Positions 1 to 64,000 of a stretch of DNA of 64,000 bases are shown here, one piece after another. The position numbers and the translations under genes are program-made. The notes beneath the pieces were generated by a model, which worked only from the letters and a program-made list of their open reading frames with translations, made no database searches and was not told the DNA's origin. Numbering within the stretch: the stretch's first letter is position 1; every line of letters starts with the position of its first letter. The stretch spans positions 4,079,437 through 4,143,436 of the forward strand of contig CP154954.1 of NCBI GenBank assembly GCA_039621445.1. The letters run 5' to 3'. Origin of the DNA: Euglena gracilis (lineage: Eukaryota).

Positions 1-6
1 CTCGTG

Positions 7-196
7 NNNNNNNNNNNNNNNNNNNNNNNNNNNNNNNNNNNNNNNNNNNNNNNNNNNNNNNNNNNNNNNNNNNNNNNNNNNNNNNNNNNNNNNNNNNNNN
101 NNNNNNNNNNNNNNNNNNNNNNNNNNNNNNNNNNNNNNNNNNNNNNNNNNNNNNNNNNNNNNNNNNNNNNNNNNNNNNNNNNNNNNNNNNNNNNNN
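7..196. other. Assembly gap (N run)
   Basis: 190 consecutive N bases. Confidence 0.99.
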
Positions 197-1107
197 ACAG
201 CTTTAATTTCAGATCAGCTTTAGGCGTAGCTTTAGGACCCCCCCCCCCCGAGGGGGGGGGCTGGCTGAGGGCTGAATGAACAAAGGCTGCTGGGGTGGAA
301 CTGGGGAGAAAAAGTCGAAACTGCAAAAAATATACCTTAGCAGGTTGCCATGGTTCCATGATGGGTTGGAAAGGCGCGATGCCACGAAAGCTGCATTGTG
401 CCAAATATTCCGGCACCTTGTCCCATCAAGCAGTGACGGTTCACACGTCACCCACCATCGTTGGTTGACTACTTGGTAATGTGAAATGTTCTGGAATCTA
501 TAAAAAAGAAAGTCAATATTTATTGTGCAATAATATTTCATGGACCTCCCATGAAATATTATCCCCTAAGCCCCCAAAATTGGGCTTGGGGGATTGCCAA
601 GCCGAATGGACACCAAAATGAAATCTAGAGATTCCGAAATGGGCTAATTCTTTGAGCGTGAGTGTATGGAATTTGATTGCTATAAAAGCTGACAAACTGG
701 AAGGTCCGGACCCCCTGTTCATTACAGATGCGGGGGTAGGCACCTGAAAACACGCGCACAGGGAGTCAAACAAGGGGAAAAAGCAAAAAGCAGGTTTTGA
801 TCACAATCTCACCAGTGGAGTGGATGGTTCGAGTGCAGTTCAGTTGACCCACAAACAAAGCCCTCTGTTCCCACAGGCAAAGACATGGCACGGCCAAAGT
901 GGTCGCAGTGCAACGAATGAGGTAGGAAGGAAGAAAACGTTCTCTTACTGTACTCCAGCAAGCAGGGCCGAACACAAATGAACTTTGAAAACCTTGTGTC
1001 AGATCGCAGGGGTAAAGGTGCAGGACCAGTGCAGCATGATGGGACAATTTGCAATGAAAAATAAAGACCTGTAATCAAAAACCAAACACACTAACACACA
1101 AACACAT

Positions 1108-1144
<37 letters not shown>

Positions 1145-2444
1145 TTTCATTATCAGAGCCAGGATCTGTCTTGGGACCCCAGGCGGTCCGAAAACTAGCC
1201 ACAAGAAAAGCCACTGGCTGGACCCCTTTCTCCTGGGAGGTCCGGGGTCCTGGTCCTCCAGGCTCCTCCAACTGAAAAACCCACCCCAACTGCCTGCTCG
1301 CCCAGGTGAAAATGGGTATTTGGTGCGGCTTTTTTCGGCTGGTTTTGTTCCCAAAAAAAATAGCAAAAAGCATTTTTGACAGGTTTTGGGGGTCAAACAA
1401 AAATTTTCTGGTGCTTCGCGTCGGTCACTTGTAAAAAAAAAGCCTAGTCTGTCAGCGGAATACAAAACCAACATTCACTTGACCCCCCCCCAAAATCGAA
1501 ATGACTTGTTCTTGGTTCCGTTGCTGGAAACCTCCAGGAGGGTTTATTTTCGGGGGGGGTCTAATATTTGGATGTTTTCCTGAGCAATTAGAGCCCAAAA
1601 TAATCATTATTTTTCAGGTTCCTAAAGAAACGAATTTTTTGGGGGGGTTCACTTCAAAAAACCTAGAATTTTTTGAAACTTCGTCATTTTTGTGTCAAGA
1701 ATTGAGCAGGGTTCGGTAGTCCTGGGAAACTTTTCTAGTGGCTAGCAGAATGGCTGGCTAGTGGACTTTCAGGAACAGATGGAAAGCCCTTCAGTTTTGA
1801 GTTAGGTAGTGGGGGGTCCGCCCCCCTACCCCGCGGGTGACGTGGTAGCCCCCCTCCCCAGACGTTGGGAGGGTTCCTGGACCGCAACCCCCCCTCCTTG
1901 GCAGGTTTCAAAAGAAGCAAACAAAATATCCTCTGGCGCTACGCCCAAAAACAATCCCAGATAGAAATGAGGGATCGTTGGGGTAAACCCCAAAAATTTT
2001 CAGGAAAAAATTCGCCCTCCCCGACGCTTCGCACCAGGGGTCTTATTTGGGGGGTTCTCGTTTGAATTTTTGCTGAATCACCAGGAGGTGAAAAATTGAT
2101 ATCGGAGGCCTTCGGAAAAATTGCGGAAAAATTGATGTAAAATTGCGGGAATTGCGGAAAAATTGCGCAAAAAAAATTGCGGAAATTGTGTTTTTTTTGT
2201 ATTTTTACACTTCTGCTGGAGGGGGCAGTTTTTACAAATTTTGTCAAAAATTGTAAATACTGGAAATTTCGGCAAAACTGCAACAAAATAACAAAAAAAT
2301 CACCTCGGTTCCCTTGTGGAACGCTCAAGGAATTGCCGGAATTCATTGTAGAACGGAAAAAAACTGCGAAAAGTTGAGGAAAAATTGCGAAAATTGTGGA
2401 CAACGGCAAAAAAGAACATAAAAATATTGGTTATATATTGGATA

Positions 2445-2446
2445 TT

Positions 2447-2490
<44 letters not shown>

Positions 2491-3072
2491 ATATACACGT
2501 ATATATACATATATATACATATATACATTCATATATAGGGTCTTATTCATGGGGGGGGTCCATTTTATGGATTTTTGCTGGAAAAATTTTCGACCCCCTA
2601 AATGTCCAAAAATGGCACCCCAAAATACCACTTTTCGAAAAATTCGGCGCTTCGCGCCAGACAAATAGGATAAAATATGCTGAATTGTGTGAAAACAGTC
2701 CCAAAATAGCCGATTTTCCCCCCAAAAATGTACCATTTTTCAAAAATCCGGCGCTTCGCGCCGTATTTTTTCAAATCTATATAGCGAGCCGGAGGGGGGG
2801 TCTTATTCAGGGGGGTCTTATTCCATTGGGTCTTATTTTGACCGGGGGTCCATTTCATGGATTTGTTTTGGGGGGGTCTGGGGTCCAGGGGGGGGGCGGG
2901 TCCATTTTATGGGGGGGGTCTTCTTATTTTTTGGGGGGTTTATCTATGTATATGTATATGTATATGTATATATAGTATATATGTGTATATGTTATATGTT
3001 TGTATATATGTATATATATGTGTATATATGTACATATATATCTATATATATATATATATATATACATATATA
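2445..3072. repeat. Two (TA)n-rich microsatellites flanking a ~400-bp repeat with multiple GGGTCTTATT motifs
   Basis: TA/TACA/TATG runs at 2445-2537 and 2943-3072; part of the interior recurs at 37060-37222. Confidence 0.8.
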
Positions 3073-4163
3073 TATTTGACCGTTTGAGGGATATTTTTTG
3101 ACCAAATTGCCATTTCTGGCCACTTTTAGCAACTGATGTCAATTTTTTTGCCAGCTTGAACAGTGTCAAGCTTTAAACATTCAGGTCAAGGCATTTTGAG
3201 TAATAGGTTACCCTTTCTGCTCGTGATCATCACTTTCAGCATTTTATTGTGATATTTTGTTGGTTTACTATTTTTATTAGTAAAAAAAACATGTTCATGG
3301 AGCCAAAATATCCAACAAGAGCGCATTGGACTTGAATCTCTGGTCGTCTTGTCAATTCACAAATCATGCCAGTTGAAGACCTTCTGAAAACGAAGACTTG
3401 CTGAAATGGATTCACATCACCGAAGCTGCATTTTGTCAAACAGGAAAAACTGCCTTTTTTCGGCAAGAATGTGTGTGCAGAGAGTGGTCCAGTGCTCCAC
3501 TGATGTGCTTCTGGGTCTTGGATGGGCGTACAGAAAACGGTCAGCAGCAGCACAACAGGAACTAACGTGTTGTTCACACAAGATACCCGCCTGTGCTGTA
3601 GTACGGCAGCGGCGAAGTGCATTTGACTGTTTGAGAAGGCTTCCAAGGCAGCCAACCCAGCGTTGGATGCACAAAGCCAGGCGGTGGTCCACCTTATGGT
3701 TTGAGGAGCCAAGGAGTGCCCCCCCCCCCGCCTAAACTGTGGCGTGACGGATTATCGGTGTGGCACAAAAGAACGACTTCTTCTATTATCACACGTGCCC
3801 ATAGAACTTTGATATCAAACCAGCCAATAACCAGAAGCAATTTTCCCCCAGAACCTGGGCAAAAGGAAAAAAAACAGAAAGGCTTGAAAATACCCTTTAA
3901 AAAAAAGATTTTGAAAATGTCCAAGAATGATAGGATCAAAAAAAAGAACACAACTAATCAGAACATTCACTGAGTGTATCCCGTGACTTAATAAATATAA
4001 AACACATTTGACCCCTGGGATGAGGGAAGCATTCCGTGGTCCCATCCACCCTCCCCCTCAGCCTAGGAGTTGGACACATTCGGACCGTTGCCATGTTGGA
4101 GTATCGCATTCAGGAAGACCTCTGAACCGCCACAGGAGCTGAGGCTTATGAGAACAGAGATTT

Positions 4164-5538
4164 GGAAACAGGACATCGCCTGAGGACCCTACCCCCGCGC
4201 CCAGGTGGCTGGAAAATTGGGGCTGGCTGGTCAAAGGCTGCCGGGGTCGAACTGGGCAGGAAAAAAAGTCGAAACTTCAAAAAACACTTGTCCAAAAGGC
4301 CAAATATGTATAAAAAAAAATCAATTTTTGACTCAAATATTGCGCTCGCCAGGACTTTTTCCGGCCGTTTTAGCGCGTTATTTGGTCCGTTTGTGCCCCT
4401 CAAAAAAAAAGAATATTTCACCGTCCAGCCTTCCTTCTGGGGCTGCAACTTAGGCGGCCAAACTCGCACTTAGCTTTGAAAATGACTGGAAATTTCGCTG
4501 ATGCGCAATTTCCCAAAAAGGTCTGTTTTGGTACACCGAATCCTGAGGTTGAGGACAGTCCGAATTAGTTTCTAGCTGTACCCCCAGGGCTGGGGTACAA
4601 AATTAGCTTTGAAAATGACTGAAAAATTTCGCCGATGTCCCAAACAGGCCTGTTTTGGAACATCTAGGCCTGAGGTTCAGTACAATCCGAATTAATGTGT
4701 CCGTACACCCTACGTGATGTTTAATTTTTTTTGTAATTATACATGTGGCTGATCATTGCGCACTTGCACAATAACAAAAACATATTTGTCAACATGTGTT
4801 TTCATTGCGCATCCGCGTAACGGGCACATTCGTGAACACCAGAGGGGACAGAGGACAAAACTTAGGACAGGTGGAAAGAAACTCTCAGTCACATTGTCTT
4901 GAAATTGGGTCAACATTGCGCATCGGCGCTACAACCACGCTGCATTAGAATTTTAAAAATTGTATTTCTATGGTGCCAACTGTTCACAATGTGTGTGCAG
5001 AGTCCACTCTCTGGATGCCTTAGCAGTCAACCCTTCACAGACATATCGCACCTAAAAAAGCAAAAAAAGGGCCAAATTTCACCCGGCCTGTGTAGCACCG
5101 TCTGGGAACACAAACAAGGCTTCAAAAAAGAGGAACTCGCAATGGGGTTTTGGGACTTTTTTTTGGGAATATTCACGTGTCCCGGAGTTCAAATACTGGG
5201 TCTTGAACCTTATTTTAAAACGGTGAACAGGCTGAAAAACACCAAAATTGGGCCTGTTCCATGGGTCCCAACATCGGCAAATGATGCAGCTGTCACCATG
5301 GAGGGTCTCCGTGGGGCCAAAGGGTCAAAAGGATGGGTTTCACTGCCGTTTTAAAAGATTGCAAACATTGCGCTTAGGCGCAATGCAAAGATCAAAACCT
5401 GAAGTGCAAGTTAGGCCGCCTAAGTGCAAAGTAAATCAAACCCCTCGATAGGGGGGTCCGAGACTGAAAAAGGCAGCTGGCTGGTGGACCATCCCACCCG
5501 GGGATGAGGTGCCCTTAGGCTTAAGCGACGCCCTGCCT
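4164..5538 (-). other. Candidate non-conventional intron / hAT-like MITE (copy 1, enlarged by a nested element)
   Basis: TIRs caggacatcgcctgag (starts 4169) and cttaagcgacgccctg (ends 5535). On the minus strand it reads c|aggCAG...CTGtttcc|a. Flanks tttggaaa/cctggaat resemble a decayed 8-bp TSD. Confidence 0.6.
4449..5424. mobile_element. Non-autonomous TIR element, CTTAGG ends, 5-bp TSD
   Basis: Left cttaggcggccaaactcgcac and right gtgcaagttaggccgcctaag (19/21 complementary). tgcaa on both sides (4444-4448, 5425-5429); empty paralogous site at ~41715. Internal ~130-bp tandem duplication at 4471-4710. Confidence 0.85.
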
Positions 5539-7459
5539 GGAATGCGAGAGACACCTCGTCAAACAACGAGGGGAGTGAACAGAGATGGGTCATGAGCCGA
5601 TAGGCTGTTTACACCTTGCATACCTAGCGCGGGTACGGCAATACAATGGCGACCAGGGCACGGGATCTTAGCGGAGACTGAGTGACGGCTGCAAGCCTCG
5701 CATTGCTATTGAGAGATGGGCATTAGGACGAATATAAGAGCATGGGGAAACATTCGTTGCTATCTGCAATTACCCGTAATTATTCAAAATTGCAACAATG
5801 CCTGTGCCGACTGGGGACATCCACCCAGAAATGGCTCTTAACATCGCCTCAGAAATGCGTACAATAAGGAAAATATCACTGAAAATGACTAAATCAGTTA
5901 AAAGCAACTAGAAGCAGCCAGAAGCAGTAAGGCGCCTCCCCCCCAAAAGCACAAAACGCTAAACCTAGTCAAAAAAGAATCCAAATGACCACAAAATGGC
6001 TGAAAGCGGCCAGAAACAGCCAGAAATGGCCAAAATGTGGGCTAAAAATGGTAAGCGGCAAAACAGTCAGAAAAATATAAAAATGACCAAAGGCAACCAA
6101 AAGCAGTCAGAAATGCCCAAAAATGACAAAAAACCTGCTAAAGGAGGCCAAAATTGCCCAAAAAGCAGGCAAAGGCAGTCAAAAAGTGGTCAAAATACCC
6201 AGAAGCAGCAGCGAAAAATGGCCTACAATTCCAAAAATTGGCTTCAACAACCAAAAAAAAGGGCTTATCCGTAGTTGTCTGTAATCATCCGTAATTATCT
6301 CTTCGGTATGAGCACCAATCCCTGACACATGCTGCTGAATTTTTATTTTCAAAAATACGACGAAGGCAAAAAAAATTCTTTGTTCAGATATGGGTCTGTG
6401 CTTCAATTCATTCATGTCTAGGAAACAACCACTCCAAATTAAATGTGGGAGATTGACGTCATATATGAATTATACGTTACAGAATCAGAAGCCAGGCTCC
6501 TTGTCTTGTGGGCTGATACTGGCCGGTAGGTTGAAGGTCAGCTATCACGGGGGGGGTCTAATATAATTTGGGTGGGTTCGCGAAAGGGCTCCAGGCAACT
6601 GGTCCGCGGCGTGGTGTGCTCCTGCTCTACTGCACCCATCAGGTTCATTGCGCCTGTTTTAACTTAAATATATAAAAAATACTGTGGCAACCGGAGCTAT
6701 CCGTTCTTCTCAACTGTCATCTGGACTGAAAATGGACTTTGCGACAATCGCTGAGTGATGGCAACAGGGCGGGGAGACCTGTTGCGGGGAGACCTCCTTT
6801 TTCTCTCCCACCCAGCAGACATCGAGATTCTTCACGGTGATTGCCCGAACGTCAAAAAGCAACGGTGCAAAAAAAAGGTTTGGAAAATGACATGCCCCAG
6901 GTACTGGAATATTTGGTCAATTTGTGTCAGAGGATAACAACATTGAAATTATAAAAATGCAATGCAATGCATGCAACAACCAATATCTATCTGTTTCTCT
7001 GTCTGCCTCCCTTTCTTGCATATAAATCAGGTATTTTTCAGAGACCAGGGGAAGGTACCCATGCCCCCTGCCAGGCGCACCGACCCAGGGTTTCTCCCAG
7101 CAGGTCCCCACATTTCGGGGGTTAAAAAAAGTCGGTGTTTCGTGCCAAAAATAGCCGAAACCCCGCATTCCAGCAGGGGACCCCAAGAGCCTTGTGCCCC
7201 CCCCCATACCTGCAGGCCTTCCCATAATACTGGTTTTAAGGTCAGAATTTTCTCTGCGGGCTTGGATGGGTGGGTTGTCGACCACCTATCTGGTCGACCA
7301 TCCCACCTGCCCGTGCAGCCCCCCCTGGGGATCGACCACCCCACCCACCGCCCATTACCCATTGGGGTTTGGGGATTCCCGAAAGCCCCAGACCCACCTA
7401 TCCCACCCCTCCCTCTCACTCTTTCTGTCTCGGTTTATTTGTCTGCCTGTCTGTCTGGC

Positions 7460-7640
7460 TGCCCAAATAACACACTTGCAACACATCCGCCAATCTGGAG
7501 CACCAAGTTCCAGTGGAACAGGCCCAGAATCATCTGGGATAGTTGTTGATGGGAGCATGTGTGAGGGGCCTTCCAAATGCTCTTCCAAAAAGAATCGCAA
7601 TTTTCCCCACATCCCACTGACGTTGTTCTATTTTCTGGCA
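7460..7640 (-). pseudogene. Exon-like relic block (IPDDSGPVPLELGAP)
   Basis: Paralogues at 39470-39640 and 48975-49140 keep SGxVPLELxAP with synonymous Leu codon changes, but carry stops and frameshifts. Confidence 0.4.
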
Positions 7641-9694
7641 TTAAAATAATTCAAATAAATATAAATATAAAAAAGAAAGAATCAGAAACAGAATCCAGAA
7701 AGAGAATTGGGGGAGATAAGAAAGGGTGATGGACAATGGGAGTGACTGGAAAAGAGAAGCAGCACATGTGAACTTGTAGCAGGAGGGGTGACCTAAAAAA
7801 AAGGCGGCAAACATGGCCTGCACGGTGGCTATATGGCTACCGAGGCTGTGATCTGGACACGCGGTGGAGGGAAAACATGGGAATGGCCGACCAATGGAAT
7901 ATAAAGGCCAAAGCCATATTGGCCCCAACAGCCCTTTCCGACAGTGGGTGGGTGGGTGCCAAACTGACTGAAATTGATTGAAACTGATTTTGAATTGAAA
8001 TTGATTTAACCTGGAACTGAAACTGAATGAAATGCCAGGAGCACACTGTTTTCACCGACTTGGACGGCATAACTCACAAATAAACTTCTTTTGGTTGGTG
8101 TGCGCAAACACATACACGTCCGGAATTTTATTTCTTCGCAAGGAATTCCAGAACTTTGAGAAATTGGATCGAGGGGGATCATGAGTGCGAGAGATCTGAG
8201 CGAATTCTCTTTTTTTGGGGCTGTCACTCCACAACTTTGGCCGAATTTCTTTTTTTTGGCAGTTTTATTTCTGCACGACACAAAATCCCTGATATGCACG
8301 ACAGTCCCGGAACCCTCCCCCCTACACACACCCTACACCCATTGTTTCTCTCCTGCTTCTCCCTGGAATTTTTGATGAACGTTTTTGCTTTTACCTGCCT
8401 CGGGGTCTGTACACAAATGGATGGTGTGTGCAAATATGCACATGTAACGCATTTGCGCAATCCATCCCTTCGGCTGAAATTGTGGAAAACATGCTGCTTG
8501 TTCTTTCGTTTGCCTCATGAAATGTACAGCTACCTTTTTTCCTGTTTTCAGTGTAAATTGTTTAAGGTTTGTGAATGGGAACAGTGTGCAATGTGAAAAC
8601 GAAGAACAGCTGCATGCAAAAAAATATAATATAGCTCTGTTTTTACATCATTTTCATGAAAATGATTGGTGAAGGAGATAAAACATACAAAATTGCACAT
8701 AGAGCGGACACACAGGATGGTCGTAGAAAAACATTGCGAGCATTCGCACCGACAAAAGAAAATTCCTTAACAGCGATTTACGGCGCCTAAAACCGACCCT
8801 GGGTGTGTTACTTCCACTCTTCCAACAAGGACTCTGTAACTTTCTTTTTTTTAAAAAAAGAAACCACTCAGTCACCTCCCACTCCTGGGGGGTCGGATAC
8901 AAGTATCTCACTCTGGATACAAGTACTCTAACTCCAAAGAAAATTGACCATAAACGAAAAAAGCGGCAATTTTTTCTGAGTCATTTTTTGCTTACCCCCC
9001 CCCGCAAGGGCATGTGCGCTGTTTTTTCCTGGTGCTCCTGGGGGGTTATGCACTTTGCACAATGAGGTTGAAATATTGACCCAAAGCCTTTTGTATATCA
9101 CCCAAAGCCTTTTTTGATTGTCCCTTATTAAATTATACATTGCTCAGCCAATGTCTTTGGTGACAAACCCCACTGATAACACAAGGGTTTTTACTTGGCG
9201 TTCCATTCTCAGGCCGAGAGGAAGGTGCTGGGATGTGTCGTCAGCATATGGCACGGGGTCCGTTGGCGCAGTCCCTGGTATCAACATGACAAAATTTTTG
9301 CAAATTGGTTTCCAAGCAAACCTAAAAATAATACTGAAGGAATTGACTTCAAACTCCTTTTTGAGAAAAAAAAGTGGTGTACATTACGCCATAACATTTA
9401 CGACACACACTTAAAAAAAGAAATGCCCTGACGACCATGCAACTCGTTGTAGAAAGACGTTAGAAACAAAAAAAATAGCTGGCCAAACTTCTCTTGAGTG
9501 TGGGGGTCGTGGGTTGGTTGGCCACAAGAAAAACGCTTGATGAATTGCTGATTCTCTGGCTGTTTCAGAATCCGGGGATCCAGCAAGCCAAAATCAGAAA
9601 CTGCTGGTTGGGGGGATGCTGGAAGACGGCAAATACAACTTGAAAAGCAGAAAAAAATGACTGGATTGTGCTTCCAAGGCTCCTCTGAAAAGAC

Positions 9695-9845
9695 ATTGAA
9701 TAATTTTCTTGGCTTCAAACCAGGGACAGTTGAACGAATACGGGTCATGAACAAAGCAAAGGGTCGCGATTGGCAGAGGCGTGGCATGGGCACCGAGGGA
9801 ATGGGGAGACTGGCTATCAGCAGCAGGTGGCTTCGCTGTCCATCC
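9695..9845 (-). pseudogene. Exon-like relic block (FVHDPYSFNCPWF[E/D]AKKI)
   Basis: The paralogue at 53048-53208 keeps the peptide, with several third-position changes and a 9-nt in-frame indel. Confidence 0.5.
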
Positions 9846-10555
9846 TGCTGGGTGGAACGGCACCAAAATTGTAAACGGACCAACTACAACTTCTCAAAAC
9901 AAAACGAATGAATGAACAGTGTTACTGGGGTACTGGGGTACTGGGGTACTGGGGTATGCAAGGGTTTTCTAAAAGCCGGAGGGGACCCCACCCTCGGAGT
10001 CCAGCCAGCCATCCAGCAACCAACCCACCCAGGCTGACAACACCCAGACAAGAGCGGTTGGGGACGAGGGTTGGCAGGGTCTTCACCCGTAACGATGCCC
10101 CACCTGCCCGCTTGGGGCGAAACCGCAACATGGACTGACAACACACGCCCACCACACCGATCACGCTCTCGCCTTCGGGTACTGTCCGTATTTTTCGGCA
10201 ATTTTGCCTTTCTCCGCACCAAAAGGGCCTTGACTAGCCCTCCCCAAATGGTGCTGTTCCGGGGGGTGCCCCGTAGGTAGCGGAGCCATTTTTCAGTCCC
10301 GCGCTGCCTTGTTTTCTGGGGGCCATTTTTTTTTTCAGCCCCCCGACCCCCCGGTGGCGCAGAGCTCGTTTTTAACGGTCGGCACCACACATACAAGAGC
10401 GGTCGGGGACGAGGGTCGGCAGGGTCGTCACCCCTGACGATACCCCACCTGCCAGCCTGGGGCGAAACCGCAACAACAGACTGACAACACACACACCCAC
10501 ACATGGCCGGCAACCCCCAGCAACACCAATTCAGAAGAGAGGAGAGAGAGAGAGA

Positions 10556-10778
10556 TTCCCAGGGGACACTGTACGATTCGGGACATGATTGTCACAGAAA
10601 CAAACCTGGTTGTCTTGTGATGCAGTGGGGTAACCCTCGTCGGAGGGTTTTGCAGTGAAATGGGGAGGCTCCTCAAGAAGCGGGGCTATCTGTGGCATGG
10701 CATACAATTCGGCAATAGCATCTGTTTTGCACACACAATTGCACCCTGGTGACAAAACCTTACACCTGATTGAGAGCC
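10556..10778 (-). pseudogene. Exon-like relic block (CNCVCxTDAxAELYAxPQIAPLLExPPHFT...QVCFC...NRTVSPGNL)
   Basis: About 75 codons are open with no indels both here and at 53707-53936 (about 11 synonymous versus 19 replacement codons by eye). Preceded on the minus strand by poly-T + (t/c)ag, like a conventional acceptor. Confidence 0.5.
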
Positions 10779-11059
10779 TAAAAAAAAATATTCAAAAAAC
10801 AAATCTGTAGGAAAAACACTTGACAGTGTGAAAGAAAAGAAGACAAGGCTTCTCTTTACTGAAAACGTATACTGCCACAAGCAATATTGTAAATAACCAA
10901 TTGTTATGCAACAATTATTACCTCAGAAAAAAATGCATTTAAGACCTCCACCAAGCACTTTACGGTATACTCTCGGAAGCACAAAAGAAATACGGTTATT
11001 TTACATTGCCTTTCCATTTCTCAAATTCAGAATCCTTCCACCTCTTCAGCTGGACAAGA

Positions 11060-11270
11060 ATTCCAGTATCGGCAGTTGTGTGGTTTTCATGATAAGGCGA
11101 AGTCGGTGGCAATCAACAGAGCCACACGACCACCGTGGAAGAACGGGTGGTGTGGTCACCGCCGGGGTGAGCGGAGGGCTCCTGCCGAATGGACCGTGGG
11201 TCCCAACACTGCTGTCCGAGCTGGCGGGGCTGGAGGGAGTGGGGTGTGCAAGGCAAGGACAGGGTCATAC
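11060..11270 (-). pseudogene. Exon-like relic block (PTPSSPASSDSSVGTHGPFGRSPPLTP...RLRLIMKTTQLPILE)
   Basis: Gap-free high-identity match to 54210-54420 with an excess of third-position changes. A plus-strand frame shares the same third positions, so the strand is inferred from neighbouring blocks. Confidence 0.45.
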
Positions 11271-13685
11271 TGGAATAGCAGCCTGCTTTTGGCAAACACA
11301 CGGTACATTTTTTATTATTGTTCTGAATTCTTATTGTTCTGATATTGTTGGCAAAAACTCACCCTCTCATATCAAGCGAATTTAGGAGGGAAAAATACCA
11401 ATGGGGGGAACCCGGAAATGGAACCTAACCAATCCCCTGCCCATTGCGAGAATAAACATTCGGTGCAACTCATACACAGCTTGCATAATATGTTGCTGTC
11501 CAAAATTACACACCAAAAACTTACATCCTACCCAACTTACAGCGCCCTGTCCCCCGACTTTGGACGCCCAAATTATTTATGCTTGTCAATATACAGACAG
11601 ACACACTCAAGCACACACACACACAACGACAAAAAAACTCATAACCACTCTTTTACATTACAGGAGAACCCTGCAGCGGGACATATCAGCCAGGGAATGG
11701 AGGCCGGGGCTAACGGACATGAACGGTGACGTCGGTGGGGATGTCCTTTCGTCCTTGAAGAGCCTTTGTCGGTATGGAACAGTGAGGTGGGCGCGCTTTA
11801 ACTTGGGAATGCCTCACGGAACACTTCACACGTTGTTGGAATGCATTTTTGACTGGCCAAATGCAGCAAAAAAAGACAGAAAAAACCAACAACAACAACA
11901 ACAACACGACACGAACAAGTGGGAAGATGCTCAAAGTTTTTCGTCATGCAAGGGCGGTGGATCAAAAGTTGCAAAAATACGCAATCACACACACTGGGCT
12001 GAGTCGAACTGGTCAACCAATGTGGAAGGAGTTGGTACCTTTGAAACTAGGAGCCCTGGCAAAAAGGATCCAAAAGATCAGGGAAGATGGACTGGACCTA
12101 GAATCATCAGAAACCGGGAGGGAGGAGTTATGTTATTGCACATAAAGCCAGAATGCGAAAAAAACAATTGTAAAATATTTTTAAAATTGGTATAAAACCC
12201 AACAAAAGTGCATTGGCTTGGAGGCTTGGAGTTCGAATATTAGTAAATGCACGTTAACTATGGCAATTGGTTCAAATGGTAATAAATGAACCTTAGTTAT
12301 CAGCAAAAGCTCTGCCGACTTGGATGGCCAACTGGCGGTGATGGGATTGCAAGAGCTTCAGCAGCCCCAGGCCACTGTGCATATGTGGTCCCTTACACGG
12401 CTCCTAACAGTTCCATGGTTCATTCTGAATTTGGTGTTCCAGCCGGCACGTAATTGGCCGGAGGTTCAGCGCCGCAGCAAAGTTTGCCGCGGCGCAAAAT
12501 AAATTCTGCGGCGCACAATCGAGTTTTTGCTGCGGCACACCCGCAGCGCACCTGAAATGCTGCCGCGGCACACCAACAACGCACCCGTGGCACACCAATG
12601 ACGTTCTCCTGGCACATGCAGTGTGCACGCGGCGCTGCCGCGGCGCACGCGCTCACAAAATTTCCGGTGCCGCGGCGCACACAGCGCAGGAAAAAAAATT
12701 CCGCAGTGCACTAATTGAAAGTCTGGGTCGGATTTGGAGTGCCTTGGAGTGCCTGCCCAGGCAGGCACCCCAACAATGTCATACATTTTTCATCGTCAAG
12801 GCTGGGAATTTTTGTTTCACAATGTGCCATACTTTTTGCTCTTTGTCACACAATATTTTGAATATTCGATGAATTCAGTTACTTGACTTTTTGATGTCTT
12901 CAGCCTGGACCTCCCCCCTGCCCCCACCCCTGCCGGGGAGTCCGAGCCAGCACCGTCTTTTCCAGCGAACACCTGCCATTCGGATGGCTGACACCCCCCC
13001 CCCCCAAAGAGTGAGTGGGAGTGGTGAGTCAATAAAATCTTCACAGAGCAGCGAAACCGGCCAGAACCCCCCAAAAAAAGTTTAAAAGAGGTCCATAATG
13101 GCCAAAAAAAATTGTCAAATTCCCTTTTCTGTCGTTATTTAAATTCCCACCTCAATAAACTGGCCGGAAAAAACCCAAGACAGGTGTATTTGGGCCTTTT
13201 TGCCAGCTTTCGGGTGCCAGCTGGGTCCAAGGGGTCCAGCCAGCACAGTTTTTCCAGCTTCAGCACGGCAAAATCAACTGAGTAATTTCATGCAGAGAAT
13301 TTCCGGAAAAAATGTACATGGTGCACACGGTGCGCCATGCGGCGCATGCGGTGCTGCACGAGGTGCACGCGGTGTGGCAGCTTCCCCACCAGCCCTACGA
13401 GTATCGGCAAAATCGGCCCTGGTTGGCACTGAGAGGGCCGACTGGGCCAATGGTAAATAGCAACAACGATGCCTCTATAACCCAACGACCACAACCCCCT
13501 CAAGAATGAAATCTCCAGGGGAAAAAAAGACGAGTAATGAAGAAAGAATCGCTGATTGTTGGCCCGGGCATATGAATTTGTTTCTGGAAATCACTCTCTG
13601 GTGGAAGCATTTGACGATAGCGTGCGGCAGACCCATACAAAAACAATGGTCGACGACCCTGCATACTATTTTGTCCTATATATTA

Positions 13686-13941
13686 CCCCCCCCCCAGTTG
13701 TATGACCGGGTTCCTGCAACCTGTGACCGGGGGTGGGGTAGTCATAACACCCCCATAACCTGCAACCTGTGACCGGGGGGTGGTCAAAACGAGGGGGCGG
13801 TCGTAGGTAAGGTGGTGCTAAATTTTTCGCAACCTGTAACCTGTGACCGGGGGGGGGGGGGTCATAACACCCCCATGACCTGCAACCTGTGACCGGGGGG
13901 TGGTCATAAATGAGGGGTGGTCATACGACTAGGGGGGGGGG
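13686..13941. mobile_element. TA-TSD MITE (Tc1/mariner/pogo-like), poly-C/poly-G termini
   Basis: ta|ccccccccccagttgtatgacc ... ggtcatacgactaggggggggg|ta, with internal repeats of cctgcaacctgtgaccggggg; four copies in the window. Confidence 0.85.
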
Positions 13942-13974
13942 TACGATTCGGGACATGATTGTCACAGAAGCATA

Positions 13975-14180
13975 CCACCCCAACCTTCGGCTAAACACGG
14001 CAATCGCCTGCACGCCGTCCGAGCCGCTCTAGAGCCCGTCCACTCAACCCGCACATCGGAACCGCAGGGCAGCGACAGAGAGGAGAGCATTTTGTTGGGA
14101 GGATGGCCTGCCTGGGAAAACGTGGGGGTGGGGGCGGATGGAACGTTGCAAATGCCGTCCAAATCTGGGATGAGGTTAAA
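13975..14180 (-). pseudogene. Exon-like relic block (FNLIPDLDxICNVPSAPTP...DVRVEWTGSRAARxACRRLPCLAEGWGG)
   Basis: Gap-free match to 59325-59535, with the same frame open in both ORF-track entries; frame and strand not certain. Confidence 0.4.
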
Positions 14181-15109
14181 TCCACCATTGTCGGGCAAAT
14201 ATGATGAAACAAAACAGTTGCTTTCTGAAGCACATAGCAATGCTCTGGCTGGGGGATGGCTGCACAGGCAGCTATCTCAAATGAAACGTGTCCCTACAAA
14301 CCTGCTCCCTCCTATCGATTGATAGACGTTTTAAAAATACTCTTTGGCCATGGAAAAACAACTGGACACTCACAAACGAGTGAGCAAAATGGGTTGCCGA
14401 ATTGAAAAACCCAACAGAAAGCCAATAATATGTCAAAAAAACAACATTCTGTTAACCCCAAAACTGAACAACCTTTGATGATGTGATTCATTGCACGACA
14501 CAATGGTGCAGGGATCACAAGGTTTTCTTCATTGTTTCTCAGCTGGCGGGCACCGACTGGCACTATGGGTGCACGGGAGAGGCACATACCTCGGATGGTG
14601 GCATGAGATTGGCCATAAACTACAAAAGTGCTTGTGAACCTTGAAGTGCTTGTGAGGTTGTTTTTTACCGACAGGGGGGGGAGTGGGGGTGGGTGCCATA
14701 AGGTGCCTGCCCATAGCAGGCACACCACCCGAGGGGGGTAGCCTGGGGTACCCAGGGTCGGGTTGGTTTTTGCAAAAAGGATAAAGAAAACAAGACCGGG
14801 CACCGGACAGGGGTGCCTGCCCAACCGATCCCCAAAACCCTACCCTAGAATGTGAGGTGACCTCCAGTTGACGCTGCCCAACCCCTTCACCCCGCCGGGG
14901 CAGCAATTGGGGAATTTGGGAGAAAAGAATTGGGGTGGTATGGATGTGATGGGTGGTTTTGAGTGGGGTGGGGCCTACGGTGATGTGGCATCTGTTTCCA
15001 ATTGGAAGGTTCTAATTGGTCCGGTGTGTGTAAGAGGACGAGGGCAGAAATCGAGGGTGTATTTGTTGGAGATTGGGAAAGGAAGGTGTGAATGCGCAGA
15101 TGTTGGTGC

Positions 15110-15570
15110 CGGAGGTCGGTGTTGTACGTCCCCATTTGTTCGTCTCGGCTTGTTGGGCACGCCGCCCTGTGCAGTGATGGCAACGCAGTTGGTCAACAAA
15201 GCATATGTGCGCAAAAAAAAAACACCAAATTGTGAAAAATGCATTCCAGGCCATCTAAATTCACTTTAAAGAAGGTATCACTTCAATCCCCAATATCATT
15301 TTTCCAGAGTAAACGGCAGACGTTCTTCCTGATCTTATTTATCGACCTGACCCTGTCCCCACCCAAACCCTATCGCTATCCTCAACCTTCAAATTCTAAC
15401 CCATCCCATTCCAAACCCCATTCCCTGCACCTTGGTTTGGGTTCCAGATTTGGAACCCAAACCAAAGGTTTGGGTTCCAAATCTGAACCCAAACCCTCAT
15501 CGCATCTGGCGTGGTTGAGGTGGCGTAATGAAAAGAATGGACGATTGGAGACAACGACGAGGAGGTCATC
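15110..15570. repeat. Dispersed repeat with an inverted copy at 25285-25820
   Basis: Near-identical reverse-complement match (the ORF track shows mirrored peptides MHSRPSKFTLKK.. and MAWNAFFTIW..); absent from paralogous backbone copies. Confidence 0.85.
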
Positions 15571-15809
15571 CTTCCTGTGCATGGGGAATTCACCATTTGA
15601 CTTCATTCTCTTCGTTAGCCGCAAGAACACTGTGACACCTGGAATTACAAATCAACAGCAGACATTGCAGATTGCGACTCCAGAAAAAGAGCTTTAATAA
15701 TCAACTTGGGTTGAACTGGGGGTTAAATAATCAACTGGGGTGAATAACTGCATCTGCCCCCTGCCCCCCCCCCTTGCCCGCCAACCGGAGTCATGGTACA
15801 AAGTGAAGC

Positions 15810-16601
15810 CCCCTTACCACCCCCTTACCCCTTACCCCCCCTTACCCACCCCTTACCCACCCCTTACCCACCCTTACCCACCCCTTACCCACCCCTTACC
15901 CCAAGTCATGTGGGACAAAAATGTTTCGGATGTATCATTTTTTTGTCAAGTACCGGGACCCATTGAACTGCTCCATTGCCCGGACACCCCCCCGGCAAAA
16001 AAATAAACCTCATCCTCATCTCTGGTCGATTTTGAGGGCAAAGAGCGGAACCTATTCAACAAAATGCACCTCCTCACCCTCCCCAACCGCTCTTACCCAC
16101 CACCTTCCCCACCCCTTACCCACCCCTTACCCCCCCCTTTCCCACCCCTTACCCCCCCCTTGAGTGATGGCATAAAGTGGAGCCCACAGTACCCCACACC
16201 CCCCACACACCCCCCCACACCACCCCCACACTACCCCCCACACTCATGTTGACTGTGCGCAACTGTTCGGGTGTCCTTTTTTTGACTTACTCGCCCTTCG
16301 GCCTCGTCCCCCCGCGGCCTTCGCCCGCGGCCCGGGGGGGGGGGGCGCCCCCCGGACCCCCCCCCCAGAACCAAAATAACATCATCCCCTTGTGTGTGCA
16401 AGGCAAGGGAAAGAAAATCCACTTTCCCAAGATTTGGCACCCCCTCACAACCCCCCACAACCCCCACCCCCCCCCCCCCACCCCCCCCCACACACACCCC
16501 CCACACCACACATACCCCCCACAGTACCCCACACTTAAGTGTGGCTGCTCCACTTTATGTCATATGCGCCCCCCTTACCACCCCTTAGCCACCCCTTACC
16601 C
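15810..16601. repeat. C-rich region with (CCCCTTACCCA)n telomere-like arrays
   Basis: Arrays at 15810-15902, 16090-16160 and 16568-16601, interspersed with CCCCACA runs. Confidence 0.8.
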
Positions 16602-19600
16602 GGGTAAGGGGGCCTGACATTATGACCAACCGTGGCCAACGACCCCTGACCAGGGTGGGTTGTGCGCACCCCTTCACCTGCATCCCCCACCCAGGGTGCT
16701 TGGTGTATATATAAATGGTCGGTGGACAAGGGGGTTAAATGCCGATGACGTTGGACGGTGGTGAGGTGGACCATTGAGAAGCTAAAAAAAACATGCCCCC
16801 ACCGCCATCAAACAAGCACAAGCGAATCCCCACTGCTGGTTGCTGTGTGCTCCCGCTGATGGGTGCGGAGGATGAAGATGGCGCCAAAGGACCTCGGGGA
16901 GGGGTCCACAGTGTTGGGGAATGCAATTTACCAGCATTTTGGGTCATTAATTTGTATTAATTTGAAGACGATATTTCATCCAAATTCTTCAACCTTTCCA
17001 ACCCCTGGAATCGCCGGGGGGTAGGGGCCGTCATTGAAACACCACGCACCATAACTTGACGACACCATGAACGTCGTACTTCACTGGTGTAAAAAAAAAA
17101 ACGGAAGGCAGAAAAAAAATGCTGCACAAGAAATGTGACGCTAACACATGGAGGTTGTTACAGGAGTTGAGGCAGTGGAACCGACACGGGCCCCCTCTGG
17201 TCGCGGCCCGCTTGGCAGCCGGGCCCTTCAGGCAGACTGCGAGGTCGGCGGGCTGGGGCGGCCGCGGGGTGGCTTTGCTGGTGGTCATCGGCACGCGTTG
17301 CAGGAACAAAAAGTACCTGTGGAACAAAAAATGTTGCTTATTGTACCGTGTCAGGCACCAAAAAGTATGTGATCATGAAAAGTTGTGCAAGCAATAACAG
17401 GTATTTTTGGGCCCATCGTTGTTTTTGATTTGGGTCTGCTATTTAAATCTAATTCAAATCTTAATCAAATACTCTTAATTTTCATTTCAATTTAACAATT
17501 TGTTTGACGGGGGGGGTGAGACACACACACACACAGACACACACACACACAGACACACACATACACACAAACCCCGGTCCTTCTCTTTCCTTGACAATTG
17601 CTTGCGGGAGGTGGTTTTTTGGGGGTGGGGTGACATATCCACCCCTTTGGTGGCTTCTGAAGTCCTGCAACGCGTTGTGAAGGTTTTTTTGAAGTTGGTT
17701 ACAAAAAGAGAGGAAATTCACAAGCAACAAATAAAACAGGTAGAAATTGGCTGTTAAAGCTGCCACTGATGGTGGATGAGGGGATAAAAGACACAGGAGG
17801 ACTGCCACCAATTATCGGTAGAATTCAGTATCTATTACTATCCCACTGATGTTTAAACTCTGTGACACCCACACCACAACAAAACTGATGGTAGTGTGCG
17901 CGAATGCGTGCAAAGACGATGAAAGCAGCAGTAATCACATCATGAAATAAAAATATGCAATTGGGGAAACCAACCATGTCTTTTTGTGACGCTTTCTTTT
18001 GGCGTGACTATGGTGTATGGTGTTTATTGTTTTTTTTTGAAAAAAATGTTTTCTTGCAAAAAAAATGACTCTGTGGTGTTTTATGTTTTGTTTATATATA
18101 TTTTTTGTGTTCCGGCAGAGAAAAGGGCAAATGATTGTCCAAAAAATGCACTGTGTTTGCATATGGTTGATTTGCAGCATTTGCGCACACCAATCACCCA
18201 AAAACACCAGCAGTGTTTATGTGGGCAGGGTTCAGAACCATAAGAATACAATTGAAATATACCACAATTTCATCACCTTCATTTTCTAGCTCCAAACACG
18301 CTGAGCCTCTTGGTTGGTTGGTGTGCAAATGCGAAATTTGGGGGTTGCTCACAAAGGAGTTGATTACATTGGGTGTTTTTTTCACGAGACTTTCCGGTTT
18401 AATTGATCCCGTCTGGCTGGCCCTGTCCACACCCAGCCCCCTCCCTTCTGGCCAGGCATTATTCTTTTTAAGTCCTTTTTTGAGAAATTTACAATGCTTC
18501 AAAAAGGCTTAAAAACTTCGGATTGGCAGAATTTTCTCCGACCGAACAAAAAAAATCAAAGCACAAAATCCCGCCAAAAAGGAGCTAAATCTAGGAAGAA
18601 GAAAAAAATGATTTCTATCTATCCAACTCCAGAACTCAAAAAAAAGTGTTTTTTCTTGACTTTTTGATTTTGGAGAACATTCAATATCAAAAATGTTGGT
18701 TCGATAGCCCTTGGACCACCCTTGCAAATAGCGCATTAAAATGCCTGTTCCTGGCAAAGAGCAAAAGAGAGTTGCTTGAACGGTTGTCTTGCTCGGCTTT
18801 CCACATAGGGTCAGTCCAGGGGAGGAAAGATCCCTTTGGCACCCGACAGTGCGCGAAGCGCGGCGGCTGAGCGCGTGTGGAAGGCCCGGCGCGCTGGCGG
18901 GGCAGACCGGAGGGGGGAGTGTCCCGGCCAAGTGGCAGAGGCATAATGGCGGGAGGGAGAGACCGCCAGGGTGGGCCGGCAGTGCTGGCGGAGAACGGGA
19001 CGCCAGCTGGCGCCCCGTCAGTTTTCACAGATCCCCCGTGGAGGATTGGAAACCCGAGGGGGAGACTGGGCGACCCGATCCCATTCCCCGACTTCACATC
19101 AAAAACAATTTGCCTGAGTTGGAAATGCAAAAGAAGCATTTCTGTCAATTGAGGAATTAATGATCAGAATTTACAAAATGATATACAACATATTTTGCTG
19201 AAAAAAAATTAAGCTAGAAACGCAACGCATCAATTGGGAAACTATACTGAAAATTGTTCCAGACTGAACGTCGCCTAAAAGAAAAGTGTTGTTATCAAAC
19301 CATCAGGAAACAGGACGCTTTGTACCTTTGGGAGCATGAGGATTTGAAATTTTCGATTTCTGGAAAAAATTAGCAAAAATAAAGGGTAGCAATGGTTTCA
19401 GCTGAAAATTCGGTCCCAAATCAAGCAATTGTATTGAATCAAACTCACTTCTAAGCAAATCTCTCAAAACCAACAAAAGCACACAGAACAAAATCTTGCC
19501 AAAACAAAACAGCCAACGAGTCTGAATAACCACAAAAGATATACCACAATAAACTGTCCCAACCATAAGCCTGGAGAGGGGCTCTGTGGTTAGGGAAAAT

Positions 19601-21849
19601 GGACATCGGACACCTTCATTGCCAAAAAAAACATAAATATTTCTTGTGAAAAACAAGTTGCGAGATGAAAACCCGCGGTTAGGAAGAGGAGACTAAACGC
19701 ACGAGACAGAGGCTGGTCCTCAGCTTCCATGGTAGCTTTCCGGAAAATGACATATCACACACCTGGGCAGCCGGCAGCGCGTCCCACCCTGGGGATGGAG
19801 GCGACCGAGGCGGAAAGCAGCAGCGGGGGCAAATGAGGGGCCGGCACACGCCCTGGAGCAGGGCACCGGCCTGGGGGGCGTGTGACCGTGAGGGCCCCGC
19901 AGCGGCGATTTTCCGGGGAAGGAGGAGAGACACGCAGACAACCCCACTCCTTTGGGGCATTTCTGACCAATTTGGGGGGAAACGTCAAAAAATGCCCTCA
20001 CAAAATGCGTGTAGAAGGTTACGGGGGGAAATGGGCTGGAGGATCCTTTTCCGGAAGCAAGTTGGTGAAAATTGGTCTGAACATGGAAAGCGGGTGTTTT
20101 CAGGGTGGTTGTTCGATTTTTTTTGTTATTACCGTAATTTTTCAGCTGAAAAGGGGGGACTCCAGCCGGCACCTCTGCAGCCGGACGGCTGGACTCCCCT
20201 TTAAGGTCCTCAGGAAAACAGCTTCGGATTCCTAAAAGCGAAAGTTGGAACCATCCGACAGGCCACAAAATGGGGTGTGCCCAGAACTTCAAAGGAGATG
20301 CAGCACAAATCATGCTCCAGATGCTGCCTGCTTTGTGTATTTTTTTATATTTATTTTGCTTTAATTTGTTTCATCATTTCGATTTATGTCATATTTTTAT
20401 GGTTTCTATATTTTTTTCTTGTCATATATTTTTGTTATCTATCAAATAAATTATTTTTATTTTTTTGTCGTTATTCTTATTTTTTGTTGACTTTCTTTGG
20501 TCATATTCTAATTCTTTTAGTTCCTTTTTATTATACGTTGCACGAGCCGCTCTGTGGCGCTTCAACCTTTGACAGCCCCGGAGTTGCCAACTTGAAGGAA
20601 AAAAAAGCAGAAAAACGAAAACAATGCTAAAAACAGAAATTACTTGAAAACAGGCTTCAGATAGTTTTAAAAAATCCCCCTGAGCACTGTCCCTTCATCA
20701 TGTCACAGACGAGTTGGGAAGCACACCCGACACAGATATTGACGGGCAAGTGCAAAACGCCATCTTTTGGTTGAAGGCACGTTCCCACGTTGTGGGGAGG
20801 TACATGTCCCCATGGGTTTGAAAGGCCTCCGTGGCTGCTCTGTTTGAATTTCATGGTCAGTTCATGGTCAGGGGCAAATGCCCGGTTCATGCGCTCATTG
20901 GAACAGGAACAAAGCACAATATTTTGCCATTCTGCCGAACAAAATCACTGGAATCGTGGAAATTCGCCAATGAAGCACCCGACAAGCAGCTCCCTCCAAC
21001 ACATTTGATGGTTCAGAACGTTAAAGCAAATGACCCGCAAAAGCTGTCAGGGTTGGGGAGAGCGAGGAGATCCGATACAGCCCGGAGTCAACCCCGTGGC
21101 AGGCTGGCATGGAGAGTCATTCAACCAGGGGCACACTTCAGGCGAACAACAACGTCGGCGGTAGCGGTGACCCTGGCAGGTTGGTGGAATTGCGTCCTTG
21201 GGGTTTGGGCGAGCCCTTTTTTTGTTTTGAGGTGTGTTACTCCGGGGCAGATTGACACCCTCTGCCTCTGGTGGCCTCGTCTGGTGCCCTAATTGACCAG
21301 GCTTTGATTAATAGCCCTTTGCAGCAAAAATCAATTTTCGATGGGAATTGAAAAAAAAATTACACGAACCGGGCAGGGATAATGGTGATAATCCTCCGGT
21401 TCTCGAGGAGGCCCGAACCTCAAGGGGGGGGTTCGACACCCCCATTTGCCCAGGGGTGAGCTTCGCTCTCACCCACAAAAGTGATAAAATCTCTGCGACC
21501 ACCTGCCACCTTACCCCCTGAGAAGCGGTGACCCCCCCACCACGTACCTCATACAACCCTGGGGTCCAGTGATGTCGCTCTTTCACTTCTCCATTGGTGG
21601 TTCATTTGCGCCAAAGCACGCGTCATGTCGTTCAGTTCAGTTCAGTCAGTTCAGTTCAATTCGGTTCAGTCGTTCAGTCGTCGTTCAGTTCAGTTCGGTT
21701 CAGTCGTTCAATTTGTGGCCGTTCAGGTGCAAATGAACCACTTATGAATTTCTGGTATTTCATGTCTGGAAATTCATTTGCCCTTCTCGCCCACCACGAC
21801 ATGCTGTGCGCTTTAGTACGCAAGAACCACTGGCGATTTACCGGCATTT

Positions 21850-22823
21850 GAAGGTTGTGTTTTGTCACAGCATTTATCGACCATGCAGAACCCATAAAAA
21901 TATTTTGCTTCTGCGCACGTTTGTGTGCACAAACGCAATTGTGTTGTCGTGCGCGCTTTGGCGCCCATGAACTCAACAAACGGTGTGACAAACCCACCAA
22001 ATCATGTTTCTGAACGGTCCGCTGGTTCCCGCGGCCTCGGCTCCTTTGTCACGCCGTTTATCGACGCTGTCAGTTCATAAGCCCTGCAGCCCGACCCTTG
22101 AAGTATAAAATTGTGTGTTGTGTGGGCGCACGAACGTTTGTGGGCACATTTGCGTCCATATAACACAAATTTGTCCTTCAAGGGTTGCGCTTTTTCTTCC
22201 GGGTTCATTGCAATAAAATTGGATGTACGGATCCCAGGCATAAGTAGGGTGGGAGACACCCGTCCCTTTCATTCCCTGCGGACCCTTTTCTACTCCCCTG
22301 TGAATCCCCTGCCAAACTTCCACACCCAGCCTCCTTACCCTACGTCAGCACGTCCTTCCCGCCGGCTTGGTCACACTACACCCGCACACCCTGCCACTTC
22401 CTGCCTGCCCTTTGCCAAACTCCCCAAAAACACCACAACGGTGCGCTGCAAGCAAAGCACGTCCGGATGCACACCGCCGGCAGCTCAGGTTCACCGGGGA
22501 AACAGCTGAAAAGAGCAAGAAGGGCAGTAAAGTCCCGTTCCTGTGCCGCTTTTTTGCTTCCCCCCCCCCTGGGGGAGGAAGGTTCCGGGGATTTCGACGT
22601 GCGGAGCCCATTTCCGGCCCCCCCCCCCAAAAAAACACCATTTTTTGGCCAAAATCCCAGGGGTCACACCGCCCAAAAATCGAATTTCTCTCATTTGTAG
22701 CACCCTCTAATATTGTGTTTACAAACCCCCCAGAGCCATACGGCCAAAATAAAATATTATTTTGTTAATTTGTGCATATGCCACCAACACGAAAAAGCTT
22801 AAGTGCGGATCCGGTCACCTAAC
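21850..22823. mobile_element. Member of the CTTAGG-ended TIR family (right end visible, left end not located)
   Basis: Interior matches 32670-32890 plus 33445-34020, and 39000-39449; ends aagcttaagtgcggatccggtcacctaac. Confidence 0.65.
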
Positions 22824-23699
22824 AGAAATCATCACCAGATGCTTCAATTTGTCCACAGAAAAGAAGTCTTGAGCAATAGAATTTTTTCAATTTTAGGCAA
22901 AAGTCAAAACATTTTAAGCATATTGGGTCGAAGAAGGTTTTTTGGGCCATTTTAGGCCATTTTAACTCTAGGTACTTGGCACACGGCAACTAGGCACACG
23001 GGTTGGTTCCAACCGAGGAAGCCCATAGTAAAGCCAGCAAGAGCCAAAGGCAAAGGCAGCCATGGTCAACAGCCCATGGAGGCAACCACTGAGCAGGATT
23101 CCCTGCAGCTTGTCCCACTTCCACACCTCAATGGTAGCAAGCTTGCCACACAGCTTCCGGGCTCCGACTTCCAAAGGAAGAGAGAGACTTCTTCGGAAAC
23201 AGAGTTTTGGGGCTCCGAAACAAAACTGAGCGACAATTGGGTGAAATCCGCACATGACCCTCGTACCCAGCAGGTTTGACTTCAACATTCACACACAAAT
23301 TGAGGATTTCAGAACAACTGAAGAACCCTGGGCTCGAAGCAGGGGAAAGCTACAATTAGGTGTCGGTGAGGGCTATTGGTTGATGGACATAGGTTGAATC
23401 AACCAATGTCCCAGAAATTCAGGAAGGTGTACCAGAAAACGTCCATTTTGGACAAAAAAATGCACATAGGGTGTAAACAAATTTTGTATAAGTCACCCAA
23501 AAAACCAATGACTCCCTCCCCAAATGAAAAATCCCCTGAGTATCTTGAAATCCCACCAAAATATAAAGCAGGGGGAGCAGAACATCTGGGCAAGGTTAGC
23601 TGAAGGTGAGTTTTTCATGCAGATGGACCATCGCAATGTCCAATCCAACTCGAGTGAAATAGACTGCAACCAGTGTTCAACCAATGATGCAGCCTGTTG

Positions 23700-26600
23700 G
23701 GGACGCTTCAGCAGGATGCCATGGTTCCACGATGGGTTAGAAAGGGGCGATGCCATGAAAACGTAGTGCAGCATTGTGCCAAATCTTCGTATCTTGTCCC
23801 GTCAAGCACTGCTGGTTCACGCCCGACCCACCATGGTTGTTGACCACTTTCCAGACGGGGAATGCCAAATGGCCTGGAATCCATAAAAATACAGGTTCAT
23901 TATTATTATTATTACTATTACTATTATTATTGTTGTTGTTGTCTTTATTTTTATTGTGCAGTAATACTTCATGTACCTCCCCCCCCCCCCCAAGCCTGCT
24001 GGACACCAAAATGAAATCTAGACAGTTCGAATTGGGCTAATCCTTTGAGCGTGAGTGTATGGGCATCCGCAATGCTATAAGAGCTGACAAACTGGAAGGC
24101 TCGGACCTCCTGTGCATTGGGCAAGGGGGGTTTCATGGGGGGGGTAGGTACCAAGTACCTCTTGTTGACCCCCTGATTTTTGCCATTTTCGGCCATTTTC
24201 GGCCATTTTCGGCTATTTTTCCTATAGGTGGGGGGTAAAATTACGTTAAATCCTTGATGCAAAGTTTCCTCCACCATGTTGAGACGATCATCCGTCTGGG
24301 AGAAAATGCGCTAAGCATTTGCAAACATCTAACTTATAATTTCTTGTGTGAGGTGCAAAGAGGTAAGCGTTGGCGACCTTGAGGAATGCCAACCGTAGGG
24401 TAAAAAAATTGAACTTTTGTGGGATCAACCCCTTCTGTCAAAATGGACCAAAAACATAATTGTTATTGTGAATGAAATCATTGGTGGGGCAGGGGTAGTC
24501 TGAGAAAGTTGAATGACCTCCTTCGTGATGGACATTTTTATGTGGCTATTGGTGTGGATGAGACGTAACCAAATGCCACAAAGATTGATGGGATTCACCA
24601 GCCATCGAAATACATATACTTCAGAAACAAATTTCTTAGAGGACTTCCGTCATTCAGTTTCGCAAGCGGGATGTTGCAGGTGGCCATCGCACTTACAACA
24701 TCTTTTAATCTCTTTTCGTGTAATGCCATCAAAACCTCCAGCTTTGGCACAAAAAAACCCATTCGGAGGTGGTTCTTTGAGCAGGATGTGTTCCAGGTCC
24801 AGGCACAATGGCAAGAGAAGAGAGGCTGCACAGAGACAAGAATCAGTCGCACTGAAAATTGCCCCCTAGGAAAAAAGCAACCGCTAGGCAAAAAAAAAGC
24901 GAAAAAAATTTTGCAACAATTTTTTTTCATTTTCGGCCATTTTCGGCCCTTTTCGGGACCCCCACTCATGGAGCACAAAACTTCATTTTCGGCCATTTTC
25001 GGCCGTTTTCCGCCATTTTCGGCCAATATACTATAAGTGCGTCGTAGGCACCTCAAAACACAGAGAGGGAGCCAGCAAAAAGCAGTTGTCCGTCACACTC
25101 TCACCAGTGGAGTGGAGGGTTGGCGCACAGTTCAGTTGACACTGCCCACAAAAACAAGCACCCTCACACACTACCACAGGCAAAGGTATGGCACGGTCAA
25201 ACTGATCTCAGTGCAACGAAAGGTGGGAAGGAAGAAACTGTTCTCCTCAGGTAGCATATATATCAAGCAGGGCGGAACGAAAACATGACCTCCTCATCGT
25301 TGTCTCCAATCGTCCATCCTTCTATCAATGTATGTGTCAAATTTATGGGCCGACATTTCTAAGTTTATCTCTTTGCAGGTCTTAATTAAACCTCCCTCTC
25401 TCCAAGCATCACGCCACCTCAACCACGCCAGATACGATAGGGGTTTGGGTTCAGATTTGGAAATGGTAGGGTTTGGTGCAGGGAGTGGGGTTTGGAATGG
25501 GATGGGGTTAGAATTTGAAGGTTGAGGATATGGATAGGGTTTGTGTGGGGACAGGGTCAGGTCGATAAATAAGTTTAGGAAGAACGTCTGCCGTTTACTC
25601 TGGAAATATATTGTTTTTTCAACAAAAAATGATATTGGGGATTGAAGTGATACCTTCTTTAAAGTGAATTTAGATGGCCTGGAATGCATTTTTCACAATT
25701 TGGTGGTTTTTTTTTGCGCACATATGCTTTTTTGACCAACTGCGTTGCCATCACTGCACAGGTCGGCGTGCCCAACAAGCCGAGACGAACAAATGGGGAC
25801 GTACAACACCGACCTCCGGCGTCCGAGAATTTTTTTTGACAATTCCCACTTTTCATCACCCTTTTGCACACCTTTTTGGGGTTTCCACCGGAAGGCAGAA
25901 ACCGTCAATCGAAGCAGGTGCGACACGAAACACTGGTTTTCGGGGAGCAACCCCCATCCGGTGAAGCCATGGTTCCCAGCCGCTCCCCCGACAGATGTCG
26001 GTGAGTACACACCGTGCACACGGTGTTGTGGACAAAAGAATGCTTTCGTACGAAGTCATACCCTCTCTTCAAATAAACAATGGTTTTTAACTTGGTTTGC
26101 CACAGGGTGCACGCACACCGGCAGACAGCACACACCCAGCGTACACAGGCAGGGTCAGGGTGGCACATCGGAACTCGGGGGTGCCACCCCAGGGTGTGGG
26201 GCGGTACCCCCCCTCCGGTCCAGGGAAGGGCCAGATCCTTTTTGCCAAAACTGGCTGCTTGCCCAGGTGGAAATGGGAATTTGGTGAGTCTCTTTTCGGC
26301 TGGTTTTGTCCAAAAAAAGCACATTCCAAAAAATGCAAAACGGGCATTTTGGAAGCTTTTGGGAGGTCAAATAAATTATTTTCTGGTGCTCGTGCCAATC
26401 ACTTGTTAAAAAAAAACACCACCTAGCCTGCAAGCGGAACCCCCGGGGCCCAAATCAAATTTGGACTAGCTGCAGTCGACCCCCCCCGGGTTTTTTTGTG
26501 AAAAGTTATGAGGAAACCTGATCACCGGGAATGGGGTTGCATTGTTCAATGGTGTCCAGGTTGGCCTCGACATGTTCTCAACCCCCAACAACGTCCTCCC

Positions 26601-27000
26601 CCAGTTGAACGGCCATGAATGTTGGTCTGTGACCAGGGACGCGGTCGGTAAAACATTGCTTTGTCTCTGACCAGGAGGGGGGTCGACCAGATTATGAAGT
26701 GGCAGACAGGGGGAGGACTGGCCTGGATACCCCCGGAGGAGGGGAGGCTGGACTCCCTCCTGGGGGAAAAAAAGCGCCGGAAAATTTTGGACTCGAGAAA
26801 GAAGACTTGAGAAAAAATACCCCAAAATACCCTTATGTTTTTCTATATTTTCTTTTTGAAAAACGAGCAAAAATGTACATAAAATTTACGCAACGCACCG
26901 GAGAATAAAAATAAGGTTTTTGTTTTTGCTTCCTGGGGGTTCCCAGACCCCCCATCAGTCTGAAGAGCCAAATCTGGACATCAGCAATTAAATCTAGGAA
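23700..27000 (-). repeat. Macro-repeat copy 2 (partial: first three blocks only)
   Basis: 23710-24110, 25044-25285 and 26200-26460 match 341-720, 739-980 and 1200-1490. The sequence then jumps to the block equivalent to 18780. Confidence 0.8.
24152..25043 (-). mobile_element. Internally deleted hAT element with transposase relics
   Basis: TIRs caagtacctcttgt / actataagtgcgtc; TSD gtaggtac/gtaggcac, with a single gtaggcac at the empty site 736-743; (ttttcggcca)n subterminal repeats. Minus-strand peptides DVVSAMATCNIPLAKLNDGSPLRNLFLKY and FLKVANAYLFAP...RIFSQTDDRLNMVEETL. Confidence 0.85.
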
Positions 27001-27866
27001 AAACCATTTCTTGTGACCTGAAACATCAAAATAAGCAATATTTCCAGGATGTCCTGAAAAAAAATGAGTTTAAAGGTGCCCTTCACCCACAGCAATTTAG
27101 TCTGAAAATGAGGCACAATCAACAATTGCGCACATCAACCACCCAAACGTTCTTGTCGCTGTCTTGCACGGCATTCACACGGGGTCAGTCAAGGGGTGGA
27201 AAGGTCCCTTTGCCACCCGAGAGTGCGCGACTCGCGGTGGCTGGGCGCGTGTGGAAGGCCCAGCGCTGGAGGTACAACCAGCGCTGGCGGTGGAGACCGG
27301 AGGGGGGAGTGCTCCGGCTAAGTGGCAGAGGCACAACGGCGGGAGGAAGAGACCGCCAGGGCCGGAAAATGGGACGCCGAAAACGAGCCGCGGTTTCAAC
27401 ATGTTTATTTGAAAAAAACATCAAACACAACAAAAGTTCGCTGGCCCGTCAGTTTTCACAGATCCCCGTGGGGGGTACTTTGAAACCCGAGGGGGAGACC
27501 GGGCGACCCGAGGAATTCGATCCCGTTCCCCAACTTCACATCAAAGATAATTCGCCTGAGTTGGAAATGCAAAAGAAGCATTTCTGTCGATGGGATTAGA
27601 GAGTTGTGGATCAGAAATTTACAAAATGATATACCCAACACAAAAAAACGAGTTTGAAGAACAGCGTTATTGGTGCTTGCACACAGGTTGGTTCCAAATG
27701 AGGAAACCCATAGAAACGCCAACAAGGGCCAAAGGCAAAAGCCTCTGTGATCAACAGCCCATGGAGGCAACCACTTAGCAAGGTTCCCAGCAGCTTGTGC
27801 CGCTTCCACACCTCAATCGTAGCAAGCTTGCAGCACGGCTTCCGGGCTCCGACTCGGAGCCCTGAA

Positions 27867-28168
27867 CAGGCTTGTGCTTACCGACCGGGGGGGGAGGGGG
27901 TGGGTGGGTGCTAAAGGGTGTCCCCAGCAGGCACACCCCCGGGGAGGGGTGGGGTCTGGGGGGACCAGAAATTTTTCATTGAAAATGGATTTTTTTACTG
28001 GACCCCCGGGCACCTTTGCCGCCGGGGTCGGAGGGGGGTGCCTGCTATGTGCAGGCATGCCCAAAAAACCCTACCTCCTCCGGGGGGGGTCGGACGGGTG
28101 CTATAGGGTGCCTGCCCCTAGCACCCCCCCCCCCCCGTGGGGTAGGCACCCGACTAAGCACAAGCCTG
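27867..28168. mobile_element. hAT-like MITE with perfect 14-bp CAG...CTG TIRs
   Basis: caggcttgtgctta / taagcacaagcctg; gctccgac duplicated (27846-27853, 28169-28176) and single at the empty site 23161-23168. Confidence 0.85.
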
Positions 28169-28837
28169 GCTCCGACACCCAAAGGAATTGGGGAAGGTTT
28201 TCTTCGGAAACAGATATTTCGGGGATTCTGGTGAATTGGTGAATTCTTTTTACTCCGAAGCGTACCGAGTTTCAGTCTGGATTCCACTTACCTCCCCATC
28301 CTCCCCCGGGGCATGATTGAAGGTACGGACGGGGGGGGGGGCAAAATCAGGGGGGCCAAATCTGCATGTCAAGAATTTCGGCGGCCATGTGCAAAAGGCC
28401 AAAGGCCAACTTTAGGGGGGGGGTATTTCAGGAGGATGGGGGCTGAAAAAAAGCACTCTTTTCAAAAAAAGTTTGGTGCCTGCGGCGCCGAAGTATAGCA
28501 CCGGTGGAATGTGGGCTTGGCCGGCCCACCCCACCCTCCCCCCCCCCCCCCGGGGTCCAAGATAAAAAAAAATCCCTGATGAGGACCAATAACCTGGGGG
28601 GGGGGACCAAATTAAAAAACTGCGACAAATGCGCAAAATCCGCACATGACCCTCGTGAACCAGCAGGTTTGACTTCAAAATTCACTCACCAGCATTTTAG
28701 AATACCCGAAGAAGCCTGTGCTCCAAGCAGGGGAAAGCGTGGGAAGCTGTACAATTTAGTCTGTCCAAAAGTGGTACAAAAGCTGTCGGCGGGGGAGATT
28801 GGTTGATTGGCATAGGTTGAAGCAGTCAAACTTACTA

Positions 28838-29017
28838 CCTCCCCCCCCTTTGTCGTTGACACGCCAATGTTCCAGGAGAGTGCCGTTGACACGGGGGGTG
28901 TGTCAACGACACGCCATGTCAATGTCACTGTGATTCAATAGGTAGTGTTCCAGAAAAGTGTCGTTGACACGGGGGGTGTGTCAACGACACGCCGTGTCAA
29001 CGACAAGGGGGGGGAGG
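28838..29017. mobile_element. Short MITE, probable TA TSD
   Basis: ta|cctccccccccctttgtcgttgacacg ... cgtgtcaacgacaaggggggggagg|ca, with an internal repeated palindrome gttgacacggggggtgtgtcaac. Confidence 0.75.
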
Positions 29018-31629
29018 CACATGTGTATGCATTCATACATATGTGGCATGGTACTTTCAACTTCCGAAAGCCAAGCGCGTCCCTGTCCCAGAAATTCAAG
29101 ATGTTGTTCACAAAAATATTGCAAACCCCCCAGGAGCCCCAAACACAAAGCCCGCCAATGGTGCCATTCAGGAGAAAGCAGAAAAGTTTTGGGTGCACAT
29201 AATCAGTTTCACCAGAAAATGTCAAATTTGGACAAAAAAAATGTCCATTATTTGGGGAAAATAGCGTGTAAACACATTTTGTGTTGTTCACCCAGATCAC
29301 TGACGACTTCCCCCACCAAAATGTAAAGCCCCGCCCCCCCCTGTGGATCTTGAAATCCCACCAAAAATATTAAAGTTGGGGAAGCAGAACATTTGGGGGG
29401 TTCTGGTGTAGTTGAGACTCTTATTCACATGGACCAATTCACAATGTCCAATCCAACTCAAAAAAATTAGGCTGCAACCTTCAACAAATGATACAGCCAG
29501 TGGGGGACGCTTCAGCACATTGCATGGTTCCACAATGGGTTAGAAAGGGAGCATGCCATGAAAACGTAGTGCAGCATTGTGCCAAATCTTCCGATATCTT
29601 GTCCGTCAAGCACTGCTGGTTCACGCCCGACCCCCCATCGTTGGTTAACCACTTTCGAACGGGGAATGCGAAATGGCCTGGATGCAGGGGTTTTTTAAAA
29701 ACCGGGGGGGGGGGAGGGGGGGCCATCAACCCACCCATCCCCTGGGGGGGGGTACCCGGGGGGGGGGGTCCCGTGGGACCCACTCAAAAAAATGGAAAAC
29801 TCCAAAAACATCACCTTTTCAAAAGACAAGGAGCCAGACAAGGAAAAAAAAGCAAAAAGCAGTTTTCCATCACACTCTCACCAGTGGAGTGGAGGGTTTG
29901 AGCACAGTTCAGTTGACACTGCACACACGCCCACTAAAACAAGCACCCTCACACTTACCACAGGCAAAGGTGTGGCACGGTCAAACTGGTCGCAGTGCAA
30001 CGAATGAGGTGAGAAGGAAGAAAGTGCTCTCTTACTGTATTCCAGCAAGCAGGTAGCATATATAGCAAGCAGGGCAGAACGAATAAATTTTGAAAACTTA
30101 GTCAGATTGCAGGTGTAAAGGTTCAGGACCAGTGGAGCTGAATCGAGTGCCAATGCGAAAAATCAGCACGATGGGACAACTTGCAATGCAAATCAAGACC
30201 GGTAATCAAAAACCAAACACACAAACATACACAAACATAAACACGCACATACACACATGCAAACCCAGGCTTGGGATCCCGAGGGGCTTTGAAAACCTGC
30301 CACTGGAAAATCCACCACTTCTCTCTCCTGAACGGTTCGGGGTCCGGGTCCCCCAGGCCCCCCAACTGGTAAAAACAGGCTGCACGCCCAGGCAAAAATG
30401 GGTGTTCGGTGAGATTTTTTTTCGTTTTGTTTTGTACAAAAAAAAACATTCCAAAAAACGGGATTTTTGGCAGGCTTTGGGGGGACAAAATTTTTTCCGG
30501 TGCTTCCTGCCAGTCACTTGCACACCACTAGCCTGCAAGCGGACCCTCCCCCAGGGGGTCCAAGCCAAGTTTGGACTAGCTGCAGTCGACCCCCCAGTCT
30601 CTGACCAGGAGGCGGTCACTAAAATATTTTTTTGTCTCTGACAAGGAGGGGGTTCAACCAGGTTATGAAATGAGCGGGCAGGGGGGGGGGGGCTGGTCCG
30701 GACCTCCTGGAGGGGGGACGGTGTTGGACTCTCTCCTGGGGAAAAAAACAAAGCGCTGTAGAAATTTGGACTTGAGAAAGGCCCAAAAACAACATTTTTT
30801 GATTTTTTTTTGAAAAACAAGCAAAATGTTCAGGAAAAAAATCATGTGTTCCGGCGCAAAGCCGGAGAACAAAAAAGTGTTTTTGGTTCCTCGGGGTTCC
30901 AACCCCCCATCAGTCTGAAGAAGGGAGGGGGGTGGTCTGGAACCCCCTGTACAAAACCAACGCTGCGATTGAGAAAAAATTAAAAAAATAAGGCACCCAA
31001 ATAAGACGCCTGGTGCGAAGCATCAGGGGGAGGGAAAAATATTTTCTGAAAAAAAACGAGACTTGCTTTTTTGAGGAGTTAAGAGAGAAGGGGAATTGAT
31101 ATCGGAGACCTTCGGAAAAATTGCTGAAAAATTGCTGGACTTGCGGAAAAATTGCGCAAAAAATTGTGGAAATTGTGGTTTTAGGAATGAATACACTTCT
31201 GCTGGAGAGAGCATAAAAAATTTTTTGCACAAATTTGGTCATTTTGCAACATATATGGAACTTTTGAGCTGCAATTCGCATCTTTCCACCAAAGAGGTCC
31301 AAAAAAAAAACACGACTTTTGGAATTTTGGGAACATGCTGATTCTGGAAATATGGAATTCATTTGGTGAAAAATCCCCTCCCCCCCAAAAAATGGCAAAA
31401 AAACAGCTGAAACGTTTGGTCTCTGATAAAATGGATTGTGAGTTTTTCTAATCGAAATTACTTCCCAATCTGCAACATGACAACAAAAAATCACCTCTGT
31501 TCCCTAGTGGAACGTTCAAAGAATGGCTAGAACCCATTGTGGAAATGTAAAAAATGGAGGGAAGATTGCCGGAAAAAATTGTTACAGAAATAATGGAAGA
31601 ATTGCAAATATCAAATCCCCCCCTGTCGA

Positions 31630-32640
31630 TCGGCCCACGGTGAGGGTGGTGCGGTCTCATTTTTCGCTGAGCTCTTATCCCTTTAGAGTAAAAGCGAAGC
31701 TTGCCACCCAGGAAAAAGGGGTGTATAAAGACCCTCCCCCCTCCTGGGATGGTTATGAAAACCGCAGATTATCACCATGACCTTGGCCCGGTTCCCGGAA
31801 AAACTTTTTTCCAGTCACGAGAGACTGGATTTCTAGTTTTCGAATCACCTTTGTGTGACCCCGAGTTATTCACCCGCGAAGGGTGGGGGTTCGTCAACCC
31901 CCCAGTTTCAACTCTGCCATTTTGCCGGGGGGGGGATTTACGGTCATAAATCGACTTTCGAAAATATCTCGAGAAAACATAATTTCCGGAAGTGTCGGTC
32001 AGAAGAAATGTACCCCTGGAGGACCTCTATCACCCTCCGTTCGCCGTTTTGGCTGCTGAGACACCTGGCCCGTGTTCCGGCGCGCTTTTGTGGCCCAAAA
32101 CAGCCATTTTGGGTTTTTTTGGGACGGTTTTTGAGGTCAAAATAATCGATATTTCCAAAATATCTGGACAATGAAGCAAAATCAAAGGAAAAATCCGGAG
32201 AGCAAACCTGGGAATGCCCCACCCAACGTTGCTTTCCTTTTCCCCCAAATCTTCGGGTAGCCCGAGTTACAGCCATTTTTTTAATGAATTTTGGCACGTT
32301 TCTGGGGCCATTTTGGGCTATTTTAGAGGTCAGAAATTGATGTTTCTAAAATATCTCGGAAATGAAACAAAATCATAAAGGCCCGGAGACCTAAATTGAA
32401 GCCCTTGGAACGCCCTACCTAATGGCATTTTGATTTTCCCGTAACTCCCTGCCAAGCCCGAGATATGGCCATTTACGGCCCAAAACAGCGCGGCGGGCTT
32501 CCTTCGGACTCTCGGGCCCAGGAAGTCGAAAAAAAGCGAAAATTTATTCTGCCTAAATCCATGTATTTTTTTGGCCTCCTGGACCCAGAAAAAACTGTTC
32601 TCGAGCAGAAAATGAGTGTTTTTTCGACCTGTTCTGAGCC
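31630..32640. repeat. Inverted, diverged copy of the right arm of the 43488-48738 element
   Basis: Reverse complement of ~47750-48680 (e.g. gctgagctcttatcccttt vs aaagggataagagctcagc); a shorter relative lies at 21375-21560. Confidence 0.75.
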
Positions 32641-32657
32641 CGAACCCCATGCTTTTT

Positions 32658-34026
32658 CTTAGGCGGCCCACAAAATTATGTTTCTGGATGGCCCGCTGAT
32701 CTGCGGTGTCACGGCCCCTTTGTCACACCGTTCATCAACGGCGTCATGGGCACTAAACCTCATCCCTTGAAAGACAAAATTGTGCTTATAAGCGCAAATG
32801 AGCGCACCAACATAATCATGTTGGTGCGCATTTGCGCCCATAAACACAATTTTATCCTTCAAGGGTTGGGCTTCTTCTGCCGGTCTGTGCAGATCAGGGA
32901 ATTTCTTAAGGACCCCCCGGGGGGGGGGGGTCCAGCCTCCGGCTGGCAAAAAGGCTGCTGGCTGGAAATGAGCTGCTGGCTGGACCCCCCGGGGGGGGGG
33001 TCCGGGGCTGGAGGGGTCTGGGCTGTGCTGGGTCGGTTAAAAACAAAAATTTCTAACAAATTTTTCCCGTTTTCGACAATTTGATGGATAGAGCTAGCTC
33101 AAGGCTGGGGGGCTGCGATGGAGGAAGCTTTGATGAGGGGGAAAAATGCATGGATAGTTGAACTGGGCCGCCCAATTGGCTGGACAGCCTGCGGCCGGCT
33201 GGCCCGGCCTCCGGCCGGGCTGGACCCGACTTTATTTCAGTCGCCCCCCGGGGTGGGGGGATCCCAGCCCGAATTTGGACTGCTGGCTGGATTTGAGCTG
33301 GCTGGCTGGCTTGGCCCCCCCCCCCCCCGAGGGGGTAGGGACCCTCTGGCTTAAGAAATTCCCTATTATATATAATTATTAATTATATAATATAATTACT
33401 ATAATATAATACTATATAATATAATTATATATATTTTATAGTATAAATTGGGTGGGCGACACCCGTCCCTTTCATTCACTGTGCACCCTATTTCTTCCCC
33501 TCTGCGCACCCTTTGCCAAACACCCCGCACTTGTCTTACTTACCCTATGTCCTTCCCGCCGGCTTGGTCACACCACACCCACACACCCCGGCACTTCCTC
33601 CCTGCGCTTTACCAAACTCCCCAAAAACACCACACCAAGGCGCCGCAAGAAAAACAGTTCTGCAATCACCCAGGACACACAGCGCCGGCAGATCGGGTTC
33701 ACCGGGGGAAACAACAAAAAAGAGCAAAAAGGGCAGTAAAGATCCTGTGCCGCTTTTTTTTTGTGTTTTTTTTCCACTCCCGGGGGGGAAGGTCCCGGGG
33801 TTTTCGAAATTCCGAGCCAATTTCCGGAGCCCCAAAAACACCATTTCCCCCCAAAGTAACAGGGGTCACACCGCCAAAAACAGAACTTTGCTCATTTTTT
33901 GCACCTCTTGTTGCCGTGTTTTCAAACCCCCTGGAGCCACACAACCGGAAAAAAAATTAATTAGGTAATTTGCGCAAATGCACAAACCAACACGAAAAAG
34001 CTTAAATGCAAATCCGGCTGCTTGAG
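32658..34026. mobile_element. CTTAGG-ended TIR element with nested hAT-like MITE
   Basis: Left cttaggcggccc, right gcaaatccggctgcttgag; flanks ttttt/ttttg (4/5 match). Confidence 0.6.
32895..33365. mobile_element. hAT-like MITE related to the candidate intron family
   Basis: TIRs cagggaatttcttaag / cttaagaaattcccta (15/16); internal aaaaaggctgctggctgg motif shared with 36270-36584. No TSD seen; an AT-rich microsatellite follows. Confidence 0.75.
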
Positions 34027-36047
34027 TTTTGGGTCATTTCCCGGTTAAAAATGTCGAAATAAATTTACGGGTCAAAGATGTCGACAAAAAAAAAGTTGCT
34101 TTTTTTTATACCGAAATCATCTTTTTGGGCTTCCCGGACTGTGCTGAGCCGGGCCGCCGGGCCATCGGCCAGGCCAGGCCTGGCCGCTGGGCCGTCAGGC
34201 CGGGCCGGGCTGTTGGGCTGCCAGCCTTGCCGCCAGGCTGGGTCGGGGCCAGGCCGGGCCGCCCAGGCTGCCACGAGCCCCAAACATCTGCTGCAGCATG
34301 GCACCATCAGGCACGTAAAGAGCTCCGCTCTGCACAAAACCTGGAGCGTACCCTGGGGTCCACAGACAAATGGAGGGAAGGGGAGCCCGGGCCGGCGAAA
34401 ACTTCGCCATATGGGAACTCCCCCCCATGGGCGCTTGACCCGGGCCACGATGGAAGGCAAGGCGGGGGGGGACAACCTTAGGGGGCCAAATTTGTACCTT
34501 TGTGATTGTACCTCCCCCCCCCCACGCCCAGTGAACACTAAGGTGACATTCTAGACGGTTCGAACAGGGGGGCGTTCATTGGGCATCGGGGTACGATTTC
34601 TGTGTAGATAAGGATTATGGTGACGATCTAAACGGTCCGAACAGCCCCTGTTCATTGGGCCAATGGCATTCATTGGGCATGGGGGGGGTTAGAAATGTGG
34701 TGGGCCAGAGGCAAAATAAACCAAAACCCTTAAAAATAGGAAGGCCAAGCTTTAGGGGGGCCAAATTTGCATGGAAGGAGGGGTGGGGTGGTGGCAAGCT
34801 ACTGAGGGAGGCCATTTCGGCATTTGACTTTCAATTCATTACTGGAGCCATTTATCACCGTTTCAGGGTCACTATTTGACCAGTTTGCCACTTCTGGCCA
34901 GTCATTTGTTGCGAGCTAGCACAATGACAAGCTGCTTTTAAAAATTCACGTCGAATTTCAGACATTTTTAGGAATGTGTTACCCTTTTTCATCATCATAT
35001 TGAATTTTTATCGGCGCAATAATTTTCATTTTTGGTCTCTTGACCTTTTTTATTAGCAAAAAGCAAAAAAAAATATACATACAAATTCATGGAGCCATCG
35101 TATCCAAAAAGATCGCATTGGACCAGAAGAGAATACGGCGCACCCGCTTGAATCCATGCCAACATATCTTCATTTTCAGAAGGTCTTCAGTTGCATCAAT
35201 TAATTGACAAATCAACCACAGAAACACACACGTCAACCAGGAAAAGCTGCCTTTTTCGGCAAGAATGTTGTGCAGAGTGTGGTCCAGTGGTGCCGCATTG
35301 GTGCGCTTCTGATGGTGGGGACTTGGGTGGGCCAGAAAGCGGTCAGCCGGAATAAAAGTGTTTTTCACACAAGACACCCGCCTGGCTGGGACGGCAACGG
35401 TGAGCGCATTTGACTGTTTGGGGGGCTTCCAAGGCAGCCAACCCAGCATTGGACTCAAGGCCAGGCAGGAGGTCCAACTAACCCTTGGGGTTTAAGGAGC
35501 CGGGGAGCGCCACCCCCCCAAACTGTGGCATGATGGTATATCGGTGTGGCACAAAAGAACGAGGAGAGTAAAACCTAATCAGGACCCCCAGAAATGGGAT
35601 GTGGCTATGCAAATCAGAAGAAAATAAACGAGTTGTTACATCACTTATCCTGCCGAGTTCTGTTACCAGAAAATTATTCTGACACTATATTGTTGATGTA
35701 TAATATCAATACGATTAAAATATATGTATAATACGTGTAATATAATTTTTTTCGTGTTCATTTGGGGGTATCCTGGATGTTTGAGTAATTTCCTGCTGAT
35801 AAATACCATAAGATATATTGCCGTGATAAGAGTAAAACACGTCCCCAAAGAACTGTGATGTCAAACCAGCCAATTACCAGACTTGTTTCTCCCAGAACCT
35901 GGGCGGAGGAAAAAAAGTGCGCCACGAGTTCTTGATCATCACAGAAAGGCTTGAAAATACCCATAATAAGAAGGAAAGAGTTTTAAAAATGTTCAGAAAA
36001 TATTCAGAAAAAATTCAAAAAGGATCATATCCAAAAAAAATAGCTAA

Positions 36048-36740
36048 TCAGAATCGAACGCTGACTGGGTGTATCCTGTGATTTAACACACATAACACAT
36101 TTTCGATCCCTGGGATGAGGTATGCACTGCGGTGGTCCCATCCACCCCCCCCCCCTTCGGCTAGGAGTTGAACACATTCCGACGGTTGCCACGTTGGAGT
36201 ATCAGGAGAGGCAGGAAGAGCTAAATGTCTCGAAAGCAGCTGAAGCTTACAAGAGCACAAGTTTGGAAACAGGGCGTCGCCTGAGAAACCCACCAGGGGG
36301 GGGGGTGCAGCAGGACAAAAAGCACAAAGGCTGCTGGGGCAGAACTGGATCGAAATAAAGTCAAAGCTGCAAAAAAAGAAAACAAAAAGTCAACTATGCA
36401 AAAAATTTGATTTTCGACCCAAATATTTAGCTAGACAAAAGTTTTCCGGGCCATTCTTGCCTGCATTATTTGGTCCGTTTGTGCCCCTCAAAAGATTCTT
36501 GCTGGGACTGTAAAAACAAAGGCAGCTGGCTGGTGGACCCTCCCACCAGGAGATGAGGTGCCCTTCGGCTTAAGCGACGCCCTGCATGGAGTGCGAGACA
36601 CCTCGTCAAACAAAGAGGGGAGTGAACAGACGCGGGTCATGGGTGTTTGCACCTGGTGTAGGCACAGCAATAGCAACCAGGGCACGGGGTCTTGGCGGGG
36701 TCTTTGTAGAGACTGAATGACAGCTGCAAGCCTTGTACCG
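36048..36740 (-). pseudogene. Two exon-like blocks (36588-36740 and 36048-36264) that join in frame across the candidate intron
   Basis: Spliced frame: RLAAVIQSLQRPRQDPVPWLLLLCLHQVQTPMTRVCSLPSLFDEVSRT-P-NLCSCKLQLLSRHLALPASPDTPTWQPSECVQLL. The paralogue at 4060-4163 gives NLCSHKPQLL...DTPTWQRSECVQLL with about 9 synonymous codon changes and a 3-nt indel. Confidence 0.55.
36265..36587 (-). other. Candidate non-conventional intron / hAT-like MITE (323 nt)
   Basis: TIRs cagggcgtcgcctgag (starts 36270) and cttaagcgacgccctg (ends 36584), 14/16. On the minus strand it reads c|atgCAG...CTGtttcc|a; removal restores the reading frame. Confidence 0.65.
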
Positions 36741-36933
36741 GTATTGAGAGGCGATCATTAGGACGATAATCAGAGGGTGCCATCATGGGATCATCAGAGG
36801 GGATCATGGGGCGCCATTTGTTGTTGTTTGTAATTATTTGCAAGTAATCCAGAAATTGCAACGACGCTTGCGTTGACTGGGGACATCCACCCAGAATTGG
36901 CTGTAACCAATGTGAACTGAAAGGTTGATCCTA

Positions 36934-37299
36934 CCCCCCCCCCCTAGTCGTATGACCGGGTTCCTGCAACCTGTGACCGGGGGGGGGGTGGTCATAACAC
37001 CCCCATGACCTGCAACCTGTGACCGGGGGGTGGTCATAGATGAGGGGGCGGTCGTAGAAGTGTGTGAAAACTGTCCCAAAATGGCAGATTTACCCCCCCA
37101 AAATGTCCCATTTTTCAAAAATCCGGCGCTTCGCGCCGGCAGGGGGGACCTTATTTTGGGGGGGTCCATTTCATGGATTTTTGCTCGGACCGGCCAGGGG
37201 GGGGGGACTTATTTTTGGGGGTTAAATTTTTCGCAACCTGCAACCTGTGACCGGGGGGTGGTCATAAATGAGGGGTGGTCGTACGACTAGGGGGGGGGG
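36934..37299. mobile_element. TA-TSD MITE carrying a captured foreign segment
   Basis: gatcc ta[element]ta atatc here versus gatcc ta atatc at the empty site 42450-42451; 37060-37222 matches the 2.7-2.9 kb repeat. Confidence 0.9.
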
Positions 37300-38999
37300 T
37301 AATATCACCTCTGAAATGCTCACAAAAAGCAAAATGTCACCGAAAATGAATAAATCAGCCAGTAGCTGCCAGAAACAGCCAGAAGCAGCAAAGCGGCCTT
37401 TAAAAAAGGGGGCACAAAAGGCTGATACAGGTCAAAAATAGCCAAATGGCCACAAAATGGGCGAAAGCGGCCAGGAACAGCCAGAAATGGCCAACTGTTG
37501 GCTAAAAAATAGTGGAAGCGGCCAAAGCCTTCAGAATCAGCCAAAACGACAAAATGCAAACAAAAGCAGTCAGAAACGGCTAAAGGTGACAAAAAACAAA
37601 GGGCTAATGGAGGCCAGAATTGCCAAAAAAAAAAAAGCAGCCAGAAGCAGCCAAAAAGAAGCAAATGTAGCAAAGTAGCAAAACCAGATGCAACAGCGGA
37701 AAGTGGCCTATAACTGCCAATAATGGCCTCAACGATCAAAAAAAAAATGGCTTAACTGCAGTTATCCATAATTATTCATAGTTGGGGTTTTGGGCTTGTC
37801 CGCAGCAATCTGTAATCATCCGTAGTTTTCTGTTTTGGTATGAGCACCAATTCCTGACGACTTACAGTTGAAAAAAAAAATGTCACAAATACGACGAAGG
37901 AGGAAACGAAAATTATTTGGTCAAATATTGGTCTGTACTTCAATTCATTCATGTCAAGGAAACAAACACTCTAAGTTAAATGAGGGACATTGGCATCATA
38001 TATGAATGTTGCAGAATCAGAGACCAGGCTCCTTGTCTTGTGGGCTGATACTGGTGGGTAGGTTGAAGGTCAGCTATCACGGGGTGGGGGGTGTCCACTG
38101 TAACCTGGGTGGGTTCGCAAAATGGCTCCAAGAAACTGGTCCGCGGCGTGGTGTGCTGCTGCTCCATTGCACCCATCGGGTGCATTGCACATATTTTCAT
38201 TCTTGCAAAATATATCAAATAAACACCGGGCAAACCGGAGCTGTCTGGACTTCCGTTCTTCTCGACTCTTCTCTGGACTGAAAAGGGTCTTAAATTTTGT
38301 TGGGGGGGTGCTTTGCCTTTTTCCTTCTTCAAAATTCAACTTTCAAAAATATCACCACATAGATCCTGCCTGTGTTGCAGAAATGCGTCCTTGCGTGCAA
38401 GGTATGTGTGAAGAGGTGCTGGTTCGCTTGGGTTTATTTCAAATTAAAAAAAGCTAAAATTCGGGCAATAGCGCTTCAGGAAGGCCTTTCTTTGGAAACG
38501 TTAGGCGAACACCACTGGGTGGCTCCCCTCATTTAGCATCGTCTCGGCTGTTTGTGACAAAAGTTGAATGGCAGCAACAGGGCGGGGCGACCTTCCTCCC
38601 TCCCTCTCATCCAGCGAACTTTGCAACTAATCAGTTGCATCAGTGATCCACGGCTATTGTTTGAATGGATAAACGACCTTCTGCAGCAGCAACGGTGCAA
38701 ACAAAAAATTTGCTGTTGACAGGCAGTAGACAAGGACGGAAAATGGACGAAATTCCTGACTCGGAACCACAAAACAGGCAAACTTTATATTGGGAGCTGG
38801 AGGTGCAAAAATGAAGTATCCACTAGGGGGGCTGCATGGGAAGACCCGTTGGGGGACCTCTTGTGTGTCAAACAGGTTGGTAGCAAACACCGGCTGTTAC
38901 AACAGTTGGTACTGGTGCTGACGTGATGCCTGATCAGGCTTGGGTGCTGCAGCCGCCTGTAAAGGCACACGGAGCGATGATATATCACACACCACATAT

Positions 39000-39449
39000 T
39001 ACAAATGCGCCAACAAACAAAATTTGTTTGTGCGCTCTTATGTGCACACCAACTACTTGAGGAAACTCGTATGCGGATGGTTGGCATGGGAAGGAAGGAT
39101 CGTTCCCTGAGCATCCCATTTCTTCCCCCCTGTGCATCCCTTGCCAAACACCCTGCATTTACCTTCCTCACCCTTGCTTGTTCACACCACACCCACACAC
39201 CCCGGCAATTCCTGGCGAGCTCCCAGGGGTTTCGACGTGGAGATCCCATTTCTGGACCCCAAAAACACCATTTCTGGCCAAAGTCCCATGGGTCGCACTC
39301 CTAAAAACAGAATTTTGTTCATTTCCTCGCACTCTCTTGTCCATGTTTTCAAACCCCCAGAGGCACGCGGCCAAAATAAAAAATTTGTTAATATGCGCAT
39401 ATGCGCAAACCAACACGAAAAAGCTTAAGTGCGAATCCGGCCGCCCAAG
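39000..39449. mobile_element. Right part of a CTTAGG-family element
   Basis: Ends aagcttaagtgcgaatccggccgcccaag; interior matches 22260-22820. Confidence 0.65.
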
Positions 39450-40206
39450 TGTCTGTCCGTCTCAGTAACACACTTGCAACGCACCCGCTATGCCGGAGCA
39501 GTCAGTTCCAATGGAACAGACCCAGATTCATCCGGGATCATTTTCAAAGGAAGCGTGTTTGGGCCATTCCAAATGCCTTTCCAAAATAATTGTGGTTTCT
39601 GCCCACATCCACAGACAGAGGTTGTCCGATTTTCAGGTACCAAACGATTCAATGGCAAATAATTCAACGAGAAAAAAGAAATCAGAAAGAGAATAGGAGG
39701 AGGCAAAAAAGGGTGATAGAAATGAGAGTGACTGGAAAAGAGAAGCAACACATGTGAACTTGTAGCAGGAAGTGTAACCTAAAGGAATGCGGCAAACATG
39801 GCCCGCACGGTGGTTATATGGCGACGGAGGCTGTGATGCGGAATGGAAAGCATGGGAATGGCCGACCACTGGAATGTAAAGGCCAAAACCACATTGGTCC
39901 ATCCGTGTGTGGGTGGGTGCCAAACTGACTTGAAATGCCACGAGCACGCACTTTTCACTGATTTGGGCGGCACAACTCGCACGTTAAATAATTTTGGTTG
40001 GTGTGTGCAAACACATACGTCCGGAATATGATTTCTTTGCAAGCGCTTCCAGAACTTGGATCGAGGGGAGCACAAATGTGACAGATCTGAGCGACTTCTC
40101 TTATTCAGGGCTGTCACTCTCCTACCTTGGCCAAATTTCTTGTATTCTTCCGGATTTGTTTTATTTCTGCATGGCACAAAACCCCGGCGTGCACGACAGG
40201 CCCGGA

Positions 40207-40447
<241 letters not shown>

Positions 40448-40767
40448 TGCAGCCATTATTTCTCTCTCGCTTCTCACCGAATTTTCGATAAATGATTTTG
40501 TTTTTGCCTGGCTCGGGGTTTACCACAAAAATGGAACCCTGCCGATGTTGCGACTTGGAGGAGGCTCCGGTGACGCACCAGGTATGGTAACAAGTTTCCA
40601 GAAAGGCTGCTTTCTGTGAAGCCTCCGGGGGAGGGGGGGGGGCTCCCCAGAGCTTCATGTAATCAGTTTTGCCACAGCATGGTTGGTTGTCGGGAAACGT
40701 TCAGAGGCCAATGTTAATGCTAAGAATTACGTTAGCTAAATTTAATAAAGAAAACCTGGAAGAAGAA

Positions 40768-40946
40768 GATGACTGTAGCTCAGTAGCTCAATTGGAAAGA
40801 GCGTGTGTCCGACATGTGGGAAACCCACGTTCGAGCCCCGCAGCCACCCATGTTGGGCCCGTTCATTCAAAACACATTACATCAAAAAGGATCTATTCAA
40901 ATAATAATGGTCAGTGGAAAAATAATAATAATAATAATAAATAATA
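40768..40946 (+). mobile_element. tRNA-derived SINE-like element or tRNA pseudogene
   Basis: A-box tagctcaattggaaagagc, B-box gttcgagcc, acceptor-like gatgactg/cagccacc followed by ca; degenerate anticodon and T stems; (AAT)n tail at 40900-40946. Confidence 0.65.
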
Positions 40947-41471
40947 AGGTAAAAAAATATGTGAAATATTTCTGATTTAACAGTTCCAAACAACTGCCCA
41001 AGAAAGCTAGACCATGATAATGAAAACAAACAGATTCCGAAACATTCGCTTCACAAAATAGACACTCTGCCAATTGAGCTGCAGTAGAATAGGATATATT
41101 CATCAACAAGATGACCTTTTCCCAGAATTTGGGCTGAGAAAAAACAACGGCGCCAGGAGCTCTTAATCATTACAGAAAGGCTTGAAAATAAAAAGAAGAA
41201 TGAAAGAGTTTAAAAATGATTTAAAAAAAAAGTCAGATGGATAAAAAAGCTTATCAGAAATCGAACCCTGACTGAATGTATCCTGTGATTTAACAAATAT
41301 AACACATTTTCGACCCCTGGCCCTGGGATGAGGTATGCACGGCGGTGGTTCCATCCACCCCCCCCCTCTGCCTAGGAGCTGGACACATTCCGACGGTTGC
41401 CATGTTGAGTGTCGAAGGCATGAAAACCTAAATGTAGCTAAAGCAGCTGAAACTTACAAGAACACAAGTTT

Positions 41472-41842
41472 GGAAACAGGGAGTCGCCTGAGAAACCCGC
41501 CGGGCTGGACAAAGGCTGCTGGGGTAGATCGAGGTAGAAAAAAAAGTCGAATCTGCAAAAAAATACCGGTCCAAAAGACCAAATATGCAAAAAAAAAAGT
41601 GATTTTTGACCCAAATATTTAGCTAGCCAGCACTTTTCCGGACCATTTTTTCTATTCCGTTTGTTCCCCTCAACAACAAAAAAAAACATTAACATGTACC
41701 CTTCTTTTTGGGACTGCAAAAAAAATCAAACGATTTATTTATATAGTCGATAGGGGGGGACCAAGGCTGGAAAAAGGCAGCTGGCTGGTGGACCCTCCCA
41801 CCCAGGGATGAGGTGCCCTTCGGCTTAAGCGGCGCCCTGCAT
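41472..41842 (-). other. Candidate non-conventional intron / hAT-like MITE (third copy)
   Basis: TIRs cagggagtcgcctgag (starts 41477) and cttaagcggcgccctg (ends 41839); 8 extra bases at the right junction; the adjacent exon-like block has a stop. Confidence 0.55.
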
Positions 41843-42026
41843 TGATGCATGGAGTGCGAGGAGACACCTTGTCAAACAAAGAGGGGAGTGAACAGATGCG
41901 GGTCATGGGTGTTTACACCTGGCGCGGGCACGGCAACAGCAACCAGGGCACGGGGCCTTGGCGGGGTCTTAGTAGAGACTGAATGACAGCTGCCAGCCTT
42001 GCATCGCTATTGAGAGGCGATCATTA

Positions 42027-42279
42027 CCCCCCCCCCCTTGCCGTGCGACCGGTTCCTGCAACCTGTGACCCGGGGGGGGTGGCCGTAACACCCATAACCT
42101 GCAGCCTGTGACCGGGGGGTGGTCATAAATGAGGGGGCGGTCGCAGGTAAGGTGGTGTTAAATTTTCCGCAATCTGCAACCTGTGACCGGGGGGGGGGGT
42201 CATAACACCCCCATGACCTGCAACCTGTGACCGACCGTGGTCGTAAATGAGGGGTGGTTGTACGACAAGGGGGGGGGGG
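42027..42279. mobile_element. TA-TSD MITE
   Basis: Inserted at gatcat ta; empty site at 36759-36760; right junction altered. Confidence 0.85.
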
Positions 42280-43979
42280 CTGGAAGGACGATAATCAGAG
42301 GGTGCCATCATGGGATCATCATAGGGAATCATGGGGCATTGCTATTTGTAATTATTTGCAAATTATCCAGAAATTGCAACGACGCTTGCGTTGACTGGGG
42401 ACATCCACCCAGAATTGGCTGTAACCAATGTGAACTGAAAGACTGATCCTAATATCGCCTCTGAAATGCTCACAAAAAGCAAAATGTCACCGAAAATGAA
42501 TAAGTCAGCCAGTAGCTGCCAGAAACAGCCAGAAACAGCAAAGCGGCCTTTAAAAAAAGGGGGCACAAAAGGCTGATACAGGTCAAAAACAGCCAAATGG
42601 CCACAAAATGGGCGAAAGCGGCCAGGAACAGCCAGAAATGGCCAACTATTGGCTAAAAAATATGGAAGCGGCCAAAACAATCAGAAGCAGCAAATACGAA
42701 AAAATGCAAACAAAAAGAAAAAAAAAGAGTCAGAAAGAAAAGTCAGAAAGAAAAAAAAACAAAAGCAGTCAGAAACACATACCGTTGAATTTTTTTGTAA
42801 TAAATACGACGAAGGAGGCAACGAAAATTATTTGGTCAAATATTGGTCTGTGCTTAAATTCATTCATATCTAGGAAACAAACACTCTAAATTAAATGAGG
42901 GATATTGGCATCATATATCAACTACATGTTGCAGAATCAGAAGCCAGGCTCCTTGTCTTGTGGGCTGATACTGGTGGGTAGGTTAAAGGTCAGCTATCAC
43001 GGGGTGGGGGGTGTCCACTGTAACCTGGGTGGGTTCGCAAAATGGCTCCAAGAAACTGGTCCGCGGCGTGGTGTGCTGCTGCTCCATTCAACCCATCGGG
43101 TGCATTGCACATATCTTCATTCTTGCAAAATATATCAAATAAACACCAGGCAAACCGGAGCTGTCTGGACTTCCGTTCTTCTCGACTCTTCTCTGGACTA
43201 TAGAATTTTTTACCCCCAGCGGGGGGTCTTTTTGAAAAACCAGTCAGTCACTTTACAATCAGTCACTACAATGGGTCAGCCACTCTGCAATCCTAAGAAA
43301 ATTGACTCTGCCTGTGTTCCATGAATGTGTTTCGGTGTGCGAATCGGCGTATGAAAATCATGGTTTTCTTTTAGCCAAAATCCTGCCTCCAATAGAGGAC
43401 CCCAAGGGTCCTGTGGGTATGCGCTGGGGGGGGGGGGGGCTGCACGGAAAAACCTGGCGGGGATGGTCGGCCAGATTGGGGGGTCGGCAGGGATGGATGG
43501 GAAGCCTTGAGGGGGGGGGTAGGGTGGGTCGGACCCCCCCTCCCGACACGGGGGGGGGGGGTGGGTCGGACCCCCCCCTCCTACCTCGAAACTGAGGGGG
43601 GGCCGAAAATTTTTCGATTTCATGGACGGGCAAAGGGCCGGAAATCGGGTCGGAATCGGTCAAAAAACCCTGATTTTTCTTTGAAAATCGATCCAAAGAT
43701 GCTCATTTTTTGAATTTTTTTTGAACATGTTTTTGGGGGAAAACACCAACATATCAAAAAATGGGCAATATGGCCAAAAGTCAGCAAAAGGGGTGTTTTT
43801 TGCTCATTTTCCGGCGCGCAGCGCCAGAAGAAAATTTTCTGCTATTTTTGGCACCTGTCAAGGTGGCGGGGGGGTGGGGGTTCCGGACCCCCCCCTCCCA
43901 ACATCTTGGGGGGGGGGGTGGTCCGGACCAGGTTTTGAATAGTGCTGAGCTCTTGATAAGCGCGCCCCCACCACCGACG

Positions 43980-44233
43980 GTCCGGCCCGGCCGGCGGCCC
44001 GGCGGCCCGGCCCGGACCGGCCGGCGGCCGGCGGCCCGGCCCGGCCCGGCCGGCGGCCCGGACCGGCCGGCGGCCCGGCCCGGCCCGGCCCGGACCGGCC
44101 GGCGGCCCGGCGGCCCGGCCCGGACCGGCCGGCGGCCCGGCGGCCCGGCCCGGACCGGCCGGCGGCCCGGCGGCCCGGCCCGGCCCGGCCAGTGGCGGGC
44201 CGGCGGCCCGGCGGGCCGGCCGGCGGCCCGGCG
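43980..44233. repeat. Almost pure-GC CCGG/GGCC-based tandem repeat
   Basis: ggcccggcccggaccggccggcggcccggc units. Confidence 0.95.
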
Positions 44234-44491
44234 TCCCAGCGAATCGTTTCGGGCCCAAAAATTTTTTTCGATTTTTTTCGACTTTTTTGACCCGGGTTTG
44301 ACCCAAAGTCAATGGGTCGGCGGCCCAAAACGGGGCGCTGGCGGGTCGAAAAACGCTCATTTTCGGCTCAAAAACAGTTTTTCCGGGTCCGGGAGGCCAA
44401 AAAACATCGTTTCGGGCAAAAAAAATTTCTATTTTTTTCGACTTTTTTGACCCGGTTGACATTGGTCATGATGGCCATCATGGGCCATGAT

Positions 44492-46654
44492 CAAGCACCT
44501 ATAGTTGACACCCCGATTTTTGCCATTTTCGGCCATTTTCGGCCATTTTCGGCCATTTTCGGCCATTTTCGGCCATTTTCGGCCATTTTTTCGTATAGGT
44601 GGGGGATAAAATTACCTTAAAATCCTTTCATACCAACAATGCATTTGATCATTCATGCAACGTGAAAGTAGTTGTGAGCAACAAATCAAGCCAACGCATC
44701 CAAAGAGGTCCGTTTGGAATGGGTGCTCAGGGATTAAAGAGGTCAAAAAAAATTGGTTGCAATATCGTGAAAAATCTAAATGGCACAAATCCATCACTTC
44801 AAAGAAGCCTTGATGTTAAATTTCATCTGTCATGATGAGATGCTCATCCGTCTGGATGTGGCGAAGTTGGGAGAAAATCCGCTCGGCTTGAGCTCAGAGC
44901 AAAAGCAAGCAAACGTGTGATCAGCACATAATGTTGAAATAGTATATGTTTGGCATCAAATGCGCTCACCCAATTGCCCAATTTCTGCAGCATATACATC
45001 TTGTCCAGCATCTGCATCTTGTTCAGGATCTGCATCCATTTTTTCTGTGGAGAGGACCGGGGGAATGGGAGGGCAGGGAGGAGGGGAGGAGAGGGAGGGC
45101 ACCTGGCCGGGTTTGGGGAGAGGCTCCGCACAGGGTGCTCGCCCACCCGCAACCGGCCGGGCCTGCGGGGCTCGGGATACCAGCCCGAATGAGCCGGGGT
45201 TCGGGACACCTGTTGCTCCGCGCGGTATGGGCCTCCTTGTTGGCGTTGTTGGCGTTGCTTGGGCTGCACCAGCTGCTACGATGATGACGATGGTGGCGGC
45301 AACTGCACCGCCTGGCGTCTGGCGTTGATGTCCTTGCTTGGAATCAGCAGCTGCATAGATGGTCAGCCGCAAGCCGTCGAGCTGCTCCTGAATGATGAGT
45401 AGAGCGTCGAGCAGCGTGTGTAGGGAGGGGGTAGTTGGGGAAGGGAGAGGAGGGGCAGAGGCATCGGGAGAAACAGAGAGGGTGCGCTGCGCAATCCCAG
45501 TGCAGGAGGATCTAATGGGTTTCATGGCTTCGGGTTTCGGGCTTCGGGTCTTTGGTCTTCTTGGGATGGGGGTACCGAGCAAGGGGCGGTGGGGCCCCGG
45601 AGAGCTGTGGGGGTGGTTGCCAGTCCAGGGGCAGGGAATGTGGGCTCAGGAGTGGGAGTGGGACCGGGAAGGGGACCGGGAACGTAGCGGACGTAAATGG
45701 GAACGATGCAGCGTGCTGTGCTGCTCCTGGGTGTGGACCTCCTCCTCCGGGTCCTCAACGATGCAGGCTCCGACAGGTGGCAATCCATTGCATCTGGTCC
45801 AGTATCTGCAACCATTGCATCTTGTCCAGTATCTCCATTCAATTCATCTTGTCCAATATTTGTGTCTTGCCTAATGTCTTCATCCATTGGCTCCCAACCT
45901 AGCAAAATGATCACAAACCCCCCCCAAAAAAATGACCACAAAAAGCCCAGAATTCTCCACAAAAAGCCCAAAAAGCACCCAAAATGACCTAAATGGCTTG
46001 AAATAACCAAAATTTGCCCAAAAACGCCAACAATGTCCACAAAAAAAGTGAAAAATAACCCAAATCGCCAAAATGGCGCAAAATGGCCGGAAATGTCATA
46101 AAATGAGCTCATATTGACCCAAATTAGCACAATACTCGCCAAATCAGTGCAAAATACCCCAAAATCAGCAAAAATTGATCCAAAAATGGCCAAAATGGGC
46201 GTAATACTGGGGATCTGTGGAGAAATTATCCCAAAAATGGGTTTTATTCTTCAAAAAATACAAAAAATGACAGCATTGCCCTTGTCACCAAAATTTTCTG
46301 AAATGGCATCAAATCATTCAGCTTTGACCCAAATAACCCTTTCGGAGGTGGTTCTTTGAGCAGCATGTGTTGCAGTGCCAGGCATAATGGCAGGAGAACA
46401 GAGTGCACAGCAACAAGAATCAGTCGCACTGGAAATCGCCCCTCAGGTGTCGGGCAAAGCTGTTGGGCAAAAAAAAAAACTGGAAAATTTTTGCAATGAT
46501 TTTTTTCTCATTTTCGCCCATATTCGGCCATTTTCGGCCATTTTCGGCCATTTTCGGGACCCCCACCTATAGAGCCCAAAATTTCATTTTCGGCCATTTT
46601 CGGCCATTTTCGGCCATTTTCGGCCATTTCGGCCATTTTGACTATAGGTGCTTG
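44492..46654 (-). mobile_element. Nested hAT element with transposase C-terminal relic
   Basis: Perfect 14-bp TIRs caagcacctatagt / actataggtgcttg and a perfect 8-bp TSD gccatgat. Minus strand 44830-44925 gives LITRLLAFALSS/AERIFSQLRHIQTDEHLIMTDE (one frameshift), resembling the hAT dimerisation motif. Confidence 0.9.
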
Positions 46655-47500
46655 GCCATGATGGCCATCATTGGTCATGATGGCCATCATGGGTCAACCA
46701 TGATGGCCATCATTGGTTGACCCATGATGGCCATCATGACCAATGATGGCCATCATGGCCCATGATGGCCCTCATGGGCCATGATGGCCATCATTGGTCG
46801 TGATGGCCATCATTGGTCATGATGGGCATCATGGGTCATGATGGCCATCATGGGTCGTGATGGCCATCATGGGTCATGATGGGCATCATGGGTCATGATG
46901 GCCATCATGGGTCATGATGGCCATCATTGGTCGTGATGGCCATCATTGGTCCTGATGGCCATCATTGGTCCTGATGGCCATCATTGGTCATGATGGGCAT
47001 CATGGGTCATGATGGCCATCATTGGTCCTGATGGCCATCATTGGTCATGATGGCCATCATTGGTCCTGATGGCCATCATTGGTCCTGATGGCCATCATTG
47101 GTCCTGATGGCCATCATTGGTCCTGATGGCCATCATTGGTCATGATGGGCATCAGGGGTCATGATGGCCATCATTGGTCCTGATGGCCATCATTGGTCCT
47201 GATGGCCATCATTGGTCCTGATGGCCATCATTGGTCCTGATGGCCATCATTGGTCCTGATGGCCATCATTGGCCATCATTGGTCCTGATGGCCATCATTG
47301 GTCCTGATGGCCATCATGGGTCATGATGGCCATCATTGGTCCTGATGGCCATCATTGGTCCTGATGGCCATCATTGGTCATGATGGCCATCATTGCCCAT
47401 GATGGTCATCGTGGGTCATCATGCACATTATGACCCATGATTGGCATCACCGGTCATGATGCGCATCATGGCCATCACGGGCCATGGTGGCCATTATGGT
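46655..47500. repeat. 19-bp minisatellite (tgatggccatcattggtcc)n
   Basis: About 40-45 units with a palindromic core tgatggccatca; the array begins at 44460 and is split by the nested hAT element. Confidence 0.95.
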
Positions 47501-47940
47501 CGAAAAACGCTCATTTTCGGCTCAAAAACAGTTTTTCCGGGTCCGGGAGGCCAAAAAACATCGTTTTGGGCAAAAAATTTTTTTCGATTTTTTTCGACTT
47601 TTTTGACCCGGTTTTGGCCCGAAGTCAATGGGTCGGCGGCCCAGAACGGGGCGCTGGCGGGTCGAAAAACGCTCGTTTTCGGCTCAAAAACAGTTTTTCC
47701 GGGTCCGGGAGGCCAAAAAACATCGTTTTGGGCAAAAAATTTTTTTTCAATTTTTTTCGACTTTTTTGACCCGGTTTTGGCCCGAAGTCAATAGGTTGGC
47801 GGCCCAGAACAGGGTGCTGGCGGGTCGAAAAACGCTCATTTTCGGCTCAAAAACAGTTTTTCTGGGTCCGGGAGGCCAAAAAACATCGTTTTGGGGCAAA
47901 AATTTTTTTTCGATTTTTTCGATTTTTTTTCGAAAGTCGA
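47500..47940. repeat. ~163-bp tandem units (2.7 copies; another at 44250-44457)
   Basis: Repeated ggtcgaaaaacgctcattttcggctcaaaaacagtttttccgggtccgggaggcc. Confidence 0.9.
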
Positions 47941-50900
47941 ACAGTGGAAAACGTGTACAAAATGGCCAAAATCGGCCGAAAAACGGCCGTATCTCGGGCA
48001 AGGCGGTGAGCTGCGATGAAACCAAAATCACAGTAGATAGAGCGTTCCAAGGGCTTCAATTTAGGTCTCTGGACATTTCCTTTGATTTTTGCATCATTTT
48101 CGAGAAATTTTGAAAACATCGATTTTTTGACCCCCCACCCCCCGAAAACGGCAAAGTCGAACAGAGGGAAAAGTATACAAAACGGCCAGCTGCGCCGAAA
48201 ACGGCCGTATCTCGGGCTAGACGGGGCGTTGTGGGGAAATCAAAAGATGGGGCGTTCCAAGGGCTTCAAATTAGGTCTCCGGACATTTCCTTTGATTTTG
48301 CTTCATTTTGGAGATATTTTGAAAATTGACATTTTTTGGCCGTCCAAAGGGGGGGGGGGCTTATCCAGGGGGGGTTGGCGAATCCTACCCAGTTTGGACC
48401 CCTTCGCGCGTGAATAACTCGGGCCTGGCGGGGAGTTGGGGGTCAAACCCAGGTGATTCGGAAACTAGGAATCCAGTCGCTCGTGACTGAAAAAAAAAAT
48501 TTCGGGAACGGGGCCGGGATCATGGTGATAATCCGCCGGTTCCCGAGGTGGCCCCGAGGGGGGGGGGGAGGGGGGGTTCGGGGGGGTTTTCCCCCAGTGG
48601 TAAGCTTCGCTCTTACCCATAAAGGGATAAGAGCTCAGCGACCCCCCCCCCCTACCACCTTACCCCCCCAGGGGGGGGGTGGTCGGGACCCCCCCCCTAC
48701 ACCTACCTCAATACCGAAGGGCTTCCCATCCATCCCTGGGGGTCGAACCCCCACCCATCCACGCCCACAAAAAAAATTGACCTCAAAATCGACGCCCTGA
48801 GCAAGATGGCCTGTGGGGGGGGGTCGACCATCCCGCCCACCCCACATTACCCATTGGGTTTCGGGGTTTCCGGATAAAACCCAGGAAGAACCACCAGCTA
48901 CACCCCTCCCTCTCATTCTTCATGTCAGTATTCTTTCTCTGCCTGAGTGTCTGCCTGTCTGTCTCATTGAGACACATGCAACACACCCGCTATGCTGGAG
49001 CAGATAATTCCAATGGAACAAACCCAGAATCATTGAGGATCATTTTTTCGAAGGAAGCATATATGTTGGCCATTCCAAATGTCCTTCCAAAAAGGATCGT
49101 GGTTTTCCCCACGTCCCACTGAGGTTGTCCTATTTTCTAGCACTCAAATAATTCAACGAAAAATACAAAGAACAAAGAAATTAGAAAGAGAATGGGAGGA
49201 GACAAAAATGGACGATAGAAAATGAGAGTGACTGGAAAAGAGCAGCAACACATGTGAACTTGTAGCAGGAAGTGTAACCTAAGTAACCTAAAGGAATGCG
49301 GCAAACATGGCCCGCACGGTGGTTATATGGCGACGGAGGCTATGTGGAATGGAAAGCATGGGAATGGCCACCCACTGGGATGGAAAGGCCAAAGCCACAT
49401 TGGCCTATTTTTAACCGTGGGTGGCTGGGTGCCAAACTGACTTGAAATACCACGAACACACACTTTTCACTGATTTGGGTGGCACAACTCGCACATTAAA
49501 TAATTTTGGTTTAATTAATTAGTTTGGTTTTCACTGATTTGGGCTGCCCTCTGGAAAGGCCCGGGGGGGCACGGGGGTCCGCAGAGCCTCATATAATCGT
49601 TTTTGGCATGGCATGGTTGGTCCACGCAGTTACGCACAATTGCCCAAGGAAGCCAGAATATGACAATAAAACAAACAGGTTCCGAAATATTCACTTCAAG
49701 AAATAGACACTTTTTGAACTGAAGTGGAATAATGTTTATTTTGTAAAAAAAAATGTTCATTAAACTGTTGTGTACGAAAATGAAAAACAATCTCAAAAAT
49801 ATGTCTTCAACGCCACCACAGAAAAATTCCCTGCACGGGCTGTGGGGTAAAAACAAGTTTCTTTTTTTTCTTTCTGAAGCAGCATGTGGGGGGTGTGGGG
49901 GTCAAATGAATTTTATTTTTTTTTGTGTGGGATGAATGGGGGGAAAATCTCTTTTCTGTTGCATTTCGGTTTTCGTCACCGTCAGCAAGAATAAAGACGG
50001 GTGAAATGAGGAGGAATAAACGGTTCATCTTCGTTCTCCAAAGATCTCGGATTTTACATTGGTGATTACATGGGTGATTAGATAGATTACATGGGTGATT
50101 TCTGGAGGGGAAAATGATGGGGGTTTATGGGAGGGAAGGAGTGTGTGTTTGGGGTGTTTGTCAAGGCATGTGCAGGCTGCAGGGGAAATGGTCCACAGCG
50201 GAGAGAAGGGCCCGGAGTCCCGGGAAGGGCCGGGAGTCTGCCCCAAATTTGCCGCGGGGATGAACCCCCTTCAGACCAGACATTCATTTAGTGTGGTTCG
50301 TAAAAGACGTGTGAACCACAATTTTTTGGGGGTGTCCACATGTGAACCACAAAGTTTTTTTGGTGTCCACAGGTGAACCACAAAAAAATTTTGGGTGTCC
50401 AGAAAAAATTTTGTTGCCCACAAAACTTGATTGAGGATCAAAAAAATCAAAATTTTACAACTAAAAGCGGATTGATCTTGAGACACCTCAGCCAGATTGT
50501 GGACCTTGGCTCCGGCCCAATCCGTAAAGTGTGGCAGCGAATCACACCACCAGGCTTGTATGGGAATCTCGGGGGAGGGGGGGTGGGTGGGAGGACTCCC
50601 CTCCAACCTCCAGTTTTCGGTCGCAAAGGGGTGTAGGGGTATGGGAGGGGGTCGCTGACCATTTAACCTTTCAAAAATTACTGTAAGTAACCGTAAATTG
50701 CAGGTGTGGAATTTGTAAATAATAATTTATGGGAAATTTGCAATGCTAGTCTTTCCGGCCGTCCATTACGTGCAAGTCCCATCAAGAGCTCAACACCATT
50801 CAAAACCTGGTCCAGTTCAGACAGACCCCATCAGGTACCGCCCCAACCAACACTGGCATTAGATTCTTCGGGTGTGCACAACTCCAGTGTCACACCCTCT

Positions 50901-53900
50901 TCCCAACAACCAGGATTTTCAGGTCCAGGTCCATTTCCAAACGGAGATTGAAGACCTCTGGTAGGTGGTTAACCAAGTGCACGTCGCGGACCACGCCCAC
51001 CAGCGGCACTAGGCCTATGGTAAATCCTCAAAAGCCCCTGCCGTTCGTCCCCTGGATTTCGCAGCAGTCACGTTACACAATTGCAGATGATGGCGTTCTG
51101 GCAGCTACCAGGCTGCCAACAACCCCCGGGGGTCGTCGGTACGTTATCCTCTACGACTGGGTCGCCAGAATGGGGGGGGGTGGACATGTTTCAGGTCCAT
51201 GGAAAACTGGCATCATCACAAATGCAAAAATGCAGCAACAAGAGCAACAAAAGCCGGTATTTTGATCCAGTTAACAGGAATATCACAGATGCGCAACTTT
51301 GAATTCCGGAACTCGTTGTTTTTCAAAATACAATTCACGCGCACATTTGCACACCAACCACTGTGAATACTGGATTATTGCAAACTATTGCATAATGAAG
51401 AAATTCCGGTCTCAGATAATGCATCCTGTTCGGTAAATTACGTACTGTGACAAAAAATTTGTCTCTACACCATGCGCAATTTTGTATGACTTAAATTCCC
51501 ACCCATCAGAATCCGATTTTTTTTCAGAATGGCTATTCGTCAAAACGGCGAAAAAATCACTTCGCCATCGGTGAAAACGGCGAAACAGCTTTTTTTTGCT
51601 GTCGGAAAAACGGCGAAAAAGCAAAATGTGAGAAAAATGGCAAAAAGCCGAAAAGCCGAAATGAAACACATACGGGTGGGAACATAATCTCTGAAGGCCG
51701 ATCATTTTTGTGTCGGTTTACATAAACTGTGAAAATGATGAAAAAATCAGTATTGCATTTGCATACAACCGTTCCTCGTCGCACATTGCTCACTGTTCCC
51801 ATTCACAAACCTGAAACAAGTTGACCAGCAGAACAGTCAAAATGCCAATTTTGGACTCTGATGAGCAAATTTTTTTATTGTTTTTTGACCCCAAAAATGA
51901 CCCCCCCAAAAAAGCACATTTCACAGCGATTCCGAAAAAACACACAGGAACAGAGAAAATTTATTTCGGGTTTCTCACCACATCCGCCTCCCCCCCCCCC
52001 AACTCCTCCCCACAACCCCCCCCCCACACCCCCGCCCCCACTAAGGCTAGTGGGGGCGTCAATTTTTGCAGTGTTAAAGCGGGTATCGCGTTTTCCCAGA
52101 TGCGGGAAGTGATTTTAGCAGAAAAACGCTGTGAACATTTGCACATAACTGCAAAATAAAATTCCGTTGCGCCGCCTAAGACCGGACCTGGGGGTGTTAC
52201 TTCCTCTTTTTCAACAACGAGTCTGTCACTTGTTTTTTAGAGAAAGGAATCAGTCATCCCTCCAGGGGGTCGGTCACTCTGGGTTTAAGCACTCCAAATT
52301 CAATAAAAAAAACGAAAAAAATGGACAAATTTTTCCCGGGTCATTTTAACGCTTTTTGCTGAACCCCAAAACCTTTGGGCCAAAAACCAAATACACATCC
52401 TGGGGGGTCACATTGCACAATGAGGTCGAAATGTTGCCCCAAGGCGGTTGTGGGTCAAGTGTACAATCACAACTTTAGTGGGACATTATTATGTCCAATC
52501 TTTTTGAGCATCCCTTATTGAATTATCCATCGCCCAGCCAATGTCTTTGGCGACAAAACTTTCGGATAACACAAAAATTTCACTTCACGTTCCATTCTCA
52601 GGCCGAGAGGAAGATGCTGGGATGTGTCGTCAGCATATGGCACGGGGTCCGTTGGCGCAGTCCCTGGAATCAATGTGATAAAATCTTTGAAAATTGTTTT
52701 CCTAGCAAGCCTGAAAATAATACTGAATGAATCGACTTCAAATTCCTGTTTGAGAAAAAAATATATATAAAAAAAAAACTGCGAAGAGCTGTCGCTAAAC
52801 AGCAGGCAAAGGAACGTGCATAACGGCATACCAACTTCAACATACATTAAAAGAACAAATGTCCTAACGACCATGCAACTGGGCGTAAAAAAAATGGAAA
52901 AGAATGGAAAAGAGCTGGCCAAACTTCTTTTGGGGTGGGGGTTGTGGGTGGCTGGGCCACAATAGAACCGAGTTTACAAAAATGATCTCATTATTTCCTC
53001 AAATGCAAGGAATATTGACAGTTACTTGGCATTAATAATTTTCTTATTGAAGAATTTTCTTGGCATCAAACCAGGGACAGTTGAAAGAATAGGGGTCATG
53101 AACGAAAGAAAGGGTTGTGGTTGGCAGAAGCCTGGCATGGGCACCGAGGCCATGGGGAGCAGTTGGAGACTGGCTATCAGCGGCAGGCCGCTTCGCTTGT
53201 CCATCCTGCAATTGCTCCATTCACACCTTGTTATCCGACAGTCTGCATCCCATCATCCTTTAAAAAAAATAATCAATTTGAAAGAAACAAAAAAAACTTC
53301 AACTTCATATTGCACAACAGGCGGTTCAAATCCTTCCCACCACCACATCCAACGTTAACGACAGTGGTTTGCAGTCCAAAGTCCAGGGTCGTACGACATG
53401 CGGGTGACAGAGGGGGGGAATGAAATGCTAGTGTTGAATGCACTCTGCTAACGGAATATGCGAGAGAATGAAAGCAATGACAACAAAAGACACCATTTGA
53501 GTGTGGGTTTTCCACCCACCATCAAATATGAAAAGAAATTCAGCAACGTGACACAAAGAGATCGAAAAAGCGTTTCGGGGCAGCAATAAAATAACATCTT
53601 TAATTCAGGGCTGCCTAAGGATAACTTTGGGAATCCCAACAAATGAAAGAAATACTTCTGCGCGCAGGCACACACACACACATAGAGAGAGAGGGGGGGG
53701 GGCGGGATAGATTCCCAGGGGACACTGTACGATTCAGGACACCATTGCTGCAGAAGCAAACCTGGTGTTTTTGTAATTCCGTGGGGCAGCCCTCGTCAGA
53801 GGGTTCTGCTGTGAAATGGGGGGGAATCTCCAGAAGGGGGGCTATCTGTGGCGTGGCATACAATTCGGCAGTCGCATCTGTTTGGCACACACAATTGCAC

Positions 53901-56900
53901 TGTCGTAACAAAGCCTGAGACCTGATTGAGAGCCTGAAAAAAATATTCAAAAAAAAGCTGAAAAAAACTTGTCAGTACGCAAGCAAAGAAGGCAAGGTTT
54001 GACCTTGACTGAAAACGGTCCTTGACAAATTCACTCCTCCAACAATATTGTAAATAACTAATTGATATGAAAATATTATTATAAAAATTTTAATATAAAA
54101 CATCTGCGCACTACACATTACTGTATGCTCCCGGAAGCGTAAGAGAAAACCAGTTATTTCTCCATTGCCTTTCTATTTCTCAAATTAAGAATCCCTTCCA
54201 TTTCTTCAACAATTCCAGTATCGGCAGTTGTGTGGTTTTCATGATAAGGCGGAGTCGGAGGCAATCGATGGAGCGGCACGACCACCGTGGAGGCATGGGT
54301 GGTGCGGTCACCACTGGGGTGAGTGGAGGGCTCCTGCCGAATGGACCGTGGGTCCCAACACTGCTGTCTGAGCTTGCGGGGCTGGAGGGAGTGGGGTGTG
54401 CAAGGCGAGGACAGGGTCATTCTGCTCCCAATGTCTGGAATAACCGCCTGCTTCTGACACAAGACAATTGCTATTAATATTATGAAGTATTATTGTCCCA
54501 ACACTCTTGGCAAGAACTCAAACAGTCTGACATCGAGCAAATCTAGGAGGGAAGAATGCCAACGGGGGGGGGGGACCCTAAACCTGTTCCTAACCAATCC
54601 CCTGCCCTTTCGAGAATAAACATTCTGTGCAATTCATACAGAACTGTTATAAAAGGCTGCTGTCCAGAAATATACAAAGAACTCTTAGACCTGAAAATTG
54701 CAACCGTAACACTATCCTTCAATAAACCTGAGACCACCTTGGGGGGCACAAACTTCACCCTGCCACATAATTATGAATTAACTTCACCATTCATCACCAC
54801 CATGCCCGCCCCTTCCAAATATCCCCAAATAATGGACCCTGGCCAGGGACTTTGTTTGCCAAATTTTATTCCCCCACACCCCTGACAGGGAAGCAAAAAC
54901 AAAAAAAAAACGGGGAAAACATCAATCTTCTTTAAAGAAACAAAAAAACATATAAGACAACAAACATATTTTGGAAAATTTTACTGGACCAACAAATATG
55001 CGGAAATATCGAAAAAAATGAAATTAATATCAAAAGGTGCGGATAATCAATATTTTCGACTTTTTTTTTTTGATCAAATAATGAACCTCCCAAAGTGTGC
55101 GCCCCCTGTCCCCCGACTTTGGACGCCCAAACTATTTATTGTTCGCACATATACCACACACACACACACACAACGAGAAAGGAGGGAGAAAGAGAGAGAG
55201 AGAGAGGGAGGGAGGGATATCCTCATAACCACTCTGTTACATTACAGGAGAACCCTGCACTGCAATGGGAAACATCAGGCAGGGAATGAAGCCCGGGGCT
55301 GACGGACATGAAAACAGCTGTCGGTGGGGATGTCCCATTGTCCTTGAAGAGCCCTTGCTTTTTTGGAACAATAAAATGGGGATGACTCATGGAACGTTTC
55401 ACACTTTGTTGTAATGAATTCTTGCCCGGCCAAATGCTACAAAAATACACAAAGAAACCAAGAACGAGACACGTTATTAGGACCACCCAAAAATAGGGGG
55501 AAGGCAATTTTTTTCGTCACACAACGGCGGCATATCAAAAAGTTGCATAAATGCTCAATCACACACATTCGGTTCAATCGAACTGGGTCAAACCAGGAGC
55601 CCTGTATGGCATAAAAAATCAAAAAAAACGAACGTAATTAAATACACCTAAATACACCGTACCAACTATCTGCAAAAGTTCTGCCAACTTGGACGGCCAA
55701 CTGGTGGTGATGGGATTGCAAGAGCTTCAGCAGCCCCAGGCCACTGTGCATATGTGGTCCCTTACATGGCTCCTGATAGTTCCACGGTTCATTCTGAATT
55801 TGGTGCTCCAGCCATGGTCGGCGCTAGCCAACAAATAATCAAGGAGGGTATGCCAACACAAAACAATCATGCTTTAAAACCACACAATGATGCTTGTGAC
55901 ATTCTTGTTCATTTATTTTTTGGCCATCAGAGCCTTGGAATTTGTCTGAGAATGAGAATGTACCATGCTATCTACTTTTTAAGCACAGAATATTTTGAAT
56001 AATAATAATATTGTTTGGTTGGAGTCATACATCAATATTCCATTTTACACTATAATTTTCAGATGTTTTTCAAAGTGGTTTTTGTTTTGCGAAAAATATG
56101 CATCTGTTTTGTCACATTACATCACATATTATTGCTTGTGTTCACTTTCCGTTGCACATCTCCAGCTTTTGAAGTGCAATGCGATATTTACCGCTTCCTG
56201 TTTCTGTGTTTTTCTGTTTTCCCCTCTTTGCAGGGGGCTTTGTGTTCTTTCCACGCCGACGACAGCAGAAACCAGGTGTGAATCTGAACTCTCCTTTTGC
56301 TTTTGTATTTTCCCTACCGATATCGTTCATTTTCATACAATTTGAAAAATAAATGGGTCATTTCCGGTGCATTTTCGACTTTATAGGACTTTGTTACTGC
56401 AAACCAAACGTTCATTGAAATTGGCCGAAATCGGGACCTCTTAAAATAACTTAAAAAAAAACGGCCCCTTTTTGGAAGCGGATTTCCGCTTCCTCTGCTG
56501 TTTACAGAGCGTCAGAAATTTTGGGCAATTTACGCCGCCTAAATCAATAAACTGGCTGGAAAAAAACCCAAGGCAGATGGCTTTGGGCTTTTTTGTCTCC
56601 TTTCGGGTGCAGACCGGTCCAGACCGGCATCTGATTTAGACCCATCGCCCTGGACCCCCACCCTCCAGGGAGTCCAGCCAGCACTGTTTTTCCAGCTTCA
56701 ACAACAACAAACCCAACTGTCAAATTTTCATGAATATAATTTCTGGAAAAAAGATTTGAAGGAAGGATTTATCCCCAGAGTTCAATTTTAGCCCATTTTG
56801 CCAATTTGCCATTTTACCACGGTGAGTCATTTTTTCCAACAACTTTCAAAGAATTTTGGCAAATTGAATTTGAAAACAAATTAACCCATCCTTCAAAACT

Positions 56901-59900
56901 TGTTGTTTTTTTGGTCCATCTGAGCAAGCCATCTTGGTGTCCGTGTGTTCCCACTCTATTACCACTCTATTACCACCAAGAAATGGCTTCAACCAGCACT
57001 GTCTTGATGGTTTACAAATCACAGGCATATTGTATGTAAGACAATCCCTGCTTCAAGCACAAAACAAATGCTTTTCTACGTGACCGTGAGACAAATTCAG
57101 TTTTGTTGGCCACATCTCCTTTTTTTGGCTTTCTGAACGTCAGAATGGAAGAAAACAGAGACCCAAATAGCTGCATTCTTTTTCAATCATGTTTTTATCT
57201 TTGCATTCTCCTCACAGCATCTTCTTGACACTTGACACATTTTCTGCACCGCCCTGTAACAGAGGCTCTTCCTGATCAACAATGCCATCATTTTAAATTC
57301 ATCGATATTCAGCAATACTTTTTAGATATACAGCACTACTGTTTCAAACACCAGCAGGCTTATTCCCTTCACAAGATTCACTTGCAGTGTCAACAAGAAA
57401 TCAGAGAATGGGGAGTGGGATAAGGAACAGGGCAGAAAAACTTCACACTCACTAGCAACAAATTAGATGAATTTTTTCATATTTGGTGGTGGGGACGCTT
57501 CAGCAATGCGTGTGACACATGTTTCGTGCACCGCATGGTGCCGCAAATGCACCACGAGCGGCACTCCATGCCACCATACTGCAACCACCGCAAGCAAAAA
57601 TCAAAAAAAGGTCAAAAGAAATGGCTGAAAAAAAAAGGTTCAAATTTGAATTATTGTTGAAATTGCAAAACAATGACCAAAAAAATGACCAACAGTAGCA
57701 TCATAAATGGTTCAAAAAAGCAAAAAAGCCAAAATTTGGCAACAAACAACCAAAGATGAAAAAAGAGTTTAAAAACGGCCAAAGGTGCCAAAATGAAAAA
57801 TAATTCAACAAATGCTGGAAATGAGTGAACCTTCCAACACTGTGCAGACACAATGACGCGGTGCACGCGGTGCCGCACGAGGTGCGCGTGGTGTGGCAGC
57901 GTCTGAGACCACACCACCTGGTTCGGCACGGCCCTCCAGGCGGGCACCCAATTCCTCAACATCCACTCCGTGTCTCTGGCTTCTCTGGCTTCCGGCTGCC
58001 GCTGAAATTCTGTGCTGTCTCTGGCAGGTCCCCACATACAAGATTCTGAAGGAACCTGCTTTCATCCATCGGTCCACCCACTCATGCACCTCGAATGACG
58101 ACGGCAGAGCGTGCTGTCCAGCAAATTGAGATGTCTTTTGGATGAGGCGCAATTTTGTCACCCTCTCTCCTCAGTCTTTGACACCCCATCCACCAGCTCA
58201 TCATCGCTGCCATCGGACAGGACGTCCACGTCCGCCGAGGAAGGGGACGGATCCTATAAACCCTGGGGGGTCTATAAGTGGGTGGGGTTTAATTGTGGAC
58301 TTGTCACCAAAACAAAAAAATAAACATCTCAGGTTGCTTCAAAACTGGATCAAAAAAATGCAAAAAACTGCACGTGTGCAGTTTTTTTCAGAAAAAAATC
58401 TGCAAAAAACTGCAAAAAAACTGCAAAAAAACTGCAAAAAACCCAAAACGTGAAAACTGCAAAAAACTGCAAAAAAAACTGCACGGTGCATATTTTCCAC
58501 CCCCCTGGGGCGTCTCCCCCCGCCCTGGTCATAATCCCACCTACGGCGATCTGAAAATCGGCCCTGGTTGACTCCAGTCTGCCCTGGTCGGGTCGACTAG
58601 GCCAATGGTGCCCCCAACCAGCTTCACCTCAACGACGACAACAATTTGGGCTGGCTGGAAAAAGGCTGCAGGCTGAAGGTCCTGGGCTGGAGCTGAGCCT
58701 GGACAACTTTTTTCCGACCCATTTTAGCCTACTTCCGTACATCTAAAAGTCCGTTAACGTTTCATTGATGGGGGGAACGAGGTCCGGGGCTGGAAAAAGG
58801 CTGCAAGGAAAAGGCTGCTGGCTGGCTGGACCCTTCGGGGGGTCAAACTTTATTAAGCAACGCCCTGAACTGAATTGTGATGAAACACAACTGCCAAAAT
58901 AATTAAAATTTATCATAATACCAAAAACAGAATTCGAAAAATTGAAAAGCCAGAATACACAAATCAAAAAAATGCTTTTGAAGCAACAACGATGCTCCCC
59001 CCAACAGGAGCTCCCCCCGAGCAGCCCCCCCCGTCCGAGCTATTCCCACAGTGGGGTCGGGAATAGCTCACTGTTATAGCACTTTTCAAGAAGAGAAAAT
59101 TTCCAGGGTAAAAAAAGATATGAAACTGAAAAAAAATGCTTATTGTTGACCTGAGTATCTGTATGTATTTCTGCAAATCACTCTCTGGTGGAAGCACTTG
59201 ACAATGGCGTGCAGCAGACCCATGCAAAAACACGGTCGCCGAGTCTGCGTACTATTTTGCTGCATATTACCAAATTGTATGCAATCCAATGCAACCATAA
59301 AAAGCATACCCATCCAGGGAAGGCTGATACCACCCCAACCTTCGGCTAAACACGGCAATCGCCTGCACGCCGCCCGAGCCGCTCTGGAGCCCGTCCACTC
59401 AACCCGCACATCGGCACCGCAGGGCAGCGACAGAGAGGAGAGCATTTTGTTGAAAGTATGGCTAACCTGGGAAAAGGAGGGGGTGGGGGCGGATGGAACG
59501 TTGCAAATGCTGTCTAAGTCTGGGATGAGGTTAAATGCTCTCTTCTTGTGTTCGTGTTGGCTACAATAGACCAAGGGGCAAACTTCAGGACAGCGATGTA
59601 GACGCCATGGTCTTTAGGGGGCCAACGAGCCACCTAAATGAAAATAGCAAAAAAAAAAAAAGCAAAGCTAATGGCAAAACAACTGAATCAGGGGATGATA
59701 AATGAACACCCGGGGGGTTCAGCCAAGAGGCTGGAACAGTGTTCAAAATTGACCTTTTTTGGAAAGTTTCAAACATCACTTTTTGGCAAATGTGCTTGAA
59801 ATTGACCTTTTTTTTTGCGAAAATCCAAAAAAAATTGACAAAAATAACCCCTTTTGGGCTTTCCTGCATCAGAGATGGGGACAGCTTGGGGGGGCAGCCC

Positions 59901-60024
59901 CCCCCCCCCTGAGCTGCTCATCCCCCTGTTCCCATTCGGACGTAAAAAGTCTCAGGGACAGGACGCAAATATTGCTGGTGTCTTTGGGTGATTGGTGTGT
60001 GCAAATGCTGCAAACCAGCCATTA

Positions 60025-60236
60025 CCCCCCCCCTAGTCGTACGACCGGGTTCCTGCAACCTGTGACCGGGGGGGGGGGGGGTCGTAACACCCCCATAACC
60101 TGCAACCTGTGACCGGGGGGTGGTCGTAAATGCGGGGGCGGTCATAGGTGAAGTGGTGTTAAAATTTTCGTAACCTGCAACCTGTGACCGGGGGGTGGTC
60201 GTAAATGAGGGGTGGTCGTACGACTAGGGGGGGGGG
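60025..60236. mobile_element. TA-TSD MITE
   Basis: ta|ccccccccctagtcgtacgacc ... ggtcgtacgactagggggggggg|ta; absent from the inverted paralogue near 18165. Confidence 0.9.
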
Positions 60237-62104
60237 TACCATATGCGAACACGGTGCATTTTCGGACAATGATTTGCACCTTGCTCTTCAAGGACACACA
60301 AAAAAAAAACAAGGACATTTTTTTGCAATTTTTTTCTTCAAAAAAGCAATCAAATAAACACCAAAATGCTGCAACAAAAGAACACGTGACGCGAATTTGA
60401 AAAATGATATTGTTGGTTTGCCCAATTGCATTCTTATGCAATCACTGCTGATGGAATTGATCTAAAAATATGTTTTATGCAACTTCATTTTGTCGCGTGA
60501 ACAAAAAAAAGTCGAAAAAAGATGCAAAAATTAAATTATTACGATTTTGGACTCTGCAAAAAAAATGTAAACCATCGCAGTGTAAAAATTTGCATTCCCC
60601 CTTGTCAAAATTGCAGTGTTTTCTGCACGTAACCTCCCCCCCCACCCGGCGCTTTGCCTGGGCACAAATGAAGGGAGGGCCAGGGATGAACCTTAAGCGG
60701 CCAAATCTGTATTGTTAAGGATTTTGTTGGGCCTTGCGCAAATAAGGCAGAATGTTAAAATACGGGTCCAAGGTGACAAGAGGGAGGCGTGCATGTAAGG
60801 AGGAGAGGGACAAAAAGCCTTGGGGGGTGCTTCAGGGGAGAGACACCTCACCTGAACCAACACGAAAACACCTCCCTGTTCAAAACACAGCAAGGTTTTG
60901 GGTGTTCCTGACAGGGGCAACCAATGACACGTTCTGTCTTAGAAAGGAATGCCTGTCCCTTGGAAAATACCTGCTGTGATTGCAAAATGCCCAAAAAATA
61001 TACGCAGTTCAGTCACCTATATTTTGTTTCCGAAAAAAGGCTTGGGTGATTTAAATTTGGGGGTTGCCCAAATTTAAAGAATGCTTCTTTCAGCCGTTCC
61101 AATGCAATTTTCATGAAAATTATCTTCATAGCATCAGGCCAGGGGTTCCTTCTGTTTGGGGTTTGCTTGGATTTGGGTGTCGGGCCAAAATATAGTTCGA
61201 AATGTTGCTGAAACTTGGGGGTTACTCACAAAATGGTTGATTACATTGGGTGGCTATTTTTTTTTCATGGGGCTTGCTGTGGTGTTTCCTGTCTTATTGA
61301 TCTCGTCTAGCTGGCCCTGTCCACCTGCAGCCCCCTCCCTCCTGGCCAGACATTATTATTTTTAAGGCGCCATAAAAACCTAAAATGCCTTAAAAAGCGC
61401 CTGAAAATATGTTGCCAAAATACCTTTAAATTCTTGAAAATATCTGAAAATACCTGAAAAAGCGCAAAATCTCGCCAAAAACGAGCCAAATCTTGGAAGA
61501 AAAAATATTTCTGGCATCGCTGGAACATTACTGTCCTAAAACTCAAAAAAAAGTGTTTTTTACGTTTTGATTTTGGGGAACATTCAAAATCAAAAACATT
61601 GGTTCGATAACCCTTGGACCACCCTGGAAAACAACACCTTAAAATGCCATAAAAAATCTTCAAAAAAAATGTCTTAAAATGCCTCAAAACTTCGAAAAAA
61701 AATACACAATAATAATAATACCTGCTCATGGCAAAGAGCAAAAGAAAGCGACGTGCGAACGGTTGTCTTGCACGGCTTTCCACACGGGGTCAGTCCAGGG
61801 GAGGGAAGGCCCGGCGCGCTGGAGGTGCAGTCAGCGCTGGCGGTGCAGACCGGAGGGGGGAGCGTATCGGCCAATGGCAGAGGCACGACGGTGGAAGGAA
61901 GAGACTGCCAGGGTGGGCTGGCGGCACCAGCCCACAATAGGATGCAACAAACGAGCCGCAGTATCACCATTTTTATTGGAAAATAATCAAACACAAGGTT
62001 TCGCTGTCTTAGGCCGCCTAACTCGCACATGGCTTTGAAAATGATTGTAACTTTGCATTCATTTGGGTCTACCGCAAAAATAGAATCCTGCCCTGGAGGT
62101 TACC

Positions 62105-62310
62105 TGCCGGAGGCTCCAGGGAGGCTCCAGGGAGGCTCCGGGGAGGCTCCAGGGAGGCTCCATGGAGGCTCCAGGGAGGCTCCAGGGAGGCTCAGATAAC
62201 CAGCCTCCAGGGAGGCTCCCTTTTAGGGAGCCTCCGGGAGGCTCCAGGGCGGCTCAGATAACCAGCCTCCAGGGAGCCTCCATAGAGGCTCCAGGGAGGT
62301 TCGGGTAACC
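62105..62310. repeat. (ggaggctccag)n 11-bp minisatellite
   Basis: Directly visible; bounded by gaggttacc / ggtaacctg, possibly weak TIRs. Confidence 0.85.
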
Positions 62311-62474
62311 TGTTTTGTGCACAGGACGACAGTGGGACAGGTGGTGTGCCGTGATGCAATCTGTGGTGTTGTAGACTCAGAATGCATGAATCAGCAGTTG
62401 CTCGCCGGGGATGTGGCAAGGATAATGGGATAATGCAGGCACAGCGAGGCACAAGAAGAAGAGATGTGAAACAT

Positions 62475-63570
62475 CTGGACAACATCTGCATCTTGGCTAG
62501 CATTTGAATCTTGTCCGGTGTCTGCATCTTGTCAAATGTCAACATCTTGTCCCGTATTTGCATGTTGTGTGGTCTCTGCACCTTGTCCAGTATCTACACC
62601 TTGTCCAGTACCTGCATCCATTGCATCTTGTCCAATATCTTCAACCATTGCATGTTGTCCAATATTGTCCTCTTTTGTCCAACATCTACAACTTGTCCAG
62701 CATCTACATCTTGTCCAACATCTGCACCTCGTCCAGTATCTGTGTCCACTGCATCTTGTCTGGAATTTGCATCCTGTTCATCATCTGCAACCATTGCATC
62801 TTGTCCAGCATCTGTATCTTGTCCAGCGTCTTCATTTTGTTCAGCATCTGCATCTTGTCCAGCATCTGCAACCACTGCATCTTTTCCAGCATCTGCATCT
62901 TGTCCAGCATCTGCATCTTGTCCAGCGTCTGCATCTTGTCCAGCGCCTGCATCTTGTCCAGCATCTGCAACCACTGCATCTTGTCCAGCATCCGCATCTT
63001 GTCCATCATCTGCAACCACTGCATCTTTTCCAGCATCTGCATCTTGTCCAGCATCTGCATCTTGTCCAGCGTCTGCATCTTGTCCAGCGTCTGCATCTTG
63101 TCCAGCATCTGCAACCACTGCATCTTGTCCAGCGTCTGCATTTTGTCCAGCGTCTGCATCTTGTCCAGCATCTGCATCCACGGCATCTTGTCCAGTGTCT
63201 GCATCTTGTCCAGCATCTGCACCTTGTCCATATCTGCATCTTGCCTGATGCCTGCATCCACTGGCTCACAACCGAGCCAAAATGACCACAAAAGCCCCAA
63301 AGAGCAACCAAACGACCTAAAATAGCTTCAAATAACCTTAAATAGCCCAAAAATGCCAACAATATCCACAAATTTTTTACAAAAATCCAAAAAAATACCC
63401 AAAATCACCAAAATGGCACAAAATGACCAAAAATGCCATAACATTGGTCATATTGACCCAAATTGGCCCAATATTTGCCCAAATCAATGCAAAATAGCCC
63501 AAATTAGCAAAAAAAAAACGTTTGCCAAAAAAGCAAAAATGGGTGTAATGGGAGGCTGGGACGCAACATA
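62475..63570. repeat. Element with an 18-bp array (ctgcatcttgtccagcat)n and an A-rich arm; sibling at 44985-46260
   Basis: Array at 62475-63250; the downstream arm 63255-63570 matches 45880-46230. Confidence 0.85.
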
Positions 63571-63720
63571 GAGCTTAATTGAAACCGAAAATGAATTTAT
63601 CCGGCCAGAATTGTACCTAAATTATTTGCCGTGCAAAAAAAGGGTCACGTGAAATCCAAAATGGTGTTCATTTGGCTGTGCCCGGGGGGAGGGGAGGCGG
63701 GGGGGAGGCGAAAAGGGGGC

Positions 63721-63751
<31 letters not shown>

Positions 63752-63773
63752 CTCCCCCCTCCCCCCCCACCCC

Positions 63774-64000
63774 CCTTCTGTTTGGGGTTTGCTTGGATTT
63801 GGGTGTCGGGCCAAAATATAGTTCGAAATGTTGCTGAAACTTGGGGGTTACTCACAAAATGGTTGATTACATTGGGTGGCTATTTTTTTTTCATGGGGCT
63901 TGCTGTGGTGTTTCCTGTCTTATTGATCTCGTCTAGCTGGCCCTGTCCACCTGCAGCCCCCTCCCTCCTGGCCAGACATTATTATTTTTAAGGCGCCATA
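63774..64000 (+). repeat. Exact duplicate of 61148-61374 (runs off the window end)
   Basis: Identical 227 bp; identical 69-aa entries in the ORF track. Confidence 0.95.

Follow-up and report, generated by a model that had tools for sequence, protein, structure and literature searches.

A CAG...CTG terminal-inverted-repeat element in repeat-rich, non-protein-coding DNA of Euglena gracilis: a promising but unproven candidate for a transposon that is spliced out like an intron

Introduction

The locus described here bears on the origin of the nonconventional (NC) introns of euglenids. These introns make up 71.8% of the introns of E. agilis (PMC12501133) and are described as having Y|R junctions, with CAG(G) at +4 to +7 and (C)CTG at -9 to -6 (PMC4770533). 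Knock-in genetics in Euglena is reported to show that a code of the form 5'-N3CDG-/-CH'GN5-6|R suffices for removal (PMC12501133). An origin from MITEs was proposed by Milanowski et al. in 2014 (PMC3935182) and appears again in a review (PMC11282704) and in the discussion of PMC12501133, and it has stood since 2014 without a concrete element family. A dispersed family of terminal-inverted-repeat (TIR) elements that fits the code and is apparently removed from RNA would make this hypothesis directly testable. The locus considered here raises the question of whether such an element exists. It contains a short TIR element, within a 64-kb window (the whole 64,000-nucleotide stretch of Euglena gracilis DNA analysed), that a sequence-only reading had described as a hAT-like MITE with the geometry of an NC intron. 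We ask whether the element is removed from RNA, and what else could account for the reads that join its flanks.

Results

Anatomy of the element and its copies

The element, copy B, lies on the minus strand at 36270–36584. It is 315 bp long, has no ORF of its own and is bounded by two 16-nt arms, identified by motif and arm comparison, that are 88% complementary (14 of 16 positions): a left TIR, CAGGGCGTCGCCTGAG, at 36270–36285, and a right TIR, the reverse complement of CAGGGCGTCGCTTAAG, at 36569–36584. The CAG...CTG element proposed from sequence is therefore present with the proposed boundaries. Its TIRs, its short length and the lack of a Pfam match in the ORFs that overlap it are those of a MITE. 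A degenerate TIR motif, allowing up to three mismatches, finds eight matches in the window where 0.72 are expected, a number reached in none of 100 shuffles, and the best six form the pairs 4169/5535, 36270/36584 and 41477/41839. The ends of this CAGGG-TIR family are of the CAGGGCGTCGC type. Rfam gives no match over the whole window at gathering thresholds and only four matches, weak and irrelevant, over 34800–40000 at E<=1; a tRNA search found none. In a metagenome scan, the right-end 20-mer matched once (L001), in GC-rich, bacterial-looking coding DNA lacking the surrounding element, and this match was taken as chance.

Copy B aligns with two further full copies, both in minus orientation. 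Copy A (4169–5535) is 1367 bp long and contains another element nested at 4450–5424; copy C (41477–41839) is 363 bp long and has eight extra bases (41840–41847) between its right TIR and the flank. Each of the three TIR pairs occupies the equivalent place in a larger repeated unit. The claim that the element sits at the same position in three paralogues thus holds for position, but the three units are old segmental duplicates, 69–95% identical, and so record one insertion, not three. Independent partial copies lie at two further places in the window. The right TIR that had been placed at position 58867 is real, with two mismatches to the motif (58852–58867), and internal similarity at 58643–58834 suggests that 58643–58867 is a truncated family copy retaining only the right end. 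A fragment at 245–336 resembles the left internal part of the element (76–83% similar). In addition, in contigs from a DNA run (X1) the right TIR end continues into different flanking sequence (36584 to 36948 and 36570 to 37246), with sides of only 22–24 nt.

The 8-bp flanking duplication

The bases that flank copy B, tttggaaa at 36262–36269 and catggagt at 36585–36592, form a putative 8-bp target-site duplication in which four of eight positions agree. Agreement is 5/8 for copy A; for copy C it is 3/8 when the adjacent bases are used and 4/8 when the eight extra bases are skipped. At 0.25 per position, at least four matches have a probability of 0.11 and at least five a probability of 0.027, before allowing for choices, so the decayed duplication described earlier is a weaker signal than was claimed. 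Redefining the element ends in the manner of Merlin, as GG...CC, shifts the flanks and gives a duplication no better (4/8).

Other elements with CAG...CTG termini are found in the window. The clearest is an independent element of 378 bp at 61347–61724, whose flanks, ctcctggc and ctcatggc, agree at seven of eight positions; its paralogue at 18453–18747 has flanks that agree at six (cttctggc and ttcctggc). A third, again independent, at 27867–28168, is 302 bp long and has a perfect 14-nt TIR and adjacent flanks that agree at five of eight positions. The element at 32895–33365, previously described as a related free element, does have related termini (CAGGGAATTTCTTAAG, 15/16), but it ends in CCCTA and its flanks show no recognisable duplication. 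Across the 20 CAG...CTG pairs in the window, most of which are low-complexity or chance pairs, 44 of 160 flank positions match (27.5%), which is no different from chance. Six or more flank matches occur in one of the 20 pairs and in none of 40 shuffles, and 61347–61724 alone stands out.

Transposase search

Earlier inspection had also reported hAT transposase relics in the window. We scanned all 397 stop-to-stop ORFs of at least 75 aa (stop-free ORFs of 75–109 aa together with those of 110 aa or more) against Pfam, and none scored above the curated cut-off. Eight matches lay below threshold (E 0.0017–0.0093), none related to a transposase, and DDE_Tnp_IS1595 had no match among these ORFs. The relics are thus not borne out.

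Fit to the nonconventional intron code

Read on the minus strand, copy B has the form c|ATG-CAG...CTG-TTTCC|a, which matches 5'-N3CDG-/-CH'GN5-6|R. The downstream exon starts with a purine, the upstream exon ends with a pyrimidine and the intron starts with a purine (...cc|A...C|a), giving Y|R at both junctions. The corresponding sequences are AGG-CAG...CTG-TTTCC in copy A and ATG-CAG...CTG-TTTCC in copy C. The minus-strand form read earlier for copies A and B is therefore correct, and the proposed NC-intron geometry is present in all its sequence features. The candidate intron, 36265–36587 on the minus strand, is 323 nt long, the element plus 8 nt, and the arithmetic by which the 3 and 5 nt outside CAG and CTG equal one 8-bp duplication is sound.

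TGGA is present on both sides of the element, so cuts from 36264–36586 to 36268–36590 yield an identical product. The ends of the five equivalent cuts are TG..CA, GG..AT, GA..TG, AA..GG and AA..GA on the plus strand and TG..CA, AT..CC, CA..TC, CC..TT and TC..TT on the minus strand; at these five cuts no GT-AG, GC-AG or AT-AC borders occur on either strand. When the candidate intron is folded, as had been suggested, its ends pair in a 14-bp stem in both the MFE and centroid structures (duplex -32.9 kcal/mol). This stem follows by construction from the TIRs, and the z-score of the whole-molecule fold is only -1.45.

RNA reads at the locus

RNA evidence is drawn from the raw reads of three public runs filed under the same species (X21, X22 and X24, from two studies); a run search with 35800–37000 listed no RNA run. 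A read was placed on the locus only at an identity to copy B of 95% or more. For comparison, left-flank identity is 0.47–0.88 between copies A and B and 0.62–0.93 between B and C. Within the approximately 5% of X21 that was used, three reads starting at two or more places break off at 36267 and run on into the sequence of 36591–36602 (12 letters, agreement 0.86). This continuation is that of copy B; copies A and C read differently at the equivalent positions. The predicted junction is thus found, in one of the three runs, and an empty site in DNA would look identical.

The interior of the element is absent from all three runs. Depth is zero throughout 36314–36514, and both flanks are covered in each run, with summed depths (left/interior/right) of 1.58/0/1.71 in X21, 0.36/0/0.64 in X22 and 1.01/0/0.82 in X24. 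Across 34907–38323, the first mate in X24 falls almost exclusively on the plus strand, which usually indicates minus-strand RNA.

Four blocks can be outlined on the minus strand, labelled exon-like on an RNA depth of about 1. The upstream block (36591–36721), which is not demonstrably coding, has depth in the bin 36515–36715 in all three runs. The downstream block (36113–36267) has depth in the bin 36113–36313 and none in 35912–36112, so its left limit has the resolution of the bins. A further block at 38035–38148 is defined by loose read ends at 38035 (three reads) and 38148 (four reads) and is joined in RNA to approximately 36721 and to 39757, and a 22-nt block at 39757–39778, preceded by a genomic AG on the minus strand, is joined to 38148. 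The two additional junctions in the unit of copy B are also not GT-AG; their ends pair with -12.2 and -23.1 kcal/mol and have the form Y|R...Y|R. The join near 36721 is implied by X22 reads with a loose end at 38035, which are identical to 36700–36721 at 18 of 22 positions. These reads match copy A better (21/22, versus 18/22 for copy B) and thus derive from another paralogue. At 39779, the reads carry a run of T (minus strand) where the genome has its own sequence immediately before the AG. Compared with the end of the Euglena leader, TTTTTTTTCG, this run has no CG; it may be a spliced leader or, alternatively, the poly(A) tail of a plus-strand RNA. Most of the placed reads fit only in part (49/54 in X21, 36/37 in X22 and 50/62 in X24), which indicates that a large share of the RNA signal originates from repeats or paralogues at other places.

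Source of the junction reads

The strongest competing account, which we consider unlikely and nevertheless serious, is that the element is absent at the level of DNA. A transcribed allele or recent duplicate of copy B without the element would then supply the junction reads, having lost it by excision or by deletion between the flanking TGGA repeats, which hairpin-forming TIRs would favour. The copy in the window would be no more than a dead MITE among intergenic repeats, its fit to the code a by-product of CAG...CTG termini. The joined form contains one 8-nt site with unchanged flanks, so the junction itself cannot separate an RNA from a DNA origin, and either an empty site or a TGGA–TGGA deletion would produce it. 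Several observations are compatible with this account. X1 depth is 122 in the left flank, 49.4 in the interior and 620 in the right flank, as could result from copies without the interior; the flanks contain a second haplotype or paralogue, approximately 97% identical and at about twice the depth; and reads from other paralogues demonstrably land at this locus.

Other observations argue against it. No joint from 36267 to 36591 appears among the 15 of 32 X1 joints listed, which extend down to a depth of 61; the listing takes in few of the X1 loose ends. One of the variant X1 contigs, at depth 94.9, spans position 36516 within the element, and the element's right part is therefore present in one variant copy or more. 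The insertion is older than the split of copies A, B and C; a source this close to copy B should therefore have inherited the element, and for any copy with 95% or more identity to B a secondary, precise loss would have to be assumed. Each of the two other non-GT-AG joins in the unit would also require a deletion of its own.

Direct repeats combined with a strong stem are known conditions for template switching. A false intron could accordingly be created during library preparation if the reverse transcriptase skipped the 14-bp TIR stem, passing from one 4-nt direct repeat to the other. The TGGA copies at both ends are brought together by just such a stem, and the junction occurs in only three reads of one run. 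Under this account most molecules would stay unjumped, whereas interior coverage is zero in all three runs from both studies with the flanks covered, where 4–6 reads are estimated had the interior been represented like the flanks. We consider an artefact of this kind improbable.

Coding status of the flanks

Removal of the candidate intron had been said to restore a reading frame. Mechanically this is so: cutting 36265–36587 joins two minus-strand ORFs in a single frame that is open for approximately 128 codons. An in-frame join is expected in one of three cases by chance, and this one carries no biological weight. The flanks of copies A, B and C differ by indels of 1, 2, 5 and 11 nt that break the frame; the ORFs at 36491–36754 and 36051–36389 (both minus strand) have no Pfam match; and the 88-aa unspliced ORF at 36491–36754 has no word-sharing protein of 48–154 aa in a collection of 5.8 billion. 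Between copies A and B, conservation is highest in the exon-like blocks at 36520–36640 and 38000–38160 (0.90–0.95), but this conservation extends over the right 65 nt of the element itself, and a four-block transcript assembled in silico contains no convincing ATG-initiated ORF. A protein-coding gene family whose exons form the flanks, with the element interrupting the coding sequence and its removal restoring the frame, is thus already disfavoured and in our estimate very improbable.

Discussion

Removal of copy B, or of another copy with 95% or more identity to it, from minus-strand RNA as an NC intron is the most likely explanation of these observations, and one that we hold with evenly divided confidence. 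The proposed history begins with a non-autonomous, MITE-type TIR element with CAGGG termini that would have inserted once into a weakly transcribed, non-protein-coding unit, probably making an 8-bp duplication. The host unit would later have been duplicated at least three times within the window. On the minus strand, the element and its flanking 3 and 5 nt read as N3-CAG...CTG-N5, the next base being a purine; the 14-bp stem would hold the ends together, and removal from the RNA would take 323 nt and leave one 8-nt equivalent of the duplication. Two steps, removal in RNA rather than in DNA and the making of the 8-bp duplication by the element, are ones that we infer from the evidence above. 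The element is accordingly a candidate instance of an already published hypothesis, and the claims made from sequence are partly supported overall.

A broader idea concerns the spacing of NC introns. Cutting out an element together with 3 + 5 flanking bases removes exactly one 8-bp duplication, so the transcript would be restored for either orientation of the element and at any site that offers the purine. The 3 + 5 nt spacing of NC introns might then arise from their descent from CAG...CTG transposons that make 8-bp duplications, a suggestion that we regard as tentative and somewhat doubtful. If it is true, the CAGGG-TIR, CAGAC and CAGGC families would be survivors of the introners that filled euglenid genes with NC introns, and the NC machinery would be in effect an RNA-level excision system for this class of transposon. 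Should the junction reads instead stem from a DNA copy that lacks the element, the finding reduces to an old MITE of the ordinary kind within repeat DNA.

Among DNA transposons, the hAT and Merlin superfamilies offer the closest comparisons. The hAT TIR consensus starts with YARNG and hAT elements make 8-bp duplications, a length also common to Merlin and P elements. The CAGGG termini fit this consensus, as an agreement of element ends, which alone do not decide superfamily membership. An 8-bp duplication is plausible at copies A and B (4–5 of 8) and clear at 61347–61724 (7/8), and the size of the element and its lack of an ORF are typical of hAT-type MITEs. Unlike hAT elements, the other CAG...CTG elements here start with CAGAC or CAGGC, outside YARNG, and none of the 397 ORFs in the 64 kb contains a hAT transposase fragment. 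Merlin is the superfamily reported in Euglena gracilis, with two families and the same 8-bp duplication length (PMC8101967), but the Merlin TIRs described there have a conserved terminal 5'-GG-3', whereas the elements here end in CAG/CTG. Of the earlier label 'hAT-like MITE', the MITE-like TIR element stands, with hAT as one candidate superfamily.

The likeness to euglenid NC introns as described in PMC12501133, PMC3935182 and PMC4770533 is closer. Both lack GT-AG borders, pair CAG at +4 to +6 with CTG at -8 to -6 and have 3-nt and 5-nt spacers, a downstream exon that starts with a purine and Y|R at both junctions. In both, end pairing extends into a longer stem and direct repeats render the junction 'slidable', and the junction reads obtained here are consistent with removal. 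The candidate differs in that its host transcript is not recognisable as a protein-coding gene, and in that its removal is seen in only three reads, which DNA-level absence would also yield. NC introns are reported to be released as full-length circular RNAs (J Mol Biol 2021;433:166758, cited in PMC11282704), which for this candidate would mean a circle of about 323 nt. It also belongs recognisably to a dispersed TIR-element family; in the literature searched, we found no report of a published NC intron identified as a member of such a family.

The locus also has what the MITE-origin hypothesis predicts, namely a non-coding TIR element of small size in which end pairing comes from the inverted repeats and the repeats at the junctions resemble a target-site duplication. 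The passages that state the hypothesis name neither an element family nor a superfamily and give no duplication length, and in the literature searched no paper tied the introns of Euglena to a superfamily with 8-bp duplications or to the 3 + 5 spacing. An 8-nt direct repeat has been described at a newly gained gapC intron and ascribed to double-strand-break repair (PMC4770533). Relative to the hypothesis as stated, the present case, from a single window, makes the 3 + 5 = 8 link explicit and includes dispersed copies outside transcripts.

Finally, the introners of Micromonas, Aureococcus, dinoflagellates and others (PMC11282704) differ from this element in using spliceosomal GT/GC-AG sites, one of which is co-opted from the duplication, whereas no canonical site occurs here. 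They are also present as many near-identical genic copies, and the copies here are old and 69–95% identical. What the two share is the underlying arrangement, in which a TIR DNA transposon is removed from RNA and its duplication helps to make the removal seamless, as we propose for copy B.

Structure and family of the focal element

The focal element (copy B, 36270–36584) is a 315-bp MITE-like TIR element whose 16-nt ends are complementary at 14 of 16 positions. The window holds eight matches to a degenerate form of its end motif where chance predicts 0.72, and the best six fall into three pairs (4169/5535, 36270/36584 and 41477/41839) that bound copy B and its counterparts, copy A (4169–5535) and copy C (41477–41839). 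The three are alignable along their length, and copy A alone is enlarged by a further element of 975 bp nested within it. The sequence-only reading had the element at the same position in three paralogues; the position is indeed identical, within one duplicated unit, so the copies represent one old insertion that preceded copying of the unit and was later duplicated, not independent events. Family traces independent of these copies are found at 58643–58867 (the right part, truncated) and 245–336, a fragment adjoining an assembly gap of 190 N (7–196).

The nested element of copy A (4450–5424) is bounded by inverted ends of 11 nt (CTTAGGCGGCC) and flanked by a 5-bp duplication, TGCAA (4445–4449 and 5425–5429), both of them perfect. 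Its site is uninterrupted in copies B and C, so the insertion is clean and can be dated, and the transposon belongs to another class. In copy C, eight extra bases (cattgatg, 41840–41847) separate the right end from the flank common to A and B; they agree with the neighbouring eight at 5/8 positions and resemble the decayed remains of a second duplication, or a footprint. The left flank at 36096–36215 shares the words gatgaggt, ggtgg.cc.tccacc and cccttcggct with the element's right end, suggesting that an older, decayed family relative underlies the focal insertion site.

The surrounding window is repeat-rich and eukaryotic-looking (G+C 39–57% in 2-kb windows), with no tRNA and no Rfam family. 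Self-comparison revealed a patchwork of old segmental duplications: 3435–6739 with 35232–38291 (69–77% identity), 35887–38279 with 41117–43199 (75–95% identity), 7327–8313 with 39450–40208, and 8725–12016 with 52120–55591. Segments 61148–61374 and 63774–64000, the second reaching the window end, are 227 bp long and 100% identical, as a recent duplication or overlapping assembly pieces would give. Tandem arrays at 44522–44589, 46509–46639 and 47498–47929 repeat a 10-nt unit (GCCATTTTCG / CATTTTCGGC) and one of 163 nt that includes CTCATTTTCGGCTCAAAA, and are adjoined by a 19-nt array of 43 copies (46652–47469).

RNA evidence for the predicted junction

Three RNA-seq runs carrying the window's species label (X21, X22 and X24; about 5–6% of each read) and one DNA run (X1) were mapped to 33500–39500. 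In all three RNA runs the flanking bins 36113–36313 and 36515–36715 are covered and the interior bin 36314–36514 has zero coverage. Three X21 reads with at least two start points end at 36267, and their 12-letter continuation equals copy B 36591–36602 and differs from copies A and C at this place. The junction predicted for removal of the candidate intron (36265–36587, minus strand) was thus seen exactly, in a count that is tiny (n = 3 reads). Most RNA reads (49/54, 36/37 and 50/62 in X21, X22 and X24) fit the mapped interval only in part, which points to repeats or paralogues elsewhere as the source of much of the signal. Most RNA reads in the interval fall on a very high-copy repeat at 36917–37318, also present at 13682–13941, 42022–42278 and 60020–60238, whose summed X1 contig depth is about 0.9–1.3 million versus about 40–160 in adjacent bins.

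Loose ends of X22 reads imply two further joins, from about 36721 to 38035 (three reads) and from 38148 to 39757 (four reads). The reads at 38035 are of paralogue origin, the neighbouring block matching copy A at 21/22 positions versus 18/22 for copy B. The 22-letter continuation of the 38148 reads matches 39757–39778 with one mismatch; a paralogue of this 22-mer lies at 49257–49278. Both joins lack GT-AG and have pyrimidine|purine (Y|R) at both ends, and their termini pair at −12.2 and −23.1 kcal/mol. Past 39778 (region 39757–39790), eight or more T in a row, as read on the minus strand, stand in the reads where the genome has ...ttag|, an AG acceptor (AG|G site). This run may be a trans-spliced leader, although the CG that ends the Euglena leader is absent, or, for a plus-strand RNA, a poly(A) tail. 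X24 shows a one-direction strand bias across the whole unit, which usually signals minus-strand RNA. The unit thus has the behaviour of a minus-strand transcript that is weakly expressed and interrupted by several introns of euglenid type.

Origin of the junction

We give removal of the element as an intron about an even chance: the element and its 3 + 5 flanking bases would be excised from RNA, leaving one 8-nt site. Reads were required to match copy B at 95% or more, and in this flank A and C are 7–50% different from B. Since the insertion is older than the A/B/C split, whichever copy gave the reads would be expected to carry the element by descent, and parsimony on this point favours RNA-level removal. 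The same inheritance argues against absence at the DNA level, through an allele or duplicate lacking the element or a deletion between two TGGA repeats, which we consider less likely. An element-less copy would nevertheless yield the same reads, since excision leaves exactly one 8-nt site, and both the X1 depth (122, 49.4 and 620 in left flank, interior and right flank) and a second, ~97% identical haplotype in the DNA run are compatible with it, whereas the 36267–36591 join is absent among the 15 of 32 X1 joints listed. That a reverse-transcriptase jump across the hairpin made the junction as an artefact is improbable.

Excising 36265–36587 fuses two minus-strand ORFs, and to this extent the proposal that removal restores the reading frame stands; as evidence it has no weight. 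Flank indels among the aligned copies measure 1, 2, 5 and 11 nt, besides 3 and 9 nt, and the frame is therefore not maintained. The ORFs have no Pfam matches, a search of the protein collection over one length range turned up no relative for the 88-aa ORF, and A–B conservation over the rightmost 65 nt of the element (0.93) is as high as in the adjoining flank. By these comparisons the flanks appear not to be coding. Copy B is a candidate case, within a non-coding transcript, of a dispersed TIR element being excised as a euglenid nonconventional (NC) intron; the original observation is largely real and its interpretation partly supported.

Target-site duplications and transposon class

The window contains 20 CAG...CTG inverted-repeat pairs (at least 12/14 matching, 60–3000 bp apart) versus 4.4 in shuffles (maximum 8), most of the 20 being low-complexity. 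The element at 61347–61724 has flanks ctcctggc/ctcatggc alike at 7/8 positions (P ~0.0004 per pair), its paralogue at 18453–18747 has 6/8, and the element at 27867–28168, with a perfect 14-nt TIR, has 5/8; CAG...CTG elements with 8-bp duplications therefore exist in this genome. The right flank of the last element, gctccgac, recurs at 8/8 positions 13 nt upstream of the left end (27846–27866). There it makes up a palindrome together with the 7 bases that follow (gctccgac/tcggagc), which may mark hairpin repair or filler DNA at the insertion site. The focal flanks match at 4–5/8 positions. Equating the 3 + 5 nt with one target-site duplication (TSD) holds up logically and agrees with scattered observations in print, and draws on one weak (focal) and one good (61347–61724) duplication.

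The sequence-only reading also named hAT transposase relics. None of the 397 ORFs of at least 75 aa in the window matches Pfam above the curated cut-off, and this comparison yielded no transposase relic of any kind. CAG...CTG ends with 8-bp duplications would fit hAT and its TIR consensus. They fit Merlin equally well, for which 8-bp duplications are on record in E. gracilis, but Merlin ends are described as GG (PMC8101967), unlike the CAG...CTG here.

Relation to known nonconventional introns

The idea that NC introns descend from MITEs dates from 2014 (PMC3935182); a 2024 review took it up and noted TSD-like repeats (PMC11282704), and a 2025 discussion raised it again (PMC12501133). A recently gained gapC intron has an eight-nucleotide direct repeat, ascribed to break repair (PMC4770533). 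In the largely open-access main texts searched, we found no published naming of an NC-intron element family and no link of the 3 + 5 spacing to an 8-bp duplication or of hAT to Euglena introns.

On the minus strand copy B reads c|ATG-CAG-G...C-CTG-TTTCC|a. Its ends form a 14-bp stem because TIRs pair by construction, the fold of the entire molecule is unremarkable (z = −1.45), and canonical splice dinucleotides occur at none of the five equivalent cut positions on either strand. Published NC introns have CAG/CTG at +4..+6 and −8..−6, frequent G/C at +7/−9 and Y|R at both junctions (Milanowski et al. 2016, PMC4770533), and knock-in genetics defined the Euglena signature 5'-N3CDG-/-CH'GN5-6|R (Nomura et al. 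2025, PMC12501133). Copy B shows every sequence feature of this code as set out in these two papers.
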